Source of the DNA: Escherichia phage anhysbys | Strand: one strand, 5' to 3' | DNA: 64,000 nucleotides | Sequence record: NC_052656.1 | In this document: piece by piece, positions 1-64,000 of the stretch | Numbering within the stretch: the stretch's first letter is position 1 | Layout of the letters: each line of letters begins with the position of its first letter | Position numbers and translations under genes: made by a program | The notes under the pieces: generated by a model | Told to the model about the DNA's origin: nothing | Databases searched by the model: none | Seen by the model: the letters and a program-made list of their open reading frames with translations, nothing else

Positions 1-10
1 TTATTTAACG

Positions 11-943
11 GTGAATGCTGTTGCGGGAAAGGAGTTAGCTCCATCTCCGAGTAGTAGCTTAACGGTTCTAAACGGATATTTCAACCACTCGGCAGATGGG
101 GCAATTACGTTCCCAATTTTATCGGGTACTGTCACACCAGCTAACTTTGTAGTTAAGGTGGATGATGTTGTAATACCTTCAAATAAAGTAATATTTAGAA
201 ATAAAGCTTTCTCTACAGTGGATAGTTATCCAGCAGGAGAATATAGACTGGCTATTGAATTTGCAAGTGCTTCAGTAGTGAATAGTGTTGATGTGTCTAT
301 GGAAGCAAATCCAAATCTTTTAGAATTATGGGGCGGCAACAGAATTGGTTATTCTACAAGCCCAGCCTCACAATTCTTAAAAGGTTGTGCTAACTTAAGA
401 CGAATAACTTCTGATTGTTTTAGTAACACATCTTACACCGGAACATCTATAAGTGGTATCTTCTCTGGCTGTACAAGTTTGACAGCTATCCCTGAAGGAT
501 TATTCAGTGATGCTTTATTTCCTTCAATGACAACAATGTCAAGCACGTTTGAAGGTTGTACATCTTTAACATCTATTCCTTCAGATTTATTTAAGAATCT
601 ATCAAAAGTTACAAGATATTCTTACACCTTTAAAGATTGCACCTCTCTTGCAGAAGTTCCAGCAGGAATGTTTGATAATATTCCAACGAAAGTAACCTCC
701 TTAACAGCTACATTCCAAGGTTGTTTAGCACTTACAGATTTTAATAAAATCTTTAATGACAATCCAGGGTTAACTGTTTGTGGTAAACGTGGAGCATTAT
801 CTTCTTTCTTTAGTGGATGCACAAATCTTACAGGAACAGGAACAACATTAACAAATACATTAGGCGGAGTAGCTAATAGTTACCTATTCAGGTATTGCAC
901 AAAACTTTCTGATTATAATAATATTCCTTCGGGTTATAAATAA
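11..943 (+). CDS. BspA-type leucine-rich-repeat protein; frame is open to the window edge so the 5-prime end may lie upstream
   Basis: Repeated CTSLxxIPxxLF/CTSLAEVPAGMF units; ORF ends at TAA 941-943 followed by a hairpin terminator. Confidence 0.5.
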   Translation: MNAVAGKELAPSPSSSLTVLNGYFNHSADGAITFPILSGTVTPANFVVKVDDVVIPSNKVIFRNKAFSTVDSYPAGEYRLAIEFASASVVNSVDVSMEANPNLLELWGGNRIGYSTSPASQFLKGCANLRRITSDCFSNTSYTGTSISGIFSGCTSLTAIPEGLFSDALFPSMTTMSSTFEGCTSLTSIPSDLFKNLSKVTRYSYTFKDCTSLAEVPAGMFDNIPTKVTSLTATFQGCLALTDFNKIFNDNPGLTVCGKRGALSSFFSGCTNLTGTGTTLTNTLGGVANSYLFRYCTKLSDYNNIPSGYK

Positions 944-944
944 G

Positions 945-973
945 AAAAGGAGCCATTTGGCTCCTTTCTTTTA
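945..973. terminator. Bidirectional rho-independent terminator between convergent genes
   Basis: Hairpin ggagcc-attt-ggctcc flanked by A-run upstream and T-run downstream. Confidence 0.6.
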
Positions 974-999
974 TAAAAACTCTTTATAAATCAATAAGA

Positions 1000-1887
1000 T
1001 CAGAACGGAATATCATCATCGAAGTCCATTGGAGGTTCTTCTTGATTACTTGGAGTTGGTTCTGGTTGTGGTTCAGGCTTTTTAACTTCTTTCTTCTCTT
1101 CTTTCTTAGGTTGTTCTGCGGAACCACGAATGGCAGCAGCAACTTTATCAGACAGAGCTAGAACTTTACGAGCAGAGTCAATCAGATCTTCTACGGATAC
1201 AGTCTTAATGGTATGGTCTTTACAAGCATTGAGAATAGCGTGACCAACAGATGCCCCAAGATCATAATCATTAATATCAACGCCACGAGATTCAGCAATT
1301 TCTGATTTCAGCGTGACAGTTGCAGATTGAACAACCCCAGCGATATCGAAAGCATCGCCTTTAACACCATTACGAATCAGTTCCAGTGCACCATTTACTG
1401 CGTGACCAGTTTCCAGACCTACAGTATCACGTTTTTTATAGGATTGCTTAGGAGCAGCATCGTTGGAACCTTTATTGCCAGAAGATTTGTTAGACTTCTG
1501 AACACCATCGGTAGACAATACTGTAATACGAGATTTTTTAGTATTGTAGTAAGTTTTACCGCCTTTATTATCAACGCGATCAATATCAATACTTACTTCT
1601 ACGCCTTTTTCAATAGTGATCCAATTATCACCTTCTTTGACTTGCAGGTTTTCATAACCTTCTTTCAGTTCAATGTCACCAAGAGAAATCCAAACACCTT
1701 TCTCATCTGGTTTAGCACCTTTCTCTTTCAGAACAAGAGAAGCTCGGTGAGTTGAAACAATCGTTTTTCCTTCCCAATGGAAAGTTTTAGGTTCAGCGAA
1801 TTTATCCAGTTTAACGTAGTCTACGATACCAGTTGCATAAGTTACGGTTTTGCCTTTACGATCAGTTTCAGTATTAATTACGGACAT
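1000..1887 (-). CDS. ssb: Single-stranded DNA-binding protein-like, with host-SSB-type acidic C-terminal tail
   Basis: C-terminus PSNQEEPPMDFDDDIPF matches the E. coli SSB tail (MDFDDDIPF); basic/Pro-rich linker; N-terminal region not recognisable by eye. Confidence 0.55.
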   Translation of the reverse strand: MSVINTETDRKGKTVTYATGIVDYVKLDKFAEPKTFHWEGKTIVSTHRASLVLKEKGAKPDEKGVWISLGDIELKEGYENLQVKEGDNWITIEKGVEVSIDIDRVDNKGGKTYYNTKKSRITVLSTDGVQKSNKSSGNKGSNDAAPKQSYKKRDTVGLETGHAVNGALELIRNGVKGDAFDIAGVVQSATVTLKSEIAESRGVDINDYDLGASVGHAILNACKDHTIKTVSVEDLIDSARKVLALSDKVAAAIRGSAEQPKKEEKKEVKKPEPQPEPTPSNQEEPPMDFDDDIPF

Positions 1888-1903
1888 TATTATCTCCTCT
1901 ACA

Positions 1904-2296
1904 TTACATTAATTTTGCACAGAAAGAGCGGAGTCTTTCCATATCATCTTGCTCTAACAGGTATTTACCTTTACCTATTCCAACTCCAATTTCACCATTA
2001 GGAAAATGAACTATTTGCACTGGGAAACCTCCGAGTTTAATTGTGGCAGCTTTGCCTTCTTCGTCTATAACGTTTCGGATTGTATCTTGCAGTGAAATGA
2101 ATTCTTTGTTTGTAACAGTGGTTTCAATTATTTCAGATGTTTCGACACGAGCAGTTAGCTTCTTGTTTCCACCTTGAATAACCAAAATTTGAAAATAAAA
2201 AGAGTTGTCAAGACCTACAACATTTTTCTCAACTAGTGTCAAACTGGTATAGTTTCCATAAACAGTTTCAACAGCTATCTTAGAACGTTCAGTCAT
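1904..2296 (-). CDS. Hypothetical protein
   Basis: 130-aa ORF tightly packed in minus-strand operon. Confidence 0.4.
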   Translation of the reverse strand: MTERSKIAVETVYGNYTSLTLVEKNVVGLDNSFYFQILVIQGGNKKLTARVETSEIIETTVTNKEFISLQDTIRNVIDEEGKAATIKLGGFPVQIVHFPNGEIGVGIGKGKYLLEQDDMERLRSFCAKLM

Positions 2297-2341
2297 TGGA
2301 TGCTATCCTATCATAAAATGTTTAATATTGTCAAGCTTTAA

Positions 2342-2935
2342 TTACCAAGGAATATCATCTTCTTCCAATCTGGTATCTACTTGAGGTGGACGTGGAACCT
2401 TAACCTCTTTCACAAAACGAAGATATGGGAAACGTGTAGCAATTTTAATAACATGTTTGGCATCTTCTCTAACATCTTTGTGCAAGAAGCAGATCCCTGT
2501 TTCCAAGGTTGTTTCAAAATCTTTAGAATAATAACAGTCCTTCCCATCAAATGCAGCCTGGCAGATGGACAGATCGAACTCATTTAGAAAGGTTGTCATT
2601 ACGCTTGGTTCCATAATCATAAGGTTGCAAAGCTGACCATCACGTTCAAACTCAAAAACGTGTTTAAGACCAGTAACACCTTCATAATTGTCAGAAGCCT
2701 CTTTGTTCCCTAGTTTACGAATATTGGTTCCCATTAAAGCAGATGCAATTAATCCTTGTATTTGTTCTTCAGTCCGATGTGCAGGAAGGGATGTATAGAA
2801 ATCCAGATCACGTCCAGCAATATCAAGAATACGCCAATCACGAACAGCACCGCCAGCCAAGACAGAATTAGGATCAGCGATCTTTAATATGGTAAGAATT
2901 TCTTTGGCAATATTGATTTGTTTTGATTTAGTCAT
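2342..2935 (-). CDS. Minimal nucleotidyltransferase of the CCA-adding/poly(A) polymerase head-domain type
   Basis: Motif LAGGAVRDWRILDIAGRDLDFYT matches the GGxVRD...DxD signature of class II tRNA nucleotidyltransferases; only 197 aa. Confidence 0.5.
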   Translation of the reverse strand: MTKSKQINIAKEILTILKIADPNSVLAGGAVRDWRILDIAGRDLDFYTSLPAHRTEEQIQGLIASALMGTNIRKLGNKEASDNYEGVTGLKHVFEFERDGQLCNLMIMEPSVMTTFLNEFDLSICQAAFDGKDCYYSKDFETTLETGICFLHKDVREDAKHVIKIATRFPYLRFVKEVKVPRPPQVDTRLEEDDIPW

Positions 2936-3146
2936 TGATACGCTCCACAGTTACTTTTACAACATCGTCCATATTAATCTCATCCCCCAAGACCTCAATA
3001 ACACCTTCCTCATAAAGTCGAGCACATTCTTCCCACACTTCAGCTTCCGTCATTCCACCTGCAATCTTATTTGCAAGACCTTTAATAACATCTTCATTTT
3101 GTTCATCAACAAGAATTGAAACATTAAAGCTCACTAATTTACGCAT
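2928..3146 (-). CDS. Hypothetical small protein
   Basis: 72-aa ORF, start overlaps upstream gene end. Confidence 0.3.
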   Translation of the reverse strand: MRKLVSFNVSILVDEQNEDVIKGLANKIAGGMTEAEVWEECARLYEEGVIEVLGDEINMDDVVKVTVERIND

Positions 3147-3323
3147 TGTTTTCTCCTTATACTTCTAAACGGAAAGTTTCTTTAGATACAAAATCGTATC
3201 CACCTTTTTCAAGCCAATCATTGTAAACCTCATCGGCTTGAGACTCTATCATAAAATACCGAGTGGTAACTTCGTCTCCGACAATACGCACAATTTTATA
3301 GCAAATCATGATACCATTTCCCA

Positions 3324-3515
3324 TTAATCTTCCTCCAGATCAATTTCATTATAACAATGTATACAGAAACCATCATTGTGCATATGTTGTTCATAAGACA
3401 TATCTTTACCACAAGACCAACAACGGATATCCCCATCGTCCCATTCACGTTCTTCTTCACCTTCAAATTCATCTGGTAGGTAAGGCATACCAAAATAATC
3501 TAAATCGTAACTCAT
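3324..3515 (-). CDS. Small zinc-ribbon protein (start moved to internal ATG with AGGAG RBS)
   Basis: CWSCG...CIHC pairs of cysteines; RBS aggagaagat before ATG at 3515. Confidence 0.4.
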   Translation of the reverse strand: MSYDLDYFGMPYLPDEFEGEEEREWDDGDIRCWSCGKDMSYEQHMHNDGFCIHCYNEIDLEED

Positions 3516-3528
3516 ATCTTCTCCTATA

Positions 3529-3546
3529 AAGGGGCAGAAGCCCCTT
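3529..3546 (-). terminator. GC hairpin downstream of DNA polymerase stop
   Basis: aaggggcttctgcccctt on the minus strand; weak U-tract. Confidence 0.35.
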
Positions 3547-3564
3547 ATAAAACAATACGTTAGA

Positions 3565-6500
3565 TCAATGACAGGATGCCCAAGAATTACCCACATCATA
3601 TCCGGCAGTAAGCTGAACATTAAGATTGTAAAATTCTCCAGCCTTAGTAACAGCTAAGGCAGCAAGTTCACCTGCCCGACTATAGGCTGTAAACCATCCA
3701 CCTTTGGGAGATTCATGAATGTTAGCCCAAATTTGTCCCGTCTCTTTTTCCTTATTATGCTTCCATTCTTCAACTTTAGCAAGGCATTCTTTATCAATTT
3801 TCTTTTGTTCTTCAGGATCGTCTACTTTCTTCCAACCTAACGATTCAGGTGAAAACCATTTGAATTCTACAAGGTTACGAGAAACTTCAAGCTGGGCTTC
3901 ATCGTGATATGCGATCATTTGTTGCACGAAGTCTTTATTCTTCCAGTCATCTTTAAAGAAGTCAACACTTAGTCCTTCTTCTTCGATCATGTCGTCATAA
4001 ATAACCATTGCACGTTTAGCACAGATAACCCCACCACTTTGGAACAGAGAGTTAAGAATCGCGTGAGCAGAACGAGTAGGAACCTTACGACCGTCAATAC
4101 CCAAAACATATTGTTTACCAGTCTTAACCCAGAAATCGTTTAAACGTTCTTTAAGACGCGCCAATGGGAATGCAGCTTCCCAGAAAGCATCGAACACCAA
4201 TTGACCTGTAAACTTATCGCTACCAATTGTTTTAGCAACCTTGTCGGCTTGTGCACCATAGGTAATACCATACTTAACAGATTTAGCAGGACTACGTTCA
4301 AATTTACGTCCAATAGTTTCAGTGATACGTTTTGCCATCATTGTGTGAACATCATTAGGTTTCTCTAACAACAGAGCGTTACAATATTCGTGTGGCTCCG
4401 GCTCGTACCGCCAACAGTTTCCTGTGATGGTAATGCAGTCTTTCTGACGCATGACCCACGTACCAAGTTCTGTTTGTGGACACCAAACATCCTCTACACC
4501 CCACTCTTCAATAGTCAAACTTTGAACAGGAATGTGAGAGCGGTTAGTCAATGTTGCCACTTTTACTTTCTGCTCTTTTGTATTGAAAGCTACAGAGATA
4601 TTGCCTCCATGCACCAGGTACGAGGCAGTTAAAGCTGCTTCAAAAAGTTCACCTGGGTTCTGCGCCCAACGCCAAACAGGTTTTTGTTTATGTTCGTGCC
4701 AGTAACCATCTGCAATCAAGAAACCTTCCAAGAAAGCTACACGCTCGGCATGAGACATATTAACTACACGTTCTACCCACGGAACATCCCATTTACCTTG
4801 TTGAACAGAAGTTAAACTATTTACCTGATCTTGTTCCATGTTAAATGGAGCATTACAAATAATGTTATCTCCTGTGCAAAGCTCGGCAGTTGTTCTGACT
4901 TTAGGCACATAAGTATTCCCTTTACTACGGGTATTAACATACCAACGGTGATCTGCTGTTGCACGGTAAGTGTGTGATTTCCCTTTAATCTCAAACGTCT
5001 TACTATTTTTATAGAAGACCTTACCTTTTACTTTAGTCCATTCTTTCAGACCTGTTTCAGCATTGTACCCTAAAATCTCATCCCCTTCCTTCAGGTCGTG
5101 ATATCCTACCCAACCTTTACGAGTCAAAGCTTGAGCATCCATCGGCACACAGTAGTGTGATTCAATTTTTGCTTCCAAAGAGTCGAAGTCGTAGCCAATC
5201 TGGAAGTACTTAGGAACCTCTACACCAAACAAGTTACGCATCTCCCATCCAAACAAAGATGTGACACGAGGAATATTAGCTACAGACCTATGCTTCATAC
5301 GAGAGGTTGCAGCATCACATGTAGCTGCTGGGGTAGGAATACGACCATCCGCCCTTACTGCGGCTAAGAAACCTTTATCATATTCTTGATCTTCCTCATC
5401 TTCTTCCCAATCAGCACCACCGCCTAAAATAGAGTTCCTACGATGCTTATACGTTAAGTATTCTACAATCTGTGTAGCATAAGGGAATTTCTCACCTAAA
5501 GCTTGCAGGTTAGGACAGATTTCTTTTTCCTGACCTTTGGTAAAACATGGGTTAGTCAATACTTTAAGACCGCGACCCTTACCTTTTGCTATACGCTCTT
5601 GAATCTTCCTCTCCAAGGTTTCCGGTGTGCACTCCAGATGATCACAACGATCCTGACAAAAATTAGAAGACAGAGTTTGCTCAACGTAAGCTCGAATACC
5701 TTTCTGAAGTTCTTCCTCGCTCTTTTTAATCTTGGTGCCAGATTTAAGAGTCAAGTCTTTATCTTTATATTCAGACGGTACCCAACCTAATCCTACAAGC
5801 CAGTTTTTAATATGGGTAGTATCGTTCAATGTTGCAGGGATATTAGGATCACACAAAGGCTCATCTGCTGCAACTGGTAGTTTCCACTCTTTCCCCAACA
5901 TAACTAACCACCAATCGCCATCCCTCTCTTCCAAATGACCATCATGTTTCTTAGCAAAATTGATCATATGGTTAGTTGGCTCTAAGTTCTTTTTAATTTG
6001 CAACTTAGGTGGAATAAAAGCCTTAAGATAACCTTTTGTTGCTGGTTTAGGTGGCAAAATAGGCTCAACGAGTAAACGAAGACGCTCCATTTCTGCATCC
6101 AAAAAAGCAAGGTTCTCTTCTGCTTGCTTCATGTTAAAAGCAAACCCACGGTGTTCCTGGCGTGTAATAATGTCTGCTACACGTTGTTCAAGTTCAAATG
6201 GACCTTCCCATTTATCATAATCACCCCATTCTTCCATAAGGTAATTATATACGCTCGTATTGGCTTTGTTGTCATAGATACAGTAATAAAGCATATCCGC
6301 AGCAAAAGTCTTAAATCGATCTTCTTCTGGAATCTCTTTACGGAAATCTATTTTTACATCACCACCTGCTTTTCGAGAAAGTGCTGCCAAGCTATGTCCT
6401 GATTTGCCCTCAATCTTTCGATCTGGGTTTAACACTTTACTCAAAATCAAGGAGTCAATAAGTTTTACCTTATTTTTGCCCCACGTATTATATTTAACAC

Positions 6501-6897
6501 TGTAATCTAAACCATAAAACAGTTTTGTAGCCAACCAGTCATAGTTGATACCGTTGTGAGCCACAGCCATTTCAACCAGATATTCAGGCTTATCTTTAAA
6601 ATAACCTTCATGATTAATAAAGTCTGGGAAATCTTTTAGTTGAAAATGTGTGTAATCTTGCGCCACATACTCTTTAAGAACATATGTGTATTTACCATCT
6701 GACTCTTCATAAGGACGCCCATCAAAGATGTATTTAGGGCCATCGTGGAAAGCTACTATTTCTCCTGTTTCATGGTTCTCTAAGACAATACAGTGCATTT
6801 GAAATGTGTCTTTGAGACGATAAGGACTAGCTAAATAATCGATAGTGTCATTATTCAACAATCCGTTTGCTTCAATATCCCATGTAAACTTACTCAC
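3565..6897 (-). CDS. Family A DNA polymerase with 3-prime-5-prime exonuclease domain, interrupted in frame by an intein
   Basis: Exo motif DIEANGL; motif A GYDFDSLEAKIESHY (cf DYSQIELRIMAHL); motif B RSPAKSVKYGITYGAQ; motif C AYHDEAQLEV; 245-aa insertion between motifs A and B. Confidence 0.85.
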   Translation of the reverse strand: MSKFTWDIEANGLLNNDTIDYLASPYRLKDTFQMHCIVLENHETGEIVAFHDGPKYIFDGRPYEESDGKYTYVLKEYVAQDYTHFQLKDFPDFINHEGYFKDKPEYLVEMAVAHNGINYDWLATKLFYGLDYSVKYNTWGKNKVKLIDSLILSKVLNPDRKIEGKSGHSLAALSRKAGGDVKIDFRKEIPEEDRFKTFAADMLYYCIYDNKANTSVYNYLMEEWGDYDKWEGPFELEQRVADIITRQEHRGFAFNMKQAEENLAFLDAEMERLRLLVEPILPPKPATKGYLKAFIPPKLQIKKNLEPTNHMINFAKKHDGHLEERDGDWWLVMLGKEWKLPVAADEPLCDPNIPATLNDTTHIKNWLVGLGWVPSEYKDKDLTLKSGTKIKKSEEELQKGIRAYVEQTLSSNFCQDRCDHLECTPETLERKIQERIAKGKGRGLKVLTNPCFTKGQEKEICPNLQALGEKFPYATQIVEYLTYKHRRNSILGGGADWEEDEEDQEYDKGFLAAVRADGRIPTPAATCDAATSRMKHRSVANIPRVTSLFGWEMRNLFGVEVPKYFQIGYDFDSLEAKIESHYCVPMDAQALTRKGWVGYHDLKEGDEILGYNAETGLKEWTKVKGKVFYKNSKTFEIKGKSHTYRATADHRWYVNTRSKGNTYVPKVRTTAELCTGDNIICNAPFNMEQDQVNSLTSVQQGKWDVPWVERVVNMSHAERVAFLEGFLIADGYWHEHKQKPVWRWAQNPGELFEAALTASYLVHGGNISVAFNTKEQKVKVATLTNRSHIPVQSLTIEEWGVEDVWCPQTELGTWVMRQKDCITITGNCWRYEPEPHEYCNALLLEKPNDVHTMMAKRITETIGRKFERSPAKSVKYGITYGAQADKVAKTIGSDKFTGQLVFDAFWEAAFPLARLKERLNDFWVKTGKQYVLGIDGRKVPTRSAHAILNSLFQSGGVICAKRAMVIYDDMIEEEGLSVDFFKDDWKNKDFVQQMIAYHDEAQLEVSRNLVEFKWFSPESLGWKKVDDPEEQKKIDKECLAKVEEWKHNKEKETGQIWANIHESPKGGWFTAYSRAGELAALAVTKAGEFYNLNVQLTAGYDVGNSWASCH
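4417..5151 (-). mobile_element. Intein (Hint domain with LAGLIDADG-like homing-endonuclease motif) within the DNA polymerase
   Basis: Starts CVPMD (Cys codon at 5149-5151), block B TADHRWYV, LAGLIDADG-like AFLEGFLIADGYW, ends ITGN followed by Cys; extein resumes CWRYEP. Confidence 0.6.
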
Positions 6898-7691
6898 TAT
6901 TCCTCCTTTCTAATGTTCTCCAGAACCCACTGAAGTTCTTTTAAACTTAAACTTCTTACTCCCGCAGTTTTACTAGCTTCAGCTTTAAGTAACGGGTAAG
7001 CCTCAATGATACGCGTTTTAAGATCAGAAGTCAAGGCTTTTAAAAAATAGGTAGATGCTTCAGATAAAGAATCTTCTTCTGATAACACTTTACCTGCACT
7101 TGCTCCCGCTCTCCTAACGGCTATATCGTAGTCTTTACTGTTACCTAATACGAATAGTCGATTCTCTCCTAAAACAACGGGAGAACGCTTCTCGTTGCGT
7201 TTAATCCATATCTGGAATACACAAGGAACATCCCAAGGTTCTCCATGAAGAATAAAAGATCCTTTTGGACATTCTTCTTCGTAAAGAAGATGCATGTGGG
7301 GATTTAGTTTGTGTGCAAAAAAGATTTTTTGAAATGTGCGAGGCAAGATAAAACAAATACCACCTTCGTTATCCAGCATTTCAGCACAATGGTTAAAGAA
7401 TTTAATGGCAAGACTAGCATTTTTTCCAAATGGAGGATTACCGACAAAAGCAGTTACACTACCAACAGACTCAACAGATTGAGCTAAAAAATCTGCCTCA
7501 ATACAATCTTCAAACTTAGGGTCAATATCAAAAGAAGTTATGTTTTTAAAACAAGAAGAGAAAGCTCCTTCTCCCGCAGATGGTTCTACGTAGTTAGCTT
7601 CCTCTCCAAAAATTTCTTTGATCTTATCACATAAGAACCCCGCATAAGCGGGGTTAGTGTAATATTGATCAAGTGTGTTCAACTTGCTCAA
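6897..7691 (-). CDS. N6-adenine DNA methyltransferase
   Basis: SAM motif EPSAGEGAF and catalytic motif NPPFG. Confidence 0.7.
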   Translation of the reverse strand: MSKLNTLDQYYTNPAYAGFLCDKIKEIFGEEANYVEPSAGEGAFSSCFKNITSFDIDPKFEDCIEADFLAQSVESVGSVTAFVGNPPFGKNASLAIKFFNHCAEMLDNEGGICFILPRTFQKIFFAHKLNPHMHLLYEEECPKGSFILHGEPWDVPCVFQIWIKRNEKRSPVVLGENRLFVLGNSKDYDIAVRRAGASAGKVLSEEDSLSEASTYFLKALTSDLKTRIIEAYPLLKAEASKTAGVRSLSLKELQWVLENIRKEE

Positions 7692-7700
7692 TAGTCCTCC

Positions 7701-8132
7701 TTAGTTGTTAGCGAACTCAATAGTGAGGTCCACTTTACCATCATCAGAAATAACCATGTTTTTTGTATTTTTAAAGATGATATCTACTTTACCTTCACTT
7801 ACACGACAGAATGCAACACCATCTGCAACTTTATCAATATAATATTTGTAAGAAAGAATACCCACTTTACTACGACCAGCACCTTTTGTGAAAGAAGGGC
7901 TTACATCGAAACGGAAACCTTTAGAAGAAACAACACGGTAAGAACGTCCAGTTGGGATATGTTCAATAACAGAGACATTGTTCTCAACAACTTTTACAGC
8001 AAACTCTTCAGGATGATCCTCAACAATCATATGTGGGATGGCAAATGCCAACGCTTGTTTGTGTTTAATAACACCAGCACCCAGAGCACCAGCAGCTTTA
8101 ACTTTTGCATTCAGATCGATTGTCATACGCAT
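7701..8132 (-). CDS. Hypothetical protein
   Basis: 143-aa ORF. Confidence 0.4.
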   Translation of the reverse strand: MRMTIDLNAKVKAAGALGAGVIKHKQALAFAIPHMIVEDHPEEFAVKVVENNVSVIEHIPTGRSYRVVSSKGFRFDVSPSFTKGAGRSKVGILSYKYYIDKVADGVAFCRVSEGKVDIIFKNTKNMVISDDGKVDLTIEFANN

Positions 8133-8210
8133 TTTTACTTCTCCTCTTGTTTGGTTGATGAGACAAGTATAAGTCCCTTCCGCAAAGTTGTCAACAGGTA
8201 TTTTTAATAA

Positions 8211-8226
8211 AAGGGCCGAAGCCCTT
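8211..8226 (-). terminator. Hairpin at primase-helicase stop
   Basis: aagggcttcggccctt followed by uuauuaaaaa on minus strand. Confidence 0.4.
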
Positions 8227-10003
8227 AATAGTTGCTATCCGTAGGCAAATTAGCAGGATTGTTGAAATACTGCTCTTTGTCATGCAGAGTTGCAGTTCTA
8301 ATGTCATAGTAAAACTGCCCTGCTGGACCAGTCTCTGAGAACTCACGGTTTTTTAGGATAAAGCAATGAGTCGTATTTCGTTCTACAGGGTCTTCAGCGG
8401 CTTTATCTCGTTCCAAAGCCAAGGTAATACCAGCACCTTTAGCCAAGAAACTACTACCCATTGCATCGTCCTCTGTTAAGTGTTCATTGCCACCATTAGC
8501 CGATTTCTTAACGTGTGAGATGACGATAATAGTTATAGCATACTCTTTCATGATGCGCTTCAACCATGTTGCTAACTCTTCCTGGGCTTGAACATCCATA
8601 CCAGAAAGCAAATCAGAATAAGGGTCGATAACAAGAATTGTTACTCCAAAATAGATGATCATCTCCAAAACTTTTTCTTTGATAGACTCCACATCTGCTC
8701 CACGATCATCACACACATAAAAACGTGGTGATCCATCTTCTCTTTCGTAAAAATCTAGGATTTTTTCTTTATTCTCTTCCAGGATTTGAAATTTCTCTTC
8801 CGGTGTTTTCCTATGTAGAGGAATGTGCAGGAAAGAGGACAACAGGTTACGAGAATATTTCTTATAGGTTGCTTCCAATGACAGAATACCGAGGGTATGT
8901 TCTGGGTGTGCAACGATAATATGTTTGGTGATCTCGTTCACCATCAAAGTTTTACCGATACTGGTCTTTGCCAGGATAACTGTAATCTCTTCCTCTACTA
9001 AACCACCACCCAGCATATTTGCAGCAACACGCATAAAAGGAGGCAAGGTAATCATCTTGGATTCCAAGCATTCTAATGCAGCTTCATACAAGACATTAGA
9101 AGCATAAACACCTGCTGGGGTGTATAGACGAGCACTCCAAAAAGCTTTTACGAAATCCTTTGCACGACCTTCTTCCAGATACTGATTGGCATCCTTAAGA
9201 TCCATCTGCATACGGTAGACTTTGTTACGAGGCAGCACCTTAACAATATTTTCAAATGCCTCATTACCTGCTTTGTCATTATCCATGCAAACAATAATCT
9301 TCTTAAATTTTTCAAAAAAAGGATATTGTGCCTGAACTTGTTTATACATACTGGTTTCACCAGTTGTGCCACTAACTACTGCTGGAAGTTCATATTTGTT
9401 GTCCAAGTTTTCAGACAGCATTTGATAAGCTGCCAGAGCATCGTGTTCACCACCTGTAATTACCACAGTATGAGAACGGTCTGCAAAACGAATTTGTCCA
9501 AAAAGATCTACATCTTTACCTACTTGACCAATAGGTTTACTGAAATCTTTAGGATGAATACGACGCTTAAAACCAACCAATTCTTTACCGATAGTAGTTG
9601 GATATAAACAACTTTCTACTACCATCTGATCCCCTTCCTGACGGTATTCATAACGAACACCATAGAAAGATGAAACTTTTTCTTTAATGCCTCGATAACC
9701 ACGTGGGTTGGTTGATGTTTCTTGAACAATTTTACGATGAATCTGTTTATTAAATTCCGAACCCACAATCTCCTCCTCTTCTTCTAAAACTTCACCATTT
9801 TCTCGTAACCATTCTACGCTAGGAATAGTGTATTCACACGCAAAGCACTTAGCACCTTTATGCTCTCCATTAGAATCTAATCCATAAACCATCAGGTTAT
9901 TACGAGAGCGATCCTTGCCATTTTTCATGCAGCGCGGACAACCTGTATGCCCTTCCTTGCTAAGATCAACATCAAATCCATATTTAGTTATAATGTGCGA
10001 CAC
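8225..10003 (-). CDS. Bifunctional primase-helicase (T7 gp4-like)
   Basis: N-terminal zinc-binding CPRC...CFAC; TOPRIM-like VVITGGEHDALAAYQ; DnaB-type Walker A AKTSIGKT. Confidence 0.8.
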   Translation of the reverse strand: MSHIITKYGFDVDLSKEGHTGCPRCMKNGKDRSRNNLMVYGLDSNGEHKGAKCFACEYTIPSVEWLRENGEVLEEEEEIVGSEFNKQIHRKIVQETSTNPRGYRGIKEKVSSFYGVRYEYRQEGDQMVVESCLYPTTIGKELVGFKRRIHPKDFSKPIGQVGKDVDLFGQIRFADRSHTVVITGGEHDALAAYQMLSENLDNKYELPAVVSGTTGETSMYKQVQAQYPFFEKFKKIIVCMDNDKAGNEAFENIVKVLPRNKVYRMQMDLKDANQYLEEGRAKDFVKAFWSARLYTPAGVYASNVLYEAALECLESKMITLPPFMRVAANMLGGGLVEEEITVILAKTSIGKTLMVNEITKHIIVAHPEHTLGILSLEATYKKYSRNLLSSFLHIPLHRKTPEEKFQILEENKEKILDFYEREDGSPRFYVCDDRGADVESIKEKVLEMIIYFGVTILVIDPYSDLLSGMDVQAQEELATWLKRIMKEYAITIIVISHVKKSANGGNEHLTEDDAMGSSFLAKGAGITLALERDKAAEDPVERNTTHCFILKNREFSETGPAGQFYYDIRTATLHDKEQYFNNPANLPTDSNY

Positions 10004-10015
10004 TTTGTTCTCCTG

Positions 10016-10294
10016 TTAAAATGGTTCGTTAGTCTCCATCATATATTCTGCTTCTAGTTCTTCCATGTGCTTTCTAAATTGGAAAGCAATTTCTGCTACA
10101 GTTACATTTAAATCTTTTTCAAAAACTTCTGTAGAGCCTTCATAAAAACGAATACCGTCAATTAAAAGCCCTCCGTGGTAATCCCAATCACTTTCACGAG
10201 AAAGCGGGTTAGGCTCTTCATAATAGTAATCCACCTCCACGACTAAGGCTTTCCCGTTACGAGTGGTGTATTCAAAATCAAAAGTGTTAATCAT
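10016..10294 (-). CDS. Hypothetical protein
   Basis: 92-aa ORF. Confidence 0.35.
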   Translation of the reverse strand: MINTFDFEYTTRNGKALVVEVDYYYEEPNPLSRESDWDYHGGLLIDGIRFYEGSTEVFEKDLNVTVAEIAFQFRKHMEELEAEYMMETNEPF

Positions 10295-11238
10295 TATAGC
10301 TCCTCAAATAAAAGTCTACGACGCTCATTCAACACATCAATGTGATAATGAGTCCTGACATACTTAGCTAATGCTAATCCTTTCTCCATGCAAACATCGG
10401 GAGCACTTAATAAGTATTCCGTAATATCTTTCCACTCGGAAGGTGTTTCAGCAAAGAATAACAAATCTTTAAACTCTTGTGTATGATAATTCTCACGAGG
10501 AGAACAAATCAAAGGTAAACCCTTAGCACCTGCCTCAAGAATTTTAAGATTGCTTTTTGCATTATTAAACACGTTATCAATCAATGGCGCAAGACTGACT
10601 TGATGACCATCGTAAGATTCCATGTAGTTGGCATATGGTCTTACACCTTCATAAACACAAGTTGGTGCTACATTTTCTCTGATTACAGACCATTCACGAC
10701 TACTTAAAACTTCAGAATCCCTACGAAAACCACATATTGTAAGATCTTTACCAAAATCGGGCAAGATAGCCAAATCTTGTTTATGTGTTTCACTTCCAGC
10801 CCAGACTAATGGAGTTTTGGAGTAGCGATCACGGGTCAACACAAATTGACCTTCATCGTAAGGAAGTCCATTAGGGATTATGTGCACATTATCATTGTAT
10901 TGTGAAAGTTCAACTTGCAAAGCAGGTGTCGTAGTTGTAACAAGATCGCTATGCTCTAAAAACCATTTTAAATGTTCACGAATACCTGATTCAAAAATAC
11001 CTTCTAACATGTGTCCTTTTGGAATGACTAAAGAGTCATCCAAATCCATAACCATTTTAAAGCCTAGGTTTTTAAGGGCTAAAAAGCCCTCTTTACCTTT
11101 TGTTGGCACCCCGTTAAAAACGAAAACGTTGTGTTTAGGTTGTGAAGAGAACTGCCTTGAGTAAGGCAGCACTACCCTATGGAAATCGCAGACACTATAA
11201 TTGATTCCGTTACGATTGTCAAGAATTATTTGTCCCAT
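10294..11238 (-). CDS. Glycosyltransferase (GT-B, family 1/4-like), paralog A
   Basis: C-terminal NLKILEAGAKGLPLICS motif; paralogous to next gene. Confidence 0.5.
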   Translation of the reverse strand: MGQIILDNRNGINYSVCDFHRVVLPYSRQFSSQPKHNVFVFNGVPTKGKEGFLALKNLGFKMVMDLDDSLVIPKGHMLEGIFESGIREHLKWFLEHSDLVTTTTPALQVELSQYNDNVHIIPNGLPYDEGQFVLTRDRYSKTPLVWAGSETHKQDLAILPDFGKDLTICGFRRDSEVLSSREWSVIRENVAPTCVYEGVRPYANYMESYDGHQVSLAPLIDNVFNNAKSNLKILEAGAKGLPLICSPRENYHTQEFKDLLFFAETPSEWKDITEYLLSAPDVCMEKGLALAKYVRTHYHIDVLNERRRLLFEEL

Positions 11239-11245
11239 ACTTCAC

Positions 11246-12193
11246 CTACAAACTTTCAATAACCTGGCGTCGCAACTCGTTTGCATCTGCCAGATTGTAA
11301 TGTGTTCGAACATGTTCAGCCAAGAACAAGCCACGATCTTCCCGATAGTTTGGATTGCGAAGAAGCTTAACAATTTCGTAATGCCATTCTGCTTTATTCT
11401 CTGCGTAAGTAACAGCACGAGCATCTACAGGGTTAAAATAAGGTAATACCTTAGAACAAACAATTGGAATACCTTTTGCTCCAGCTTCCAGGATTTTGAG
11501 ATTACTTTTACAATTATTAAAATCATTATCTACCAAAGGAGCTATAGCAATAGCATGACTTTCGTAAACACTCATGTAATTATCTAAATCTTTTACAGCG
11601 GCTTTATATTTGGCATTTGGTAAATTTCTGCGAATCTTAATCCATTCTTGTCCCGTGATGCTCTGTGATGCTTCATATCCCGCAATAGTAAGAAGTTCAT
11701 CATCGAAAGTATTAGAGACTAGTCGTAAATCTGGCTCGTGACTAGCACCGCCAGCCCATACAACAGGGGTACCGGATGAACGATCATTTGACAAAGTGAA
11801 TTGTCCACTATCAAAAGGAAGTGCATTTCGGATCACAACAACATTCCTATTTAAGTGACGGATCTTATATGCCAAATATTCTGTAGTCACAATAACCACA
11901 TCAGCAAGCTTAACCATAGCTACAATAGCATGAGTGTTTGACTCGTATAGACTTGCTAAATAATGTTCTGGATTAAGTTGGTAGAAATCATCTAAATCTA
12001 CAACAATCTTAACACCTTGACGTTTCAAAGATAAAACGTATTCTGCACCTTTAGAGTGGATACGGTTAAACACAACAACATCTTTCTTAGGTTGAATATT
12101 ATTGTTGTTAAAAGGTATAACAATACGATGATAGTCACAACCGCTATGAGGTTTTGCATCAATTTTTAGTTTAGACCATTTTTTATTTGACAT
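11246..12193 (-). CDS. Glycosyltransferase (GT-B, family 1/4-like), paralog B (start moved to ATG 12193 with GGAGG RBS)
   Basis: VVWAGGASHEPDL and NLKILEAGAKGIPIVCS align with paralog A. Confidence 0.5.
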   Translation of the reverse strand: MSNKKWSKLKIDAKPHSGCDYHRIVIPFNNNNIQPKKDVVVFNRIHSKGAEYVLSLKRQGVKIVVDLDDFYQLNPEHYLASLYESNTHAIVAMVKLADVVIVTTEYLAYKIRHLNRNVVVIRNALPFDSGQFTLSNDRSSGTPVVWAGGASHEPDLRLVSNTFDDELLTIAGYEASQSITGQEWIKIRRNLPNAKYKAAVKDLDNYMSVYESHAIAIAPLVDNDFNNCKSNLKILEAGAKGIPIVCSKVLPYFNPVDARAVTYAENKAEWHYEIVKLLRNPNYREDRGLFLAEHVRTHYNLADANELRRQVIESL

Positions 12194-12866
12194 GTGCCAG
12201 TGCCTCCTCATAGGAAATTCGGATTTTCCCATTTTTAATATCCTCTAAAGATGCTTTATATTCTTCCCAGTTAATCCCGATAGCAGCTTCTTTCTCTTCT
12301 TTTGTCAGGTTAGCAAAAGGCATAGGATTGTTTCCAAAAACATCGTCTGGGTGGATATAAGCCATGATACGAAGTGGACAAGGTGTTGCCTGAATACCAT
12401 GATTCAAACCAGCAGCTTTCAAACGGTGTCCCCATTCAGCATCTTCAAAACCATAGCCGTGAGTGTAAGGGCGGAAATAACCCATCTTCTCAACAACGGC
12501 ACGAGAATACATTGCAAATTGACACATTGCAAGTTCCCAGAGAATAACTTCTCCTTTGCTTCCAACAACTTTATCTTTGAAGTACTCCGGCATACCAAAG
12601 AAATCCCATCTTCCAGAAACAGCTTGATCTACAAAGTATGTTTCCCATCCTTCCATGACTGGGTAGCAATCGTCGTCAAAAATAAACCAATAATCATAAC
12701 CTTCTTCATAAAACTGGTGCATAAGTTCATTCCTGGCATAAGCTACACCTTTACGGTCTGGATCGTTGAATACTCGAAAATCTGCACGTGGATCTGTTAC
12801 AAGGTAGTCTTTAAGTGGACGGACACCTACAGTGATAACACCCACTCCGATTTTAATATTTTCCAT
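12183..12866 (-). CDS. Glycosyltransferase-like (GT-A type, DxD motif)
   Basis: FIFDDDCYP acidic motif. Confidence 0.4.
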   Translation of the reverse strand: MENIKIGVGVITVGVRPLKDYLVTDPRADFRVFNDPDRKGVAYARNELMHQFYEEGYDYWFIFDDDCYPVMEGWETYFVDQAVSGRWDFFGMPEYFKDKVVGSKGEVILWELAMCQFAMYSRAVVEKMGYFRPYTHGYGFEDAEWGHRLKAAGLNHGIQATPCPLRIMAYIHPDDVFGNNPMPFANLTKEEKEAAIGINWEEYKASLEDIKNGKIRISYEEALAHVK

Positions 12867-12874
12867 TTTCTCTC

Positions 12875-13438
12875 CTAAATAGTTTTACTGTGATCGTGAC
12901 AGTGTAATAAATGATGTATAGACCGTTGAGGATTTGTTTGACCTAATCTGTAAATGTGAAATAGATACATTCCCCGCATCAATCCTAACCTCTTTCCTTT
13001 TTCATGTAAAGTGCGAGAGAAAATTAAGTCGAATTGGATAGATTTTTCTTCGAAAGGAATTTCATTCCACAAGGATTTTCTAAAAAGCAAAAAGAAACCT
13101 GCCAGAGGTGTTCCGAAAGGAACTTCTTCAACACTCACTTTATGATATTCTCTTGCAATCTTAGCATATTCTATATGGTTTAGAATATCTGGATCATCGT
13201 TAATTTGGTTAGAGAAAAGCTGATAACCACTGCCTAACCTGTTACAAGTTGCACCTATTACATCAAAAGGTGGGTTTGACATAACAAGCTCTTCAAGCAT
13301 AGATGGTTGATCAGGTAGGAGGAACATTGTATCGGTATCTCTTAAACACACCCAACTATCATCTGGAAGAACGGCAATGGCTTCATTGATAGCCTTGCCG
13401 ATATTTCCTGTCAGATAGGGAGTAATATAATAAATCAT
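12875..13438 (-). CDS. Putative glycosyltransferase-like protein
   Basis: CLRDTDTMF acidic motif; adjacency to three glycosyltransferases. Confidence 0.3.
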   Translation of the reverse strand: MIYYITPYLTGNIGKAINEAIAVLPDDSWVCLRDTDTMFLLPDQPSMLEELVMSNPPFDVIGATCNRLGSGYQLFSNQINDDPDILNHIEYAKIAREYHKVSVEEVPFGTPLAGFFLLFRKSLWNEIPFEEKSIQFDLIFSRTLHEKGKRLGLMRGMYLFHIYRLGQTNPQRSIHHLLHCHDHSKTI

Positions 13439-13454
13439 TCTCCCCTCCGTTATA

Positions 13455-13646
13455 TTAACTGTCGGCTACAATCCCGCGTTTAATCATTTCCTGTTGGATT
13501 TGGATGACACGATCTCGTGCTTCCATGTATTCTTTAAAAGATTCTTGAAGATGGTCACGAGCTACGTCTCGTAGCTTAATCAGTTTGTCGTTTGTCACTT
13601 CTTGAAGAGAGATTTCGCCAGTTTCATTGGTCCCAAGCGTTTTCAT
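13455..13646 (-). CDS. Hypothetical small protein
   Basis: 63-aa ORF. Confidence 0.3.
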   Translation of the reverse strand: MKTLGTNETGEISLQEVTNDKLIKLRDVARDHLQESFKEYMEARDRVIQIQQEMIKRGIVADS

Positions 13647-13902
13647 TTACAACCTCCTTAATAGCTACTGCACAGTTCTTACAAATACATTGACCTTTGT
13701 TCTTAGAAATTTCAATGTAAGGTTCATTTTCGTTTTCTCCGCGTCGTGAATCGTATATTACAGTATTGAAGCAGACAACGCAAATGTTTTTAATAACGAC
13801 ATATTTTTGCACTTTCTGTTTAGTGCGAAAATTGACTTCAATGACTTCTCCCATCAGTGAATCTCCCCTAAAATGTTGTTTTGAGACATTACTGCGGAGC
13901 AT
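13624..13902 (-). CDS. Small Cys-rich (zinc-binding) protein
   Basis: CVVCFN ... CICKNC. Confidence 0.35.
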   Translation of the reverse strand: MLRSNVSKQHFRGDSLMGEVIEVNFRTKQKVQKYVVIKNICVVCFNTVIYDSRRGENENEPYIEISKNKGQCICKNCAVAIKEVVNENAWDQ

Positions 13903-14201
13903 TCTACAGCATCATGAGTCCTTGCAAAACGCTCCCACAACACAGCATCTACTTTAAGAACCATACAAGGATAAATACTGTCGTTGATCATGTCAATGCT
14001 ATATTTATCTACATCCTTTTCATCTTCCATAAACAAAGTAGCGTATGCTTCTAAATGCTTACGGGTGTAGTATACATCCTCTTCAGTAAGACCGACAACC
14101 AGGTAACTTGCTACAACAACAGTATTATCTTCTTGCATTTTAACTCCCCTTTGGTAGATAGAAACCATGCACTTTATCTCGATAAACAAGACGCATATCA
14201 C
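13854..14201 (-). CDS. Hypothetical protein
   Basis: 115-aa ORF. Confidence 0.3.
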   Translation of the reverse strand: MICVLFIEIKCMVSIYQRGVKMQEDNTVVVASYLVVGLTEEDVYYTRKHLEAYATLFMEDEKDVDKYSIDMINDSIYPCMVLKVDAVLWERFARTHDAVECSAVMSQNNILGEIH

Positions 14202-14661
14202 GTTCCCAGTGTGTCCTTATATTCCGTTTCTTGAAGTATAGAGCACCTTTAGTAACATCTAAAACAGACCGCAATTCAGGAAAATGTTTCTCTAAATAAA
14301 GTAAACGCTCCGCTATTGCTTTTGCTTCCTGCCACTTATCTTTCTCTGTTACGTTAAAAGTTTTCGCATATGAGAATTGCCCTTTCTGGAACAAGACTCC
14401 TCTGACTGTGTTAGGGAAGTAGGTATCGTTTCTTCTGTTGATTACCACATTCCCAACGGCATTCATTCCTTTTTTACCCAGACCGCGACCTTCTGCGTAA
14501 ATTGCACAAGCTAATAGAATTTTATCATTATATTGCTTTGTACATTTGTGAACTACTTTAGCGGTTTTTACGTTTGCAGCTTCGGCTTTCGCCACAACAG
14601 GTGTAAATGTAAAAGCAGTTAAGGATAGTAACGCAACTGTTACAAAGTTTTTTATCAGCAA
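14140..14661 (-). CDS. Secreted cell-wall hydrolase (SleB-like), TTG start
   Basis: Signal peptide LIKNFVTVALLSLTAFTFTPVVAKA; motif CAIYAEGRG...NAVGNVVINR...FPNT...QFS; RBS AAGGAGG. Confidence 0.55.
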   Translation of the reverse strand: MLIKNFVTVALLSLTAFTFTPVVAKAEAANVKTAKVVHKCTKQYNDKILLACAIYAEGRGLGKKGMNAVGNVVINRRNDTYFPNTVRGVLFQKGQFSYAKTFNVTEKDKWQEAKAIAERLLYLEKHFPELRSVLDVTKGALYFKKRNIRTHWERDMRLVYRDKVHGFYLPKGS

Positions 14662-14693
14662 ATTTTGCCTCCTTTTTAAGTTAACGAATTTCT

Positions 14694-14722
14694 AGTATAA
14701 CACGATAGAGGCTTTATTGCAA
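14694..14722 (-). promoter_or_regulatory. Sigma70-like promoter TTGCAA-17-TATACT for the hydrolase gene
   Basis: Read on minus strand; -10 TATACT, -35 TTGCAA. Confidence 0.45.
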
Positions 14723-14742
14723 GAGGGGGATTTCTCCCCCTC
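14723..14742 (-). terminator. GC hairpin downstream of terD-like gene
   Basis: gagggggagaaatccccctc; no clear U-tract. Confidence 0.3.
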
Positions 14743-14760
14743 AAAATCATTTGTTAATTA

Positions 14761-15363
14761 TTATGGACATTCATACCATTCTTTTTTACCACCGAAGGCC
14801 ATCACCACATCACAAATATCCAGACCAGCTTTACCTACACCATATGCTTTCAGCTTCCATTCCCCATCTTCACGAACCAAGGAAGCCACGTGGCAGATTG
14901 TGTTGCCAGCCACTTCAGGAGCCAGGAAGTCAAAATCCAGAATTTCCACATTGCGCTCGGAGTCGAAGATTTTAAGCATACCTTCAGAAGCATGACCAAA
15001 ACGTTTCAGACCTGTATCATCATCAATGGTCAGAACAAAGGCAATCTCTTGTGCATCAGGGGAGATTTTAGCCAGAGTAATATCAATCTGCTCCATGCTG
15101 CCAGTTCCATCACGAACATCGTCACCAGCGAAGGTAGAACGTTCAGGATCAAACTTGTTAGCATAGCAAACCAGGTGACGTGCAGACAGCATTTCAGGAT
15201 TGCCAGCGGCATTATGACGACAAACCAGTGCACTTACATCCAGATCCAGTTTAGAATCAGATTTCCAAGAGAATTCCAGGCGCAGTTCTTTCAGAGCCGG
15301 AGCAACTTTCTTCAGGGAAATTTTTTCGCTAGAGCCTTTTTTCAGGGAAATTTTATCAGTCAT
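14761..15363 (-). CDS. terD: TerD-domain protein
   Basis: TerD-like core FAGDDVRDGTGSMEQIDITL; N-terminal duplicated EKISLKK. Confidence 0.65.
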   Translation of the reverse strand: MTDKISLKKGSSEKISLKKVAPALKELRLEFSWKSDSKLDLDVSALVCRHNAAGNPEMLSARHLVCYANKFDPERSTFAGDDVRDGTGSMEQIDITLAKISPDAQEIAFVLTIDDDTGLKRFGHASEGMLKIFDSERNVEILDFDFLAPEVAGNTICHVASLVREDGEWKLKAYGVGKAGLDICDVVMAFGGKKEWYECP

Positions 15364-15378
15364 CTTTTGTCTCCTCTA

Positions 15379-15648
15379 TTATTTAAGTGTAATACCAGTT
15401 ACAGTCAATTCTACTTCCAAAAGCTTAGATGTGTTTTGGATTGATACTAATTGTGCATGATGGTTTAGTTCTACAGCAGAACAATCATTTTCCCCATCAT
15501 CTACTTTTAAATAAACAATGATTTCACTAAGGTCTAAACCATTTTCGTCAAATGCATTTTCATAGACGAAAGTATCTCCTACATCCAAATCTTTAATGGT
15601 AAGGCATCGTTTATTTACTTTTTGCTCATCAATTTCGAAGTTTAACAC
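15379..15648 (-). CDS. Hypothetical protein, paralog of 16670-16948
   Basis: Shared KDLDVGxTF ... VTGITLK pattern. Confidence 0.4.
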   Translation of the reverse strand: MLNFEIDEQKVNKRCLTIKDLDVGDTFVYENAFDENGLDLSEIIVYLKVDDGENDCSAVELNHHAQLVSIQNTSKLLEVELTVTGITLK

Positions 15649-15877
15649 TTCTTCCTCCTAATGTTATCTCCGGTTTGTATATACGAAGAATTATAGCATT
15701 TTCATTTTCTTTGTCAACCCACTCTTCATAATCGGGCCATACATGAATCTCTACTCTACTTACAACATCTTCCATTCGCACAGTCCCAATGAAATACTCT
15801 TTGAGACTGCGCATAATGAAAGCTTCTCTCTCGCGCCAATAATTTTCTACGACTTGAGAGGCAAGCTCGTCGATCAT
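15629..15877 (-). CDS. Hypothetical protein
   Basis: 82-aa ORF. Confidence 0.35.
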   Translation of the reverse strand: MIDELASQVVENYWREREAFIMRSLKEYFIGTVRMEDVVSRVEIHVWPDYEEWVDKENENAIILRIYKPEITLGGRSVKLRN

Positions 15878-16668
15878 TTTTTAGCACCTACTTTAACAAC
15901 CCACTCTCCGAACTCTTCAGATAAGAGTTTGTCATAAAGCTCTGAATCTGTCAAGTCTAAATCTTTAATGCCAATAAAACCAACATTATCATAAGCATTT
16001 GCCAGTTCTTTCAGGAAGCCAAACTTCTCATTACCAACGCCAACCATGAACCAATAAATAGGTTTATTCTTATTCTCTTCAATAAGACGACGAACAGCAC
16101 TAGGATCACCATTCTCACCATCCGTCTGGAAGAATACAACACCAGGGGTAACGTCAGCACCTGGTTCAGACACAGCTACAATCTTTTCACGCTCTACAGA
16201 TACTGTTTCAGTTTTACCAAGCAGACGATTAAAGAAGCCTTTCTTTGGAGCCTCCTCTTGTACCACTTGTTTAGTGGTAATATATTTGGTAACAGTGCCA
16301 AAATACTCATCGTAGATATCTGCCATTACAGGGGCGTAATTTGTTCCACCTCCGATACGAACATTACGCATACATTTACCAACATAGTCATCGTAAACGT
16401 CTGCTGTTGCTGGAGTAAGCTCTTGAGAACTCGTATTGAAGGCCCACATGTCAATTTGTTCATTATCGTCGAACAGCATACCAAAAGGAAGCAGTTTACC
16501 TACAAAATCACTCACTACCCCACGAGCATATAAACCATGCATACTACCAGAAATATCTAGAGCACATGCTACACGAAGAACAATCTTACCTTCGTTCAGG
16601 TTCTTATTCTTTTTCAGAGAGAAAGCAAGGTTTTCTTGACGTTTTTTCAGGCTGATTTTCTCGGACAT
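15874..16668 (-). CDS. von Willebrand factor A domain protein (TerY-like)
   Basis: MIDAS motif LDISGSM; N-terminal SEKISLKK shared with TerD gene. Confidence 0.6.
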   Translation of the reverse strand: MSEKISLKKRQENLAFSLKKNKNLNEGKIVLRVACALDISGSMHGLYARGVVSDFVGKLLPFGMLFDDNEQIDMWAFNTSSQELTPATADVYDDYVGKCMRNVRIGGGTNYAPVMADIYDEYFGTVTKYITTKQVVQEEAPKKGFFNRLLGKTETVSVEREKIVAVSEPGADVTPGVVFFQTDGENGDPSAVRRLIEENKNKPIYWFMVGVGNEKFGFLKELANAYDNVGFIGIKDLDLTDSELYDKLLSEEFGEWVVKVGAKK

Positions 16669-16669
16669 A

Positions 16670-16948
16670 TTATTTCTCCTTCTTAAGTGTAATGTTGGTA
16701 ACTTCTAAATCTACTTCCACCATATTTGTATCTGGTGGGATGCAATGAGTATAGCCTCGTTGTGCTAGTGATCCATTAATACAAATCGCACTGTTTGTGG
16801 AATTTTTAATGAACACCAAGTTACGGTAGGTATCCAACCCTGCGTCTTCATAGGCATCATAATACATGAATGTGGCCCCTACGTCAAGATCTTCGAAAGC
16901 AATAGGTAAATCCTGACTTTTTTCTTCTTGAATATTGAATCTAAACAC
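16670..16948 (-). CDS. Hypothetical protein, paralog of 15379-15648 (GTG start with GAGGAGG RBS)
   Basis: EDLDVGATFMYY ... VTNITLK. Confidence 0.4.
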   Translation of the reverse strand: MFRFNIQEEKSQDLPIAFEDLDVGATFMYYDAYEDAGLDTYRNLVFIKNSTNSAICINGSLAQRGYTHCIPPDTNMVEVDLEVTNITLKKEK

Positions 16949-17504
16949 GCATACCTCCTCTACCAATTTTGAAGCCCAAATCGTAAGCTTCCTTAGTGAT
17001 CTTTTGTAACTCACTTATAGGAAGTGTTACAAGAGGATCATCTTCTTCAATTTCCATCTTGTCATCTTCTGTTTCAATGAGAGTATTATGCACTTTGTGA
17101 TAAGGGTTGTCAACACGTTTAAACTTATTCTTTTCTGTGCTGAAAAAACAATCTGGATCTTCTTCACCATCACCCCAACCTTGGTTAGGATCTCCGTCAG
17201 ATTGTTCTGTAGGGATTTCACCTGTAAAGTACTCTTCCAGCACCATAGCGATACCGTCCCTTGGATTTGAGGAATGCATCAAATCACAAACCTTACTCCA
17301 ATCCATAGCCCATTCAAATCGTTCACGAACACCATTTTCATCCTCCTTTCCAGAGAAAACACAACCATAACTATCATAGTTCCCATACATCTCTTCAATA
17401 ACAACACCGTCCTTCAAAAGAAAGAGGTAGCAAGGTGATCCGTCGAAAGAAGTAGAAAGGGCAGCTTTGCCCGATTCTTTGCACAAAAAGCTAAAACAAC
17501 CCAT
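16941..17504 (-). CDS. Hypothetical acidic protein
   Basis: 187-aa ORF. Confidence 0.4.
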   Translation of the reverse strand: MGCFSFLCKESGKAALSTSFDGSPCYLFLLKDGVVIEEMYGNYDSYGCVFSGKEDENGVRERFEWAMDWSKVCDLMHSSNPRDGIAMVLEEYFTGEIPTEQSDGDPNQGWGDGEEDPDCFFSTEKNKFKRVDNPYHKVHNTLIETEDDKMEIEEDDPLVTLPISELQKITKEAYDLGFKIGRGGMRV

Positions 17505-17902
17505 TACAAACCCTCCTTCAGATTATCAAGAGCTACAGTGGTTTCACAAAATTCTCCATAAGCTTTATGATGTTCCAGAAAAGCTTCGGGTCCACCCCAA
17601 TCATTATCTTGTGTATTCCAGCCATCAATAAAAGCATCTTCAATGATTGTGATCAGTTCCTGTCGAGTCAGCGTAATGGTATCAGGTTTCTGCGTAGTTT
17701 CCACACGGAACCCTGGTTCTTCATAAAAACCTTTAGTTACAATGGACTCTAACTCTTCTGCATCACAGAGGAAGTAGCCACAAAGATAACACCAACCGTC
17801 ATCATCTTTCATTACTTCATAAACTTCACCACTTGCCAAATTAGTGAAAAGAGTAGGGTCTGTTACTGTAAGTTTTAAAAGAATACCTGTTGGATTATAC
17901 AT
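17504..17902 (-). CDS. Hypothetical protein
   Basis: 132-aa ORF. Confidence 0.4.
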   Translation of the reverse strand: MYNPTGILLKLTVTDPTLFTNLASGEVYEVMKDDDGWCYLCGYFLCDAEELESIVTKGFYEEPGFRVETTQKPDTITLTRQELITIIEDAFIDGWNTQDNDWGGPEAFLEHHKAYGEFCETTVALDNLKEGL

Positions 17903-18067
17903 CTTCTTCCTCCTCTAAAATATGGAACCCGTAATTACAATAATCCTGAAAGGTTTCGTGTGCAAGATCTTCTATATCCTCTTGAGACATATCATCTTCA
18001 ATTTCGATATCCACAACCTCATTGCATCCACACCAAGCAGTTTCAATATTCACTCGTAATATTTTCA

Positions 18068-18265
18068 TTACTCCTCCTCCTCATTGAAGTCAATATCTGC
18101 AAGGAGTTCGAATTTACGGAAGTTACGACAACCTTCATAAATATAACAATCACGACAAACTGCTAGAACACTTGGGGGATATATACCTCCCATCGGTGCG
18201 AATCGTTTTTCGTCATCATAACGGACACCAATGTCTTCATCAATTATATAGATACGGATTCTCAT
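18068..18265 (-). CDS. Hypothetical small protein
   Basis: 65-aa ORF. Confidence 0.3.
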   Translation of the reverse strand: MRIRIYIIDEDIGVRYDDEKRFAPMGGIYPPSVLAVCRDCYIYEGCRNFRKFELLADIDFNEEEE

Positions 18266-19374
18266 TTACCAAGCCCTCGTTTCACAGCAGCTACCATCCC
18301 GTCTTCCAGAGATTGAACTTCATTAATATAATCAACACGAGCAGCACGGGCTTCCGTATTGATGCGGTTAGTTTCTTCCAGCATCTTAACCAAGTTTTCC
18401 TGATCGTGACGCAGAGTTTCAATATCCAACACTTGACGGTTAGCCAGTGCTGCTGCTTCGATCTGATTCTGTGTGGCAAGATCGCTACCCAGTTTAATTG
18501 CCAAGTTAAATTCATCAAGAACGTTATTCTGCGTCTCTGCTGCTTTCATTTGACGTAAGCTCTCGATATACATTGAGAAGTTAGCAGAGTAAGCAGGAAT
18601 AACATTATTTACTATGTTACGCGCAGATCGCATTAAGCTTGCAGAAACTTTTTGCATACCTTGTACACGCGGTCCCATTTGGACACACAGTAGGCGCAAT
18701 GCTTTTAAATCTGCAATACGAATCTCCAAGAGATCCAAAGTATCTCGGATCACTTGTCGCTGTTCTACTGCATCTTCTGGAAGAGCAGCCAAAGCTTGTT
18801 CTTCTTTTTCATAGGTTGCTGTTAGAAGCTGCATATCTCGGTTCAAACTTGCAGCATATTGTCCAATAGCTTGATGTAGCTTTTCAAGATATACCAAGGA
18901 ATCTTCTTCTTTGCGAATATCCATTTGAAGGTTCTTTACCAACTCTTCAATACGGTTATTAACATTATCAAACTCCCCGAACAGGTCTTCTTTCATACCC
19001 ATAACTTTTTTAATGAGTTTAGTAATACCTTTGCTTTGTTTAATAGAGTTTGGATCAAGTTGTTTTGCCTGTTTAATCAAAGCTGTGAGTCGTTCACTCA
19101 TCTGATCGCCTTGATTACTACGTTGATGTTTTAACACCTCGGCATTCAAGGAACGCAAGGTTGTTCCTGCCTCTGCCCCAATCTCTTCGATCTCTTGTCG
19201 GGTCATAGAAGGCAAAACTGGAACTTCTTGCGGTGCCGCTGGTGCATAAACAGGACTGGCATCTAACACGCTTGGAGCGAATACAGATTTACTTGCATCT
19301 GTTGTTGCAGCAAATACGCTCATTTCAGGCTTCTTCTGACCGCCAGTAGCTGCTTTTAAAAATGGACTTGTCAT
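18262..19374 (-). CDS. TelA-like (toxic anion resistance family) coiled-coil protein
   Basis: 370-aa alpha-helical protein; family assignment by overall resemblance only. Confidence 0.45.
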   Translation of the reverse strand: MTSPFLKAATGGQKKPEMSVFAATTDASKSVFAPSVLDASPVYAPAAPQEVPVLPSMTRQEIEEIGAEAGTTLRSLNAEVLKHQRSNQGDQMSERLTALIKQAKQLDPNSIKQSKGITKLIKKVMGMKEDLFGEFDNVNNRIEELVKNLQMDIRKEEDSLVYLEKLHQAIGQYAASLNRDMQLLTATYEKEEQALAALPEDAVEQRQVIRDTLDLLEIRIADLKALRLLCVQMGPRVQGMQKVSASLMRSARNIVNNVIPAYSANFSMYIESLRQMKAAETQNNVLDEFNLAIKLGSDLATQNQIEAAALANRQVLDIETLRHDQENLVKMLEETNRINTEARAARVDYINEVQSLEDGMVAAVKRGLGK

Positions 19375-19961
19375 TCTTCATTCTCCTCTTCTGCATCTCT
19401 TATATATGGTGAAACACCGTACTCTTTAGCTACTTTAACCCAATCGTCCCATTTATACAACCATAATTTTCCTTCGGTCCCTTCTTTATCTGATTTCAAC
19501 CACATATTAGGTTGCTTACCTGGGTACATGCGATTAGGTTTACGATTATAACCTCTAACACATCTTGTCGCAAACCTATCTACCAGAACAAGAACATATT
19601 TATACTCGTGGTTCAACGGCTCTTTGGAAGTGGCTTTAGGATTAGCCCCTAATTCTGCTGCCAGTTTTTGCCAATGAGCACCGTGCCTACTAAACTTACC
19701 CATACAACCATCAATAGCATGAGCAATTTCGTGCTTCATTGTATCCACGATCATATCTCTTGTGGAGTTCTTATGCAAGTGCCAATTTACAACAACAATT
19801 TTATCTCGGTAGTTGCACCAACCGAAAGAGTTATTCACTTTGTTTCTAACACAAGCTTTATATCCTGCTTCACGTAACATGCTGTAGTAAACAGGAAAAT
19901 CTTCTTTTATTTCCTGCATCACTTCCCACCACAAGAGTTGCAAGTCTCTCTCGGTATGCAT
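19371..19961 (-). CDS. SprT-like zinc metallopeptidase
   Basis: MKHEIAHAIDG ... HGAHW (HExxH ... HGxxW). Confidence 0.45.
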   Translation of the reverse strand: MHTERDLQLLWWEVMQEIKEDFPVYYSMLREAGYKACVRNKVNNSFGWCNYRDKIVVVNWHLHKNSTRDMIVDTMKHEIAHAIDGCMGKFSRHGAHWQKLAAELGANPKATSKEPLNHEYKYVLVLVDRFATRCVRGYNRKPNRMYPGKQPNMWLKSDKEGTEGKLWLYKWDDWVKVAKEYGVSPYIRDAEEENEE

Positions 19962-19964
19962 AAC

Positions 19965-20558
19965 TTACACCTTAAAAGCGAAATGCGTGGTCGTGGCTTC
20001 AAAATCAGGACCAGATAAACTTGCACTGAAATCTGAAATATTTGTAATTAAAAAGCTTTTATGCATACCTAACACAGCCACGCTTTCAATATCTTCTACT
20101 AACATTTCAATCATGTTAGAAACATGACTGAACGTATAGTTTTGTTTTTTGATGGTGTAGAAAGAAAGACTCCCACCTGCTGTATAAGATACCTCTTCAA
20201 AATCTTTAATCGTATATTGTGTGCCATCAGTAAAGAAAATGGTAGCTTTATTAGTAGCACGTTTCTTGTTTTTTGGTCCTTTTTTACGTTTACTGCGAGT
20301 AGGCAAACCATTTGGAAATACTGTAGCTACAAATTCTTCAGGAGAAACCTCCTTACCGAAATCATAACCGTAAGAAACAGCGTCTATAAACTCGTCGTCT
20401 TCATTTTTAAAATAATGAAAATAGGGCCAATTTGAGAGATTATCGAGCATCTTATGCTCATCCACAGCAGAGAACGTATCCCTCAAAGCACGTGTGATTT
20501 GCAAAGCATTAGGCAAACTTTTAACACCTGTAATGGAAGTACGAATAGAAATTGTCAT
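19965..20558 (-). CDS. Hypothetical protein
   Basis: 197-aa ORF with basic patch KRKKGPKNKKR. Confidence 0.4.
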   Translation of the reverse strand: MTISIRTSITGVKSLPNALQITRALRDTFSAVDEHKMLDNLSNWPYFHYFKNEDDEFIDAVSYGYDFGKEVSPEEFVATVFPNGLPTRSKRKKGPKNKKRATNKATIFFTDGTQYTIKDFEEVSYTAGGSLSFYTIKKQNYTFSHVSNMIEMLVEDIESVAVLGMHKSFLITNISDFSASLSGPDFEATTTHFAFKV

Positions 20559-20572
20559 TGTTTTTCTCCTTA

Positions 20573-21010
20573 TTAACGTCGCTTGCTACGAGATGAACTC
20601 TTTTTACTTAAAGGGCTATTGTAAGATTTACGAGTTGTATAGCTACTATTTGTTTTAAAAGTTTGTCTCGGCTTTTCATAAGTTTTTATCTCTTGCTTAG
20701 GCTTACCATAAAAATTAGTTTTCGGTTTAGGTGTATTATAATGCTTATTAATAATCGTTCTGTTATCGTTATAATCCCCACTGTTACGATTACTACCACC
20801 ACTCATCATATGCCCTAACAACATACCTGTAGCAAACTCACCGACACCGCTACTACTAGAACCGCCACCATTGTTGATAATAGTTGTATCTCCGTCAGAT
20901 CCTTGTTGAGCGTATTGTTGAGGAGGTTGTTGGTATTGTGCAGGATTTGTTTCATCCTCGCAAGCTGTTAAAAAGATACAACCAATTAAAATCAGGGCTA
21001 GTTTTTTCAT
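20573..21010 (-). CDS. Lipoprotein, Gly/Ser-rich (start moved to MKKLALI)
   Basis: Lipobox LTAC after hydrophobic leader; RBS GAGGAA. Confidence 0.5.
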   Translation of the reverse strand: MKKLALILIGCIFLTACEDETNPAQYQQPPQQYAQQGSDGDTTIINNGGGSSSSGVGEFATGMLLGHMMSGGSNRNSGDYNDNRTIINKHYNTPKPKTNFYGKPKQEIKTYEKPRQTFKTNSSYTTRKSYNSPLSKKSSSRSKRR

Positions 21011-21193
21011 ATTTGCTTTCCTCATTTTGACTATTAATACACCTGTGTTTGAAATCTCCAGAGAAGCAATAAAGTTGCTCTCCATCTCGGTATAAACTCA
21101 CTTTACTGCCGTTGATTACGCTTGTCAATACAAAAATTACAACAAACAACCCTATTGCAAAACAAATATTTTCAAACACAACCAACAAGTATT

Positions 21194-21544
21194 TCATTTT
21201 AAAAATACCTCATCATCAGTTTCATTATCCCAGAAGAACAAATCCCAACCATTCGGATCATTCCATTTGGCTGCTGGAGAAGTCCATATTTGTTCGATAT
21301 CAATATTCAAAACTTCACCGTTTCGTTTTGAAACAGCTTTAGTTAATTCCCAACGAGATACAGGCTCTACTTCTCCTGAACCACTTCCACAACAAGCTAC
21401 AACATTAGGAGGCAAATTAATTGGATCTTTGGTCACAATCATAACGCTTACCCCAGGGTAAACTTTTGAAAGATAATCTAAAACGTAATCCACATCACCA
21501 GATAAATCCCAAATAAGTTCTTGAATTTCATCAAAATTATTCAT
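21194..21544 (-). CDS. Hypothetical protein
   Basis: 116-aa ORF. Confidence 0.4.
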   Translation of the reverse strand: MNNFDEIQELIWDLSGDVDYVLDYLSKVYPGVSVMIVTKDPINLPPNVVACCGSGSGEVEPVSRWELTKAVSKRNGEVLNIDIEQIWTSPAAKWNDPNGWDLFFWDNETDDEVFLK

Positions 21545-21561
21545 AAGTCTCTCCTATAAAA

Positions 21562-21579
21562 TAGCCTCCCGAAGGAGGC
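21562..21579 (-). terminator. Hairpin downstream of terC
   Basis: agcctcc-ttcg-ggaggct then U-rich auuuuau. Confidence 0.45.
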
Positions 21580-21586
21580 TCATCTA

Positions 21587-22561
21587 TTAAACAGCAGCTT
21601 CTTCTTTTTCAGGGAAGATAAAGCTTGCAATAACACCAAGAGCTAATGTGCCTAGAACAATCATCAGACTTACGTTAGGGGAAATATCATGCGGGAGGAA
21701 TGACCATTTGGCATGAAGTGTTTCACCGAACGGGTGATACATAAGTTTAGCACCGACAAACACCAGAACCACAGCAACAGCTTTCTCTAAGTGAACCAGA
21801 TATTTCACAGCTACACTTAACACAAAGAAAAGTGCACGTAAACCAAGAACAGCCATCAGCATTGCAGAATAAACTAGCAGAGGTTCTTGTGTCACACCGA
21901 TCACAGCCGGAACTGAATCAAAAGAGAAGACAATATCTGTAAGCTCAATAACAAACACACAAAGAAGAGCAGGAGTTGCATATTTAATACCATTCTTAAT
22001 GGTGATGAACTTTTCACCATCCAGTGCATTGTGCACAGGCAGAACTTTACCTACTAAACGAACAGCCCAATGCTTAGAGTAATCAATATCCTCTTCTTCG
22101 TCACCACCTTTGATGATAGCCACGGCAGACCAAGCTACAATCAAACCGAACAACACTTGGACCGACCAATGAAGGTTAAACAAAGCGGTCCCTGCTGCAA
22201 CAAAAATACCTCGGAAGACAATGGCTCCTGCAATCCCCCAAAGTAAAATCTTATGTTGGAGATGTGTGCTCTTAATTCCAAAGCTTGCAAAAATTGCCAT
22301 GAACACCATCAGGTTATCTACAGAAAGACTCTTTTCCAACACATAGCCACTTAGGAAAAGCGCGGCAAACTCTTTACCATGTTCTACCCAAATGAATGCG
22401 TAATACCCTAAAGCTAAAGCAATCCAAAAAACAGACCAAAGCAAAGCAGATTTAATTCCAATTTCTTTATTCTCTTTATGACCAAAGAAATCGATACCAA
22501 TAGACAATGCCAAAATACCAACTAAAACAACTACATCAATAATTGGGAAACCGAGTTGCAT
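21587..22561 (-). CDS. terC: TerC-family integral membrane protein
   Basis: Multiple TM helices; EKSLSVDN motif. Confidence 0.65.
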   Translation of the reverse strand: MQLGFPIIDVVVLVGILALSIGIDFFGHKENKEIGIKSALLWSVFWIALALGYYAFIWVEHGKEFAALFLSGYVLEKSLSVDNLMVFMAIFASFGIKSTHLQHKILLWGIAGAIVFRGIFVAAGTALFNLHWSVQVLFGLIVAWSAVAIIKGGDEEEDIDYSKHWAVRLVGKVLPVHNALDGEKFITIKNGIKYATPALLCVFVIELTDIVFSFDSVPAVIGVTQEPLLVYSAMLMAVLGLRALFFVLSVAVKYLVHLEKAVAVVLVFVGAKLMYHPFGETLHAKWSFLPHDISPNVSLMIVLGTLALGVIASFIFPEKEEAAV

Positions 22562-22578
22562 TCTTTTCTCCTCTCTTT

Positions 22579-22637
22579 GCGGGGAACTATTCCCCGCTTC
22601 ATGTGATACATCTTACTCTTTTTAAGAACTGTGTCAA
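22579..22637 (-). promoter_or_regulatory. Promoter plus 5-prime stem-loop cassette (same type as in the 44-54 kb array) driving terC
   Basis: Minus strand reads TTGACA-16-TAAGAT-gtatcac...gcggggaatagttccccgc-aaagagaggagaaaaga-ATG. Confidence 0.55.
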
Positions 22638-22640
22638 CAC

Positions 22641-22862
22641 TTATTTTGTTGAATGAGAGGAAAAGATTCCTCGTAATACCGCCAGAATAAACGAAACACA
22701 AACCACGGTCCAGAAGGTTACTGGGACAGTGATATCTGCATGACCCATAACTTCAGCAACATAGTTGTAAGCCAGCAACAGTAACCAAGCTGGAATCAAA
22801 CTAAGCATAAAAGCAATAACAAAAAAGCTTACCACTGCAACAATACCTGCAAAAACACCCAT
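22641..22862 (-). CDS. Small membrane protein
   Basis: Two hydrophobic helices. Confidence 0.4.
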   Translation of the reverse strand: MGVFAGIVAVVSFFVIAFMLSLIPAWLLLLAYNYVAEVMGHADITVPVTFWTVVCVSFILAVLRGIFSSHSTK

Positions 22863-22874
22863 ACTAATCTCCTC

Positions 22875-23348
22875 TTAAAGTTTATAAATAGTCACATCGT
22901 GACCTGTTTTTACTAAAGTTTCTTCAATCATCACTTGGATGATAGCCCAATTACCTCCAGCATATCCAGCGCCAATCATAGGTAAGCCGATCTTACATTT
23001 TTGGTCACGGAGAAGCAAATCGTTAGCCATAGCTATTAGTGCATCGTAAAGTGCATCATAGTCCAACTGACGACCTTTAGCATTATATCCGTAACGGTAT
23101 TGCCCGTATAGATTATATACCAAAGGGTCTGATTGTTCGTCTGGCACCCCTAAACTAAAAGAACCTAACTTACTTTGATCACCAGCCATTGTGTCTAAAT
23201 CTGCCGCATATGCATAAGGGAATGCTCGTTTAATTTGCGGAGCAATTCCTGCTCCCATATTACACATACAATTGCAACAATGAGCAATAACAGTTACTTC
23301 ACCTGCTTTAGCGGCATCAATAAGATTACCTGTTTTCGTTTTAAGCAT
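22875..23348 (-). CDS. Macro-domain protein (start moved to ATG 23348 with AAGGAG RBS)
   Basis: VIAHCCNCMCNMGAGIA and GLPMIGAGYAGG resemble macro-domain ADP-ribose binding motifs. Confidence 0.5.
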   Translation of the reverse strand: MLKTKTGNLIDAAKAGEVTVIAHCCNCMCNMGAGIAPQIKRAFPYAYAADLDTMAGDQSKLGSFSLGVPDEQSDPLVYNLYGQYRYGYNAKGRQLDYDALYDALIAMANDLLLRDQKCKIGLPMIGAGYAGGNWAIIQVMIEETLVKTGHDVTIYKL

Positions 23349-23361
23349 TTTTAGCTCCTTA

Positions 23362-24189
23362 TTACAAGATGTGTTGTTTTGTGTAACGATCCAAGAATTC
23401 AAAGTTTTCAGCATACTTTGAAATTCGGTTGTAACCTTCTCCCAAACATCCGAAGAAAAGTTGCTCTACATAGTAGTGTGGCAATTGGCTAAGAATGATT
23501 TTGAAGTCTTCGTGATTTTGGCCCATAAGATACTTAATAGGACGAACAAGGCACTGTGCATCACGTTCTTCATTAATCATTTTAACAAACGCTTCTGGTG
23601 TATTAATGTAGTTAAAATTCAGTTTAGCTTCGGTATCTGCTTGATTACCTTCATATTTTGCAAAATACAAGAAGTAAACATCATTTTTAACTTGATTTTC
23701 ATCAAGGATCTCAATCAGTTTGTCTTCATGAGTTCCAGTGATATTTACATCATCAATAAACACAAGCTTCTTATCACCCCAGAATTCTTTGTTGCAGTAG
23801 AATGTATCCCCATCAATAAGTTTCTTACGACTAGCTTTATCCAAGAAACCATAATCGTTGATATAGCTAACTTTACGATGAATAATATCCAGTTCTGCTG
23901 AACGACCTTGATCATATTGTGATTGCAACATATTAAAGTAATTAATAAAATGATCTGTCATCATTGTTGCAGCATTATGCACATGGTTGTAAGGAGAAGG
24001 GATGATAACAAATTGTTCCCCAATATGTTTCATTGCCACTTGAGCAAAAAACTGAAGTGCCAATTCTTTACCCATACGACGCGCAGCCTGGTTACTACCA
24101 AATTTCAATTTTGAATAATCTTTAATATCAAAAGTAGCAGTTTCCAGGTCATCAAATTTATTTGCAAAAATTTGAGTTTGATTACGCAT
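23362..24189 (-). CDS. Type I phosphoribosyltransferase-like protein
   Basis: PRPP-binding loop KKLVFIDDVNITGTH. Confidence 0.5.
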   Translation of the reverse strand: MRNQTQIFANKFDDLETATFDIKDYSKLKFGSNQAARRMGKELALQFFAQVAMKHIGEQFVIIPSPYNHVHNAATMMTDHFINYFNMLQSQYDQGRSAELDIIHRKVSYINDYGFLDKASRKKLIDGDTFYCNKEFWGDKKLVFIDDVNITGTHEDKLIEILDENQVKNDVYFLYFAKYEGNQADTEAKLNFNYINTPEAFVKMINEERDAQCLVRPIKYLMGQNHEDFKIILSQLPHYYVEQLFFGCLGEGYNRISKYAENFEFLDRYTKQHIL

Positions 24190-24838
24190 TTACAATTTCT
24201 CCTCTTTTAAGTTTCTCTAGTAAGTCGTTAGGGTTCTTAATATGACAGAAGTTAAATCCTAAGTCAACACATTTTCCATCATATTCTTCACTATCGCCTA
24301 CGTGCAATACTTCGTGCCCTAACAGAGGGATCGGAGAATACGTGAGCGTGCGAGCAAAGAATCGCGGATCTGGTTTACAAAGTAAAGCTTCATCCGAGAA
24401 ATGGGTGAACTCAAAACAATTCCAACTATCAAACTTACAAGCACGACGCAGGATATCCCCTGATATGAAGTTGGTATTGCTCTTAATACTCAAATCATAA
24501 CGCCCCGAAAGATACAGCAAGTACATCGGCAGATACACGGCTACGTGTGGTGGAAACTTAAGGAACCACTGTTCACACTCGAAACGAAGCTTTGCAGACT
24601 TCCAAGGCGTTATCCCAAGTTCAGAACCAAGTTTTTCCCAGGCGTATGCTGCACACTCGGCTTTGCCTTGAAGTGCTGCATTATCCAGTTCCTTTTTGAT
24701 CTTCTTATAAGCTGCTCTTGCTTCCACTTCCGTAATATCTCCATATTTTGCGATAGTCCAGGCTCGCATATCTGCGTAATTGGAGTTTGCTGTGATCAGT
24801 GTGTTCCATACATCAAAAGAGATATGTTTAATAGTCAT
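24182..24838 (-). CDS. HAD-superfamily hydrolase-like protein
   Basis: N-terminal FDVWNTL (motif I variant) and HVGDSEEYD (motif IV-like). Confidence 0.4.
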   Translation of the reverse strand: MTIKHISFDVWNTLITANSNYADMRAWTIAKYGDITEVEARAAYKKIKKELDNAALQGKAECAAYAWEKLGSELGITPWKSAKLRFECEQWFLKFPPHVAVYLPMYLLYLSGRYDLSIKSNTNFISGDILRRACKFDSWNCFEFTHFSDEALLCKPDPRFFARTLTYSPIPLLGHEVLHVGDSEEYDGKCVDLGFNFCHIKNPNDLLEKLKRGEIVNA

Positions 24839-24839
24839 A

Positions 24840-25445
24840 TTAAGCCCACCATGCGTCTAAGTTAAGATTACTGTCCACTACCACTTGTTCTATGTGGTAG
24901 CCTTTTATCTGTATCCCACTGTTCAAGAGCATATCATACGCTTCATTGAAACGCAACTTATCTTCTGCGGAATATAAGCGAGCATTATAAAATCGGTAAT
25001 CAATTTCTTCAGCATTAGAAGAAATACGGAAGAAGTTTGTTTCTACTTCGGGATCACTTGCTGAAGTCTTAATGTGAACTTCTCCGTAATTTTCTTTACT
25101 TAGATCCATGAAAAGAACACAGGCAACATGTTTAAACATTCGTTCCAGTTTGTAACGAACAACATTGAAACCTGCATTCTCAAGTTTTTCTACACACTGC
25201 AACATTAAAGTAGTGTCGAGATCGCTTTGATACTTTGTTAACATACGATCACGTTGAGACTTTGTATCCCGATGTAAATCAATTGTTGTGCATTTGGCAC
25301 CAATAATCTTAGCTGCTTTCATCAACTCTTCAGAACTAACGTTAGATAAAGTAAGATGAAAATGGGCTTTCCACACTTTTTTAGCAGGGACACCAAAAGA
25401 TTTATCCCCACTATTCGGCATGTTGACTACTACACTATGTTGCAT
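24840..25445 (-). CDS. Putative 2H phosphoesterase (LigT-like)
   Basis: Two HxT/S motifs (HLTL near residue 30, HIKT near residue 125) at typical 2H spacing. Confidence 0.3.
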   Translation of the reverse strand: MQHSVVVNMPNSGDKSFGVPAKKVWKAHFHLTLSNVSSEELMKAAKIIGAKCTTIDLHRDTKSQRDRMLTKYQSDLDTTLMLQCVEKLENAGFNVVRYKLERMFKHVACVLFMDLSKENYGEVHIKTSASDPEVETNFFRISSNAEEIDYRFYNARLYSAEDKLRFNEAYDMLLNSGIQIKGYHIEQVVVDSNLNLDAWWA

Positions 25446-25460
25446 TACTTATCTCCTCAC

Positions 25461-25652
25461 TTAAAATGGAAGTCTTTGAAGTTCATCTCCTCCGATATCA
25501 AGTAATTTAGCAACATCTCGATCAGAAAGCAACTCTTTTCTTTGTAAAATATCCACAAGGGTTGCAAGAATGTCCTTAACGTCCCGATCACTGTTCTTCA
25601 AAAGTTCTCCTGCCGTCCCTACTCTATCTCCTACAGCAAAATATGTAACCAT
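25461..25652 (-). CDS. Hypothetical small protein (start moved to ATG 25652 with AGGAGG RBS)
   Basis: 63-aa ORF downstream of nrdG. Confidence 0.35.
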   Translation of the reverse strand: MVTYFAVGDRVGTAGELLKNSDRDVKDILATLVDILQRKELLSDRDVAKLLDIGGDELQRLPF

Positions 25653-25665
25653 GAAACCTCCTAAG

Positions 25666-26136
25666 TTAATCTGATTGCCAACCACTTGCCGTTTTGGTCC
25701 ATAATCTTTGATTATCTGACCCTCTGAAAGGTTTTGTAGTTGGATTGTTTATTTCATACTTTCCGTCTACAATGATGTCAACAAGATTTTTAATATACAA
25801 AGGCACTTCCTCAAAAGTATATCCTGTATACACCATTATATCTTTGCTTGACCCATAAACATCTCTAACCTTTTCTATAAGGTTTTTAACGTTGTAAATA
25901 TTCTGCGGATCTAATGGCTCTCCTCCTAAAATTGTTAAACCTTTTACAAACGGTCTTGACAAATCTTTTAAAACTTGCTCTACATTTTCGTGAGTGAACG
26001 GTTTCCCATAAGAATAAGACCAGGCTTTTTGGTTAAAACAGCCACGACAACCGTGGCTACAACCACTAACCCAGAGGGAGCACCTAACTCCCTCGCCATT
26101 AATAAGATCTACAGGTTCATATCCTGCAAAATTCAA
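25666..26136 (-). CDS. nrdG: Anaerobic ribonucleotide reductase activating protein (radical SAM)
   Basis: CSHGCRGC radical-SAM cysteine cluster; immediately downstream of nrdD. Confidence 0.8.
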   Translation of the reverse strand: MNFAGYEPVDLINGEGVRCSLWVSGCSHGCRGCFNQKAWSYSYGKPFTHENVEQVLKDLSRPFVKGLTILGGEPLDPQNIYNVKNLIEKVRDVYGSSKDIMVYTGYTFEEVPLYIKNLVDIIVDGKYEINNPTTKPFRGSDNQRLWTKTASGWQSD

Positions 26137-27947
26137 AGATGTTTCTCCCTTTGCAAAACTTCCTGCATTTTACCTTTGTTGTAAGGGCGTGAATTAGGGG
26201 CAGAAAGATACCCTGACACACGTCTAACTACAGAAATAGTTTCTTCTTCATGGTTGCCACAATCAGGACACTCAAACCCTTTAGCCGTTGCCTTAAATTC
26301 TCCATGAAAACCACACTTAAAGCATTGATCCACGGGCTGATTAATACCAAAATAGTGAATATGTTCATAAGCGTAGTCTACTAAAGTCTCCAAAGCTTCT
26401 AAGTTATTCTTTAAGTTTGGTGTTTCGACATAACTTATGTTACCACCATTACTAATCTGTGCAAAACCTGCTTCATAATCCCATTTTTCAAAAGGATTTG
26501 TTACCAACCACACAGGTTGATGAAAAGAGTTAGTAAGATAGTCTCTTTCTACCAAACCTGGGTATTTTTCATTTAAAGCTGTTGCAAACTTATAGCACAA
26601 AGATTCTGCTGGAGTTCCATAGAGACTAAACGCCAAATTAGATCGTTCTTTAAACACAGCACACACATCTTTCATATGTTGCAGAATGTTTTTACCAAGT
26701 TCCTTTTTATCTTTTTCTTCTGGATAAAGGATTTCCAAAGCTTCGGCAAGACCTACATAACCAATACTAATAGAAGCATAACCACCTTCAAACAAAACAC
26801 CAATTTCATCGTTGGCATTTAAACGCGCTAAAGCCCCTTCCATGAAAAGAATAGGGTTTTCAGATGCTTTGGTATGTCTGATACGGTTTACACGTAGCAT
26901 GTGAGCATCGTAGGCTATCTCCATATGTTTATTAAGAAGATCGGTGAAAGATTCTCCTTTACTTCTCGCTTCCGCAGCGATCAGAGGTAAGTTGATAGAA
27001 ACTACTCCAAGGTTGAATCGTCCATCGTATTTTTCTCCTTGTTCGGTGGCATAGTACGACAAAAAGGAACGACAACCCATACTCGTAACAGTGCCATCTG
27101 CTGATCCCGTAACTTCTTTGTTCAAAGGAACAGAAATAAAATCTGGATAAATACGATCAGCACAACATGCCAAAGCTTGTTGCTTAAGGTCATAGTTAGG
27201 ATCACTAGGTTTCATGTTAACACCTTCTTGTAAAAAGAAAATAACTTTAGGGAATACAGGCGTTACATGATCTTTGCCTAGACCATTACTATGCACTTTA
27301 AGATAGTTAGCTGTGATCATTCTGCCAAAAACAGAGGTATCCAGACCCATACTGATTGTAATAAAAGGAGATTGTCCATTAACACTCATTAAAGTATTAA
27401 CCTGATACAAGAGAGTTTGCATAGCATCATATACATCTTGTTCAGTCATTTCCAGGGCTTCTTTCCTTGCATAACAACCGTAGCGACGTTTGGTTATCTC
27501 CATGTTTTTAAGGAAACTAGCTTCAACATAAGGACTAAGACCTTTATCAATGTGCGCACACGTCTGACCTCCATACTGACTGGAGGCAACAGCTTGGATA
27601 ATTTGAGTTAGCACTGTGGTAGCTACTCCAATAGATTTTGGTTTTTCTATCTGTGCGGCTCCGATCTTAAAACCATTCTCTAACATATCTTGATAATTAA
27701 CAAGACAACAGTTTGTAAGAGGAGAGAGTAGATAATCCAAGTCGTGAATATGTCCAAAACCTTCTGTATGCCATTCTGACAAGTTTTTTGGCAGTATCTG
27801 TGTCATTGCCATATGTTTGCTTAAAATCCCCGCCAAGAGATCCCTGTGCGTGTTAACAAGGTGGGAAGGTTTGTTTGCATTCTCTCTAGTGTATGTTTCT
27901 GAAGTGCGATCTAAAAAAGAAAAAACATCTTGGTACAAATCTTTCAT
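26133..27947 (-). CDS. nrdD: Anaerobic ribonucleoside-triphosphate reductase (class III)
   Basis: 604 aa; C-terminal zinc ribbon CFKC...CPDC and glycyl-radical motif RVSGYL. Confidence 0.85.
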   Translation of the reverse strand: MKDLYQDVFSFLDRTSETYTRENANKPSHLVNTHRDLLAGILSKHMAMTQILPKNLSEWHTEGFGHIHDLDYLLSPLTNCCLVNYQDMLENGFKIGAAQIEKPKSIGVATTVLTQIIQAVASSQYGGQTCAHIDKGLSPYVEASFLKNMEITKRRYGCYARKEALEMTEQDVYDAMQTLLYQVNTLMSVNGQSPFITISMGLDTSVFGRMITANYLKVHSNGLGKDHVTPVFPKVIFFLQEGVNMKPSDPNYDLKQQALACCADRIYPDFISVPLNKEVTGSADGTVTSMGCRSFLSYYATEQGEKYDGRFNLGVVSINLPLIAAEARSKGESFTDLLNKHMEIAYDAHMLRVNRIRHTKASENPILFMEGALARLNANDEIGVLFEGGYASISIGYVGLAEALEILYPEEKDKKELGKNILQHMKDVCAVFKERSNLAFSLYGTPAESLCYKFATALNEKYPGLVERDYLTNSFHQPVWLVTNPFEKWDYEAGFAQISNGGNISYVETPNLKNNLEALETLVDYAYEHIHYFGINQPVDQCFKCGFHGEFKATAKGFECPDCGNHEEETISVVRRVSGYLSAPNSRPYNKGKMQEVLQREKHL

Positions 27948-28047
27948 TATTAATCCTTATTTTGTGAGTAGAACTATTATTCTACCTCTTCCAACCGAAA
28001 AAAGCTTTGAGGAAAATCAAAAAAGGCGCAAAGTGCGCCTTTAAGTT

Positions 28048-29394
28048 TTATCGTTTGGAGAGGAATTGTCTTCCCATGATCTTACCGTTCTTTACAGCGG
28101 TCCCATCGTGTCCATTATAATCCCAAGTTCCATCAATGTTACGCAAGAAGCTATCACGAACAGTGTAGGCTTTACCGTTCTCTACTTTACTTTCTTCAAC
28201 AATGATTGCCATAACAAGCTTATTTTCAATTTCGGTAGTAACCGATTCTTTAATACCCTCTGTAACTTCACGATCATATTGGATATAAACTCGCTCCTCG
28301 GTCACTTGCACGTCTACCACATTTTTAAATGTGTATGTCTGCTGTGTAGTGTAAAGGACACGAACGACACTCTTCTTACCTACTGGCGGCTTCTGACGAC
28401 GCTTGCGGTAACGGGGAGACGGGTTAAGTTTAATATAACCTACAATATCTGATCCATCTCCAGAGTGGCTCCAATAAAACGTCTCTGCCAAACCTTTTCC
28501 TTGGTCCCCATTTCGAAAAAGAACATTAACAGGACCATCACAAGGGCGTCTACCTCCGATGTGGGCTTGGTATTTTGCTGTTCTTGGGAGAACAAAATAT
28601 TCTTCAATCTGCCATTCACTGTCGTATTTCTCCCATTCGAAGTGGTTGGCTTTGCATACTTCTAAAACACCATTTTTGTAACGGACTTGAACAAAGTCCT
28701 CACAAGGTTGAATACCTGTATTAGGAATATAGGTAGGCTCTGTGTCTTCTGGTTCAAAAGTCTCTTTTTGTTGTTCCACATCTTCCACTTTTCTTACATG
28801 CTTAGTATAAAACATATCTTTAAACTCCTGTGCTTCAACCTCAACTGCAAATCCATGTTCTCTAACAGCCGGAGGCACAAGGCTTCCACACTCAAGATGG
28901 AGAGCATCCAGACCTGCCATTTTATCGTAAAAGATAACTTTTCGATACTTCTTACCGTCTTCTGGAATAGCAGGGTCTACTCGTTTAAGACGGGAAGCAT
29001 CGTTTTTAGTCCAAAAACTCTTCCCTGTTGTATTATTGAAAGTAGTAATCATTTCTCCAATTTCTTCTTCAGAAAGGTTACTAGTGTCTGTGTAAACATC
29101 TTCAATTTTTAGCATTTTAGTTTTCTTAAAAATTAAATCTAGCATTGCATCTCCTGTAAAACGTAGTTCATTATCTCCTACTGTCGGCTCTCCAGAAAAT
29201 TCATCGGTCCCGACTGTGTGACAGATGTATGGAAAATTTGTGCAACCGTGTAAAAGAGCATATTGTCCTGTAAGTTTAGGATCTGTCTCTTTAGTCCAAC
29301 CATATGCAATCTCAATAGCTTTGCAAAGCCTATCGAACAAGCCCCGATTGTTTGCCGCTGTTACCAAATCTTGCTTATGTGCATATACATTCAT
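28048..29394 (-). CDS. Hypothetical protein (448 aa)
   Basis: Long ORF, no motif recognised. Confidence 0.45.
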   Translation of the reverse strand: MNVYAHKQDLVTAANNRGLFDRLCKAIEIAYGWTKETDPKLTGQYALLHGCTNFPYICHTVGTDEFSGEPTVGDNELRFTGDAMLDLIFKKTKMLKIEDVYTDTSNLSEEEIGEMITTFNNTTGKSFWTKNDASRLKRVDPAIPEDGKKYRKVIFYDKMAGLDALHLECGSLVPPAVREHGFAVEVEAQEFKDMFYTKHVRKVEDVEQQKETFEPEDTEPTYIPNTGIQPCEDFVQVRYKNGVLEVCKANHFEWEKYDSEWQIEEYFVLPRTAKYQAHIGGRRPCDGPVNVLFRNGDQGKGLAETFYWSHSGDGSDIVGYIKLNPSPRYRKRRQKPPVGKKSVVRVLYTTQQTYTFKNVVDVQVTEERVYIQYDREVTEGIKESVTTEIENKLVMAIIVEESKVENGKAYTVRDSFLRNIDGTWDYNGHDGTAVKNGKIMGRQFLSKR

Positions 29395-29945
29395 AATAAC
29401 CCTCCTCGTTTTATTGCAATAGATGCCCTAGGCTCTGCGATACCAGTGGCGTATAAATATGGATGACCTTGTGGAGAAGTTCTCATCCCAAACGAACCTA
29501 ATTCTAACCCATACATATCTTCCACGTCAAGACCAATATCTGTCTCTATGATTTGAGTTTGAACTTTGTAATACGTCCAAAAGAAATAGCGCATAGTTTC
29601 GGCATATTCTTTGACGGACGCTCCTGGATAAAACTCAATAATTTCCAACTTTAAGAAAATGTTAAAATGAGCATCATCCAACTCTTCTTCTGTTCGGTAG
29701 CAAGGTGTTAGAGCCATATAAGGATGATCTGTTGAAAATTCAAACCCATCTTTCTCCATCTGGAGGAAAGACTGCTCTGCACTGGCTACGTAGAACTTAC
29801 CATTAGGATGCCCCAAGGGGCAATCCTCTTTACCTTCTGGTAATGTATATGCAAGGATATCCGCATCTACAAGATAAGGGACTTCCAACATCTCCGCAAA
29901 TCGCCCATAGTAATCAATAGCTTGAGCAATAACAGCTACGTTCAT
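29391..29945 (-). CDS. Hypothetical protein
   Basis: 184-aa ORF. Confidence 0.4.
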   Translation of the reverse strand: MNVAVIAQAIDYYGRFAEMLEVPYLVDADILAYTLPEGKEDCPLGHPNGKFYVASAEQSFLQMEKDGFEFSTDHPYMALTPCYRTEEELDDAHFNIFLKLEIIEFYPGASVKEYAETMRYFFWTYYKVQTQIIETDIGLDVEDMYGLELGSFGMRTSPQGHPYLYATGIAEPRASIAIKRGGLL

Positions 29946-30193
29946 GATCTTCCTCCTGTGCGGAAAGCGCGTTTAGTAATGTTGGACATAACGATTAAAT
30001 CTTGTAAAGTCATGTCTGGGAACTGTTGTTCTAAAACTCCCTCAACAGCACCTATAATATCTGACAATTCAACAAGTTGCATTATTTTGCAATCCTGCTC
30101 AACAGCATCAAAAAGTTCTTCTACTTCCTCTTTAATCTTTTCTATGCTGCCATAAGGTTGTTTCTTAATGTCTGTTATGTGATACCCTGCCAT
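29942..30193 (-). CDS. Putative MazG-like nucleotide pyrophosphohydrolase
   Basis: All-alpha EE-x-E pattern IKEEVEELFDAVEQ ... ELSDIIGAVEGVL. Confidence 0.35.
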   Translation of the reverse strand: MAGYHITDIKKQPYGSIEKIKEEVEELFDAVEQDCKIMQLVELSDIIGAVEGVLEQQFPDMTLQDLIVMSNITKRAFRTGGRS

Positions 30194-31786
30194 TTAACGA
30201 TCCTCTCTGATTTGATTAATCTTACGAGCAAGGGCAGCTATAAGCTTATCTTCTTCAGATACAGGAGCCGTGCTCTTACCTAAACGATGCATGTCTAGAA
30301 TCTCTTGAACAGTCCGGTTCCATTGTAGACATTTAATACAACGTGTATGTGCAACATACAGAAGATTTCGTTCTGATTCTTCAAGACCTACCCACTCACC
30401 CTTCTTATCATAATTAGAAGGAAAGTCATTTGCAACAATAACCTGATCCCATTCCAAACCTTTTGATTTGTGGGCTGTAGTTAAAGTAACTTTAGCCGTT
30501 GGAGAGTTACGGTGCATACGTAAAGTGTATGCAATATTATTAGCTTTACCAGAAACAACAATGTTTAAAAGTCGTTTTGCATCAGGATCTGATTCTGCAC
30601 ACTCTACAAATTCTTCCCAAGAAGTGTAAGGTAGAACTGTCTCATGCTTAACTTTGTCCAAATCACCTCTACGTAAAGCATTAACACTATCAACCATAGA
30701 AATGAAATCTTTGGTATCTACGTTAATAATAATCTCTTCTCCGTTAGCGATTCGGTCCATAGCTTCGAGCAACAAAGTCAAATTCTTACGGAAAATAATG
30801 GTGTAAGGTTTACTATAATCTACCACATCAGAATGAAAACTTCCAGTGACAGTATCATAACCTTTGCCTACCAGCGGATGCTTCAGAGGTGAACGATCAG
30901 AAAGGATCGCATTGGCAATGTCCGCAACTTTAGGACCAAAGCGAAAACAAGCTGTCAGAGGCAACTCAACCCCATATGTAGCCGTTTGCTTCATCATGTT
31001 CTGGCTTCCACGGAACTGATAAATACTCTGAAATTCATCACCCACAACAACAATACGTTTAGCCGATTTAGCATTGCGAAGGATAGACAGGAATGCAGGG
31101 TTAACATCCTGGAATTCATCTCCAAAAATAATATCGTATCCTAAGTCTTCTTTGCTCAATTCAAAGAGTTTCACATAGGTGTCATGAGTCATAATGGTTT
31201 CTGATTTAGGATCAATACGCTCACGCCAAAGTTGCTTCGCATATTTAACAACTTCGTTAATAAGTTTTTGTTCGTTGATGTTTTTACGTTTAAGATCTGA
31301 CATATGCACTTTAGGAAAATGTTTATGTCCAATATGTTCATCGTCAGAAAACTCATATTTAGCTAAAGTTTGTTTTACCATTAACCCGATCATTGCACGA
31401 GTCAGTAGCACTTTACCATTCTTATCAATCAAATTCTGAATCTTGAATTTTTTGGCAATCTCACTACCAGTTCCAGCTACGTTAACATATTGACCTTCTG
31501 GACGAGACAATTTGTGTCGAAGGTTTTGTGGAAGACGTTGGTAACAGATTGAATGTAGCGTTCGGCACATAACGTTAGGCGGCATTTTACGTCGAGCTTC
31601 CTCTGCCATACTTTTGTTAAACGCCAAGTATAGAATACTATCATTTGTGCCATTAGCCAACATATACAGTGTTGACGTTTTACCTGATCCAGATTTAGCT
31701 TGAATTGTAACGAAACGATTTTCTTTATACCCGCTTTCAATAGCGTATTGTTCCTCGGTAGGTGTAAAACTCAATTGTGTAGACAC
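30194..31786 (-). CDS. SF1 DNA helicase (UvrD-like)
   Basis: Walker A AKSGSGKTST; DExx IFGDEFQD; QSIYQFRG; TAHKSKGLEWDQV; VAHTRC. Confidence 0.75.
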   Translation of the reverse strand: MSTQLSFTPTEEQYAIESGYKENRFVTIQAKSGSGKTSTLYMLANGTNDSILYLAFNKSMAEEARRKMPPNVMCRTLHSICYQRLPQNLRHKLSRPEGQYVNVAGTGSEIAKKFKIQNLIDKNGKVLLTRAMIGLMVKQTLAKYEFSDDEHIGHKHFPKVHMSDLKRKNINEQKLINEVVKYAKQLWRERIDPKSETIMTHDTYVKLFELSKEDLGYDIIFGDEFQDVNPAFLSILRNAKSAKRIVVVGDEFQSIYQFRGSQNMMKQTATYGVELPLTACFRFGPKVADIANAILSDRSPLKHPLVGKGYDTVTGSFHSDVVDYSKPYTIIFRKNLTLLLEAMDRIANGEEIIINVDTKDFISMVDSVNALRRGDLDKVKHETVLPYTSWEEFVECAESDPDAKRLLNIVVSGKANNIAYTLRMHRNSPTAKVTLTTAHKSKGLEWDQVIVANDFPSNYDKKGEWVGLEESERNLLYVAHTRCIKCLQWNRTVQEILDMHRLGKSTAPVSEEDKLIAALARKINQIREDR

Positions 31787-31800
31787 GTATTTCTCCTCTC

Positions 31801-32316
31801 TTAATAAAAACTCTTGACAATCCTCATCATTTCCTTAGCTCTGCTGGCATAAGGTTCTTTTAGATTAGGTGGCAAATGTGCATTAATGTACCCCATTTGT
31901 TTTTCCCATGTCCATTTATCTTTAAATCTTGGCATGGTGTCTCCTGCTAAACTGTTTTCTTTTCGTGTTTGAATAATCCAATTGCATGGAAAATGCACAC
32001 CACCTTTACGGAAGGGAATATAATGTCCCAATGTGAATGCCTTATTGTTCTTTAAACGTCCAGCTAAATTAAGATTAACAATAAGACTACGAAACACGTA
32101 GTATTGATAAAGATTGTCAACAGTATATACAGAGTAGTATGCTCTAAGTGCATTATCTCTACTAAGATTACCAACATCCAAACTGCACCAGTTTAAATTA
32201 CTTGGATCGTAGTTGTGATTATCAATCCATTCTTCTCTTTCCTCAAATTCTGCATTAACAGCAGACTGCCCTGCTGTAGATACAAAAAGAGAATTTGCAT
32301 CAAAGAACATACTCAC
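31801..32316 (-). CDS. Hypothetical protein, weak HNH-nuclease-like motif
   Basis: GHYIPFRKGGVHFPCNW. Confidence 0.3.
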   Translation of the reverse strand: MSMFFDANSLFVSTAGQSAVNAEFEEREEWIDNHNYDPSNLNWCSLDVGNLSRDNALRAYYSVYTVDNLYQYYVFRSLIVNLNLAGRLKNNKAFTLGHYIPFRKGGVHFPCNWIIQTRKENSLAGDTMPRFKDKWTWEKQMGYINAHLPPNLKEPYASRAKEMMRIVKSFY

Positions 32317-32325
32317 TCCCCCTTT

Positions 32326-32736
32326 TTAGTTTACATCGTTTAGAGCATTACCAATCTTTAAGATAATAACATCATTAAGAGCTTCTTCTCCATTAAGACC
32401 AGAGAAAGCAGGAGTAACGAAAGTTACCATATAATAATGGTCTTCTTGTAGGATTGCGATAACGCCGTCTAGTTTAACATCTCCTGTGAAACGAAAAACT
32501 TTCAACTTTTGTTCTAAAGGAAGATCTCCTTCAACATTTAAAACCATATCTCCGACACCAAACTTTTCTGCCCCGATGTAGATGTAAGCTTGGTCCTCTT
32601 TTTTATGATAATACAATGTTGCTTGTTTGTCTTGTAGTGTTGTGATACCAAACACATCTACATCAATAATATTTTTCAAAAATTCTCCTCCCAAATCCAA
32701 TAATTGTCTACATAAGTGGGATGCCTTTTGTCCCAC
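32326..32736 (-). CDS. Hypothetical protein
   Basis: 136-aa ORF. Confidence 0.4.
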   Translation of the reverse strand: MGQKASHLCRQLLDLGGEFLKNIIDVDVFGITTLQDKQATLYYHKKEDQAYIYIGAEKFGVGDMVLNVEGDLPLEQKLKVFRFTGDVKLDGVIAILQEDHYYMVTFVTPAFSGLNGEEALNDVIILKIGNALNDVN

Positions 32737-33044
32737 TCTTTTCTAGCCCAAGCTACGGCTGCTACCAATACATCTCCATGACAAGGTTGAGGTGAGCAGA
32801 AGCAAACTAAATCTTTCCCTTCTAACTCTAATAAATCTTCAAGAGTGATCTTACCACAACGAATTTGCTCCCACAACCACTCTTTATACCTTTGTATGGT
32901 TGATCCTCGTGGTTCATCATCTTTTAACTTAAAAGGATTTGCAAACTTAGAGGCTTTTAGTCCCATATGTGGCATTGCTCTACCAATATAAACAGCACTC
33001 TCTGGGATTGTTTTGCCTAAATGGTAAAAGTTTAATACCTTCAT
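32676..33044 (-). CDS. DUF4326-like small protein
   Basis: YIGRAMPHMGLKASKFANPF and LVCFCSPQPCHGDVL signature. Confidence 0.4.
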   Translation of the reverse strand: MKVLNFYHLGKTIPESAVYIGRAMPHMGLKASKFANPFKLKDDEPRGSTIQRYKEWLWEQIRCGKITLEDLLELEGKDLVCFCSPQPCHGDVLVAAVAWARKEWDKRHPTYVDNYWIWEENF

Positions 33045-33045
33045 A

Positions 33046-33408
33046 TTAACCTAAACACATACGTGCGATCAGACCCTGGATAAGTTTATCTGCTTCTTCG
33101 CGATCATAGTCGGTATCTTCTATACCACCATCTTCGTCACGATAAACTTTACCTTCCAGGTACCCAGCATCGATCAAACCAATAATCAAATCGAACTGCC
33201 AGCAAGAGTTACCGAAAGGGCGTTTTCCACTGAAATTATCTTCTTCTTCCCAAAGCGTAGAGAGCAGTCGTCTGAAATATTCACGCACAGTAACAGTGCC
33301 AAGATCATCGTCTTCAAAAACAACATCTAAAGCATCTGGTTCAGCTTTCTCTACAACAGGCACATAACGTTGACCATTAATAACAACATCTACGATTGTT
33401 TCTCTCAT
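33046..33408 (-). CDS. Hypothetical acidic protein
   Basis: 120-aa ORF. Confidence 0.4.
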   Translation of the reverse strand: MRETIVDVVINGQRYVPVVEKAEPDALDVVFEDDDLGTVTVREYFRRLLSTLWEEEDNFSGKRPFGNSCWQFDLIIGLIDAGYLEGKVYRDEDGGIEDTDYDREEADKLIQGLIARMCLG

Positions 33409-33767
33409 TTTTCCTCCTTTTTGTATTCAATGAACATATCTGCATAGTAAGCTTTACGTTCTTCAAATTTAGCAGGGTTTACCACAATGAACAAAACCTT
33501 TCTGTTGTCTTGTGGTTCTTTGACTGTAATATATAAATCTTTTGTGCAATAGAAACCTGTGGCTTTGTAAGCGTCACCCCAATTATCCACTCCACGATCT
33601 ATACGATCAAACTTGCAGTTATACTTTTTATCATCCACCTGGTAGACAGCTTCACCACCATACCAAGTGAAGAATTGGCTACCTTCCACCCCAATCTTGA
33701 AACCATCACGGGCGGCTGTAGCATTGGTGGCAATCATCAACATCAGGACACAAAGTAGCCTTTTCAT
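33405..33767 (-). CDS. Secreted protein
   Basis: Signal peptide MKRLLCVLMLMIATNATAA. Confidence 0.45.
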   Translation of the reverse strand: MKRLLCVLMLMIATNATAARDGFKIGVEGSQFFTWYGGEAVYQVDDKKYNCKFDRIDRGVDNWGDAYKATGFYCTKDLYITVKEPQDNRKVLFIVVNPAKFEERKAYYADMFIEYKKEEK

Positions 33768-34073
33768 TTAGAATTCCTCTTCAGTCTTCTGTCGGTTTTT
33801 GAAGAATACTACGTCATACACCTCTCCGTAACCATCATTTACACAGAACATAATAAAACGATCATCTTCTGCTGTTGGTGCGCGATGTTCAAGTTCAAAA
33901 CTTTCAATAAAACCGCGTGAATTTACGTAGTAGATTTCATCCTCACCAGAGAACATCCAATCCCTGTCTATCAGATAGAAAGCTAAACTCACAGGCGACA
34001 ACTCATCCTTCACAGAATCATTGTACAGCATGTGGGCTGCAACTGCCAAACTTAAAGTCGTATTGTGCTGCAT
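33768..34073 (-). CDS. Hypothetical protein, tandem paralog 1
   Basis: TLSLAVAAHMLYNDSVKDE ... EHRAPTAEDD aligns with next gene. Confidence 0.4.
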   Translation of the reverse strand: MQHNTTLSLAVAAHMLYNDSVKDELSPVSLAFYLIDRDWMFSGEDEIYYVNSRGFIESFELEHRAPTAEDDRFIMFCVNDGYGEVYDVVFFKNRQKTEEEF

Positions 34074-34384
34074 TACATCTCCTCGTCGGACTTCAAGGCT
34101 TTAGAGAATACTACATTAAACGTTTCACCGCAACCATTATTAACATAATACATGATGTGATTGTCATCTTCGTCTACAGGCGCACGATACTCCAGTTCAT
34201 AACTGTATAAATTAGAGTCACTTGTGCAACCCTGTGGATACCAAAAGTAAAGTTCACCACAAGATTCTACCCACTTAAGACCAGTTCTATCTTCAAACAC
34301 CAATGTAGAAGGATTTTCTGAATCTTTCACAGCTTCTTCATACTGTTGATGTACCATGACTGCTAATGATAATGTACTCATCAC
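34073..34384 (-). CDS. Hypothetical protein, tandem paralog 2
   Basis: TLSLAVMVHQQYEEAVKDSE ... EYRAPVDEDD. Confidence 0.4.
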   Translation of the reverse strand: MMSTLSLAVMVHQQYEEAVKDSENPSTLVFEDRTGLKWVESCGELYFWYPQGCTSDSNLYSYELEYRAPVDEDDNHIMYYVNNGCGETFNVVFSKALKSDEEM

Positions 34385-34584
34385 GCCTCCAAATAGTGTT
34401 TACAAATGACAAAACGCCATGTTTGTTTATAATAGTCTCTTTTTTCAAGAGCCTCTTTGTAAGAGGGTATACGTTGCGACAGAAGCATCCATTCACAATC
34501 TGCACCCATTCTTCCATAAAGCGCGTAACGGATGTTACTTTGTTTATCTCCCATAAATGCCTCCTTAATCTTGTTTACAAGCAT
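34381..34584 (-). CDS. Hypothetical small protein
   Basis: 67-aa ORF. Confidence 0.3.
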   Translation of the reverse strand: MLVNKIKEAFMGDKQSNIRYALYGRMGADCEWMLLSQRIPSYKEALEKRDYYKQTWRFVICKHYLEA

Positions 34585-34597
34585 ACCCTCTAATTAG

Positions 34598-34795
34598 TTA
34601 CACTTTTTCCCAAGTACCAAAAGCACAGGAAGGGTAGATTCCAACTTGAGGGTTTCCGTTATCATCTTTGAAAGTAAAACTGTTGTTGTCTTTATCAAGA
34701 ACTGTAGAATAAATCTTACCAACAGTAACGCAGTTGGAAGCTTGACCCAGTTCAGTGAGAGTAAGACATTTCATTTTCTGTTTCTTTGTAGCCAT
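34598..34795 (-). CDS. Hypothetical small protein
   Basis: 65-aa ORF. Confidence 0.3.
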   Translation of the reverse strand: MATKKQKMKCLTLTELGQASNCVTVGKIYSTVLDKDNNSFTFKDDNGNPQVGIYPSCAFGTWEKV

Positions 34796-34877
34796 TTATA
34801 AAATCTCCTTAGTAAGTGAATCTTTATTCTACACAAAGAGCTTTGCACATGTCAAGTAACTCTTTGTCAGATTAGTC

Positions 34878-35147
34878 TTAATGATTAGTGATGTTGATGA
34901 CAATCTTAGTTTCAACCTTAGCCCAACAGTAATCTGCTTCATTAAAACGACTAGTCACAATGTATTCTCCTGCACGAGAACCTGTTAAGCACACTGCACC
35001 TGTATCTGTAGCTAAGTAGTAGTCCCGTTCTTGTTCACTTACTTCTGAATCGTAGTAGTAGAAAACAGACATAGGTTCAATTTCAGATAAACGGTATAAC
35101 TTTGGAACAGGGGATTTCTCGATAAACTCAACAGAAGTTTTACTCAT
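34878..35147 (-). CDS. Hypothetical protein
   Basis: 89-aa ORF. Confidence 0.35.
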   Translation of the reverse strand: MSKTSVEFIEKSPVPKLYRLSEIEPMSVFYYYDSEVSEQERDYYLATDTGAVCLTGSRAGEYIVTSRFNEADYCWAKVETKIVINITNH

Positions 35148-35341
35148 TTGTTTTCTCCTAGATCTAAACTAATTAAGAAGTCACGAAGGATGATCATTTG
35201 TTCTGTAGACAATGATAGTACACCTTCTCCATAAATATCACCAGACCATTCAGCAGTTAGATCTAGTGTACCAGTACCAGGAAACCAATCAACAGTGATC
35301 TGATTACCATTAGAGTCAGGTAATATTTCACTGACTAACAT
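35144..35341 (-). CDS. Hypothetical small protein (start moved to ATG 35341 with AGGAG RBS)
   Basis: RBS aataggagagtgtgtt ATG. Confidence 0.35.
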   Translation of the reverse strand: MLVSEILPDSNGNQITVDWFPGTGTLDLTAEWSGDIYGEGVLSLSTEQMIILRDFLISLDLGENK

Positions 35342-35517
35342 AACACACTCTCCTATTATTGTTCTTGATCTTACGATCATCTACCGATAAGAACAAGTAC
35401 TTAAATCTCTGTTCTTCGAACATCTAACGATAGAGATTAATCTATTACATAATCTATACTCGCTATCGCTCGACCCTTCGGGGTTAGGGTAGCATATTTT
35501 TTGAAAAAAGTCAACAC

Positions 35518-35868
35518 TTATTTTTTGGTAAGTAGATAAATCAATTGTTCACCTGCTTCTGGTGCATATAGTGCTTTAGTATCGAAGTCAAAGAAGTGAG
35601 TGACTCCTGTTACTTTGGATGCATGAATAGATAATCGTGCAAGCTTAAGCAGATTATCCATTTCCGCAATCTTTGCACGAAATACTGCACGTGTAGCGTC
35701 AAAAGCTGCATGTGGCATGTATTTACGATTTAGACTACTACGCTTAAATTTACGATAATCTGCAATGATCCTGTTACGTTCTTTGTTCAAATGTTTTACC
35801 AGTGCAGTATATACATGTGGTTCTTTGTTAGCCATTGTTAATCTCCTCTTCATATGTTGGTAGTGCAT
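35518..35868 (-). CDS. Hypothetical basic protein
   Basis: 116-aa ORF. Confidence 0.4.
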   Translation of the reverse strand: MHYQHMKRRLTMANKEPHVYTALVKHLNKERNRIIADYRKFKRSSLNRKYMPHAAFDATRAVFRAKIAEMDNLLKLARLSIHASKVTGVTHFFDFDTKALYAPEAGEQLIYLLTKK

Positions 35869-36040
35869 GGTATGCGATCACAGGTGCCAAGTCAAAATAA
35901 AAATGACCATTGATAACAGCTATCGTGCCATTGCGTGTTTTGTTAACTTCACAGAATCCCTTCTTGCCGTTTGCCATGATTACAAGCCACTCTCCGATAG
36001 GAACATCCTCGGTACCAGATACTTTAATCCATCCACTCAC
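35828..36040 (-). CDS. Hypothetical small protein
   Basis: 70-aa ORF. Confidence 0.3.
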   Translation of the reverse strand: MSGWIKVSGTEDVPIGEWLVIMANGKKGFCEVNKTRNGTIAVINGHFYFDLAPVIAYHALPTYEEEINNG

Positions 36041-36297
36041 TTTACTTCCCCTTTGTAATCGGACACTATACCAGGTCTTACTTTTGCCTTAAGATGTTTC
36101 AACTCTGCCATAGGAGTTGCCACTTGTATAAGGTTAATAATTTCAACCTCGTAGATAGTATACTCATAACCCGCATACTTCCCGATGGAATGTAGGTATT
36201 TGATAGCATGTTCAGGCGAATCTGCTTCAACATACCCCAAATCTTTTGTAGTGCGGCCTTCACAGTCGCCTTCTGTAGTTACGTGATAAAGTGTCAT
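36037..36297 (-). CDS. Hypothetical protein
   Basis: 86-aa ORF. Confidence 0.35.
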   Translation of the reverse strand: MTLYHVTTEGDCEGRTTKDLGYVEADSPEHAIKYLHSIGKYAGYEYTIYEVEIINLIQVATPMAELKHLKAKVRPGIVSDYKGEVK

Positions 36298-36439
36298 AAA
36301 ACCTCCTCATAGTAAGGTAAAGCCTTGATCAGTTGTTCTGAAGTGCCATTTTGCACCCACGTAACACCCTTGTCAAGAGAAACATACCCTTTCTTATTGA
36401 TAAATTTACGGAGACAACCAGTGAACTTGTTTTTGTAGA

Positions 36440-36883
36440 TCATTTCTTCTTTCCTTTCTTTAATTTGTTGTGACCTTTACCCTTATAAAGCTTGTGATTA
36501 CGAGTAGACGGGTTATTTTGGTTCTCCAGTCGGCTAACAGGTGTATTCCAAAGGTTTCCTGCTACAAAAGATGCTGCCACAAGTTCTTCCAGGTATACAA
36601 AATCCAAAGCAGGTATCTTTGTTTCCCTCATCTCGCGTTCTACATTAGACAACACGCCTTCTTCCTTACTGTCTTCTTTTTCAATTACAGACCAACCCTC
36701 TTCCTGCCAAGCTTCCCCTCTGAACCAAGTTTCCATGTTATAACCTTGTTCGTCGAGAATAACACCATCTCGCATCTCAAACCATTCACCACCACAAAAA
36801 TGGTGGTGCTCAACACGTCTACCTTCCTTCATTGCTTCTTTAGCTTCGGGCCAAGTCAGTTTGATGTTTTGGATGTTTTGCAT
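36440..36883 (-). CDS. Hypothetical protein, first gene of the minus-strand block
   Basis: 147-aa ORF with RBS aaaggagaaaacaa. Confidence 0.45.
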   Translation of the reverse strand: MQNIQNIKLTWPEAKEAMKEGRRVEHHHFCGGEWFEMRDGVILDEQGYNMETWFRGEAWQEEGWSVIEKEDSKEEGVLSNVEREMRETKIPALDFVYLEELVAASFVAGNLWNTPVSRLENQNNPSTRNHKLYKGKGHNKLKKGKKK

Positions 36884-36913
36884 TTGTTTTCTCCTTTTGT
36901 TTGGTAGGAGTTG

Positions 36914-36941
36914 ATCTTAACAAGATTAAAAAGTATGTCAA
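36914..36941 (-). promoter_or_regulatory. Sigma70-like promoter TTGACA-16-TAAGAT for the minus-strand block
   Basis: Minus strand reads TTGACAtactttttaatcttgtTAAGAT with TGn extension. Confidence 0.5.
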
Positions 36942-36997
36942 TACTTGATCTGAAATTATTTTCAGGTATCATGTATGAACATTAACAAGAGAGGTAG

Positions 36998-37291
36998 ATG
37001 ATGAACATTACTTTAGCAACTAAGAATATTTCTGAAACAATTAACGGTTTTGGTGTGATTGTAGCCTTGCACGGTAACAATGAGAAATGGTTGGCTTCTT
37101 TTGAAGAGGATCGTCAACACAACATTATTTTAGATGCCCCTATAAAAGTTATGCATATCGTTGGTGAAAGCAAAGTGCTCACTTCCTCCCGTTCAAAAGA
37201 ACAAATTACAAATGAATTAGTAAAACTGCTTGACAATGTTCTTAACATGTTTGATAATGCACCCATCGATACAAAACGTGTCTTAATGTGA
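36998..37291 (+). CDS. Hypothetical protein
   Basis: 97-aa ORF, first plus-strand gene. Confidence 0.4.
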   Translation: MMNITLATKNISETINGFGVIVALHGNNEKWLASFEEDRQHNIILDAPIKVMHIVGESKVLTSSRSKEQITNELVKLLDNVLNMFDNAPIDTKRVLM

Positions 37292-37303
37292 GAGGAGAAC
37301 AAA

Positions 37304-37591
37304 ATGTACTATTCACAAGACGAAGTAGCAAACATTAAACTGGCAGTGGGCGATCTTATTGTGTCACCTAACTACTATTGGGATAACACAGATTTGGTTG
37401 AAGTAGTAACCTATGTTGGAGTTGAAGGTATTGTGCTCTACACATTAGGTGGAGGTGTTGTTGGGGAAATGGAACGTTATACGACAACGAAGAAACTGGT
37501 AAGCTCTTATCACATGTTTTTACACCAAGGTTCGGAAGAGTATACAGCTTTCTTGTTGAAATTAGATGCAGATCGGGAGAAGGCACGATGA
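37304..37591 (+). CDS. Hypothetical protein
   Basis: 95-aa ORF with RBS. Confidence 0.4.
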   Translation: MYYSQDEVANIKLAVGDLIVSPNYYWDNTDLVEVVTYVGVEGIVLYTLGGGVVGEMERYTTTKKLVSSYHMFLHQGSEEYTAFLLKLDADREKAR

Positions 37592-37944
37592 AAATTGTAC
37601 ACGATGAAATTCAAATAGAAGAAAGTGACCTGATGGATTTGGATGCAGCTTTGGGGAAGGTAATCTATGCAGGAATTAAAGCCTTCCGTGAGAAGGCAAA
37701 CAATAGCACGTTTGTCATGATCCCCACTAAACTGATGCGTGTTTTGTATCCAAATAGAAGTGCGCCGTATACAGATGAAGAAGAGGAGACAGGTAGAAGA
37801 GAGTGGTTAAATATTTTAGAAAAGATGGAGAATGCTTTTATTGATAGTGGTAATCCAGAAATCGTGTATGCTGAAGATCAAAGGAAGGCACGATTAGAAG
37901 GCCGTCTTTTATTCGCTAGTTATTTTGATAATCTTTGGAGCTAA
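37588..37944 (+). CDS. Hypothetical protein
   Basis: 118-aa ORF, ATGA overlap. Confidence 0.4.
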   Translation: MKIVHDEIQIEESDLMDLDAALGKVIYAGIKAFREKANNSTFVMIPTKLMRVLYPNRSAPYTDEEEETGRREWLNILEKMENAFIDSGNPEIVYAEDQRKARLEGRLLFASYFDNLWS

Positions 37945-38123
37945 ATATGTCTGAATTCTTCACAATGGCTTTCTTAGGGATCTATTTGATTATTAGTGCT
38001 GTTGGCTTAATCATGTCTCTAATAGAGGAAATGGGAATTAAGTGGAATTGTGTATTCGGTATAGCTCTTATGCTCACTCCAGTTTGGATTTACATTTGCA
38101 AATCGGTTGAACTAATTGGTTAA
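37935..38123 (+). CDS. Small membrane protein
   Basis: Two hydrophobic helices. Confidence 0.35.
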   Translation: MELNMSEFFTMAFLGIYLIISAVGLIMSLIEEMGIKWNCVFGIALMLTPVWIYICKSVELIG

Positions 38124-38472
38124 TGGAGGTAATATGTTTAGTAAAGAAATGAGAGAGGTGATCGCTACTCTGGTAGTTGATCATGGTGTTGAAGTTGAGC
38201 GTCACGTTTGGAAAGATGAGCCTCCTTTCTTTGATTTGGCATCACGGGCTAAAAGTCACATGTATCTCCTTGAAGATGATAAGGATTTTATTCTGCGTAT
38301 GCGTTATGATCGAGAGTTTAGAATTCCTCTTGACACAGATCCTGATGATGTAGTATTGTGGTTGGCAGAGCATTTCGCATTTAACGCTCTACATGGAAGA
38401 AGTTTTGGTAATGAACGTTGGGATACCATTTGTCGTAAACATAATATTGAACCAGAATACGGGAGTATGTAA
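38116..38472 (+). CDS. Hypothetical protein
   Basis: 118-aa ORF. Confidence 0.4.
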   Translation: MVNGGNMFSKEMREVIATLVVDHGVEVERHVWKDEPPFFDLASRAKSHMYLLEDDKDFILRMRYDREFRIPLDTDPDDVVLWLAEHFAFNALHGRSFGNERWDTICRKHNIEPEYGSM

Positions 38473-38723
38473 TGTTAAGCGTTAAGCCTAAGATGATCAG
38501 TGAAGACCAGAAAGATTTCATTTACAAGTGTGGACGAATCTGGAGAGAGTATACCAAGGGTAACGAGGTCGTGGTGGTTACTGAACACCAGATTGAAATC
38601 TCTGATCTTTTCGGTGATTATTTGCAAGTGATCAAATTAGGCATTGACAGAGGTTTGGTGCAGGTGTTAACATTATCCCAAGTTGAAGCAGAACACTTAG
38701 ACAAAATCATTGTCGAGTTCTAA
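38472..38723 (+). CDS. Hypothetical protein
   Basis: 83-aa ORF. Confidence 0.35.
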   Translation: MLSVKPKMISEDQKDFIYKCGRIWREYTKGNEVVVVTEHQIEISDLFGDYLQVIKLGIDRGLVQVLTLSQVEAEHLDKIIVEF

Positions 38724-38736
38724 GAGGAGAAAGAAT

Positions 38737-38901
38737 ATGATCTCTTTAGAATCAATAGCTTTTAAGAAAGGGTATACCGCAGGGTTCAAGTTTGGTATGT
38801 TTAATAAAGTAAATCCATATTGTCCAAAGACACACAAAAAGGAATTCGAAGAATGGGAAGATGGATTTTCTAAAGGCTATCAGGCAAAAGGTTGGTTGTA
38901 A
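38737..38901 (+). CDS. Hypothetical small protein
   Basis: RBS gaggagaaagaat ATG. Confidence 0.3.
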   Translation: MISLESIAFKKGYTAGFKFGMFNKVNPYCPKTHKKEFEEWEDGFSKGYQAKGWL

Positions 38902-38910
38902 GGAGAGAAT

Positions 38911-39075
38911 ATGATTTTAAACTTCATCATCAACTTGTGTTTGACATTGGGATTACTCTGTGCAATAGTATCCCCTCTGGTTGGTGAATATTGTTCTGAA
39001 CTGGCGATGTTTATAGTTCTTGGTGCGGCTATTGCTAATATGTTTGTCGCTGCGATTTGTATGTTGTGGGAATAG
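38911..39075 (+). CDS. Small membrane protein (54 aa, below ORF-track cutoff)
   Basis: RBS aaggagagaat ATG; hydrophobic. Confidence 0.3.
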   Translation: MILNFIINLCLTLGLLCAIVSPLVGEYCSELAMFIVLGAAIANMFVAAICMLWE

Positions 39076-39086
39076 GAGGGAAGTTT

Positions 39087-39443
39087 ATGAAAAAACTAAT
39101 CTTAGCCACATTGCTGGCTACCGTAAGCTTCACCACTTACGCTCAAAAATTTGTAGCAGTTAAAACGGATATTGGTAAAGATGTTGTGATCACAGGCAAC
39201 AAATTTTACTATACACCTGGAAATGGTGTTCTGGAAGAGTGCCAAGATGTTGAGGCATATACAGGAAAAGAAGATAACACGGAACGTCCTTTTTATTCGA
39301 TTATAGCTACTTGCAAAAATGAAATAGTAGCTATTAAACAATACAAAGATGCCCCTGGAGGAGAATACTTGTTAGTCAAGAATATTAAGAGTGAAAAAAC
39401 TGCAAAGTTTACAGTAATTATTTTAAAAGGAGAAACGTTCTAA
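39087..39443 (+). CDS. Secreted protein
   Basis: Signal peptide MKKLILATLLATVSFTTYA. Confidence 0.45.
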   Translation: MKKLILATLLATVSFTTYAQKFVAVKTDIGKDVVITGNKFYYTPGNGVLEECQDVEAYTGKEDNTERPFYSIIATCKNEIVAIKQYKDAPGGEYLLVKNIKSEKTAKFTVIILKGETF

Positions 39444-40582
39444 TGAAATACACTATTTTTGGAGATGTAGCTGTTGTAAATAAGGAATATGGCGTTGAAG
39501 CTAATAAACTTCCTGCTGGAGTTTGGGTTGTCAACTGCGATCCGCACGGTAACTACTCTTTAGTGCGTGGCGAAAGTTTCTCTCTTCCGAACACTCTTTA
39601 TGGGGAAACTAAAGATCGCGCCGCACATGTTATTAAAACATTTGCTCGTCGTAGTAAAGAAGGTAAAAATACTGGGGTGTTACTGACAGGGACAAAGGGC
39701 AGTGGTAAGACGATGTTAGCTAAACTGATTAGCATGTCCCTAATGTCCACAGAAGGTTTAGGTATTCCAACCATTTTGGTGACACAGCCTTACACAGATG
39801 CTGGATTCTTAGAATTTATGAGTAAAATTACAGATCGTGCTGTTGTTTTATTTGACGAATTTGATAAAGTGTACGCTAAGAAAGAAGATCAGGAAGCACT
39901 GTTGACCTTGTTGGATGGAACAGGAAGTGGGAATAAACTTTACATCCTAACTAAAAATAGTGGTTATATCTCGGAATATTTTGTAAACCGTCCTAGTCGT
40001 ATCTATTATAGTTTCAATTACGATAAACTGTCTAGTGAAACTATGTTAGATTACTTGGATAAGAACTTGGTAAATAAAAAACACGTAGATAACTTCCAAC
40101 GTTTATGGGATGTTAGCACAGAGTTGTCTTTCGATGTTATTCAAGGTATTGTAGAAGAATTGAATTTCTATCCAAAAATGACTTTTAAAGAATGTCTTGA
40201 AATGATGGGTATTTCTTTAGGCAACGATGCTAAATGGAATGTGGCTTCTATCGTAGCTAATGGCAAAACCTTGAAGGTGAATTGGATCAATAACTGGCAC
40301 GACTTCACCCCTACTAAGTTTTTGTCGGGTGCTTGTTCCCTGAACATATATCTGCAAAGCTTGAAAGATGATGAAGTGGAAGCAATGGAAACCAACAGTT
40401 ATGTTATCCTGGATGAAGATGGTGATCCACATATTGATCTATGTGCAACTGCTGATGGTCTAACTTGTGATCTGATTGAAGGTGGTAAGATTCTGGTGAT
40501 GAGCACCACACCAGGAAACACTCTGCGAGTGGTACTGGAGCCTGTAACACAACGTTCCACCACACTGGGTAGCGTGTTCTAA
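39443..40582 (+). CDS. AAA+/P-loop ATPase
   Basis: Walker A GTKGSGKTMLAKLI, Walker B VVLFDEFDKV. Confidence 0.55.
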   Translation: MKYTIFGDVAVVNKEYGVEANKLPAGVWVVNCDPHGNYSLVRGESFSLPNTLYGETKDRAAHVIKTFARRSKEGKNTGVLLTGTKGSGKTMLAKLISMSLMSTEGLGIPTILVTQPYTDAGFLEFMSKITDRAVVLFDEFDKVYAKKEDQEALLTLLDGTGSGNKLYILTKNSGYISEYFVNRPSRIYYSFNYDKLSSETMLDYLDKNLVNKKHVDNFQRLWDVSTELSFDVIQGIVEELNFYPKMTFKECLEMMGISLGNDAKWNVASIVANGKTLKVNWINNWHDFTPTKFLSGACSLNIYLQSLKDDEVEAMETNSYVILDEDGDPHIDLCATADGLTCDLIEGGKILVMSTTPGNTLRVVLEPVTQRSTTLGSVF

Positions 40583-40587
40583 TAAAG

Positions 40588-40610
40588 ATGCCCCACAAGG
40601 GGCATTTCTT
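40588..40610 (+). terminator. Rho-independent terminator
   Basis: atgcccc-acaa-ggggcat then ttctt. Confidence 0.5.
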
Positions 40611-40623
40611 ATAGGATGAAATC

Positions 40624-41832
40624 ATGAGTAAAGCTAAAAGTTGGGAAGAATATAAAGCAGAATGCGAGATCATAGCTCTCTCTAAAGGATATAAAATTTT
40701 AGGCCATAAAGAATGGAAAGGGTGTGAGACTAAACTCCTGATAGAATGTCCTGTGCACGGTGTATGGGATACTTGTAAAATAGCTAACTTTAAAAGTGGG
40801 AAGTCTTGCCCTTCTTGTGGTGAATTAACAAAAAGGGAGAAGAGAACGAAGAGCAGGGAGGACCAAGAGAAAGAGTGTGAAGAAGAAGCGTTAAAAAGAG
40901 GTTGGCGCTTCTTGGGTATCTACGGAGAATGGCTCAAAGCTAAAAAGACACGAGTAATCTTACGTTGTGACAGGGGTCACGAGTTTAACACATCTACCAT
41001 AGACAACTTTAAGAATAATAAACAAGGTTGTCCAGTTTGTCGTTTAGAGGATATAGGTAAACACCATAAGCTTTCAGACGATCAGCACATACAAGATTTC
41101 ATGCGTACGGGTGTGTTTCCCGAAGGCACTACCTTCACTAATACAGGGGAAAGAGCTGGGAGGAGCGAAATACTTTGGAGTGTATTTTGCCCTATCTGTG
41201 CTATAGATGAGTTTTCCAAAGCTGGGGTAGGAACGGGATATTTTATCGGTAGAGGTAGTTCATTAAAACAGGGTATGCGCCCTTGTCGTTGTTCTGCCAG
41301 TTACAAATATTCTGAAGAAGAGATGACATTTAGAGCAAAAAGTGACGTAGAACGTAGAGGGTACGTGTGGTTGGGGTGGATCGGGAAAGCTTCTATACTT
41401 GGGGATTTTGAATATGGTTGCAAGGATCATGGGAAACATGTGTGTAGTGCTAATAATTGGTTAAATAAGGGGTGTGGTTGCCCTGGTTGTGCAGGTATGA
41501 ATCAACAACAAGCCTACATTAATTATATTTACGATGAGCAAGATATTATCTGTGCACTGAAGTTTGGTATTGCTAATAATAGTGATCGCCGTATCAAAGA
41601 ACAAAATAGTCGTAATGTGTTTACTATGAAACAGAACCAAGTGTGGCACTTCCCTACTGTGAAGCAATGCAAAGATGCAGAGAAGCGTTGTAAACGTGTC
41701 CTTAACACGGAAGCGGTGAGCAAATATGCTATGCCAGATGGCTACACAGAAACAGTAGAGTTATCTTGCATGGCCTCAATACAAAACATTTATAAACTTT
41801 ATGGTGGAATATTACAGGAGGAAACATGTTAG
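40624..41832 (+). CDS. Multi-zinc-ribbon protein with C-terminal T5orf172/GIY-YIG-like domain
   Basis: Four C..H/C ... CPxC modules; C-terminal YINYIYDE...KFGIANNSDRRIKEQ. Confidence 0.4.
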   Translation: MSKAKSWEEYKAECEIIALSKGYKILGHKEWKGCETKLLIECPVHGVWDTCKIANFKSGKSCPSCGELTKREKRTKSREDQEKECEEEALKRGWRFLGIYGEWLKAKKTRVILRCDRGHEFNTSTIDNFKNNKQGCPVCRLEDIGKHHKLSDDQHIQDFMRTGVFPEGTTFTNTGERAGRSEILWSVFCPICAIDEFSKAGVGTGYFIGRGSSLKQGMRPCRCSASYKYSEEEMTFRAKSDVERRGYVWLGWIGKASILGDFEYGCKDHGKHVCSANNWLNKGCGCPGCAGMNQQQAYINYIYDEQDIICALKFGIANNSDRRIKEQNSRNVFTMKQNQVWHFPTVKQCKDAEKRCKRVLNTEAVSKYAMPDGYTETVELSCMASIQNIYKLYGGILQEETC

Positions 41833-42191
41833 TTGACGTTCAAATTATGCGCAACGAAAGAATGGACTTCTTTGAAGCAGTAGAGAAACATCTGATTCGA
41901 TGGGACTATGAATTTGTTCCTGCTGGATGTGGACCAGTAGAGCATTTAGCGGAAGACGATGATGTATACATGATCATTCGTCAAGTGTACCAGACAGACC
42001 AGTGTGAAGAAACTCCTGAACTAATTTTGTTTGAGTGCAAAGATCTTGCAAAATATTTTGACTATGGCGGAAAAGAGGGTCATAATCTCTCCAGATACAA
42101 TAAACGTCTACTTATCTTAGACTACATGCGGAACAACAAACACAAACTCATCGACGCAGACGCAGTTTATGGCTACTGGTGGATGGATTAA
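41826..42191 (+). CDS. Hypothetical protein
   Basis: 121-aa ORF. Confidence 0.4.
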   Translation: MLVDVQIMRNERMDFFEAVEKHLIRWDYEFVPAGCGPVEHLAEDDDVYMIIRQVYQTDQCEETPELILFECKDLAKYFDYGGKEGHNLSRYNKRLLILDYMRNNKHKLIDADAVYGYWWMD

Positions 42192-42204
42192 CAAAGGAGA
42201 AACT

Positions 42205-42393
42205 ATGGCACGTTTAGCAGATAACCCTGTATTCTACCCCGTTCTTGATCTTTATGATGAATTGACATATGTTGTGGAGCGGTATAATTACAATGAAGAC
42301 CTCTTGGAGACAAACCTTAAAGTAGTTCTGATGAAAGCCTATCAGCAAGGGCAACGTGAAATTTTGGAGAGTATGAAAAATGCGAATAACTGA
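42205..42393 (+). CDS. Hypothetical small protein
   Basis: RBS aaaggagaaact ATG. Confidence 0.35.
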   Translation: MARLADNPVFYPVLDLYDELTYVVERYNYNEDLLETNLKVVLMKAYQQGQREILESMKNANN

Positions 42394-42922
42394 TGAATAT
42401 GTATTCTTCTTTTCACATAAAGATGTGTTTAGTAATTGGTATATTGCACCCTTTACAGAAACCGAACCAGGTTACAATCAGACATTTAATTGTGTCGAAC
42501 AATACATGATGTGGCGTAAAGCTTTGCTTTTTAATGATCACAACACTGCACAGGCTATTCTGACTCATAGTTTGATACGGAAAGATGAGAAGATCCAAGC
42601 TTATTACAAACGTATGGGTAGGGCAGTGTCAGATTTTGATAACAACGTATGGGAAGAGAACCGTGAGCGTATTGTTATGCGAGGTTTATGCTTGAAATAT
42701 GTACAGAATCCAGATTTGTATGCAGACTTACACCTTTACCAATACAAAACGTTTGTTGAAGCAAGTCCTTACGATAAGGTTTACGGTATTGGAATGGGAA
42801 TGTATGAACCAGGGGTGCTAAATCCGGTCAACTGGAAAGGGCAAAATCTTTTAGGTAAATATCATAACAAACTGATCGAAATACTTTTCCCAGACAAAAT
42901 ACCGCAGAGACGATATTTGTGA
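42380..42922 (+). CDS. NADAR-domain protein (YbiA-like)
   Basis: VFFFSHKDVFSNW, CVEQYMMWRKA, DKVYGIGMG, GQNLLG align with the E. coli YbiA pattern. Confidence 0.6.
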   Translation: MRITDEYVFFFSHKDVFSNWYIAPFTETEPGYNQTFNCVEQYMMWRKALLFNDHNTAQAILTHSLIRKDEKIQAYYKRMGRAVSDFDNNVWEENRERIVMRGLCLKYVQNPDLYADLHLYQYKTFVEASPYDKVYGIGMGMYEPGVLNPVNWKGQNLLGKYHNKLIEILFPDKIPQRRYL

Positions 42923-42976
42923 TATTTTAACTTTTTTCATTTTTAGAACAAAGGCGTCACTTTGTAGCACAGAAAT

Positions 42977-43011
42977 AAGGCTCCTACAGCACCGTAGAGA
43001 GCCTATTATTT
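42977..43011 (+). terminator. Terminator after the NADAR gene
   Basis: aggctcctac...gtagagagcct stem then attattttg. Confidence 0.45.
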
Positions 43012-43162
43012 TGTCCTATACAAACCCTTGTCTTTTTCAGTTTGCATCACTAGGATTCGATCTGAGTGGGTTCCTGAAGGTCTGCCAATAAGATTAAAGG
43101 TTATCTCAAATTCCCATTACCTATTATCTCAAAAATCCCTCAAATTATTTAAACTTTTTAAG

Positions 43163-43350
43163 AATTTACAAAAGTGAAAGTTGAAAACCAAAATTTAAAG
43201 TTTAGGAAAATTATCTTAAAATGTTAGATACAAAACAAAACTCAAAAGTCAAGGAAAATTTTAAAAATTTTGCGCGCCCACAGTATTTAAAGTTTTTTTG
43301 CTTTTACAAAAATGAAAGTACAAAAGCAAAATTTAAAGTTTACAAAAATT
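43163..43350. repeat. AT-rich direct repeats (about 45 bp, two full copies plus one partial)
   Basis: ttacaaaagtgaaagttgaaaaccaaaatttaaagtttaggaaaatt vs ttacaaaaatgaaagtacaaaagcaaaatttaaagtttacaaaaatt. Confidence 0.6.
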
Positions 43351-43390
43351 TATGCAGATGGGGATGAGAAGAGTTCTCATGTGGAAATGC

Positions 43391-43469
43391 AAATGATAAT
43401 GATTCGCATTTAGGTTTATAAATGAGAATGATTCTTATTTAATAAAGTAAATGATAATCATTCTCATTT
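43391..43469. promoter_or_regulatory. Three Fur-box-like palindromes at 29-bp spacing
   Basis: aaatgataatgattcgcattt / aaatgagaatgattcttattt / aaatgataatcattctcattt; core AATGATAATCATT identical to the Fur box consensus GATAATGATAATCATTATC. Confidence 0.45.
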
Positions 43470-43727
43470 AGAGAATGACGCGCAGGGGCGGTGTTTGTCT
43501 CGCGCTCCCGTGTCCCCTCGCCATGTAATAAGAATAACAGATCCAACCAGGAAAGCAAGCGATTATTTTATCTTTACATTTCTTTACGAATATATAGCGC
43601 CCAGCCTACCGGCGATCAACCTTCCAACCAGTGCCCCTGGTATGTTAGCCCCGCCTTTACGCCGTGGGGTGGCGCTTCCTCTTCTGTATGTAAAACAGTA
43701 TAAGCCCTATCCCTGGGCTTGTCAAGA

Positions 43728-43994
43728 TTATTTTTTGTTTTCTTGCCAGGTCAGGACACCTAGCCAAAAATGAATATCACCTTTTCCCCAATGTGGTATA
43801 TTGCTTTCTTTCCCACCTTCACGCGCCCAGGTAAAACCGCCCGTGTAACTTTGTAATTGATAACTATCCTCGACCTTATAATCTGATAGGTTGAGAACGG
43901 TTTCAACCTTTAAGCCCGTTGCGCTTGCTACCTGGTGTACCGTGCCGCCTTGCCAGCCCAATGAGTGCATAAGGTGTAATGTAGTAGTTGTCAT
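43728..43994 (-). CDS. Hypothetical protein, isolated minus-strand gene in GC-richer segment
   Basis: 88-aa ORF. Confidence 0.35.
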   Translation of the reverse strand: MTTTTLHLMHSLGWQGGTVHQVASATGLKVETVLNLSDYKVEDSYQLQSYTGGFTWAREGGKESNIPHWGKGDIHFWLGVLTWQENKK

Positions 43995-44103
43995 GGTATC
44001 GCCCTTTCTTTGTTGTGCGCCCTGGTTGGCGCGGTAGAAAGATGATAGCCTTTTCCTTTATATATAGCAAGCAAAAAGAAAATAAAAAAGATTGAAAAAG
44101 TGG

Positions 44104-44132
44104 TTGACGTTCCTCACCTGGTAGCGTAGTAT
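44104..44132 (+). promoter_or_regulatory. Sigma70-like promoter TTGACG-17-TAGTAT
   Basis: Upstream of 44268 gene. Confidence 0.4.
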
Positions 44133-44267
44133 TCATCTTGTCGAGGGGGGCGCGGCACAACGACAATAAACAACAGGAGGGCGCAATGTAGGACGGGCAA
44201 AGGTGAGGATCTCCATAATCCACCGTCAACCAACAAAAAACATCATTCATCACCTGGAGTTAAAATC

Positions 44268-44465
44268 ATGGCAACATTGCACATAGTAGCGAAAGCAGGA
44301 CAAATCAGCGTCGTGGTAAACGGTTTTACTGAGTTCAGTCATCCCCAGGATGATCATGAAACGGTTTTATCTTTCATTGATTCCCTGTTAGAAATGGGAG
44401 TCATTACAGAAGACCAGCACGCTACAAAGTGCAAGCGCGTTAATCAAATTGCAGGGATAGAATAA
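44268..44465 (+). CDS. Hypothetical small protein (array gene)
   Basis: 65-aa ORF. Confidence 0.45.
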   Translation: MATLHIVAKAGQISVVVNGFTEFSHPQDDHETVLSFIDSLLEMGVITEDQHATKCKRVNQIAGIE

Positions 44466-44471
44466 AAAGTA

Positions 44472-44530
44472 TTGACAACAAACAACAACCTGATAAGATG
44501 TATCACATAGGGCGGGAAGTGGTTTCCCGC
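44472..44530 (+). promoter_or_regulatory. Promoter-stem-loop cassette
   Basis: TTGACA, TGaTAAGAT extended -10, hairpin gcgggaa-gtggt-ttcccgc. Confidence 0.6.
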
Positions 44531-44555
44531 TCGTAACAGAAGAGAGATTATCATC

Positions 44556-44828
44556 ATGGCATCATATAGCGCAACAATGATCGTAGCTGGCACAACTGGT
44601 AAACCTATGAGCGGTGGCGGATCTTTCGCTAATATCAACATTGACGGGCGTTTATCCCTGGACGCAGCGATCACCGTGGCGCGGGAAACATTTAAGAAAG
44701 AATGTAAATTCAATAAACAAGATTATCTCGGTTTCGCTATTGAAAAAACCGCGCGTTTTGTTGATTATAAAAGCCCAAAAATGGTTGATACTACACTAAA
44801 AGCGCAAGATGTAGCGTTTTTGCTTTAA
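44556..44828 (+). CDS. Hypothetical small protein (array gene)
   Basis: 90-aa ORF after cassette and RBS. Confidence 0.5.
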   Translation: MASYSATMIVAGTTGKPMSGGGSFANINIDGRLSLDAAITVARETFKKECKFNKQDYLGFAIEKTARFVDYKSPKMVDTTLKAQDVAFLL

Positions 44829-44831
44829 GGC

Positions 44832-44886
44832 TTGACATTAACGAATAATTTGTTAATATGTTACATAAAGCGGGAATAGTTCCCGC
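44832..44886 (+). promoter_or_regulatory. Promoter-stem-loop cassette
   Basis: TTGACA, TAATAT, hairpin gcgggaa-tag-ttcccgc. Confidence 0.55.
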
Positions 44887-44904
44887 TATTTGTAAGGTGG
44901 TAGA

Positions 44905-45162
44905 ATGTTTTACATCAAATTAAAAGGTCACGTGATCGCGTTCAAAGATAACGCTTTTTACAGATTAGCAAAATATGCGTTAATACATCCCCACTATGTT
45001 TATATAAGGGGGCGTGATGAAATAAATATCTTTGATCAAACAACATGCGAGAACATCGAGATCCGCAAGGTTGGCGTACGTGATTATCGTACATCTTTCT
45101 ACCCTTGCAAGGATTCAGCAAGTCTTTTTAAAGTATGCCAATTGTTGAAAAAAGGTGGTTAA
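44905..45162 (+). CDS. Hypothetical small protein (array gene)
   Basis: 85-aa ORF. Confidence 0.5.
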   Translation: MFYIKLKGHVIAFKDNAFYRLAKYALIHPHYVYIRGRDEINIFDQTTCENIEIRKVGVRDYRTSFYPCKDSASLFKVCQLLKKGG

Positions 45163-45163
45163 T

Positions 45164-45721
45164 ATGGGCCGCGAATATGTGATCCAGTCTTGGGTAAAAC
45201 ATGAAGCAGATGATCCGCGCATCGTTCCCGATCATCTTATCGATGAATCCACGGGATATAGCGGTGAGCAAATAGGTAACAGATTAGCACGTAGTAACGG
45301 CAACGTAAAAGCGCGTTATGTGCGCCCTGGTTGGCTGGCAAATGGTAACGCTGATTTATCCAGTGCGGAAGATGCGAGCGACGGCGCGAAAGATAATCCT
45401 TTGTACAAAATTGATCCGGCTTTTCGTGTCCTGGATGAATACCCCAGCAAGATAGCGGCGCTTGATGAAGCTCTGGAAAGTAAGCGCATCACCTGGACCG
45501 CTTACAACATGGCAAAAAACGTACTTGATGGTAAATTGATTCAAGCCGAAAGAAAATTAGCCAAAATTGCAGCCATAGCCCAGGAGGAAGACGAGGAGAC
45601 AACGGAAGAGGAAGAGTACGAAGAGATCCCGCCGTTGTTGTGTGTTGATGCTTTTCCTGATTATCAGCCGACAGAGGAAGAAAAAAGGATCGCACTAGAA
45701 AACTTTGAAAATAGTCTTTGA
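45164..45721 (+). CDS. Hypothetical protein with highly acidic C-terminal region
   Basis: EEDEETTEEEEYEEIPPLL ... EEEK. Confidence 0.5.
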   Translation: MGREYVIQSWVKHEADDPRIVPDHLIDESTGYSGEQIGNRLARSNGNVKARYVRPGWLANGNADLSSAEDASDGAKDNPLYKIDPAFRVLDEYPSKIAALDEALESKRITWTAYNMAKNVLDGKLIQAERKLAKIAAIAQEEDEETTEEEEYEEIPPLLCVDAFPDYQPTEEEKRIALENFENSL

Positions 45722-45774
45722 CATATCGCCGCCACTGGCATAATATTTACCACGTAGGGCGGCAATGGTGCCGC
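45718..45774 (+). promoter_or_regulatory. Promoter-stem-loop cassette
   Basis: TTGACA-17-TAATAT, hairpin gcggca-atgg-tgccgc. Confidence 0.6.
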
Positions 45775-45803
45775 TCATAGTGAAATTATGCAAGAGGTTT
45801 ACA

Positions 45804-45899
45804 ATGATTAATAAAGAAAATAGCTTGACGGTTGGAACGATTAACGCTATCATTTTCGCCGTTCCATTTTGGGTTGTAGTAGCGGCTATTATTTTCTAA
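45804..45899 (+). CDS. Small hydrophobic peptide (31 aa)
   Basis: RBS caagaggtttaca ATG; own cassette. Confidence 0.35.
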   Translation: MINKENSLTVGTINAIIFAVPFWVVVAAIIF

Positions 45900-45908
45900 A
45901 AAATATTC

Positions 45909-45969
45909 TTGACAACGTTTTTTAATCTGATAAGATGTATCACATAGGGCGGCGGAATACTTCCCCGCC
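45909..45969 (+). promoter_or_regulatory. Promoter-stem-loop cassette
   Basis: TTGACA-16-TAAGAT, hairpin ggcggcggaa-tac-ttccccgcc. Confidence 0.55.
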
Positions 45970-45989
45970 AAAACAAAAAGGGTAACACA

Positions 45990-46352
45990 ATGAGCAAGCA
46001 AATTAATACTATCATGTTTAATCTGGTATCTTTCCGCGACGATATGAAAAATTTACCACGTGAAACGGTTGATATTCATGTTTCAGCTTATCGCGCCCTT
46101 ATTGACATGTTACCGCTAAAACGTGATCAATATGCCGCTAACACGATGCTTAATGCTATGCTTAAAAAGATGATTCAAACGGATCTCACCCTAGCGTATG
46201 AGTATCAAGGGCGCTTATATGCAACTTATAACAAGGCGGTACCTGGTCTGGGAAGTACCGAAGAGTTGCACGGCTTAAACCTGGATCAAAACACTTGGGA
46301 TAGTATGCGCCGCGTTATGGTATGGGCCGAAAGCGGTAAAATTTACGAATAA
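45990..46352 (+). CDS. Hypothetical protein (array gene)
   Basis: 120-aa ORF. Confidence 0.5.
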   Translation: MSKQINTIMFNLVSFRDDMKNLPRETVDIHVSAYRALIDMLPLKRDQYAANTMLNAMLKKMIQTDLTLAYEYQGRLYATYNKAVPGLGSTEELHGLNLDQNTWDSMRRVMVWAESGKIYE

Positions 46353-46358
46353 AAACGG

Positions 46359-46417
46359 TTGACACTGTTTAAACTTCTGGTATAGTTTACCACATAGGGC
46401 GGGAAGTGGTTTCCCGC
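46359..46417 (+). promoter_or_regulatory. Promoter-stem-loop cassette
   Basis: TTGACA-16-TATAGT (TGg extension), hairpin gcgggaa-gtggt-ttcccgc. Confidence 0.6.
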
Positions 46418-46440
46418 CAACAATGAAAAAGGTTATCATC

Positions 46441-46806
46441 ATGGCTATTAATATTAATGTTTCCGCTTATGCTACCCTGGCTGCCACGGCTAAAATTGAA
46501 TTGTCCAGCATTGAGGCGGTGCACATTAGCGCCCGTCGCTGGTTTCAACAGTCTTACGGTAACACATATTTTTCTTTAATGGTTGACGTTGAGATCGGCG
46601 GTAAACTGATCGAGGTGGTTAACGTTCCGTTTCAATATGGCTATGGTGATCATTTTGATACCGTCGCCCTGGAAGAATTTAGCAAGGTTATTAATATGGA
46701 AGGTAAAGAGTTTTCACGCGGCGCGTATCTTTCCCGTTTTTGCCGTGACAATGGGATCACTGTATACAGTCATGCGAGCGATGTTAAACGTAAAAAAGAT
46801 TTATAA
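46441..46806 (+). CDS. Hypothetical protein (array gene)
   Basis: 121-aa ORF. Confidence 0.5.
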   Translation: MAININVSAYATLAATAKIELSSIEAVHISARRWFQQSYGNTYFSLMVDVEIGGKLIEVVNVPFQYGYGDHFDTVALEEFSKVINMEGKEFSRGAYLSRFCRDNGITVYSHASDVKRKKDL

Positions 46807-46812
46807 AAAGCA

Positions 46813-46871
46813 TTGACAGCACGAATAAAAAGAGTAAACTGTATTACATAGAGAGCGGGAACACTTCCCGC
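46813..46871 (+). promoter_or_regulatory. Promoter-stem-loop cassette
   Basis: TTGACA-16-TAAACT, hairpin gcgggaa-cac-ttcccgc. Confidence 0.55.
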
Positions 46872-46895
46872 CTCACTGAAAAAGAGAGAAAAATC

Positions 46896-47135
46896 ATGGC
46901 TAAATCTAAAATGTACAACGGTCACAAAAACAAAACTCATTGGAATGTAAACCTTTGGATTAATAACGATGAATCGTTATACCGGTTGGCCCAAGATTTT
47001 ATTAACGCTAATGCTAATCGTAATGATGCGGCGCGGGATATGATGCTTTTTCTGGAACAAACTGGACAAGATAAAACGCCAGACGGTTTCAAATATAGCA
47101 CTACTGCGATCCGTGCCGCGATGGTTGGAATGTAA
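46896..47135 (+). CDS. Hypothetical small protein (array gene)
   Basis: 79-aa ORF. Confidence 0.5.
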   Translation: MAKSKMYNGHKNKTHWNVNLWINNDESLYRLAQDFINANANRNDAARDMMLFLEQTGQDKTPDGFKYSTTAIRAAMVGM

Positions 47136-47144
47136 TAAAAACAG

Positions 47145-47203
47145 TTGACAACGTTTAAAATTAGTGTAAGATGTATCACATAGGGCGGGAAGTGGTTTCC
47201 CGC
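47145..47203 (+). promoter_or_regulatory. Promoter-stem-loop cassette
   Basis: TTGACA-16-TAAGAT, hairpin gcgggaa-gtggt-ttcccgc. Confidence 0.6.
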
Positions 47204-47225
47204 CAAAACAGAGAGATTAAAGATT

Positions 47226-47453
47226 ATGGCTATCAATATTGTTCGCGTATCTGGCACCGTTGGCACTTCCCAGGTCATTGCCGTTGTAACAAACAAAAAG
47301 ATTAATGATGTATGTGAGATCTTGAATAAGTGGGCTGTTGCTAATTTTGGGGAATATGCAAGCGTTGAGTACATCGAATCCTACCAGGTGCCAACCATCA
47401 GCCTAACCGATCTCAACGTTGATCGCCTGTTATGCCTGGACGAATTAATCTGA
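47226..47453 (+). CDS. Hypothetical small protein (array gene)
   Basis: 75-aa ORF. Confidence 0.5.
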   Translation: MAINIVRVSGTVGTSQVIAVVTNKKINDVCEILNKWAVANFGEYASVEYIESYQVPTISLTDLNVDRLLCLDELI

Positions 47454-47463
47454 AAAAGATTGT

Positions 47464-47520
47464 TGACACCGGAAAGAAAAAGAGTAAACTGTATTACGTA
47501 GGGCGGCAATGGTGCCGCTC
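47464..47520 (+). promoter_or_regulatory. Promoter-stem-loop cassette
   Basis: TTGACA-16-TAAACT, hairpin gcggca-atgg-tgccgc. Confidence 0.6.
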
Positions 47521-47543
47521 ACAACAGAAGAGAGATTATTACG

Positions 47544-47759
47544 ATGGCCAATATCCGCACACTGTTAAAAAATGCAAGTCAAGTTTTATTTTCAGATGAC
47601 GAGTATTTCAATAAAGACATTACAGGCGTAAAAAATCTTAAAGATGTAAAGGATGTGATAGGTATTCGCGGATCTTTACGTAAAGGTGACTACTACGGCA
47701 ATAAAGTACAATATAAATTAAATCAGTCTTATGATTTTACTTTGACAATTATTTCATAA
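47544..47759 (+). CDS. Hypothetical small protein (array gene)
   Basis: 71-aa ORF. Confidence 0.5.
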   Translation: MANIRTLLKNASQVLFSDDEYFNKDITGVKNLKDVKDVIGIRGSLRKGDYYGNKVQYKLNQSYDFTLTIIS

Positions 47760-47764
47760 AACCG

Positions 47765-47827
47765 CTTGCAATCTTAATAAAATAAAGTAAACTGTATTAC
47801 ATCAAGGCGGCGGAATGGTCCACCGCC
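47765..47827 (+). promoter_or_regulatory. Promoter-stem-loop cassette (TTGCAA -35 variant)
   Basis: TTGCAA-17-TAAACT, hairpin ggcggcgga-atgg-tccaccgcc. Confidence 0.5.
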
Positions 47828-47851
47828 TAACAAAGAGAAGAGGAAAACACC

Positions 47852-48019
47852 ATGATCACTTTCGCTACCCGTGAAGCCGCTCGCAACGTTGCCCGTAAAG
47901 TTAACGCCGCCAACCTGGGCGCTACGTTTAAAGCACCTGTAAAAGATGAATCAGGAAAATGGATCTTCCCTGGTCTGCGTCACGCTGATAAGCTAGGCAC
48001 TTTAAGCCTTAAAAAATAA
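47852..48019 (+). CDS. Hypothetical small basic protein (55 aa)
   Basis: RBS agaggaaaacacc ATG. Confidence 0.4.
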   Translation: MITFATREAARNVARKVNAANLGATFKAPVKDESGKWIFPGLRHADKLGTLSLKK

Positions 48020-48022
48020 TCG

Positions 48023-48060
48023 TTGACTTTTCGTTATAGCGCCTTATAATGGGCGCTATA
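48023..48060 (+). promoter_or_regulatory. Consensus promoter TTGACT-16-TATAAT embedded in a DNA palindrome (operator-like)
   Basis: tatagcgcc TTATAAT gggcgctata inverted repeat brackets the -10. Confidence 0.5.
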
Positions 48061-48093
48061 GAGAAGAGAAACCACTACTGACAAGGAAACACC

Positions 48094-48315
48094 ATGATCA
48101 CTTTCGCTATTGTCGCCGTTGTTGCTGGTCAAGTTTACGTAAACGATACATTCACCACAGAAGACAAGGCCGCAGGAGATATAACCGCCGTTTACAACGA
48201 GTGCAAGGCAGTAGAAAGGATGTTAGCGCCTTGTATGTTAATGAGTGAACGCCAGGACGGGATAACAGTGTTTACTAACATTGAGACAGGGTACCAAATG
48301 GTAGTAACAAAATAA
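48094..48315 (+). CDS. Hypothetical small protein (array gene)
   Basis: 73-aa ORF. Confidence 0.45.
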   Translation: MITFAIVAVVAGQVYVNDTFTTEDKAAGDITAVYNECKAVERMLAPCMLMSERQDGITVFTNIETGYQMVVTK

Positions 48316-48318
48316 AGC

Positions 48319-48375
48319 TTGACACGGATTTAATTTTCAGTAAACTGTTACACGTAGGGCGGGAATAGTTCCCGC
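48319..48375 (+). promoter_or_regulatory. Promoter-stem-loop cassette
   Basis: TTGACA-16-TAAACT, hairpin gcgggaa-tag-ttcccgc. Confidence 0.6.
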
Positions 48376-48393
48376 TAAAAAGAGAGAAAAACC

Positions 48394-48747
48394 ATGAAAG
48401 CACAAAATGCAATTAAAGAGTACATCCTTGCCGCTATCGATTTTAATGATTACGGTATTACAACCGAAAAAGAGAAGATCGCGGAATTGATGCGCCGTTT
48501 TAATTCCGAGTACTGGTACCCTGATAACCAATCACGTTTTAATTATAGTATTGTTAAAGCACTTGCATCATGGTTACAAGGTTTGCCATCAGATATTAAT
48601 ATCGCTTTCGAATATTGGGAAATTGATCGCTTGTTAACATCCTGGGGATACATTAAAGAGAATAGCAGCGATGATAAAATCCAACGAGAAAGGGAAAATT
48701 ATTGGCTTTATATTGCAGGCGTGATCCTTGCTTGCTCTTATGAATGA
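48394..48747 (+). CDS. Hypothetical protein (array gene)
   Basis: 117-aa ORF. Confidence 0.5.
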   Translation: MKAQNAIKEYILAAIDFNDYGITTEKEKIAELMRRFNSEYWYPDNQSRFNYSIVKALASWLQGLPSDINIAFEYWEIDRLLTSWGYIKENSSDDKIQRERENYWLYIAGVILACSYE

Positions 48748-48753
48748 TAAACC

Positions 48754-48806
48754 TTGACAATTTTACAAAACAGTTTAAATTAATAATATAGCGGCAATGG
48801 TGCCGC
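48754..48806 (+). promoter_or_regulatory. Promoter-stem-loop cassette
   Basis: TTGACA, AT-rich -10, hairpin gcggca-atgg-tgccgc. Confidence 0.5.
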
Positions 48807-48826
48807 TCATATAAAGAGGAAACAAA

Positions 48827-48973
48827 ATGAATACATCTAATCGCGCAGAAAAAATCCAATCTTCCAAGATCCGCAAGGCCTGGAACGAGGAAGTGATCCG
48901 CAAAGGCGACAAGCGCAATAAAACAAAGCGCGGGAAGAGTGACAAATATAATTGGATGGATTTAGAGGATTAA
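48827..48973 (+). CDS. Small basic protein (48 aa)
   Basis: RBS aaagaggaaacaaa ATG; followed by terminator. Confidence 0.4.
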   Translation: MNTSNRAEKIQSSKIRKAWNEEVIRKGDKRNKTKRGKSDKYNWMDLED

Positions 48974-48980
48974 CATAACA

Positions 48981-49007
48981 AGGGCGCACCAAGCGCCCTT
49001 TCTTTTT
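48981..49007 (+). terminator. Rho-independent terminator (same sequence as 53865-53890)
   Basis: agggcgc-accaa-gcgccct then tttcttttt. Confidence 0.7.
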
Positions 49008-49028
49008 ACATGTAGAGGATAAACAAAG

Positions 49029-49214
49029 ATGACTTTAAGCGAGCTTAAAACAGCCTACAACGCAACGTTAAAAATAGCCGTGCGTTACCGTGATGCGTAC
49101 GGTTTTATCGCGCAGGGCGTGATCCTGGGCTTTTCTGACGATGGTTTGATCTATGTTGATGCACATTATAACAAGGTAAAACCTGAAAACGTCATTAGCA
49201 TAAAATATCTTTAA
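49029..49214 (+). CDS. Hypothetical small protein (array gene)
   Basis: 61-aa ORF. Confidence 0.45.
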   Translation: MTLSELKTAYNATLKIAVRYRDAYGFIAQGVILGFSDDGLIYVDAHYNKVKPENVISIKYL

Positions 49215-49220
49215 AAGTGG

Positions 49221-49280
49221 TTGACACCATAACCGGACCTGTTAAACTGTATTACATCAGGCGGGGAATAGTTCCCCACC
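49221..49280 (+). promoter_or_regulatory. Promoter-stem-loop cassette
   Basis: TTGACA-16-TAAACT, hairpin ggcggggaa-tag-ttccccacc. Confidence 0.55.
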
Positions 49281-49299
49281 ATACAAAAAGGTAAATATT

Positions 49300-49506
49300 A
49301 TGATCACCGCAAAACAAGAGAAAATCATTATCGACGTTGCAGCCGTTGCCGCTATTGCTATTATTGGATCTTATTATGATACCCGTTTCCCGTCGGCTAT
49401 GCATGAGATCGCCGCCGTTGCATCAGTTGGCGTACTGTTTTACGTTGGTAAACGCTATTTATCACCAATGATTAACAAGCTGACACCGTGGAAAAATAAA
49501 GGTTGA
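49300..49506 (+). CDS. Small membrane protein (array gene)
   Basis: Hydrophobic IIIDVAAVAAIAIIG. Confidence 0.45.
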   Translation: MITAKQEKIIIDVAAVAAIAIIGSYYDTRFPSAMHEIAAVASVGVLFYVGKRYLSPMINKLTPWKNKG

Positions 49507-49558
49507 TCCTGTTTTATATTGTGTTATAGTTATCGTGTAGGGCGGCAATGGTGCCGCG
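49503..49558 (+). promoter_or_regulatory. Promoter-stem-loop cassette (TTGATC -35 variant)
   Basis: TTGATC-16-TGtTATAGT, hairpin gcggca-atgg-tgccgc. Confidence 0.5.
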
Positions 49559-49577
49559 CCCCTTTGAGGATGCAATC

Positions 49578-49862
49578 ATGAGTAAAGCTAACACCGTGCT
49601 AATGTTTTCCCTGATTAATGATCCCGCTTACTTGTCCAACATGACGCAGGAGGGTAACACATTAACGGCAACATTCACCAATAAGCTTGACCGGGTGATC
49701 ATCATCTCACTGAAAACAGTTAGTAAAGGCTTTTACTCGTTAGCTTATCATTGGATCACCGATACCGATGAGACAAGCCAGGACTATAGCGCCCCTTTCC
49801 CTGAATCAATGGCACGGGAGATCATCGCCGCCGTTGTAAATGATGGTTTGTTTACTGCATAA
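49578..49862 (+). CDS. Hypothetical protein (array gene)
   Basis: 94-aa ORF. Confidence 0.5.
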   Translation: MSKANTVLMFSLINDPAYLSNMTQEGNTLTATFTNKLDRVIIISLKTVSKGFYSLAYHWITDTDETSQDYSAPFPESMAREIIAAVVNDGLFTA

Positions 49863-49880
49863 AATAATTTAGAAAAAGGC

Positions 49881-49937
49881 TTGCAATCATTTTGAGATAG
49901 TGTATATTTAATTCATAGGGCGGCGGGAATAGTTCCC
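49881..49937 (+). promoter_or_regulatory. Promoter-stem-loop cassette (degenerate)
   Basis: TTGCAA-16-TATATT, hairpin gggaa-tag-ttccc. Confidence 0.4.
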
Positions 49938-49960
49938 AAAGCAAACGAGAGGATTACACG

Positions 49961-50080
49961 ATGAGCAAGTACACAGTAGAATACACGGTAGAAAATCCGG
50001 CAGTATCCGAAGGTAAAAAGATGACATTTGCCATCAGTATAATCGCTTTCGTTGTCACTATCTTATCAATCATCTTATAA
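49961..50080 (+). CDS. Small membrane peptide (39 aa)
   Basis: RBS gagaggattacacg ATG; hydrophobic C-terminus. Confidence 0.35.
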   Translation: MSKYTVEYTVENPAVSEGKKMTFAISIIAFVVTILSIIL

Positions 50081-50090
50081 GGTGCACACC

Positions 50091-50252
50091 ATGAAAACAA
50101 CAGATATTATCAAAGAGATCGCCCATGCCGCTGGCGTTGAGATCGAGGAAGTGATCGCGCTCAATCTTACAGAAAACGATCTGCGCAACTATGAAGCGGA
50201 AAGCGTGAAAGCAAGCGGCGCGGTCCTGGTATATGATCCGGCTAACAAGTAA
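50091..50252 (+). CDS. Hypothetical small protein
   Basis: 53-aa ORF. Confidence 0.35.
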   Translation: MKTTDIIKEIAHAAGVEIEEVIALNLTENDLRNYEAESVKASGAVLVYDPANK

Positions 50253-50261
50253 GGGGATAAC

Positions 50262-50372
50262 ATGAATCCGAAAGATATGCAAGCATGGAAAGGGTACGAC
50301 GATCTAAGCGCCTTGCGCAATAAGTCAAGCCGTAACCTTAGACGGTTGGAAGCAAAGAAAAAGAAAAAATAG
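50262..50372 (+). CDS. Small basic peptide (36 aa)
   Basis: RBS aaggggataac ATG. Confidence 0.3.
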   Translation: MNPKDMQAWKGYDDLSALRNKSSRNLRRLEAKKKKK

Positions 50373-50373
50373 T

Positions 50374-50430
50374 TTGACAAGTCCGCCTAGTCTGATAATA
50401 TGTATCTTGTAGGGCGGCAATGGTGCCGCT
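50374..50430 (+). promoter_or_regulatory. Promoter-stem-loop cassette
   Basis: TTGACA-16-TGaTAATAT, hairpin gcggca-atgg-tgccgc. Confidence 0.6.
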
Positions 50431-50450
50431 CACAAGAAGAGAGAAAAATC

Positions 50451-50735
50451 ATGAAAATCACAAAAAGCCTAACTAATTATGCAGCACGTCGCGGATTATG
50501 TTTAACCGTTGAAAACTTAGGGAAAGAAGACTTTTTGTGTTTTTGGGAGCTTGAAAATGATTGCGAGTGGATGTTTTCTTATTCTATCTGCGAAGATCAA
50601 AACGGTTGTTTGTTAACCTGGCGCGGTAATATCTATTTACCGGAAGAAATTAAAGAAGAGTTACCAGGTACGATCATGACAGAGAGACAGCTTAAGGAAA
50701 TGATTAATTTTGTAGGGCAAAACATTAAAAAATAA
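50451..50735 (+). CDS. Hypothetical protein (array gene)
   Basis: 94-aa ORF. Confidence 0.5.
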   Translation: MKITKSLTNYAARRGLCLTVENLGKEDFLCFWELENDCEWMFSYSICEDQNGCLLTWRGNIYLPEEIKEELPGTIMTERQLKEMINFVGQNIKK

Positions 50736-50736
50736 T

Positions 50737-50797
50737 TTGACAGCACGCAAACAACGTAGTAAAGTTTACCACATAGGGCGGCGGAATGGTCCACCGC
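50737..50797 (+). promoter_or_regulatory. Promoter-stem-loop cassette
   Basis: TTGACA-17-TAAAGT, hairpin ggcggcgga-atgg-tccaccgc. Confidence 0.55.
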
Positions 50798-50820
50798 TCA
50801 CAACAGAAGAGAAACAAATC

Positions 50821-50991
50821 ATGATCCCGACTATGTTTTATGTATCGCGCAAAGGTCACAATATTTTTTGGTCTGAAGATTTAAATGAAGCTATGACGTT
50901 TGCCCGTGATCGTGTTGCTATCGGTGGCGTTAACATCACCGTAACCGATGAAAATGGCATTGAATACTATAACGGCGACGATGAAGAATAA
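50821..50991 (+). CDS. Hypothetical small protein (array gene)
   Basis: 56-aa ORF. Confidence 0.45.
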   Translation: MIPTMFYVSRKGHNIFWSEDLNEAMTFARDRVAIGGVNITVTDENGIEYYNGDDEE

Positions 50992-50999
50992 TTAATGAG

Positions 51000-51020
51000 G
51001 CGGGGGAGTATTCCCCGCCG
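51000..51020 (+). promoter_or_regulatory. Promoterless intergenic stem-loop of the cassette type
   Basis: ggcggggga-gta-ttccccgcc, no -35/-10 upstream, no U-tract. Confidence 0.4.
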
Positions 51021-51038
51021 TCAATAAAGAGGTAAATC

Positions 51039-51308
51039 ATGAAAATATCATTGGACGTTGCAATCAAGGCCATCGAATCCGGTTACATCCTGGTAAAAGA
51101 TGATAAGGCTAAAATAGTGCATCATGTTAACAAGGAAACAGGCGAAAGCATGATCACATATAAAGCCGCCTACTTTCTCCAATCAGTAGCAGATCCGCGC
51201 GTACAACGCCAGGTTATGGCGGCTATTGCTAAAAAATTATGTGCTTTACAGGGTACAAGTTTTAACGAGATCGCCCCGTGTTTTGAGTGGTCAAGCTTGA
51301 AAAAATAA
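51039..51308 (+). CDS. Hypothetical protein (array gene)
   Basis: 89-aa ORF. Confidence 0.5.
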   Translation: MKISLDVAIKAIESGYILVKDDKAKIVHHVNKETGESMITYKAAYFLQSVADPRVQRQVMAAIAKKLCALQGTSFNEIAPCFEWSSLKK

Positions 51309-51309
51309 T

Positions 51310-51371
51310 TTGACAACAATTATAAATCGGGTAGAATGTATTTCGTAGGGCGGGGCAATAAAGCAACGCCC
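51310..51371 (+). promoter_or_regulatory. Promoter-stem-loop cassette
   Basis: TTGACA-16-TAGAAT, hairpin gggcg...cgccc. Confidence 0.5.
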
Positions 51372-51389
51372 ATTAATGAGGGTAGAATC

Positions 51390-51494
51390 ATGTTAGAGAA
51401 AATTTTCACGGTTGTAATAGTGGGCCTGGCGTTATCGGTTGGAGTGGTTGCAACTATGGCTAACATGATCCTATCTTCCCACGGTATCGGTTAA
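51390..51494 (+). CDS. Small membrane peptide (34 aa)
   Basis: MLEKIFTVVIVGLALSVGVVATMANMILSSHGIG. Confidence 0.35.
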   Translation: MLEKIFTVVIVGLALSVGVVATMANMILSSHGIG

Positions 51495-51504
51495 GGTGAA
51501 ACAA

Positions 51505-51720
51505 ATGATCACGAACAAAACAGGCAAAACGGAATTTTTACGCGGCTTACAAGTTGGTAAGCCTGAGATCTGGCATTGCACGAAGTCCGCGCATAATGAA
51601 ATGAAAGATTTTACCGCTACTTTACAACGTGTTAAAATATCTATCACACAGAAAAAAGCCTTGTTAGTAGTAGAAAACGAGATCCCGCAAACTATTATTA
51701 TTGTCGAGCGTACAGCATGA
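51505..51720 (+). CDS. Hypothetical small protein
   Basis: 71-aa ORF with RBS aaggtgaaacaa. Confidence 0.45.
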   Translation: MITNKTGKTEFLRGLQVGKPEIWHCTKSAHNEMKDFTATLQRVKISITQKKALLVVENEIPQTIIIVERTA

Positions 51721-52103
51721 AAACAGAAATCATTATTGAAATCATCAACGGCTATAAAGAAGCCTTTATTTTTGCTGAATCAGCAAGGGATCATGAAGGT
51801 AATTTTATTGATAACTTAGACGATTATGATTTTTCTCCTAGCGCGGATCAACGGATCGCACAGGATGTAACAGCCTTTATTAATGCTAATCTTGCCGCTA
51901 TCTCTGAGGCAATGAGCGACGGCGCAACAGCCAACCAGATCGGGAATGATTTACATTTTACCCGTAACGGTCACGGCGTAGGCTTTTGGGATCGCCCTGA
52001 AATATACACCACTAACACGGCGAACCGCCTAACCAATGCAGCTAAGTTTATGCCGAACGTGTCGGCTTACGTTGGTGAAGATAATTTTATTTATATTGAA
52101 TAA
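51717..52103 (+). CDS. Hypothetical protein
   Basis: 128-aa ORF, ATGA overlap. Confidence 0.5.
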   Translation: MKTEIIIEIINGYKEAFIFAESARDHEGNFIDNLDDYDFSPSADQRIAQDVTAFINANLAAISEAMSDGATANQIGNDLHFTRNGHGVGFWDRPEIYTTNTANRLTNAAKFMPNVSAYVGEDNFIYIE

Positions 52104-52109
52104 AAAGTA

Positions 52110-52166
52110 TTGACACAGATCGCCAGTGTGCTAATATTTACCACGTAGGGCGGCAATGGTGCCGCT
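52110..52166 (+). promoter_or_regulatory. Promoter-stem-loop cassette
   Basis: TTGACA-16-TGcTAATAT, hairpin gcggca-atgg-tgccgc. Confidence 0.6.
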
Positions 52167-52187
52167 CCCCGAAAAAGGTAAAACATT

Positions 52188-52379
52188 ATGAAAACTATCA
52201 GCTACCTGGAATCGAATAACATGTTTTTTGCGCCCGTTGATGAAATCATCGAAGCATTAAACAACGAGGAAGGGATCAATGGTTTATCTTATAGCCAGCT
52301 TTTAGGAATGGTTGCAGCAAATGAGGAGCTTGCTTACTATGTTGAAAATTTTGATGAAGCTGTAATCTTTACAAAATAA
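52188..52379 (+). CDS. Hypothetical small protein (array gene)
   Basis: 63-aa ORF. Confidence 0.45.
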   Translation: MKTISYLESNNMFFAPVDEIIEALNNEEGINGLSYSQLLGMVAANEELAYYVENFDEAVIFTK

Positions 52380-52382
52380 TCC

Positions 52383-52439
52383 TTGATCTAATCTCTCAGA
52401 TAACTTATATTTAATGCGTAGGGCGGCAATGGTGCCGCC
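52383..52439 (+). promoter_or_regulatory. Promoter-stem-loop cassette (TTGATC -35 variant)
   Basis: TTGATC, TTATAT, hairpin ggcggca-atgg-tgccgcc. Confidence 0.5.
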
Positions 52440-52457
52440 GATAATGAGGAAAACAAA

Positions 52458-52757
52458 ATGGAAACTATCGCTATTGTTACCGTAGAAAAACTGGTTGTTG
52501 GTGATGTATTCGCGTTAATGGTGCCTAACAGCAGCAAGCTGGGCGCTTATGAAGTAATGGATCATAAAAATGAATCATTTGGCGACGGTTGCACAATGGC
52601 GGTAAAATCTTTAAAGGATGGAATCATCCGCCAGGCTAACTGGCACAAAGGGAATCAAGTCGGTTTAATATCAGCTAATTTCTTGCCAGAAGAGCAAACA
52701 TTAGATCAACTATCAGGCGGTAAGACGTTAGCCGAACTACTGGAAACAGCGATCTAA
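52458..52757 (+). CDS. Hypothetical protein (array gene)
   Basis: 99-aa ORF. Confidence 0.5.
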   Translation: METIAIVTVEKLVVGDVFALMVPNSSKLGAYEVMDHKNESFGDGCTMAVKSLKDGIIRQANWHKGNQVGLISANFLPEEQTLDQLSGGKTLAELLETAI

Positions 52758-52765
52758 TCGACAAG

Positions 52766-52781
52766 GGGCGGCAACGCCCCC
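52766..52781 (+). promoter_or_regulatory. Promoterless intergenic stem-loop
   Basis: ggggcg-gcaa-cgcccc. Confidence 0.4.
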
Positions 52782-52810
52782 ATTAAACGCAATAGGAAGA
52801 GGATAGACAC

Positions 52811-53095
52811 ATGAAAAAGATGATCGCAGTAGTTGCCCTGGTTGTTGGTATTAACGCGCCTGTAATGGCGAAAGAGTTGCCAGAATCCATCACGTTAACC
52901 GATATTAACGCAGTGAATCGGATCGGTGTTAATTATCGCCTATGCCTTGCCGCTAAAACTTTCCAGGACGGCACAACAGAGTACTACGGATTCGAGGGTA
53001 TCCGCTGCGGTGAGCTTTCACGCGACCTTAAGGAAGATCCAGACCTTGAGGCCATACCGATGACCGTAAACGGTAAAGCCCACGTAAACCGCTAA
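52811..53095 (+). CDS. Secreted small protein
   Basis: Signal peptide MKKMIAVVALVVGINAPVMA. Confidence 0.5.
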   Translation: MKKMIAVVALVVGINAPVMAKELPESITLTDINAVNRIGVNYRLCLAAKTFQDGTTEYYGFEGIRCGELSRDLKEDPDLEAIPMTVNGKAHVNR

Positions 53096-53097
53096 CC

Positions 53098-53232
53098 ATG
53101 AGAAAGGTAATCATCACAATGGGGATCGTAGTAGCAACGCTGGCGCTTATCCCTTTCATGGTTGAATATGTGCTGATTAATGTTGTCCTGGTAGTCAGTG
53201 ACCTATTGGAAACGGTTGGCACCTGGTTTTAA
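53098..53232 (+). CDS. Small membrane peptide (44 aa)
   Basis: Hydrophobic; followed by weak terminator. Confidence 0.35.
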   Translation: MRKVIITMGIVVATLALIPFMVEYVLINVVLVVSDLLETVGTWF

Positions 53233-53406
53233 GATAATAAATAGGGCTTGCAATAGTCCTATTTTTTGTTATACTTATTGAACGGGCGGCACCTGGGAGC
53301 AGGGGAAGATAATCACCGGAAGACCCCGCTATATATTGATAACTAACGCCTATCAAACAACAAAACATCAAAGGAACAAACTATCAAATCTTTACAATTC
53401 TACCTA

Positions 53407-53467
53407 TTGACACCGGATCACGCTTACATTATTATTTATCACGTAGGGCGAGCAATACAGCAAGCCC
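53407..53467 (+). promoter_or_regulatory. Promoter-stem-loop cassette (degenerate hairpin)
   Basis: TTGACA-17-TATTAT, then gtagggcgagcaatacagcaagccc. Confidence 0.45.
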
Positions 53468-53484
53468 ACAAAGAGGAAAAGAAG

Positions 53485-53853
53485 ATGAGCAAATCAGCAA
53501 TTAAAGCAGTTGAAAAAGCGCAAGAAGTGATCGCAACGTCTACCACTGGCGCAAAGGTTAATCTGATCGGTTATCTGACAGATGAAACTATCCGTAAAAA
53601 TTGGCGTAATGCTGATTTACTGGCTTGCTTATTGATTAATAGTGTCGCTAATGCTTTCCAGTGTGAAACAGCCGAGAGCCTGGAGGAAAACTTGTTTGAT
53701 AATATGGATCAAGCCATTGAAACCTATATACAATCAAACCTGGATAGCTGGAACAGTAAAACATGGCCAGACAGTTTACGCGATACAACTGATCAACTGA
53801 TCCGCCTTGCCGTGATGGTTGAACGCGATAACGTTTACAACAGCACAAAGTAA
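53485..53853 (+). CDS. Hypothetical protein (last array gene)
   Basis: 122-aa ORF with RBS aagaggaaaagaag. Confidence 0.5.
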   Translation: MSKSAIKAVEKAQEVIATSTTGAKVNLIGYLTDETIRKNWRNADLLACLLINSVANAFQCETAESLEENLFDNMDQAIETYIQSNLDSWNSKTWPDSLRDTTDQLIRLAVMVERDNVYNSTK

Positions 53854-53864
53854 GATTATACAAG

Positions 53865-53890
53865 GGGCGCACCAAGCGCCCTTTCTTTTT
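53865..53890 (+). terminator. Rho-independent terminator closing the array
   Basis: gggcgc-accaa-gcgccc then tttcttttt. Confidence 0.7.
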
Positions 53891-54923
53891 GCCCGAACAA
53901 TGTTGATAGCTTTCGCCTATGAAAAACCGACACAGAACAAAATTGAATAAATCGCGGTATCGAGCTAATCAACCATTAAACGAATAACCATACCTCCCAG
54001 GGTAACAGGCTGTTAGAGAGCCATTTATAGCGGTTAAAATCGATCAACAACCAACAACAAACCATCAAAAACACCCTTTTACCTCCTTTCTAGTGCAATG
54101 ATAACCATTATCATCTACCCATGATTATCTATGCAATATAAGCGCATAATTATAATGTTGATAATAGTTCGCAACAACTAACCAACAAACAACATAAAAC
54201 AAGAAGCAAACTAATCATAATCAAAGGAATAATAGCAAGATGATTGATAACGACAAACAATCAAACCATGATGAATACTAAGCAAGATAACGATAACACG
54301 ACAAAACAACCAACTAACGAACAATAACAAACGAAACCATTAAAATAATAACTATTGCCATAATAGTGACTGAATGAAATCATTACAAAACGAATCATTC
54401 CCAGGATCATCATTAGCACGCTATGCCGGACACATAGCGAGCTAATAATAAGCCAACTACACCCCAACAATCATAACCATCGGTGATGGTTATTTCTTGT
54501 TACTGCGTAGCTTGCAATAATTGCAAGCGTAATTACGCTTACACTTATTGCGCTGGCTTATTATTAGCATTATATGTAATTACCAAGATCATAACATTAA
54601 CGCAATAACAATAATCATTGTAATGGTTACAATATGAAATCATTGGCAAGATGAATAATTGCACGTAGCAACATGAGCGAATAGCGACAGGTTGCATAGT
54701 GTGCACATAATAGAATAAAAGTCAATAATTTTGGGGGCGAAATGTTACCGCCACAGGCGGGAATGTTGAGCACTAAGAAAAGAGATAAACCTTAATCATG
54801 GGGGCGTAAATATCCGCAGGATTGCCAACGGCGATCCGGTAGGATGTTGAGCATCTTCTCTTAAACGTAAATAAAATCAGAAAATTCTTGATTTATTTTA
54901 GTTTTTATGTTAATAAACGTTTA

Positions 54924-54943
54924 AATAATAATCATTCTCATAT
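54924..54943. promoter_or_regulatory. Fur-box-like palindrome
   Basis: aataataatcattctcatat. Confidence 0.35.
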
Positions 54944-55101
54944 GAATAATAGTCTGCTTGTCATGAGCGGGATTAGTTGACATTGTTCCGTCATATGATG
55001 AGGTTGCCAACCTATTGATAAATAAGTGTTTGTGTGATTTATAATCAAGTGGCCCACCTTGTCGCTATGTTGGCATGAGCCTTGCATAAGTCATTGAATA
55101 C

Positions 55102-55122
55102 GAATGATAATTATTCTCATTC
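55102..55122. promoter_or_regulatory. Fur-box-like near-perfect palindrome
   Basis: gaatgataattattctcattc. Confidence 0.4.
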
Positions 55123-55462
55123 GCATGATATTTGGGAATTGTCGCTGCGTGGACCTGACGGCCCGAAAATTCGCGTTAAGCACTTCTTACGTATGCGCCA
55201 TGATTTTTGCCATATGATATTGATTCTATTAGATATTCTTGCCATGATTGCCATGAAACAGGGTGTCCCGAAATAATCTCTCCCCGTAGATATTTTGGGT
55301 TACTTTTTATACAAGAGTGGGGTGTCAAAAATAATCGATATATATGGGATAATTGATAGGAATCCCCTATGGTAATTCGATTGTAATTGCCGAAGATTGA
55401 TCGTATGATGTTGGTGATTGATGATTGCCATGAAAGATGGCTAACGATGAGAGGAGATTGTC

Positions 55463-55807
55463 ATGCAAGAGAGTAAAAATGTTCCGTTAAGTAGTTTACG
55501 TCTAATGAAGTTTTACAAAGCTTGGCTTGCTGGTGAGGTAGAAGGTCACACAACGAGTGGTTTGTGCATATGTTTGATTAAGTATGTGGAGGGAACATAT
55601 CCTGATGAACTGTTACCTCGTCTACAACAAGAGATGAAATCCCAGTTTATTGGTGCAGGACTAGATTACAATTTTCCGTTTAATGAAGGTGGTTATGAGG
55701 AATACACCTTCGAACATAAAAAACATATTTGCCATAAAAACAAACATCGTATACAATGGGTGTTAGATAGAATTCAGGATTATGAAGGAGAGAAAAATGA
55801 CAAATAA
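55463..55807 (+). CDS. Hypothetical protein, paralog family A member 1
   Basis: FYKAWL...TSGLCICL...QF..AGLDYNFPFNE...RIQWVLDRI. Confidence 0.5.
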   Translation: MQESKNVPLSSLRLMKFYKAWLAGEVEGHTTSGLCICLIKYVEGTYPDELLPRLQQEMKSQFIGAGLDYNFPFNEGGYEEYTFEHKKHICHKNKHRIQWVLDRIQDYEGEKNDK

Positions 55808-56165
55808 TATTCCGTTGAGCAGTGCAGCATTGCTTCGCTTCTACAAAGCATGGATTGCCAACTATCCTGCAATGAATCGCACAACGAGTGGCTTATGTGG
55901 TTGTCTGGTAGATTATGTAGATGATTTTGTTGGTGAGACAACTAGAGAAGAAGATAGAAGATGGCGGGATAGTTTGTTAGACCGTTTGAAATATGAAATG
56001 AGGAAACAATTTACATGTGCAGGGCTGGACTACAATCTTCCGTTCAATGCAGATTGCATGGATTACCTTTCAGAGTGTATAAACTTGGCGTGTCATACCA
56101 ACACGTTACGTCTTCAATGGGTGAAAGATCGCATTGAAGATGCAAATAATGCTTGCATTGAATAA
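55797..56165 (+). CDS. Hypothetical protein, paralog family A member 2
   Basis: FYKAWI...TSGLCGCL...QFTCAGLDYNLPFN...RLQWVKDRI. Confidence 0.5.
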   Translation: MTNNIPLSSAALLRFYKAWIANYPAMNRTTSGLCGCLVDYVDDFVGETTREEDRRWRDSLLDRLKYEMRKQFTCAGLDYNLPFNADCMDYLSECINLACHTNTLRLQWVKDRIEDANNACIE

Positions 56166-56223
56166 AAATGTCTGTATAGTGGTTTGCATACCGCGCATAA
56201 CAAATAGCCAATGAGGAGATGAA

Positions 56224-56445
56224 ATGAAGAATTTGAAAACTGTCACAATGTTCTTGACTGATCCTACACGTGTGCAAGCACTGGCTAAAGCCAGCCGTGT
56301 AGCTGTAGAATTCCAAAACTTTAAGCCGTCCGTTGTGACAGGCAGTGAAACGTGTGTTATCGATTTCATTAACGAATACTTCCGAGGGAATCCGGTTAGT
56401 CGTTACTTCATTAAAAACTTGAAGGATGTGGAGCAGGTACAATGA
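56224..56445 (+). CDS. Hypothetical small protein
   Basis: 73-aa ORF with RBS. Confidence 0.4.
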   Translation: MKNLKTVTMFLTDPTRVQALAKASRVAVEFQNFKPSVVTGSETCVIDFINEYFRGNPVSRYFIKNLKDVEQVQ

Positions 56446-56681
56446 TCCTTCCAGTAGATAATGAGATAGCTATGAATGTTCTGGATACAGAATACTTCTA
56501 CAATCACTACTCTGAGACAGAGTGGATGAACACGCAAACTCTAAAAGAGAAGACGCAAGCTTTGATTAAGTGTGATCGCTACTTGCAACGTGCCGAGGAA
56601 GATAATATAACATTAGCATCTCGCGCACGACGCGTTTCCATTTTCAATAAAATGTTAGCATTATGGGGAGGTAGAAAATGA
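56442..56681 (+). CDS. Hypothetical small protein
   Basis: 79-aa ORF. Confidence 0.4.
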   Translation: MILPVDNEIAMNVLDTEYFYNHYSETEWMNTQTLKEKTQALIKCDRYLQRAEEDNITLASRARRVSIFNKMLALWGGRK

Positions 56682-57139
56682 GACAATTCACTATACTGGC
56701 AGCTTATGTGCAATGTGTTCACGATTATGTTAGTGCTCATACAGGTGTGCTGGAAGTTACCAGTAAAATTGAAGGTAATATGGGTACTGTCTGTGTGCAA
56801 CATACTTTATCCAATGTGCCGTTTAAAGTGTTCACTGTTGTAGCTGCCGATTACAATCGCGTAGATGTGCGTTTCTTGGATCGTAATTTTCGTAACGCAC
56901 TAGATAATATCGAAGATTATCTTCCCGTGAAACCTTTGTCATTTCCACCGAGTCGTGCAAATAATGTAGTGACAAATCTTAATGAAAGAAATGTGGCTAT
57001 GCACAAAAAAGTCCGTCAATTGAAAATGCTGATGGAAATGCAAGAAGAGATTGAAAAAGAACTAAAAGAAGATTTTGGTATGCTTCCAAAAGACGCTTTG
57101 AAATGGTATGATGAACTAGGAGGAGAAAGCTATGAATAA
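56678..57139 (+). CDS. Hypothetical protein
   Basis: 153-aa ORF. Confidence 0.45.
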   Translation: MRQFTILAAYVQCVHDYVSAHTGVLEVTSKIEGNMGTVCVQHTLSNVPFKVFTVVAADYNRVDVRFLDRNFRNALDNIEDYLPVKPLSFPPSRANNVVTNLNERNVAMHKKVRQLKMLMEMQEEIEKELKEDFGMLPKDALKWYDELGGESYE

Positions 57140-57326
57140 AGGAACTACTGTATATTTAGTGACTAAGAATACCCCAGGTTGGAGCCAATGCAGCACTGTT
57201 CCTTACAAGATCTGTGCAACATTAGAACTAGCACAACGTGCAGAAGCAGAAGTTGATGCTATGCGATACAGCTACGGTGAAATCATTCCTTTTACTCTTG
57301 AACAAGAAGGAGCACATCATGTTTAA
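57132..57326 (+). CDS. Hypothetical small protein
   Basis: 64-aa ORF. Confidence 0.4.
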   Translation: MNKGTTVYLVTKNTPGWSQCSTVPYKICATLELAQRAEAEVDAMRYSYGEIIPFTLEQEGAHHV

Positions 57327-57774
57327 AGTAGGGTTTACTTATAAATTCAAAAGTGTTGTTGACCAAGGAGCTATGGCAACACAGGACAAAGCAAATATTG
57401 CTGTTTGCCAAGCAATTGGAAACGAAGTTTTCAAAGTTATGAATACAGATGATAAGTATGGTCATGTTCTTGAGTTTTATATCAATGGTACCCTCTATAC
57501 AGCAGGTGTTACCCCAGGGTTTAATTCGTATACTTATTTGATTGATAACGAAGAATTTAAATATTTTGAAGAAGTAAAGGAGGAAACAATGGGTAAAGCA
57601 GAACCACAATGGCATGTTGTGATCGTAGGATCAGAGTGTGTAGATGTTTGTTCTAGTTTTGAAAAAGCTTCTGAAGTCGCTACAAAAGCTAAGAAGGATT
57701 ATCCGTCGAAGACGGTTGAGATTTACGCTCGTGTTGCAGTAGCAAACGCCACAATCACTATTGATAAGGAGTAA
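57319..57774 (+). CDS. Hypothetical protein, paralog family B member 1
   Basis: Starts MFKVGFTYKF; C-terminal WHVVIVGSEC... Confidence 0.45.
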   Translation: MFKVGFTYKFKSVVDQGAMATQDKANIAVCQAIGNEVFKVMNTDDKYGHVLEFYINGTLYTAGVTPGFNSYTYLIDNEEFKYFEEVKEETMGKAEPQWHVVIVGSECVDVCSSFEKASEVATKAKKDYPSKTVEIYARVAVANATITIDKE

Positions 57775-57779
57775 AGCCA

Positions 57780-58235
57780 ATGTTCAAAGAAGGTCATGTC
57801 TACCGTTTCCAGGATGAAGATTATATGCGATTATATTCTACCTTTGATAACAGTATGGCTGCTATCATTGGAGAGAATTTTTTCGAGGTGTTGAGCACTG
57901 ATGCAAATGGTAATATCTTGTCAATTGTTGTGATAGGGAGAGACGGTATTATCACTGCTAGTGATGGGGATCGTTACATAATCAATTCTGCTCATATAGA
58001 TTATTTTGTTGACGGTGGTATTCGTGGTAGTCGTGGAAAACCCCAAGAAGAACCTGTTGATACAACAAAAGAAGAGTGGTATGTTGTAATGACTGATGAC
58101 ACCTGTATTTCTGGATTTGAAAGTTATGAAGAAGCTTTGAAAGAAGCAGCAGAGCATAAAATGGCTAATCCTACAGAAGAGGTTGAAGTTTATAAACGTT
58201 TGGTTGTTGCTACCATCGGCGTATCTTTTGTTTAA
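57780..58235 (+). CDS. Hypothetical protein, paralog family B member 2
   Basis: Starts MFKEGHVYRF; C-terminal WYVVMTDDTC... Confidence 0.45.
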   Translation: MFKEGHVYRFQDEDYMRLYSTFDNSMAAIIGENFFEVLSTDANGNILSIVVIGRDGIITASDGDRYIINSAHIDYFVDGGIRGSRGKPQEEPVDTTKEEWYVVMTDDTCISGFESYEEALKEAAEHKMANPTEEVEVYKRLVVATIGVSFV

Positions 58236-58247
58236 AAGGGGAATGTT

Positions 58248-58685
58248 ATGTTTAAAGTTAATGCTGTTTACTGTTTCAAAAGTAAAGCTGCCTGTGAAGC
58301 TTTCTCTATGATCTCTGATGAAAATTTCAAAATGGCAGCTTTGATTGAAGGGTCTTGTTTCCGCGTCGAAGATGTTAGTGAATCAGGTTCTGTTTGCTCA
58401 TTGACTTTATTGGACAGCGGGGATATTATTGAAGCTGGACAGTATCCGTTCAGAAGTTGGGAGATATTGTTAGCTCGCGGAGAGCGTAACTTTTTTATGT
58501 GCGTGTCTGCGGGGGAAGTTGTGAAAGAAACTAAGGATGTTTCTGTTTACAATTCTGAATTTATAAGTTATAGTGAGTATCAACATCTGGAAGGCATTGT
58601 TGGTCACTTGTTATCTCTGATTGACATTGAATGTGACTTGCCTGAATCATTGAAAGAAGAGTTGAAAGCATTAGATCTGCTGTAA
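58248..58685 (+). CDS. Hypothetical protein, paralog family B member 3
   Basis: Starts MFKVNAVYCF. Confidence 0.45.
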   Translation: MFKVNAVYCFKSKAACEAFSMISDENFKMAALIEGSCFRVEDVSESGSVCSLTLLDSGDIIEAGQYPFRSWEILLARGERNFFMCVSAGEVVKETKDVSVYNSEFISYSEYQHLEGIVGHLLSLIDIECDLPESLKEELKALDLL

Positions 58686-58712
58686 TGTTTGACACAACGA
58701 AAGGAGAATAAG

Positions 58713-59012
58713 ATGAATCTGACTGAACAGTTACGCCGTATTGCAAAAGAAGCTTCCTTCAACTTCCCTGTTGAAGAAGTGATCGAGACATGTTTTGCTG
58801 AAGCACGAGCGGGAAACTCTTCAAGAAATTTCACACCATCTGATTTTGGTTTGGATAATTCTCCTACTCATCCAGGGGAAATCTACAATCAGGTGAAGTG
58901 GATGGATGAAGCAGTAGCAATTCTTCGTGAGCGTGGGCTTATTGTTTATAAAGAAATGGATCTGAACGGGGCATACGAGTGGATCACTATTGATTGGTCC
59001 GAGGTGAAATGA
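58713..59012 (+). CDS. Hypothetical protein
   Basis: RBS aaaggagaataag ATG. Confidence 0.45.
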   Translation: MNLTEQLRRIAKEASFNFPVEEVIETCFAEARAGNSSRNFTPSDFGLDNSPTHPGEIYNQVKWMDEAVAILRERGLIVYKEMDLNGAYEWITIDWSEVK

Positions 59013-59245
59013 TGAAAGGTAACAAGATGAAAGTTAATCAAGTGCCGAGCGCATACACTTTGTGGCTTGCGCGAGCGTTACACCAGACGATCAAAAACCC
59101 TAAGAAGCCAATGAAGAGCGGGAAGAAGTTTATGTCTAAGGGCAAAACAACCTTTGGCTTCACTCGTATGTCTGTTAAGATGAAAAGACTGGGGTACAAG
59201 CCAAACTACGCTCGTTACCCTTCTGAATACAACTGGTTTGACTAA
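59009..59245 (+). CDS. Hypothetical basic small protein
   Basis: Lys-rich 78-aa ORF. Confidence 0.4.
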   Translation: MMKGNKMKVNQVPSAYTLWLARALHQTIKNPKKPMKSGKKFMSKGKTTFGFTRMSVKMKRLGYKPNYARYPSEYNWFD

Positions 59246-59257
59246 AAGGAGAAAGCA

Positions 59258-59731
59258 ATGGCAGGTTTGAAACTGGAGATGTTGACAAAGCAAGAATTTG
59301 TTCCCGAACACGGTGAAACTTACATTGCTTTCTTGATTAGTGATTTTTATGGGGATTTAGAGTATGTTGAACTGGAATGTGAGTTTCACTACCAAATGAT
59401 TGACGCAGAAACTGGTCATTGTCTGGGTACGTCTGCGGTGTATAATGGTGATAATGGCATTCCTTTTCATACCCCAATGAGGTACGAAGCGAAAAACCGA
59501 TTCAAACTTCTCACAGAAGAAGAAAAAGAGACATATAAATATCACGAAGAGGAGGATCAACGCTTCTGGTGGGAGAAAACTTGGTTCCTGTCTGATCGCC
59601 GTAATCTTCAGATTCACCCAGAAGAACTGGATGAAATGTCTATTGGCATTATGAAGAAGAAAGACTTCATGTTCCAGGTGAGAGAAGCTAATAAGCTCCG
59701 TATTGCAATTAAAGAGGAGAACAAAACATGA
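59258..59731 (+). CDS. Hypothetical protein
   Basis: 157-aa ORF with RBS aaaggagaaagca. Confidence 0.45.
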   Translation: MAGLKLEMLTKQEFVPEHGETYIAFLISDFYGDLEYVELECEFHYQMIDAETGHCLGTSAVYNGDNGIPFHTPMRYEAKNRFKLLTEEEKETYKYHEEEDQRFWWEKTWFLSDRRNLQIHPEELDEMSIGIMKKKDFMFQVREANKLRIAIKEENKT

Positions 59732-60012
59732 AAACATCTATTCGCGTAAAACATGATCCAAACAGCAGTTACCCATACGCGGATGTTGAACGTCATGAAG
59801 GAGACTATTACACCATAAAACGTAAAGTCCCAACTGATACAGGGTTTAACTTTGATGTTATTGCGCTGGATGATCAAGGTGTTGATAATCTGGTGAACGC
59901 ATTACTCGCATTGAAGGAAGTACGACATGAAAATCAGACTAAAGGTAAAGTGGCTTTCGATTCTTGTGATCGTTTAGCCGAAGAGATTGCCGAATGGCGT
60001 GACACTAACTAA
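59728..60012 (+). CDS. Hypothetical protein
   Basis: 94-aa ORF. Confidence 0.4.
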   Translation: MKTSIRVKHDPNSSYPYADVERHEGDYYTIKRKVPTDTGFNFDVIALDDQGVDNLVNALLALKEVRHENQTKGKVAFDSCDRLAEEIAEWRDTN

Positions 60013-60027
60013 AACAGGAGAAAGATT

Positions 60028-60204
60028 ATGGCTACTTTTCAACAACTGAAAGATGTTTCACGTTTAGTAAGAAAAATCCGAGAAGCAGACGCTGCTGTGC
60101 GGAATGCACTAACGCCAGCAGAGCGTGAAGATCTTGAAGAGGAGGTGAAAACAGCCGAGAATGCTTTTGCTGTGTATCTTGCAACACTGCATACAGGAGG
60201 TTAA
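60028..60204 (+). CDS. Hypothetical small protein (58 aa)
   Basis: RBS aaacaggagaaagatt ATG. Confidence 0.35.
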   Translation: MATFQQLKDVSRLVRKIREADAAVRNALTPAEREDLEEEVKTAENAFAVYLATLHTGG

Positions 60205-60519
60205 ATGTCAGAGGAACTTAAAGAATTTTATCAGGCATATCATAACTGGCTATTAGCTGGTGCTCCAGATAATAATCCTTTCTGGCATGATAAAGGATTA
60301 TGTAGTTGTCTCTACCTTTGGACTGGTGGTTACGATGATCTAAATTATGAAATGCAAATGCAATTTCGAGAAGCAGGGTTGTCTGAAGAATACCCGTTTG
60401 ATGACGGAGACTGGTTTAAATATGATTTTGCACAAAGAAACGGGCTATTGCATTTGAATGCTGCCCGTATAAAATGGGTAAAAGATCATGCTACACAGGA
60501 GGATGTGCAATGCCAATAG
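60205..60519 (+). CDS. Hypothetical protein, paralog family A member 3
   Basis: FYQAYHNWL...GLCSCL...QFREAGLSEEYPFDD...RIKWVKDH. Confidence 0.5.
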   Translation: MSEELKEFYQAYHNWLLAGAPDNNPFWHDKGLCSCLYLWTGGYDDLNYEMQMQFREAGLSEEYPFDDGDWFKYDFAQRNGLLHLNAARIKWVKDHATQEDVQCQ

Positions 60520-60710
60520 TGTTTAGTTTCTTGGTAATTGTTATGGTTGTTCTTTTCGCAGCATGGCTTTGGGATTTTGACCCAGGAGCAGCGCAGCAAA
60601 GAGCTACAGACTGGAAAGAACAATGTATTGTGCTCAAACATGAACGAAATGCGGAGAAATTTCTTGACCTGGAGTGTGATCGCCTTGTAAGATACAAGCA
60701 AGATAAATAA
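60510..60710 (+). CDS. Small membrane protein
   Basis: MPIVFSFLVIVMVVLFAAWLW. Confidence 0.4.
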   Translation: MPIVFSFLVIVMVVLFAAWLWDFDPGAAQQRATDWKEQCIVLKHERNAEKFLDLECDRLVRYKQDK

Positions 60711-60724
60711 CTTTGAGGTGCAAA

Positions 60725-60913
60725 ATGGTAATTGAGATTAAACTTGAATATGCTGGCGCTGTTGCTCTGATCGCACAAATGCTTGGAGCAAAGATTGAAG
60801 AAGTGTATATCAATGCCTGGAGCGTAGAGATTGATGTTCCTATGGACAACATTGCTAATCGCTTGCTGGTGGCAGAGTGTGAACGCACCAACATAATCTA
60901 CAAAGGAGCATAA
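60725..60913 (+). CDS. Hypothetical small protein
   Basis: RBS gaggtgcaaa ATG. Confidence 0.35.
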   Translation: MVIEIKLEYAGAVALIAQMLGAKIEEVYINAWSVEIDVPMDNIANRLLVAECERTNIIYKGA

Positions 60914-60914
60914 T

Positions 60915-61136
60915 ATGAAAATTAGAGTTTGTGATGTATTGGGTTATGTTGGTTTTGAGAATGTTCAGATTCCTTTTGTTGTTGAAGCACATCTTGTTAG
61001 CGATGACATGACAACATTCTTTGTTACGATAGAAGAAATGTCCAAAGTTGAGGGATGGGAGTGGTTTGAAGAAGATGTTTGGGAAGGTTGTGATTACGTA
61101 TTTTTCTCTGATGAAGTGAATGTTCTTTCGGAGTAG
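60915..61136 (+). CDS. Hypothetical small protein
   Basis: 73-aa ORF. Confidence 0.4.
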   Translation: MKIRVCDVLGYVGFENVQIPFVVEAHLVSDDMTTFFVTIEEMSKVEGWEWFEEDVWEGCDYVFFSDEVNVLSE

Positions 61137-61138
61137 GT

Positions 61139-61345
61139 ATGTCTTGTTTTACAAAAGCAGTATCCATATGTAAGAAACAGTATGAAAGTGACTACGGAAT
61201 ATTTAATATTCCAGTGGATCATACGGAGTATTGTTCATGTGGTGGCAGAATGAAGAAAACAGTGATTTATGCGGATAATGGAGATGAACTTGTTCCGGTT
61301 ATGGTTTGCAAAGCTTGTCATTCTGTTAAAACATTAAAAGCGTAA
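61139..61345 (+). CDS. Small zinc-ribbon protein
   Basis: C..C...H..CSCGG ... CKAC. Confidence 0.35.
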   Translation: MSCFTKAVSICKKQYESDYGIFNIPVDHTEYCSCGGRMKKTVIYADNGDELVPVMVCKACHSVKTLKA

Positions 61346-61440
61346 GGAGTCGGGACACCCGACGATTGGAGCTAAAAATTTTGCGTACAACCCTTTCCGC
61401 CCAACAGGGGCGCGTCGGGTAAATAAAGAGGAGAGTTTAT

Positions 61441-61839
61441 ATGAAAAAGATCATCGTAGGTTTATTGTTACTCATTGCGTCACTTGGAACAGCAAATGCG
61501 TCTCAAGTTTATGAGTGTGTGTCAGATGTGGTTGTTAAAAATCTGAAAGGTGAAGTGATTTCTGGTCCTAAGAAAATGGCTTCTGTTGTCATTAATAAAG
61601 ATAACTCCTTTATCCTTAAAAATTCAGGTGGTGCTTTGATGAGTGGCATTCTGCAATACACAGGAGAAAAAAGTAAAGATGGTAGTGCTATGTACGGTTC
61701 GCAACAGTTTATTGGCACTACTGAAGTTGTGATGATGCGCACAGAGTATCGAGACACTTTAGCTTGGTTTGCATTTCTAAAAAATGATAAAACAATAACG
61801 AATGTTCTTACTCTAGAAGCTGATTGTACGCAACGATAA
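61441..61839 (+). CDS. Secreted protein
   Basis: Signal peptide MKKIIVGLLLLIASLGTANA. Confidence 0.5.
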   Translation: MKKIIVGLLLLIASLGTANASQVYECVSDVVVKNLKGEVISGPKKMASVVINKDNSFILKNSGGALMSGILQYTGEKSKDGSAMYGSQQFIGTTEVVMMRTEYRDTLAWFAFLKNDKTITNVLTLEADCTQR

Positions 61840-61849
61840 GGGGGTATTT

Positions 61850-62296
61850 ATGACTAAAGTGCGACATTATGCTGTAAACTGCAATGATGTTTGGCGTTTG
61901 TGTCCTGATGATCCGACAGAAGGCACATTTGTAAAATATGAGGATTATAAAGAGTTATCGGATGCTGTGATCGCATTGTTAACTGATATCCGTTCACGTT
62001 ATCCAGGACAAGATTTCACTTGCCCTCACATCAAACTTCTTGCTTGTCTGGTAGAAGATGAGAAAGAAGTGGAAGATGGCTTCAAGCGTGTAGAGTATCA
62101 AGGTGAAACTTTAGATGTTCCTGAATTTGTTAATTATATTGCAACAGACTCGGATGGTGATCGTTATGGTTACAGCCATAAGCCAGAGATTCCTGATTGG
62201 ATTCCCGCTTGGCGTATTTCCGTTAGTACCGGAGACTATATCTTCCTTGGCGTAGGTAGTAGTAAGGATTGGCGTTTCTCTTTGACAGAGGTTTAA
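61850..62296 (+). CDS. Hypothetical protein
   Basis: 148-aa ORF. Confidence 0.45.
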   Translation: MTKVRHYAVNCNDVWRLCPDDPTEGTFVKYEDYKELSDAVIALLTDIRSRYPGQDFTCPHIKLLACLVEDEKEVEDGFKRVEYQGETLDVPEFVNYIATDSDGDRYGYSHKPEIPDWIPAWRISVSTGDYIFLGVGSSKDWRFSLTEV

Positions 62297-62300
62297 TAAT

Positions 62301-62564
62301 ATGAAAGAGACATTGCCAGCAGCATACCGTTTGAATGATGAGCGTATTTGGGAGTGGACCGACGTTTCTTGTTTTTACCCTGAGATAGTTCAATATTGGC
62401 GAGCGAAAGGGTGTGTTGTAGTTATCAACCCTTGTGGACCAGTAGATGAAGATTGCTTGTATCTCGATGGAAAGTGGCACAGTTATTGTCGCTGGCCTTT
62501 TGAGTGGATGTGTAAAGAAGATCTCCCAGAGGGTTGGGAGTATCCAAAAGCAAATAGGAGATAA
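62301..62564 (+). CDS. Hypothetical protein
   Basis: 87-aa ORF. Confidence 0.4.
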   Translation: MKETLPAAYRLNDERIWEWTDVSCFYPEIVQYWRAKGCVVVINPCGPVDEDCLYLDGKWHSYCRWPFEWMCKEDLPEGWEYPKANRR

Positions 62565-62565
62565 T

Positions 62566-62928
62566 ATGTCTAAAGATTTTGTTGAAGTATTTGTCAAAGA
62601 TGAAGAAACTGGTTTAGGCACGGGTTTCATTTGTGAAGAAACTTTTAAGCGTGAACAAGAAAAAGCCATTCTTATGCACCGCTATGATCATGCATTAGAA
62701 CAATGGAAAAATGCAGAACAAAAATGCAAAAACCTTTACGCAGAAAATAGAAAACTACAAGATCAAATGGAGTTGTTAGCTATCAGTTTACGATCTCTCA
62801 TTTTGGCTGTAGAAGATGGTTTTAAAAATCCAGATGGTTTTCCTGTGAGCGATATTGAACATGATTTGTATCTTGCTCGTGGTGCTTACTTTTATGTTAA
62901 ACAGAAGCCTGTAGAAGGAGAGAAATGA
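62566..62928 (+). CDS. Hypothetical protein
   Basis: RBS aataggagataat ATG. Confidence 0.4.
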   Translation: MSKDFVEVFVKDEETGLGTGFICEETFKREQEKAILMHRYDHALEQWKNAEQKCKNLYAENRKLQDQMELLAISLRSLILAVEDGFKNPDGFPVSDIEHDLYLARGAYFYVKQKPVEGEK

Positions 62929-63125
62929 TGGAAGAAAAACTGGAACGTATTATCGAGTTAGCCATGTCTATTGGCTACGACGATTGTTTTCTCCAAACTA
63001 TTGGAGAAACACAGAACGATTACGACTCTTGGGTGAAAGAGTTGGAAGAACTCAAAACTTCCTTGATTGCTGACTTTGCTTACGCAGAGAATAAAGCAGA
63101 TCGTTACAACTATCTGTGTCGATAA
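62925..63125 (+). CDS. Hypothetical small protein
   Basis: 66-aa ORF. Confidence 0.4.
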   Translation: MMEEKLERIIELAMSIGYDDCFLQTIGETQNDYDSWVKELEELKTSLIADFAYAENKADRYNYLCR

Positions 63126-63127
63126 GC

Positions 63128-63160
63128 CTTGACATTTATTTTATGTATGGTATACATACA
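63128..63160 (+). promoter_or_regulatory. Promoter-like TTGACA-17-ATACAT overlapping a palindrome
   Basis: atgtat-ggtatac-atacat. Confidence 0.35.
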
Positions 63161-63187
63161 TTATCAACGTGAGAAAGGTGGTGTAAT

Positions 63188-63460
63188 ATGAATAAAGATC
63201 GGTTTCTTTCTTTAGTCGCGGAAGCGCCTTTTGATGTTCTTGGGGTGAGATTATGGAAAGACAGAAACTATGGGTTAGATGTTCAAACATATTCTCTTTG
63301 GTTGGTTGGGGAGCACAGCTTAGATGAAAGCTTGTGCATGGGTAGGGATTCTCGTTCCCTTTGTTTAAAGTTTAGAAGCTTAGAACGCGCAAACAAAGAG
63401 CAAGAAAAACTAACGAGGTGGCTAAATGAAAACAAGCGCAGGGTTGATGGAGTTTTATAA
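63188..63460 (+). CDS. Hypothetical protein
   Basis: 90-aa ORF with RBS. Confidence 0.4.
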   Translation: MNKDRFLSLVAEAPFDVLGVRLWKDRNYGLDVQTYSLWLVGEHSLDESLCMGRDSRSLCLKFRSLERANKEQEKLTRWLNENKRRVDGVL

Positions 63461-63752
63461 AATTTATCTAGCATGGATTGATGTTGGTGCTCCTGATGGT
63501 AAACCTTTTCGGCGAGATTGCGGTTTGTGTGCCAACTTGTTCGATTATGTGCACGCAGATGGCTACAATCTCCTTATAACAACCTTGTCAGACGAAATGC
63601 ACTCACAGTTCTACTACAAAGGGTTGAGTCAACAACTCCCTTTCAATGAGAACTACGATGCATATGTCTTAGAATCAGATGCAGAGGTATGTCACCTGAA
63701 CGTGGACAGGATTAATTGGGTAAGAGATCGTATTGCAGAGGAGGATGAATAA
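63426..63752 (+). CDS. Hypothetical protein, paralog family A member 4
   Basis: FYKIYLAWI...CGLCANL...QFYYKGLSQQLPFNEN...RINWVRDRI. Confidence 0.5.
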   Translation: MKTSAGLMEFYKIYLAWIDVGAPDGKPFRRDCGLCANLFDYVHADGYNLLITTLSDEMHSQFYYKGLSQQLPFNENYDAYVLESDAEVCHLNVDRINWVRDRIAEEDE

Positions 63753-63979
63753 TGTCGGATTATAACTGGTATGAACTTGAGGCTGTTTGTCAGTTTTATG
63801 ACTCAATAGTTCTGCGTGATCCAATCTGTCAAGAATTGAGTCGCCGTGCAAGTGCATTGGCAATCAATGTTAAAGTGCACGATTGGAACGCAGATCTGGA
63901 AAAAGAATTGGAATTCCTTTTGGAAACAACCTGTGTCTTCCATAAAGTGTTCCCTGAATGGTTTGAGATGGAGGAATAA
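63752..63979 (+). CDS. Hypothetical small protein
   Basis: 75-aa ORF. Confidence 0.4.
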   Translation: MSDYNWYELEAVCQFYDSIVLRDPICQELSRRASALAINVKVHDWNADLEKELEFLLETTCVFHKVFPEWFEMEE

Positions 63980-64000
63980 GCATGTGGATTGTCCGTCTTA

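Follow-up and report, generated by a model that had tools for sequence, protein, structure and literature searches.

A Ter-type gene cluster of Phapecoctavirus coliphages, with a possible role at the membrane of the infected cell

The terZABCDEF determinant of the IncHI2 plasmid R478 and of E. coli O157 confers resistance to tellurite, phages and colicins. The locus analysed here shares with it the TerC and TerD families and a vWA protein of the type found in TerF. It has, however, a single TerD gene where that determinant has five or six paralogs, and it lacks TerB; its vWA protein is standalone, whereas that of terZABCDEF is fused to TerD, and its TelA belongs to a separate determinant, kilA/telAB. 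Even for bacteria, the biochemical role of Ter has been described as unresolved (PMC12054061). Phage Ter clusters have been published (PMC7824862, PMC8386662, PMC9796965, PMC4690881), one of them from a phage of the same subfamily as ours; earlier descriptions cover jumbo phages, phiPsa374, FBKp34 and phi92, and the latter two belong to that subfamily.

Iyer et al. 2021 published a framework for phage Ter and an exclusion hypothesis, noting that some related smaller tailed phages also carry Ter and proposing competition at superinfection (PMC7824862). The logic of their jumbo-phage clusters is the one seen here: a metabolite made by a PRTase and a HAD enzyme, TerD for ligand or metal, TerC in the membrane, and TelA with a TerF-type vWA beneath it. 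Unlike those phages, ours is a non-jumbo coliphage with a genome of 150 kb, and its cluster lacks TerB. The scheme reportedly builds on work by Anantharaman, Iyer and Aravind in 2012.

Klebsiella phage vB_KpM_FBKp34 (phiKp34; Stephanstirmvirinae) carries a Ter/Tel cluster for which a possible antiviral function was described (PMC8386662). As in our phage, it encodes TerC, a TerF-type vWA, TerD and TelA with PRTase_3 and HAD nearby, and adjoins nrdD/nrdG and a cell-wall hydrolase gene. Its order is rearranged (TelA after TerD, PRTase/HAD downstream), it has two TerD genes against one, and it lacks SprT, the paralog family and the promoter/stem-loop before terC; identity is 40% for vWA, 28% for TerD and 88% for TerC. 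E. coli Alx and B. subtilis MeeF/MeeY are TerC-family Mn2+ transporters (PMC10197570, PMC10550928). The phage TerC passes the Alx model and keeps both DN/DS membrane motifs of these proteins; unlike alx, its gene is driven by a constitutive early phage promoter and has no yybP-ykoY riboswitch. Nor does it match any of 5,426 E. coli genomes at the nucleotide level, so the Ter genes were not recently captured from the host.

More than 60 GenBank records were 97-99% identical to the window (the whole 64,000-nucleotide stretch analysed), placing the genome in Phapecoctavirus (phAPEC8-like), a type of phage described as virulent. Every Ter cluster gene is encoded on the minus strand and has the coordinates that a prior sequence-only reading had given (Table 1). 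Profile searches confirmed its TerD, vWA, TelA, SprT-like and TerC calls, so that the Ter-type cluster it had seen on a virulent phage holds. Since four Ter-family matches, each with E<1e-27, fall inside 8 kb, a chance origin is excluded. The cluster is, on these matches, almost certainly the Phapecoctavirus, Stephanstirmvirinae (phAPEC8-type) copy of the phage-borne Ter system. Since such clusters have been annotated and published before in this phage group, the finding is already known and the implied novelty falls away; what is added here is strong purifying selection on the core genes and N-terminal covariation of TerD and vWA at the protein level. The claim of a complete set did not survive either: Pfam gave no match to TerB or to the TerZ/A/E paralogs on the scanned cluster ORFs, and the PRTase_3 and HAD genes had been missed. 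Literal tellurite resistance of the infected cell, to which only family names and GenBank labels point, can hardly be the function: these same components of terZABCDEF are lacking, tellurite has no plausible ecological relevance for a lytic cycle, and the authors of the phiPsa374 study concluded likewise against it for their phage (PMC9796965).

Table 1. Features of the Ter-type cluster and its upstream neighbours (positions in the window).
Feature	Positions	Strand	Assignment
TerD-domain protein, 200 aa	14761-15363	-	PF02342, E 3e-28 (Pfam)
Paralog A, 89 aa	15379-15648	-	phrog_11278, 2.6e-45; lineage-restricted
orf82, no assigned function	15629-15877	-	phrog_22387; absent from phi92 and KP13-26
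TerF-type vWA with MIDAS, 264 aa	15874-16668	-	PF10138 vWA-TerF-like, E 1e-37 (Pfam)
Paralog B, 92 aa	16670-16948	-	phrog_11278, 4e-51
orf187, no assigned function	16941-17504	-	phrog_14928
orf132, orf57, orf65 (three small ORFs)	17504-18265	-	conservation patchy
TelA-family protein, 370 aa	18262-19374	-	PF05816, E 3e-33, profile positions 13-327/332 (Pfam)
SprT-like HExxH metallopeptidase domain protein, 196 aa	19371-19961	-	PF10263, E 5e-9, 36.5 bits vs cut-off 25.6
orf197, no assigned function	19965-20558	-	phrog_27550
Lipobox protein, 145 aa, low-complexity Q/G/S/K-rich	20573-21010	-	MKKLALILIGCIFLTAC with L-T-A-C lipobox, by inspection
orf81 (small membrane protein) and orf116, no assigned functions	20952-21544	-	
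Hairpin, UUCG loop	21563-21580	-	immediately 3' of terC stop; 7 pairs, 5 GC (terminator scan)
TerC / Alx-type membrane protein, 324 aa	21587-22561	-	PF03741, E 3e-40 (Pfam)
Early-type sigma-70 promoter and 5' stem-loop ahead of terC	22579-22637	-	
Small membrane protein, 73 aa	22641-22862	-	phrog_16065; 54-60% identical in phi92 and KP13-26
Macro-domain protein, DarG-like	22875-23348	-	PF01661, 6e-5
ComF-like phosphoribosyltransferase (PRTase_3)	23362-24189	-	PF15610, E 2e-41, full length
HAD-superfamily hydrolase	24182-24838	-	PF00702 4e-4 and TIGR02252 2e-8, both under cut-offs
orf201, conserved, no assigned function	24840-25445	-	

Among 55 loci with a TerF-type vWA in IMG/VR, TerC was found within 8 kb in 35, TerD in 35 and TelA in 25, and in Caulobacter, Brevundimonas and Rhizobium phages the genes run TelA-vWA-TerC-TerD without interruption; the TelA family occurs in 221 phage records. 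vWA, TerD and TerC (plus TelA) form the recurrent phage core. The dN/dS ratios (TerD 0.054, TelA 0.030, TerC 0.093, PRTase_3 0.059; NrdG 0.074) show strong purifying selection on the Ter core genes (0.03-0.09), so the phage uses them. It is highly improbable that they are dispensable cargo, inherited along without any part in lytic growth: their dN/dS equals or betters that of a core nucleotide-metabolism gene, nrdG, synteny is kept across genera at a vWA identity of just 40-66%, and the regulatory hairpins flanking terC are conserved. The variable small ORFs interspersed in the cluster, a gene content that differs between genera and the fact that no phenotype has ever been reported would fit such cargo.

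The phage TerD, a beta-sandwich protein, has full-length matches to two solved TerD structures, 2kxt from Klebsiella (E 1.5e-15) and 3ibz. The Ca-site signature GDNRTGEGDGDDE reads GDD-VRDGTGSME in the phage protein; this signature is degenerate, with only part of it retained, which counts against our best explanation. Directly downstream of terD lies the gene for a cell-wall hydrolase of the SleB type, which has an apparent Sec signal peptide.

In the vWA protein the MIDAS is intact, as had been proposed: D38, S42, T109 and D183 are invariant in 31 homologues, and with S40 the five residues are invariant or nearly so. The AlphaFold model (pLDDT 88.9) matched integrin I-domains and copine-type vWA domains in Foldseek, and has a long beta-arm at 125-169 with KKGFFNRLLGK at its tip. 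The shared N-terminal motif noted earlier is present (MTDKISLKK starts TerD, MSEKISLKK starts vWA). Cognate TerD/vWA similarity at this position summed to 228 in 14 non-redundant viral lineages; permutations averaged 100 (sd 20; z=6.3), and 0 of 100,000 attained the observed sum. The motif extends across the family, and cognate partners co-vary in it over the 14 lineages. The two genes encode it with different synonymous codons (Ser TCC vs AGC), which excludes recent gene conversion. The vWA model places the motif in a helix that packs against the domain itself, and not in a free docking peptide, which counts against our best explanation.

As our best explanation, we propose that TerC is made first and enters the inner membrane, the site at which TerC/Alx proteins transport Mn2+ or other divalent cations. 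TerD, the MIDAS-bearing vWA and TelA would then assemble beneath the membrane, coupled via their common N-terminal element, and the PRTase/HAD pair may supply a nucleoside-like ligand that tunes this assembly. In the infected cell, the state of the envelope and of the ions would be altered, and superinfecting phages would thereby be excluded during the latent period and pore-forming or envelope insults resisted. This proposal is modelled on the terZABCDEF phenotypes: it would be the plasmid class of phage inhibition and colicin resistance, turned to the benefit of the phage. Our overall confidence of about 0.5 blends two parts: identity as a Ter system, which is almost certain, and the membrane-level exclusion or protection role, a tentative proposal somewhat short of even odds. 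The earlier idea that the phage manipulates membrane or ion homeostasis or counters a host response seems reasonable. The short latent period of a virulent phage leaves limited need for exclusion and counts against that role. PADLOC includes no models of Ter and could therefore give no call of a defence type.

Only terC uses the early promoter (TTGACA-16-TAAGAT at 22637-22610; stem-loop GCGGGGAA-TAG-TTCCCCGC at 22597-22579); the gene is enclosed between this promoter and a hairpin terminator of its own, which has a weak T-tract; the remaining cluster genes overlap or are tightly packed. A regex scan found the same promoter and stem-loop combination in 12 plus-strand copies at 44.4-52.2 kb and, with this stem, in a single copy in the minus-strand block, before terC. 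The aligned instances share one consensus, as expected from the claim that terC is driven by the early-array element; co-regulation with early genes stands for terC and not for the other cluster genes. In the phAPEC8 annotation this promoter is labelled as a MEME-derived host-dependent promoter. In phi92 and KP13-26, an 8-bp stem of different sequence occupies the equivalent site before terC and an equivalent hairpin lies 3' of the gene. Promoter, stem-loop and terminator are thus kept in three genera with compensatory stem changes, which points to early terC expression. TerC is 88% identical to its homologues in FBKp34 and KP13-26, against 72% in a phage of the same genus. Its gene is transcribed separately and has evolved in the manner of a mosaic cassette; it may therefore act alone, which counts against the best explanation.

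The phage TerC carries both the SLSVDN and FSFDSVP motifs and passes NCBIfam TIGR03718 (TerC/Alx; 2.6e-95, 319 bits vs cut-off 246), which places it within the Alx metal-homeostasis subfamily. A rival account would have TerC/Alx export Mn2+ (or Ca2+/Zn2+), with TerD and the MIDAS vWA as cytoplasmic metal buffers or sensors, in order to metalate membrane-crossing phage proteins or to reset cytoplasmic metal for phage enzymes. In its favour are the Mn2+ export activity of Alx (PMC10197570), the metalation of Sec-exported enzymes with Mn2+ by TerC proteins (PMC10550928) and the hydrolase beside terD, which has an apparent signal of that type; TerD and vWA are metal-binding folds, and terC is expressed early and alone. 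We nevertheless regard metal handling as unlikely, because it leaves TelA and the PRTase/HAD pair unexplained, no Rfam match was found at 13-27 kb, so that the Mn-sensing riboswitch known from bacterial alx is missing from phage terC, TerD has only a degenerate Ca-site signature, and no Mn-dependent phage enzyme was identified in this analysis.

The PRTase/HAD pair lies about 0.8 kb upstream of terC, past the end of the cluster as first delimited. The two genes overlap by 8 nt; the PRTase_3 has the PRPP loop VFIDDVNITGTH, and FDVWNT and HVGDSEEYD were recognized by inspection in the HAD hydrolase. The pair also occurs in phi92, KP13-26, FBKp34 and Rhizobium and Brevundimonas phages, and is adjacent to Ter genes in Stephanstirmvirinae. 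Among 50,697 phage records, PRTase_3 was found in 155, with genus counts almost equal to those of vWA even where the two are unlinked. Both genes belong to the published Ter scheme (PMC7824862); they are the predicted enzymes of its "nucleoside-like metabolite" and enlarge the system at 23362-24838.

Between them and terC lies the macro gene, whose protein matched DarG models (PADLOC 5e-10; NCBIfam 3e-8, under its cut-off). PADLOC models named AbiEi matched orf201 (5e-13). PRTase/HAD, macro protein and orf201 could thus form a counter-defence island that makes or destroys nucleotide-derived molecules against host immunity (ADP-ribosylation or nucleotide signalling, for example), with Ter as accessory or unrelated neighbours; a macro homologue adjoins NAD-salvage genes in phiPsa347. 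We consider this improbable, since PRTase_3 follows vWA/Ter across phage genera, whereas the macro gene looks independent: the phAPEC8 annotators record homologues in PVP-SE1, rV5 and FelixO1, which are absent among the TelA or vWA matches listed. The macro protein is probably outside the Ter system. Membership of orf201 is uncertain; it is absent from phi92, and its fold search returned no informative match.

Lineage-specific fillers sit among the core genes, namely the SprT-like gene, the paralogs and most small ORFs; their inclusion in the set, with the lipoprotein, had been claimed too broadly. The SprT-like protein (HExxH motif HEIAH) scored far under the NCBIfam SprT equivalog cut-off (21 vs 175), and its gene, which KP13-26 has, is missing in phi92 and FBKp34. 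The paralogs of about 90 aa are indeed a pair (35% identity, E 2e-16, same phrog), absent from KP13-26 and FBKp34; paralog A has no Pfam family, and paralog B, 64% identical to phi92 gp174, has only 7 homologues among 5.8 billion proteins. In other phage groups, neither SprT nor the paralogs were found beside Ter genes. A sequence search found no solved structural relative of TelA. orf187 is 76% identical to phi92 gp175 and absent from KP13-26, FBKp34 and phiWec181; the C-terminal part of orf197 is kept in phi92 gp179 and KP13-26, orf81 is kept in phi92 and KP13-26, and orf116 only in FBKp34 and phiWec181. orf57 matched DUF7167 slightly under the Pfam cut-off.

The lipoprotein call is consistent with the lipobox and with 36-37% identity to proteins of KP13-26 and phi92 (gp180, annotated with a signal peptide). 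A start at 21085 was rejected in favour of 21010 because the longer reading overlaps a conserved small ORF (20952-21197). Within orf82, the promoter scan found a perfect sigma-70 consensus at 15717-15690 (score 12/12, with TG extension).

Profile searches placed the TerD, vWA, TelA, SprT-like and TerC proteins in the families that the sequence-only reading had proposed for them, all above Pfam's own cut-offs. The TerD protein matched PF02342 over the whole domain (residues 5-179, E 3e-28, 98.9 bits, cut-off 25.3) and aligned over its full length with the solved TerD structures 2kxt (Klebsiella) and 3ibz. The TerD calcium signature GDN(R/L)TGEGDGDDE aligned here as GDD-VRDGTGSME, in which three acidic positions are replaced and which may or may not bind metal; phages phi92 and KP13-26 carry the same variant. 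TelA matched PF05816 (E 3e-33, 115.7 bits, cut-off 30) over profile positions 13-327 of 332. The vWA protein matched the vWA-TerF-like family PF10138 (E 1e-37, 130.4 bits, cut-off 29.4), and its MIDAS motif (DxSxS...T...D) is indeed intact: D38, S40, S42, T109 and D183 are invariant or nearly so among 31 homologues. The AlphaFold model of this protein (pLDDT 88.9) matched the folds of integrin I-domains and copine-type vWA domains. Residues 125-169 form an insertion modelled as a long two-stranded beta-arm, the tip of which is conserved as GFFxxLxGK, with G144 and G151 nearly invariant; this arm may be a membrane- or partner-contacting loop.

The N-terminal motif reported to be shared by TerD and vWA is real and reaches further than had been stated: it is family-wide and co-varying. 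In the vWA family L7, K9, L18 and K20 are invariant, a bacterial member included. The motif was considered as a free N-terminal tag and this was rejected: in proteins that fuse TerD to vWA, the hxLxK repeats are retained at an internal position, where the one domain joins the other, and the element is therefore part of the vWA module. The variable positions follow the cognate TerD, with VIDLxK in a Brevundimonas phage, LSVEK in CcrBL9, and MLDLTK/ELNLxK in phiPsa347; metagenomic phages have AGINLxK or KFxL. In a covariation test on 14 non-redundant lineages and ten variable positions, the summed similarity of cognate TerD and vWA N-termini was 228, versus a permutation mean of 100 (sd 20, z 6.3), and none of the 100,000 permutations reached the observed value; mean identities were 4.1 for cognate motifs versus 2.0. 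Matching residues of the two motifs are encoded in the window by different codons, including TCC versus AGC for serine; the match is therefore held at the protein level, and recent gene conversion was rejected as its source. Mimicry of the first beta-hairpin of TerD by the vWA N-terminus was unsupported, because AlphaFold places vWA residues 7-20 in a helix (pLDDT 79-92) packed on its own domain. Co-evolution of the two motifs via a common contact would be the most economical reading. A further proposal, which we hold only tentatively and regard as somewhat doubtful, is that the hxLxK...hxLxK element of TerD and TerF-type vWA proteins acts as a co-evolving coupling device, wiring the cytoplasmic Ter proteins into one membrane-associated machine. 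The N-terminal peptides of TerD and vWA would then contact one another directly or share a binding site on a further Ter component, such as TelA or TerC, and the compact set carried by K-12-plating coliphages would be a minimal, genetically tractable model for Ter function.

Features of the cluster and its surroundings, with dN/dS computed against the congeneric phage phiWec181 (ratios are approximate, owing to near-saturation of synonymous sites)
Feature	Coordinates	Strand	dN/dS
Four glycosyltransferase-like genes in a row	10294-13438	-	
Glycosyltransferase-like gene with PF20691 match	12183-12866	-	
SleB-type cell-wall hydrolase	14140-14661	-	
terD	14761-15363	-	0.054
Paralog A (about 90 aa)	15379-15648	-	
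orf82	15629-15877	-	
Sigma-70 consensus inside orf82	15690-15717	-	
vWA	15874-16668	-	
Paralog B (about 90 aa)	16670-16948	-	
telA	18262-19374	-	0.030
SprT-like	19371-19961	-	0.038
orf116	within 20952-21544	-	
Lipoprotein, start	21010	-	
terC	21587-22561	-	0.093
Promoter-plus-stem-loop element 5' of terC	22579-22637	-	
Macro-domain gene	22875-23348	-	
PRTase_3	23362-24189	-	0.059
HAD	24182-24838	-	0.127
orf201	24840-25445	-	0.08
Early array	44467-52182	+	
NrdG (comparison)			0.074
Hydrolase (comparison)			0.176

TerC, TerD, TelA and TerF-vWA all lie inside 7.8 kb, and this quartet recurs in other phage lineages. A conservation matrix of eight phage lineages and an IMG/VR scan both gave a recurrent phage core of vWA with TerD, TerC and often TelA. 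Of 55 vWA-bearing viral loci in IMG/VR, 35 had TerC, 35 had TerD and 25 had TelA within 8 kb, numbers that are lower bounds because our own HMMs were used. In alphaproteobacterial phages the four genes are contiguous, in the order TelA-vWA-TerC-TerD. According to the same matrix and scan, the SprT-like gene and the paralog pair, previously counted in the set, are lineage-restricted and do not belong to Ter. The SprT-like protein (PF10263, E 5e-9, 36.5 bits, cut-off 25.6, with HEIAH) scored 21 bits against the NCBIfam SprT equivalog, below its cut-off of 175, and appears to be a SprT-like domain protein rather than a SprT orthologue; it is confined to Phapecoctavirus and close Klebsiella relatives, and neither phi92 nor FBKp34 has it. 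The pair of 90-aa proteins are true paralogs, as had been noticed (35% identity, E 2e-16, one PHROG). Their family has only seven homologues in 5.8 billion proteins; the window carries two copies and phi92 a single one, while KP13-26 and FBKp34 lack it. No hidden paralogy beyond known pairs was detected among the unknown ORFs, including phi92 gp171 and KP13-26_227. The lipoprotein has a clear lipobox, LTAC (MKKLALILIGCIFLTAC, matching [LVI][ASTVI][GAS]C by eye on the translation), and its true start is the one listed in the table, since the longer version would run into a conserved small ORF.

The description of the cluster as a complete set proved inaccurate in either direction. No TerB match was obtained on the cluster ORFs scanned against Pfam and there is a single TerD, whereas the terZABCDEF tellurite determinant combines multiple TerD paralogs (TerZ/A/D/E/F) with TerB and TerC and is defined also by a tellurite-resistance phenotype. 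Literal tellurite resistance is very unlikely to be the function of the phage genes; a modest point for phage therapy is that "tellurite resistance" labels in such genomes should not be taken for a resistance-gene hazard. Conversely, the extent initially given to the cluster was too small, and two genes beyond its end were missed: a ComF-like phosphoribosyltransferase (PRTase_3; PF15610, E 2e-41, full length), which ends 0.8 kb upstream of terC, and a HAD-superfamily hydrolase recognized by weak profile matches and motifs, the two genes overlapping by 8 nt. These are enzyme types assigned to the synthesis of a nucleoside-like signal in the published Ter scheme (PMC7824862). The pair adjoins the Ter genes in phi92, KP13-26 and FBKp34, and in 50,697 phage records the genus counts of PRTase_3 almost equal those of vWA, also in genomes in which a long distance separates the two (PRTase_3 and vWA, respectively: Escherichia, 103 and 104 records; Klebsiella, 10 and 10; Rhizobium, 11 and 10; Brevundimonas, 7 and 7).

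Constraint on the cluster genes was unmistakable (see table). Recent capture of terC from E. coli was ruled out, as no nucleotide match to it was found in 5,426 complete E. coli genomes. Together with the position of the closest vWA relatives on phage-sized contigs, this points to an old phage lineage of Ter genes rather than recent acquisition from the host.

TerC matched PF03741 (E 3e-40, 138.3 bits, cut-off 27.8), passed the NCBIfam TerC/Alx model TIGR03718 (319.4 bits, cut-off 246.4) and, by inspection, carries the paired membrane-embedded xxDN/xxDS motifs as SLSVDN and FSFDSVP. The yybP-ykoY Mn2+ riboswitch is a regulatory hallmark of bacterial alx and no feature of the protein; none was found before terC in an Rfam search of 13-27 kb (E<=1), and the leader, about 50 nt long, contains a simple hairpin. 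A regex scan bore out the claim that terC is driven by the promoter-stem-loop of the early array: the element 5' of terC consists of TTGACA-16-TAAGAT, the conserved GTATCACAT and an 8-bp GC-rich stem-loop, and the plus-strand early array (44.4-52.2 kb) contains 12 instances of the same arrangement, whereas the minus-strand block has just one that carries this stem. It was annotated as a host-dependent promoter by the phAPEC8 authors. A UUCG-loop hairpin directly follows the terC stop codon. In phi92 and KP13-26 both flanking hairpins persist although the sequences of their stems differ, an argument for their being functional. From orf116 down to terD the genes are packed with 1-8 nt overlaps and have no comparable promoter or hairpin element. 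Co-regulation with early genes, as initially suggested for the cluster, thus holds for terC alone. The TerC protein is 88% identical to its FBKp34 and KP13-26 counterparts and 72% identical to that of phiWec181, and TerD, TelA, SprT and HAD show the reverse, with 90-94% identity to phiWec181; terC is mosaic, with a history of its own, and the opposite patterns imply that its cassette was passed between phages.

The array itself holds at least 12 copies of TTGACA-16-TAAnnT, GTATCACAT and an 8-bp GC stem-loop, followed by an RBS and ATG; stem variants keep pairing (GCGGGAA/TTCCCGC, GCGGCA/TGCCGC, GCGGGGAA/TTCCCCGC). The hairpin may protect the 5' end of the mRNA or serve as the binding site of a regulator. 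Within orf82, a short distance upstream of paralog A and terD, lies a perfect sigma-70 consensus, TTGACA-16-TGnTATAAT (12/12), which may be an internal promoter for terD.

Plasmid Ter genes confer phage inhibition and colicin resistance, and divalent cations are bound by TerD and MIDAS domains. TerC/Alx proteins transport Mn2+ and help metalate exported enzymes (PMC10550928, PMC10197570); a metal-handling role of the cluster is the main rival explanation, and an unlikely one. It was proposed that phages deploy Ter against superinfecting rivals (Iyer et al., 2021; PMC7824862). What the analysis shows directly is which parts are present, how terC is regulated, the selection on the genes and the covariation of TerD with vWA; family knowledge suggests the rest of the mechanism. 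The cluster would be a device for exclusion or protection at the membrane, assembled in two stages, TerC being made first and the other Ter parts afterwards (probability 0.35-0.4). The initial observation was thus confirmed and its interpretation partly supported. That the region is a counter-defence island, as the presence of a DarG-like macro domain and of orf201 would suggest, is a weaker explanation than metal handling or the exclusion device, because these two genes are distributed independently of Ter. A PADLOC scan gave zero Ter-related calls, the PADLOC set being without Ter models.

Neither this kind of cluster nor this particular instance of it is new, because phage Ter genes were described earlier and GenBank records of the genus Phapecoctavirus are labelled TelA-like, TerC, TerD family and vWA-TerF-like. 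The 2012 annotation of phi92 already labelled its Ter genes, and a 2015 phage-cocktail study flagged them again (PMC4690881); an explicit description of the cluster in FBKp34, a member of the same subfamily, followed in 2021 (PMC8386662), the phiPsa374 genes were discussed in 2022 (PMC9796965), and a general account of phage Ter is available (Iyer et al., 2021; PMC7824862). Our literature search found no paper analysing the Phapecoctavirus cluster itself and no experimental test of any phage Ter gene. The added interest lies in the covariation and in the presence of a compact, strongly selected set in phages able to grow on E. coli K-12. Many pathogens and plasmids carry Ter genes, which have been associated with gut fitness as well as with phage inhibition and colicin resistance. 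The phage copy is a stripped-down Ter, with one TerD, one vWA, TelA, TerC and the PRTase/HAD pair, all under strong selection, and the co-varying N-terminal element offers a first concrete hypothesis. These virulent coliphages grow on K-12, a host that as far as we know lacks terD, telA and a TerF-type vWA, so that experiments by deletion, swapping or interaction assay would be unusually clean.

The product of the macro-domain gene is similar to DarG, an antitoxin with ADP-ribosyl glycohydrolase activity (PADLOC 5e-10, NCBIfam 3e-8). It might undo ADP-ribosylation of DNA of the DarT type, and the gene would then be a candidate for counter-defence. Homologues were listed in PVP-SE1, rV5 and FelixO1 by the phAPEC8 annotators, and in phi92 the domain is fused with an extra N-terminal domain. 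In orf201, which is strongly constrained, H28-x-H30-x-T32 and E122-x-H124-x-K126 are invariant. It is modelled as tandem ferredoxin-like halves, with no informative PDB match; it matches PADLOC models named AbiEi (5e-13), and proteins of related structure, all uncharacterised, occur in Acinetobacter phage ME3, Aeromonas LAh_8, phiM12 and a number of giant viruses.

Between about 1 and 36 kb every gene is on the minus strand. Over the 12 kb surrounding the cluster, identity is 97-99% to more than 60 GenBank Phapecoctavirus genomes (phAPEC8-like, Stephanstirmvirinae) and 60-80% to phi92-like phages (Justusliebigvirus) and to Klebsiella phages related to them. Neighbours include a DnaB-type helicase, four glycosyltransferases, a SleB-type cell-wall hydrolase, nrdD/nrdG (anaerobic ribonucleotide reductase) and a UvrD helicase, so that a location inside the replication gene block was a fair description. 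Campylobacter phages B15, A110a and C3 and Acinetobacter phage vB_AbaM_ABPW7 are, in GenBank, 98-99% identical to the window's coliphage or to phi92-like phages, and Pseudomonas phage PsgM04F has the same cluster, with a TelA 90.5% identical; the host labels look doubtful. The SleB-type hydrolase (PF07486, 2e-17, TTG start) has an apparent cleavable Sec signal peptide (...TPVVAKA/EA) and lies immediately downstream of terD, a neighbourhood kept in phi92, KP13-26 and FBKp34. One of the glycosyltransferase-like genes weakly matches the TET-associated glycosyltransferase family PF20691 (E 0.001), which could hint at modification of DNA bases or surface glycans.

Follow-up and report, generated by a model that had tools for sequence, protein, structure and literature searches.

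The question raised by this locus is what a NADAR-domain gene does for the phage that carries it. A preliminary description of the DNA, made from the letters alone, had placed a YbiA-like NADAR gene at the end of an early plus-strand operon and proposed that its product counters DNA ADP-ribosylating toxins. We followed this up in the window, by which we mean the whole stretch of 64,000 nucleotides from Escherichia phage anhysbys (NC_052656.1). Over the 5 kb around the gene, the window shares 95–98% of its nucleotides with Escherichia phages of Phapecoctavirus, a genus in the subfamily Stephanstirmvirinae; iGC_PHA_EC001, ESCO5, nepoznato and phAPEC8, the type phage, are among them. On this similarity we assign the window to Phapecoctavirus, as a phAPEC8-like E. 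coli myophage. Between positions 1000 and 36900 the genes lie on the minus strand; from ∼37000 on, nearly all are plus-strand, small and uncharacterised, and the GC skew minimum (∼36–37 kb) coincides with this switch of coding strand.

The open reading frame had been located exactly, with an ATG start and 180 codons (Table 1). Its product is 100% identical to gp010 of phAPEC8 (YP_007348624.1), and its start overlaps the preceding small ORF, which has its stop codon at 42391–42393, by 14 nt. A profile search of all six frames of the window gave this ORF as the sole match, with no second NADAR. Among Phapecoctavirus alleles dN/dS is 0.10–0.15; the gene is intact and under purifying selection. 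Comparison with ESCO5 places it last in a run of ∼14 tightly packed, co-directional plus-strand genes (37001–42922). The gene does close such a run, as had been said, but plus-strand genes resume at 44268. The layout of the run, together with sigma70-like promoters, makes its early expression plausible, and from gene layout alone we infer that the NADAR protein is made early in infection.

Table 1. Features of the NADAR locus, with positions in the window
Feature	Position	Strand	Size, basis or remarks
AAA-type ATPase	39443..40582	+	379 aa; PF00004 E=8.7e-7; phrog_2376 E=3.9e-111
CapR zinc-ribbon-like protein	40624..41832	+	402 aa; 3–4 CapR domains, E=3e-23
Two small ORFs of function-unknown families	41826..42393	+	121 aa, phrog_24465; ≤74 aa, phrog_22330; between endonuclease and NADAR
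GGAG ribosome-binding site	42366..42369	+	10 nt 5' of the ATG; read from the sequence
NADAR-domain gene	42380..42922	+	180 aa, ATG start
Codons E40 to K47 (EQYMMWRK), catalytic Glu/Lys helix	42497..42520	+	HMMER alignment to 8BAU
Codons E127–G138 (EASPYDKVYGIG)	42758..42793	+	second active-site acid region
Intrinsic terminator	42978..43014	+	10-bp bulged GC-rich hairpin 42978–43004, then AUUAUUUUGU

Membership of the NADAR family was borne out by the profile searches. The Pfam NADAR model (PF08719) matches with E=1.8e-35 and 123 bits against a cut-off of 35.1, residues 11–161 lying on model positions 3–154 of 163, and the NCBIfam model TIGR02464 scores 112 bits against a cut-off of 73.7. The protein also belongs to PHROG 1017 (E=5e-52), a family of unknown function, and reaches 16.5 bits with NF053876, the DS32_2 NADAR-family anti-phage defence protein, below that model's cut-off of 240. 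The Pfam search found no domain besides NADAR. The four motifs quoted in the preliminary description are all found, FSN at residues 17–19, EQYMMWRK at 40–47, DKVYGIG at 132–138 and GQNLLG at 154–159, their YbiA counterparts being FSN, EHYFQAQK, DAYWG and GKNRLG. They are spread over the whole domain, however, and not confined to the N-terminal half as had been suggested; in BLASTP against YbiA the C-terminal half alone aligns (E=2e-6). Likewise, the label ‘YbiA-like’ is right at the level of the superfamily, but stand-alone NADARs are closer: the family profile of the window protein matches the stand-alone structure 8BAU with E=1.4e-34 and YbiA with 2e-17, and does not match the DarG1 structure.

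Structure prediction led to the same fold. The AlphaFold2 model, made with 69 homologs, has a mean pLDDT of 95.7 and a pTM of 0.89, with disorder in the last few residues only. Foldseek gave just two significant matches in the PDB, the nearest being 8BAU (TM 0.79) and the other E. coli YbiA, 2B3W (TM 0.69). In RB69, the allele of the T-even NADAR has a truncated C-terminal helix and is crippled by it (PMC11825919); in the model of the window protein, which is full length, this helix is present at residues 157–169.

The active site could be compared directly with that of the Phytophthora nicotianae (Pn) NADAR, in which E43 and E125 lie at the distal ribose and K50, R79, W89, R93, W133 and, through a water, D130 lie at the pyrophosphate (Schuller et al. 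2023, PMC11543638). HMMER aligns E40, K47, R81, W91, R95, E127 and D132 of the window protein with Pn E43, K50, R79, W89, R93, E125 and D130 of structure 8BAU, in which the chain numbering is offset by two. The sole change among the Pn contact residues is Y135 in place of W133, and this is still aromatic. The equivalents of the E40/K47 pair are E88/K95 in E. coli C7 DarG1 and E36/K43 in T4 AdfN. At the second active-site acid, the site of Pn E125, the window protein has the conserved Glu, E127; DarG1 has Asp there and T4-type NADARs have His. None of E40, K47, W91, E127 and D132 varies across 69 homologs, and R81 hardly does. An absence of catalytic residues had been named as the finding that would count against the proposal; they are present, and this objection falls away because the protein has the fold, the domain and the catalytic residues of an active NADAR. 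The observation of a NADAR gene is confirmed, with matches far stronger than chance would produce.

The neighbouring genes were also largely as described. The upstream AAA+ ATPase is recovered by both Pfam and PHROG profiles (Table 1), and its position is kept in the genus Justusliebigvirus. The second neighbour had been called a multi-zinc-ribbon, T5orf172-like protein. Its zinc ribbons are clear, but the T5orf172 assignment falls below threshold: the GIY-YIG-type C-terminus scores 16.2 bits with T5orf172 against a cut-off of 20 and 17.4 with MUG113 against 22.3. Records of relatives label this protein endonuclease or homing endonuclease, and we refer to its gene as the endonuclease gene. The two small ORFs that follow it are absent in Justusliebigvirus, where the endonuclease gene directly precedes the NADAR gene. 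Profile searches of the neighbours (the ATPase, the CapR/GIY-YIG-like protein and the small ORFs) found no ADP-ribosyltransferase domain, and no darT-like gene lies beside the NADAR gene.

A terminator 3' of the NADAR gene had likewise been proposed, and it is well supported. The hairpin with its AUUAUUUUGU tail folds with z=-4.25 relative to shuffled sequences, and its position is that of an ARNold-predicted terminator annotated in phAPEC8. A simple terminator scan overlooks the hairpin at 42978–43004 because it is bulged.

The evidence that bears most directly on function comes from the sister genus. The NADAR protein is 59% identical over 172 residues (E=4e-69) to bas60_0111 (QXV83846.1) of phage PaulScherrer (Bas60). 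Bas60–62 are the phi92-like phages PaulScherrer, EmilieFrey and JohannJBalmer, now placed in Justusliebigvirus, the sister genus within Stephanstirmvirinae. The order ATPase, endonuclease, NADAR and then a long gene-poor stretch is common to both genera, and on similarity and gene order together we regard bas60_0111 as the syntenic ortholog of the window NADAR. Johannesman et al. (Nat Commun 2025) named the NADAR of Bas60–62 AdfN-Bas60 (PMC11825919). A single NADAR, bas60_0111, was detected in Bas60, with one matching place in the record, and we therefore take it to be AdfN-Bas60. In E. coli, that protein needs no other phage factor to neutralise DarT1, and when it is expressed ectopically RB69, T5 and Bas25 regain full titre on DarTG1 hosts; the thymine-specific DarTG2 is not countered (PMC11825919). 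LeRoux and colleagues placed the AdfN-Bas60 clade outside the YbiA group (PMC11825919).

It is therefore likely that the window NADAR is a guanine-ADP-ribose DNA glycohydrolase that counters DarT1, the Phapecoctavirus ortholog of AdfN-Bas60. The proposal of a counter to DNA ADP-ribosylating toxins draws its support from this 59%-identical syntenic ortholog, which neutralises DarT1 (PMC11825919). What we observe for the window protein itself is an ORF with the domain, fold and active-site residues of a NADAR, under purifying selection and both orthologous to and syntenic with bas60_0111; guanine-ADP-ribose hydrolysis, DarT1 neutralisation and DarTG1 rescue are published for the ortholog and other NADARs. 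During infection, a DarT1-type ADP-ribosyltransferase of the host would place ADP-ribose on guanine N2 of the phage DNA and so block replication. The NADAR would bind the ADP-ribose, with K47, R81, W91, R95, Y135 and, through water, D132 at the pyrophosphate, and with E40 and E127 holding the distal ribose. Hydrolysis of the N-glycosidic bond between ribose C1'' and guanine N2 would then leave unmodified DNA, on which replication could proceed. Since the target would be the lesion and not the toxin, the enzyme should counter any guanine-directed DNA ADP-ribosyltransferase. Thymine ADP-ribosylation by DarT2 is not expected to be countered.

At 59% identity the substrate specificity could differ from that of AdfN-Bas60. 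Not all NADARs with guanine-ADP-ribose hydrolase activity in vitro protect cells from DarT1; the differences are sharp, and YbiA and T4 gp30.3 gave no protection in uninfected cells (PMC11125620). The idea that orphan NADARs serve as anti-DarT1 factors was already in print in 2025, and so was the activity of the ortholog from the sister genus. Our literature search found no paper naming a Phapecoctavirus NADAR or the activity of any Phapecoctavirus allele.

The gene is widely distributed. At a protein identity of at least 80% it is present in at least 69 Phapecoctavirus-type records, and NADARs of the window type occur in 717 phage records, including phages of Staphylococcus, Listeria, Enterococcus and Bacillus. 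In 4MG and in Klebsiella phage relatives (Vequintavirinae) the homolog lies among genes for DNA ligase, exonuclease, endonuclease VII and DNA polymerase, and this setting among DNA-metabolism genes fits a role on DNA. We also considered whether ATPase, endonuclease and NADAR form a conserved functional module. This is unsupported beyond Stephanstirmvirinae, the neighbours being different in 4MG and the Klebsiella phages. In a search of the closest cellular homologs for the ancestral context of the gene, the two long contigs that were checked, of 330–355 kb, have densely packed, co-directional genes. They are therefore probably jumbo phages, and they gave no bacterial context.

Whilst reversal of DarT1 damage is the explanation we favour, it is possible that this is one facet of a broader or different eraser activity. 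The main substrates would then be other ADP-ribosylated nucleobases, cytosine- or guanine-ADP-ribose in DNA or RNA, made by modifiers other than DarT1 (pierisin/ScARP-like, YarT-like or undiscovered defence toxins). E127 is a Glu, as in the stand-alone and YbiA families, at a position where DarG1 has Asp and T4-type NADARs have His, and Glu-type stand-alone and YbiA members removed cytidine-ADP-ribose from DNA and RNA where DarG1s and the T4 NADAR did not (PMC12945103). The 717 phage records span many host genera, which also speaks for a broader substrate range, as does the presence of phosphoribosyltransferase-family genes near the homologs on the two long contigs, with a NAMPT/NAPRTase gene near on one. 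Set against this, a cytosine-modifying ADP-ribosyltransferase is not known as an E. coli anti-phage defence (PMC12945103), and the demonstrated phenotype of the ortholog is anti-DarT1 (PMC11825919). We consider this reading, which overlaps with the main explanation and does not exclude it, unlikely as an account of the main substrates. We would give only a small chance to an extended version, in which the Stephanstirmvirinae NADAR is broad-spectrum and counters several ADP-ribosyltransferase defences, some of them still to be discovered in enterobacteria, a variable surface patch (residues ∼28–75) tuning its substrate or context specificity between lineages.

Two further accounts appear very improbable. 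The protein might be a YbiA-like metabolic N-glycosidase of reactive riboflavin-pathway intermediates, encoded by an auxiliary metabolic gene with no anti-defence role; the above-threshold model TIGR02464 (112 versus 73.7 bits) is indeed entitled ‘riboflavin biosynthesis intermediates N-glycosidase’, and several GenBank records read ‘GTP cyclohydrolase II’ or ‘YbiA-like N-glycosidase’. However, the window protein is clearly nearer to the ADP-ribose-bound stand-alone NADAR than to YbiA, the other window proteins that were scanned gave no match to a riboflavin-pathway family, and the ortholog is anti-DarT1 and of a clade outside the YbiA group (PMC11825919). The ‘GTP cyclohydrolase II’ of ESCO5 and other records we reject, the only domain being NADAR; because the protein has no other domain, the label is explained as a transfer error from RibA-NADAR fusions. 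The protein might instead be a non-enzymatic, ADP-ribose-binding inhibitor of an NAD+-consuming defence. A different phage NADAR, which inhibits Retron-Eco1, reportedly binds ADP-ribose, and the window protein retains the residues for such binding. That Retron-Eco1 inhibitor (a 2024 study, as cited in PMC11825919) has no need of enzymatic activity. Yet E40, K47 and E127, the catalytic residues, do not vary within the family, a sign of selection on catalysis.

The 1.3-kb stretch that follows the NADAR gene (42923–44267) has features of its own. It has an AT-rich part with a direct repeat, and three tandem 21-bp palindromes, AAATGAKAATSATTCKCATTT, which are Fur-box-like, lie at 43391–43469. The best palindrome core, TGATAATCATTCTCA, is one mismatch from the Fur-box consensus of E. 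coli. The 21-mer is matched 8 times, where 0.02 are expected, and further Fur-box-like sites are found in a second gene-poor stretch at ∼54.1–55.1 kb. A replication origin at the repeats was considered and set aside, the GC skew minimum being at ∼36–37 kb and not at 43.4 kb.

A GC-rich block at ∼43466–43730 is almost invariant between Phapecoctavirus and Justusliebigvirus, and the wider region round it is 80–81% identical in nucleotides, compared with 59% for the NADAR protein; this non-coding block is more conserved across the genera than the surrounding genes. In Vequintavirinae (POP15, Mydo, 4MG and EspYZU12) it recurs, 69–76% identical, in gaps that carry no annotation, and in 4MG it is 48 kb away from the NADAR gene. 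One- and two-base indels within the block rule out that it is coding. The indication of RNA structure in it is weak to moderate. Scans of the window and the downstream gap found no tRNA and no Rfam match at gathering score, hits at E≤1 being at chance level only. A host origin of the block was rejected, as it has no similarity to any complete E. coli genome. This downstream element may merit follow-up more than the NADAR gene.

The analysis gives a probable function to a gene which public records list as ‘hypothetical protein’ or, wrongly, as ‘GTP cyclohydrolase II’. Phages under consideration for the treatment of avian-pathogenic and drug-resistant E. coli are among its carriers, and the prediction is that NADAR-bearing Phapecoctavirus phages would resist DarTG1-carrying hosts.

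The NADAR superfamily has been split into stand-alone NADARs, YbiA-type proteins, T4-type phage NADARs and DarG1 antitoxins (PMC12945103). By family profile and predicted structure the window protein has its nearest kin in the stand-alone group. Members of that group from P. nicotianae (8BAU), S. coelicolor (SCO5665) and the E. coli sigma70 operon, are ∼30% identical to it and are cellular, not viral. The Pn protein further differs in having W133 where the window protein has Tyr, and in a longer insert between the DxxWG and GxNxLG motifs. E. coli YbiA (2B3W) is also ∼30% identical, but it is without the 11-residue insert before the WKGQN motif, and it is an N-glycosidase of riboflavin intermediates encoded by a housekeeping gene in a LexA-controlled operon. 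E127 is common to YbiA-type and stand-alone NADARs, and so does not discriminate between them. The closest relatives of the window NADAR lie outside the YbiA group, and with the K-12 context as comparison there is neither fusion nor linkage to riboflavin genes or to the dinG-ybiB operon: the protein has a single domain, and its neighbours and the other window proteins scanned gave no riboflavin-pathway match.

The DarG1 antitoxins (G. lovleyi, PDB 8BAT; E. coli C7) remove ADP-ribose from guanine N2 in DNA, which is the reaction predicted here. The features of DarG1 itself, namely adjacency to darT1, an N-terminal extension and Asp as the second acid, are absent from the window NADAR. In DarG1-type NADARs a lysine, C7 K115, is reported to be important for DarT1 rescue. 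AdfN-T4 (T4 gp30.3) shares the superfamily, the role of an orphan anti-DarT1 eraser and the Glu/Lys pair, but it has no detectable pairwise similarity to the window protein (BLASTP E=4.2; 16% identity in the alignment) and a His, as KH in the alignment, at the position of E127. On these two differences membership of the T4 gp30.3 family was rejected, and NADARs of the T4 type and of the window type were acquired independently. The T4 NADAR requires a T-even-specific factor, unlike AdfN-Bas60 (PMC11825919).

The nearest characterised system is AdfN-Bas60 itself. It belongs to another genus, ∼40% of the residues differ, mostly within residues 25–75 and in the C-terminal tail, and in Phapecoctavirus two additional small ORFs separate the NADAR gene from the endonuclease gene. 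The two proteins nevertheless come from the same virus subfamily, occupy the same genomic slot, fall in the same length class (180 versus 183 aa), have no adjacent toxin and are identical in their catalytic motifs (EQYMMWRK, FVEASPYD and WKGQNLLGK).

The gene-poor stretch that follows the NADAR gene contains a GC-rich block which hardly changes between Phapecoctavirus and its sister genus Justusliebigvirus. Across the larger region 43259-44228 the two genera share 80-81% nucleotide identity, and the adjoining NADAR protein only 59%. Since one- and two-base indels rule out a coding role, the block is non-coding. It can also be recognised, with 69-76% identity, in the Vequintavirinae POP15, Mydo, 4MG and EspYZU12, where it occupies gaps that carry no annotation and lies at a distance from the NADAR genes of those phages. 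No match to the block was found in Rfam, and no similarity to E. coli. Alifold gave z scores of -4.1 for the plus strand and -2.7 for the minus strand with a few compensatory changes, which is modest support for a structured RNA.

Features of the two gene-poor stretches and of the gap between the ATPase and CapR/GIY-YIG-like genes
Feature	Window position	Strand	Remark
Perfect GC-rich hairpin, ATGCCCCACAAGGGGCAT	40588-40605
AT-rich direct repeat	43146-43212, ~43284-43350		immediately downstream of the NADAR terminator
21-bp palindrome AAATGAKAATSATTCKCATTT, three in tandem	43391-43411, 43420-43440, 43449-43469
GC-rich non-coding block	~43466-43730		inside the gene-poor stretch 42923-44267
Near-consensus sigma70 promoter, TTGACA-17-TATACT	43697-43725	-
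Terminator-like hairpin	43702-43720	-	after the 88-aa ORF
Small ORF, 88 aa, phrog_19316 (family of unknown function)	43731-43994	-
Second gene-poor stretch	~53900-55450
Further Fur-box-like palindromes	54099-54113, 54923-54943, 55102-55122		in the second gene-poor stretch

The tandem palindromes are spaced at 29 bp, and their core, TGATAATCATTCTCA, differs by one mismatch from the Fur-box consensus of E. coli, TGATAATnATTATCA. The 21-mer had eight matches, where chance would give 0.02. In phAPEC8, ESCO5, PD06 and Bas60 copies are conserved at the same position, and a resembling sequence was found in T5-like phages. The palindromes might serve as operators or decoys for Fur, or be iteron-like sites. 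The second gene-poor stretch, in addition to its own palindromes, also has long A/C-rich runs such as CAACAACCAACAACAAACC. The copies of the AT-rich repeat (∼67 bp, including ‘...GAAAGTnnAAAAnCAAAATTTAAAGTTTA...’) are 84% identical.

On the minus strand, the predicted promoter is directed into the conserved block, and the terminator-like hairpin falls within the promoter spacer. In the middle of the small ORF the window is sharply unlike phAPEC8, which suggests a mosaic exchange, because phAPEC8 is there similar to Justusliebigvirus. The hairpin in the 41-nt gap separating the ATPase gene from the CapR/GIY-YIG-like gene may be an attenuator, or may mark the edge of a mobile endonuclease gene.

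The NADAR gene itself was compared with the GenBank records of ESCO5, Mt1B1_P17, EF1-1, TSP7_1, KMB37 and AV123. In several public phage records it is wrongly labelled ‘GTP cyclohydrolase II’, apparently by transfer from RibA-NADAR fusion proteins. Homologs with ∼43-45% identity are carried by two metagenome contigs of 330-355 kb (L015 and L016), which look like jumbo phages. Both have a Pribosyltran-family (phosphoribosyltransferase) gene close to the NADAR homolog. On one contig there are also genes for a nucleoside deoxyribosyltransferase and an NAMPT/NAPRTase, and on the other there is one for an adenylosuccinate synthase. These genes hint at a broader neighbourhood of NAD/ADP-ribose counter-defence genes.

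Follow-up and report, generated by a model that had tools for sequence, protein, structure and literature searches.

The AT-rich direct repeats of Escherichia phage anhysbys (record NC_052656.1) form an iteron-like array within a composite non-coding region that has no description in the literature searched, and comparison with related phages indicates that a phage protein is their most likely ligand, perhaps in the context of a replication origin. The array keeps its copy number, period, and position between two phage subfamilies, even if its sequence differs between them. All positions given below refer to the window, which is the whole stretch of 64,000 nucleotides (64 kb) that was analysed, read on one strand from 5' to 3'.

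By sequence similarity, the window is part of a Phapecoctavirus genome (subfamily Stephanstirmvirinae), that of a virulent, phAPEC8-like coliphage of about 150 kb. A megablast search with 42900-43600 matched 121 phage records, the best of them with 97-99% identity over the full length (phAPEC8-like phages such as ESCO5, ZCKP1, and phAPEC8 itself), and the genus and subfamily were taken from the classification of the inspected records. Coliphages of the phAPEC8-like and rV5-like groups have a broad host range and are met repeatedly in collections for therapy and biocontrol; to our knowledge, neither group has a defined origin, cis-regulatory hub, or non-coding RNA.

Genomic setting of the repeats

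The repeats are housed in an 805-bp ORF-poor gap (42923-43727). To the left of the gap, a plus-strand operon encodes an AAA ATPase with weak similarity to DnaC or a clamp loader, a CapR/HNH-type endonuclease, two small genes, and a NADAR-domain gene (42380-42922, plus strand), which is the last gene of the operon. An intrinsic terminator, read from the sequence as a stem AGGCTCCTAC...GTAGAGAGCCT followed by ATTATTTTGT, lies at 42978-43014 on the plus strand, and the annotations of phAPEC8 (ARNold) and ASO2A (TransTermHP/WebGeSTer) also have a terminator at the homologous position. The right border is formed by a minus-strand gene of 88 aa (43728-43994, phrog_19316), which is annotated in ASO2A, tuntematon, phiWec190, and JohannJBalmer, and which shows no similarity to the small gene found at the same place in Mydo. 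Within the gap, an ORF of 48 aa (43221-43367) was rejected as a coding sequence, because it is not kept in frame in phiWec190.

Two observations concern the neighboring genes. The CapR-domain HNH-like endonuclease gene (40624-41832, phrog_681) differs in length between close relatives (phAPEC8, 1185 bp; ASO2A, 1461 bp; tuntematon, 999 bp) and is missing in phiWec190, which is the pattern expected of a mobile homing-type endonuclease. On the other side of the gap, the plus strand from 44100 to 53900 carries small genes and about 20 near-consensus promoters (TTGACA, 16-nt spacer, TAAnnT), most of which have a small ORF behind them. The annotation of ASO2A shows, at many of these sites, a promoter with a hairpin immediately after it, an arrangement reminiscent of the promoter-stem-loop cassettes of T4-type phages.

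Structure and composition of the AT-rich repeats

The preliminary description of this DNA had reported two copies and a partial third of an AT-rich, 45-bp direct repeat, located in non-coding DNA after a terminator and before Fur-like sites. The place, the setting, and the base composition are all borne out by our repeat search, which recovered two direct copies of 72 nt on the plus strand (43141-43212 and 43279-43350), 82% identical without gaps and 138 bp apart from start to start, and a degenerate middle copy between them (43232-43260, plus strand, 79% over 29 nt), with the terminator to the left and palindromes at 43365-43471 to the right. The repeat unit is nevertheless longer than had been proposed, the 45 bp corresponding to the 3' two-thirds of a unit of about 70 nt.

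Both full copies have the same internal organization. A first box, R1 (TATTTAAACTTT at 43146 in copy 1 and TATTTAAAGTTT at 43284 in copy 2), is followed at a distance of exactly 25 bp by a second box, R2 (AAAGTGAAA at 43171 and AAAATGAAA at 43309, respectively), and the unit is closed by a terminal box (AATTTAAAGTTT at 43192 in copy 1, and at 43330 in copy 2). The consensus of the intact unit is R1 TATTTAAASTTT, R2 AAARTGAAA 25 bp further on, and a second TTTAAAGTTT box at the end, the sub-boxes being 25 bp and about 46 bp apart. Exact TATTTAAASTTTTT, ACAAAARTGAAAGT, and AAAATTTAAAGTTTA boxes are confined to the repeats within the 64-kb window. In an alignment with the three-copy array of Justusliebigvirus, the middle copy falls on the second copy, which is intact there.

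Chance is excluded as the source of the repeats. Ungapped direct repeats in 43100-43360 reach a best score of 34, compared to 10.3 ± 1.4, and never more than 16, when this AT-rich stretch was shuffled 300 times with its dinucleotides preserved. Tandem Repeats Finder did not call the repeats, since the copies are interspersed rather than arranged head to tail.

The stretch 43102-43351 has a GC content of 0.228, the minimum among all 150-300 bp stretches of the window, in which 1-kb windows range from 0.35 to 0.44. It includes the second least stable 100-bp duplex of the window, and no duplex of the size of the whole repeat array is less stable anywhere in the 64 kb. A curvature scan with a wedge model predicted the repeats themselves to be ordinary, with a modest bend at 43071-43200 only (2nd percentile). 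In blastn searches, the region gave zero matches in complete E. coli genomes and one match among plasmids, a 137-kb record that appears to be an rV5-like phage filed as a plasmid.

Elements flanking the repeats

The left edge of the non-coding region is marked by two GATATTT boxes and a degenerate TATTTTAACTTTTT box (42912-42936, plus strand) at and just past the NADAR stop codon, the degenerate box being R1-like with one mismatch (at 42923). Two TATCTCAAA boxes then precede the repeats (at 43102 and 43125, spanning 43102-43133 on the plus strand), and a third copy lies at 43212-43220. In tuntematon and phiWec190, three TATCTCAAA copies are found at matching relative positions, and 4-5 matches with at most one mismatch occur in Mydo and BIS47, two Mydovirus phages. 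The GATATTT and TATCTCAAA boxes are conserved in position, on the left side of the non-coding region, across Stephanstirmvirinae and Vequintavirinae; they fit no DnaA or IHF consensus and no known binding protein.

To the right of the repeats, four palindromes (TGAKAATNATTMTCA, consensus AAATGAGAATCATTCTCATTT) follow each other with a 29-bp spacing (43365-43471), starting at 43365, where the palindrome is degenerate, 43394, 43423, and 43452. They are Fur-box-like in the 7-1-7 sense and match the Fur consensus TGATAATnATTATCA at 12-13 of 14 positions. The whole window contains 35 Fur-box-like palindromes at three mismatches or fewer, where 14.5 ± 4.2 are expected. Further copies recur in and just before the terminal repeat of the genome (54099-54113, 54159-54173, 54926-54940, and 55105-55119), so that the palindromes bracket the 11-kb early-gene block. 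According to blastn, the palindromes are common to Vequintavirinae and to the non-coding region of the first-step-transfer DNA of T5-like phages.

Next to the palindromes lies a GC-rich, near-invariant non-coding element of about 225 nt (43472-43696), assigned to the minus strand from the adjacent promoter alone. Its identity is 96% with phiWec190 and 91% with Justusliebigvirus, and drops to 44-68% in the flanks. Single-base indels between lineages make a coding function unlikely. The element contains a hairpin ACCAG...CTGGT with compensatory changes and a variable loop. RNAalifold, applied to both strands in 6-7 lineages, found few compensatory pairs, and single-sequence folds were no better than those of shuffled sequences (z -1.6 and -0.9). 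A search of 42800-44400 in Rfam at E<=1 returned just two sub-threshold chance matches, and an exact-pattern scan of IMG/VR for the element retrieved three contigs. The element is probably an undescribed phage non-coding RNA or an element acting at the DNA level.

The element is preceded by a sigma-70-type promoter, TTGACA-N17-TATACT (43697-43725, minus strand), which agrees with the consensus at 11 of 12 positions and would fire leftwards to the palindromes and the repeats. A promoter-like site is present at the orthologous position in JohannJBalmer (11/12), 05F01 (12/12), and Mydo (9/12). The promoter lies about 350 bp to the right of the array with the 225-nt element in between, and a weak terminator-like hairpin (43457-43479) also separates it from the repeats.

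Conservation of the region in related phages

We compared the locus in 11 genomes of Stephanstirmvirinae and Vequintavirinae, i.e. the window and ten others: tuntematon and phiWec190 (Phapecoctavirus), JohannJBalmer, alia, and BME3 (Justusliebigvirus), Klebsiella phage 05F01 (unassigned Stephanstirmvirinae), JeffSchatz (Vequintavirus), PBES02 (Certrevirus), and Mydo and BIS47 (Mydovirus). A motif map shows one collinear order in all 11, with GATATTT boxes followed by direct repeats and then by palindromes. The GATATTT boxes are present at the left edge in every genome (1-4 copies), and the number of palindromes varies from two to five. The TATCTCAAA boxes ahead of the repeats are found in Phapecoctavirus and Mydovirus and not in every lineage. 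The anchor CGCCGTGGGG of the conserved element lies 203-210 bp past the last palindrome in all genomes except JeffSchatz, in which the element is replaced and the anchor absent, and a minus-strand promoter follows the element in all four lineages scored.

The direct repeats behave differently from these elements, since their number and period are kept between the subfamilies and their sequence is subfamily-specific. In Stephanstirmvirinae, the units are of the type found in the window, with TATTTAAASTTT followed by AAAATGAAA (R-type). Phapecoctavirus has two copies at 138 bp (2 x 69) and the decayed middle copy, Justusliebigvirus has three copies spaced by 67 and 75 bp, and 05F01 has two copies at 123 bp. 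In Vequintavirinae, three copies spaced by 63-78 bp are found in Mydo, PBES02, and JeffSchatz; these V-type units are built of TCTCGATC and ATCGTATT, which are exactly 25 bp apart in Mydo and PBES02. In JeffSchatz, one spacer separating two of these repeats contains TCGATAAATT, which matches the motif reported for high-affinity nucleation of H-NS, although this could be a coincidence.

Individual copies can be followed across genera by their flanks. The first copy is flanked by CAAATTATTTAAAC... and the last one by CC(C)A..TATTTAAAGTTTTTTT, the latter being common to copy 2 of the window and to the last copy of Justusliebigvirus and of 05F01. The retention of these distinctive flanks indicates that the duplication is old and has been maintained, and that it predates the split of the three Stephanstirmvirinae lineages. 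Identity with phiWec190 is 78% for copy 1, 83% for copy 2, 64% for the middle part, and 52% for the left spacer, and identity with Justusliebigvirus is 65-68% for the full copies (67-68% for copy 1), 59-61% for the middle part, and 44-51% for the left spacer; only the ranking of these values, in which the full copies exceed the AT-rich DNA beside them, is meaningful, because the high AT content inflates them all.

Our search of the literature on Fur boxes, origins, and non-coding regions in these phage groups found no description of this region beyond a box labeled 'non-coding' on the map of rV5. That box is marked as ORF-free, and no repeats, palindromes, or function are described for it (Kropinski et al. 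2013, PMC3606486). The box, which is collinear with the JeffSchatz locus, probably represents the homologous region in Vequintavirus.

A probable protein-binding array and a possible replication origin

The number, spacing, and position of the repeats are constant while their sequence follows the phage lineage, which is what would be expected if they were bound by a phage-encoded protein, and is how iterons behave. The palindromes, on the other hand, are constant across phage groups of one host and this suggests that they bind a host factor. E. coli K-12 was the isolation host of JeffSchatz as well as of the Phapecoctavirus and Justusliebigvirus phages, which all have the palindromes in common but carry unrelated direct repeats. 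Moreover, the region has a terminator on one side and a minus-strand unit on the other, and no protein-coding gene is placed where the array could regulate it, so it looks like a self-contained cis-acting site. The repeats had been likened in the preliminary description to the iteron-like arrays of replication origins, packaging sites, or regulator-binding regions. The binding-array part of this proposal gains from the comparison, as the same slot holds two or three lineage-specific repeats spaced by about 63-78 bp in Phapecoctavirus, Justusliebigvirus, 05F01, and three Vequintavirinae genera, and the origin part can be kept in a tentative form.

Our preferred reading, which is a tentative one, is that the array serves for protein binding and unwinding at a replication origin within a conserved cis-acting control region; that it is a functional protein-binding array of some kind appears considerably more probable. 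In such an origin, a phage-encoded DNA-binding protein would recognize the bipartite R1/R2 boxes on the three units, its binding would distort the AT-rich DNA and lead to its opening, and transcription from the conserved promoter, or from a promoter embedded in the palindromes, might activate or prime initiation. Several features are in favor of this reading. The array comprises at least three direct units, two intact and one decayed here, and three intact in Justusliebigvirus and in three Vequintavirinae genera. It coincides with the lowest GC content of the window for stretches of 150-300 bp (43102-43351), as an unwinding element would, conserved boxes and probable host-factor sites flank it, and no protein-coding target of regulation is in evidence. 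A conserved promoter is directed at the array, and in T5-like phages the equivalent slot, upstream of the same palindromes, is occupied by paired DnaA boxes.

Other features speak against an origin. The units, about 70 bp long and 63-78 bp apart, differ from the iterons of classical origins, which are 17-22 bp long and helically phased. No initiator gene is recognizable among the neighbors, and Pfam and PHROG assignments of ten neighbors in the window and of six in relatives include no initiator or DNA-binding family, even if the initiator could be encoded elsewhere in the genome. The DnaA box TTWTNCACA and the IHF consensus WATCAANNNNTTR have zero matches within 42923-43727. The intrinsic curvature predicted for the repeats is unremarkable. 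The cumulative GC skew has its minimum at about 37 kb, where the gene strand switches, and not at 43.2 kb, but this skew is dominated by gene orientation; the authors of the rV5 study were likewise unable to separate skew from the direction of transcription (PMC3606486). Finally, the conserved promoter (43725 to 43697) does point at the repeats, as in a transcription-primed origin, but from a distance of about 350 bp and with the weak hairpin at 43457-43479 in between. It is the weight of these points (initiator, DnaA and IHF sites, unit length, skew, and promoter distance) against the supporting architecture that keeps the origin reading tentative.

Comparison with known origins leads to a similarly mixed picture. 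As in the iteron origins of lambda (ori), P4 (ori/crr), SPP1 (oriL), and pSC101-type plasmids, direct binding units lie beside or within the most meltable DNA, the repeat sequence co-varies with the lineage while the architecture stays, and host-factor sites may be located alongside. Unlike in these systems, the units are about 70 bp long with two or three sub-boxes, no adjacent initiator gene and no DnaA or IHF sites were found, and the flanking operators are Fur-box-like; we know of no origin with Fur boxes. The primary origin of T7 and oriF and oriG of T4 combine a promoter with a downstream unwinding element. The region likewise has a strong promoter aimed at AT-rich DNA, here a candidate unwinding element, whereas the promoter is of the host sigma-70 type and is removed by about 350 bp that include the 225-nt element, the palindromes, and the weak hairpin. 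The rV5-like phages encode a T7 gp4-like primase-helicase (PMC3606486).

A rather unlikely alternative is that the repeats are bound by a phage or nucleoid protein for architectural or regulatory purposes and are not an origin. They might, for example, seat a silencing or insulating complex that keeps the upstream operon apart from the terminal early-gene block, or be a control site for the adjacent non-coding transcript. The comparative evidence for a protein-binding array applies to it equally, and neither an initiator gene (among the neighbors) nor a DnaA box (in 42923-43727) was found. The array also sits exactly at the boundary between the plus-strand operon, closed by its terminator, and an 11-kb block in which about 20 near-consensus TTGACA-N16 promoters are found, and its extreme AT content is of the kind preferred by H-NS-type proteins, which bind AT-rich DNA preferentially. 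Nevertheless, no gene lies within regulatory distance and the sole conserved promoter is about 350 bp away, the predicted curvature is modest, and host nucleoid proteins would leave the difference in repeat sequence between phages of the same host unexplained.

It is very unlikely that the repeats are tandem sigma-70 promoters with UP-like elements, producing a rightward transcript under the control of Fur at the palindromes. Each full copy does contain TTTACA-N18-CAAAAT (9/12) with an A/T-rich TATTTAAAGTTTTT box at about the position of an UP element, and the 05F01 copies each end in TATAAT, but these weak hexamers are not conserved at orthologous positions in relatives (JohannJBalmer, 05F01, and Mydo), the Vequintavirinae units have no promoter-like content, and the early promoters of the same genome have a perfect TTGACA.

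We also give little credence to a functionless duplication in an AT-rich spacer, or to an action at the RNA level, for example as a type III toxin-antitoxin decoy like the pseudo-ToxI of phiTE. Slippage in AT-rich DNA is easy, but a neutral duplication would hardly have been maintained across genera: it predates three Stephanstirmvirinae lineages, the boxes are retained in both copies, which are 138 bp apart and not head to tail, and no copy-number change is seen among the matches listed at full coverage, with a span of 501-503 bp (64 Phapecoctavirus records cover the query). As for RNA, the relative phiTE carries non-coding antitoxin-like repeats (PMC3475682), but the repeats studied here have no Rfam match and no conserved promoter feeding them. 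Antitoxin-like RNA repeats of the ToxI or pseudo-ToxI kind were rejected, as there is no head-to-tail array of 34-45 nt units and no Rfam match, and the phiTE locus, which neighbors the terminase gene, is not homologous.

Genome ends and similarity to T5-like phages

A role of the repeats in packaging or at a genome terminus, also raised at the outset, is refuted by the location of the genome ends, which were mapped by homology. The terminal repeat of the Phapecoctavirus phage Schickermooser was described by Korf et al. as 328 bp long (PMC6563267). The two ends of its record have in common an exact sequence of 329 bp, which maps to 54850-55178 of the window with 97% identity and places the physical genome ends inside the window. 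The terminal repeat is therefore 11.5 kb away from the AT-rich repeats, which lie 11.5-11.8 kb inside the right physical end, i.e. at about 8% of the genome of about 150 kb. In BME3, which has a terminal repeat of 342 bp (PMC12210895), the homologous region is about 12 kb from the end of the record.

This position recalls T5, in which DNA entry pauses after the terminal 8% or so of the genome, carrying early genes. In blastn, 43385-43470 of the window matches T5-like phages within their left terminal repeat. The repeat-dense, non-coding Repeat Region 3 of T5 is the proposed injection stop signal, and the T5-like phages have paired DnaA boxes, 'reminiscent of oriC', upstream of the same palindromes (Davison, bioRxiv 10.1101/866236). 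The T5 palindromes are listed there as palD-palJ without a link to Fur, and neither Fur nor iron is mentioned in the preprint (bioRxiv 10.1101/866236).

We consider it quite improbable that the region is the counterpart of the T5 stop signal. Both are large non-coding regions with direct repeats and AAATGAGAATCATTCTCATTT-type palindromes at a similar distance from a physical end (about 8% here and in BME3 some 12 kb, compared to 7.9% in T5), and both border a terminal block of small early genes, which here has strong host-type promoters. However, the T5 signal is contained in a terminal repeat of about 10 kb, compared to 329 bp here, its upstream repeats carry DnaA boxes, of which no pairs are found in 42923-43727, and nine GTGCAAATCCGAC repeats follow its palindromes, while the T5-like phages are without the AT-rich R-type units and the 225-nt element. 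No ORF longer than 190 aa is found between 44 and 54.8 kb, hence no protein of the size of A1. Furthermore, the same composite region is present in Certrevirus, and for the Certrevirus phage phiTE, as for PVP-SE1, circular permutation is reported (PMC3475682), so that there would be no fixed leading end.

A broader proposal, which we consider speculative and unlikely in its full form, is that the region of about 800 bp is an unrecognized hub controlling phage replication or entry, common to Stephanstirmvirinae and Vequintavirinae and in part to the T5-like phages, and coupled to host Fur, in which the repeats would be lineage-specific docking sites conferring on each phage group its own initiator specificity. 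The region is a target that can be dissected, with lineage-specific repeats for which a phage factor is predicted, universal palindromes for which a host factor is predicted, and a near-invariant element with its own promoter. If the preferred origin reading is true, the engineering of replicons and phage genomes would be enabled; if the region is related to the injection stop, a sixty-year-old puzzle of T5 would extend to two more phage groups, with Fur as a new candidate player.

The terminal repeat and the 1.6-kb ORF-poor stretch before and within it have some features of their own. The first 100 bp of the terminal repeat (54852-54951, GC 0.18) match the AT-rich repeats in composition, and no other 100 bp in the window are richer in AT. 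By eye, the ORF-poor stretch shows A/C-rich runs of the CAACAAC type (54040-54340 and 54733-54856) and two GGGGGCG.AAAT...GGAATGTTGAGCA motifs about 65 bp apart.
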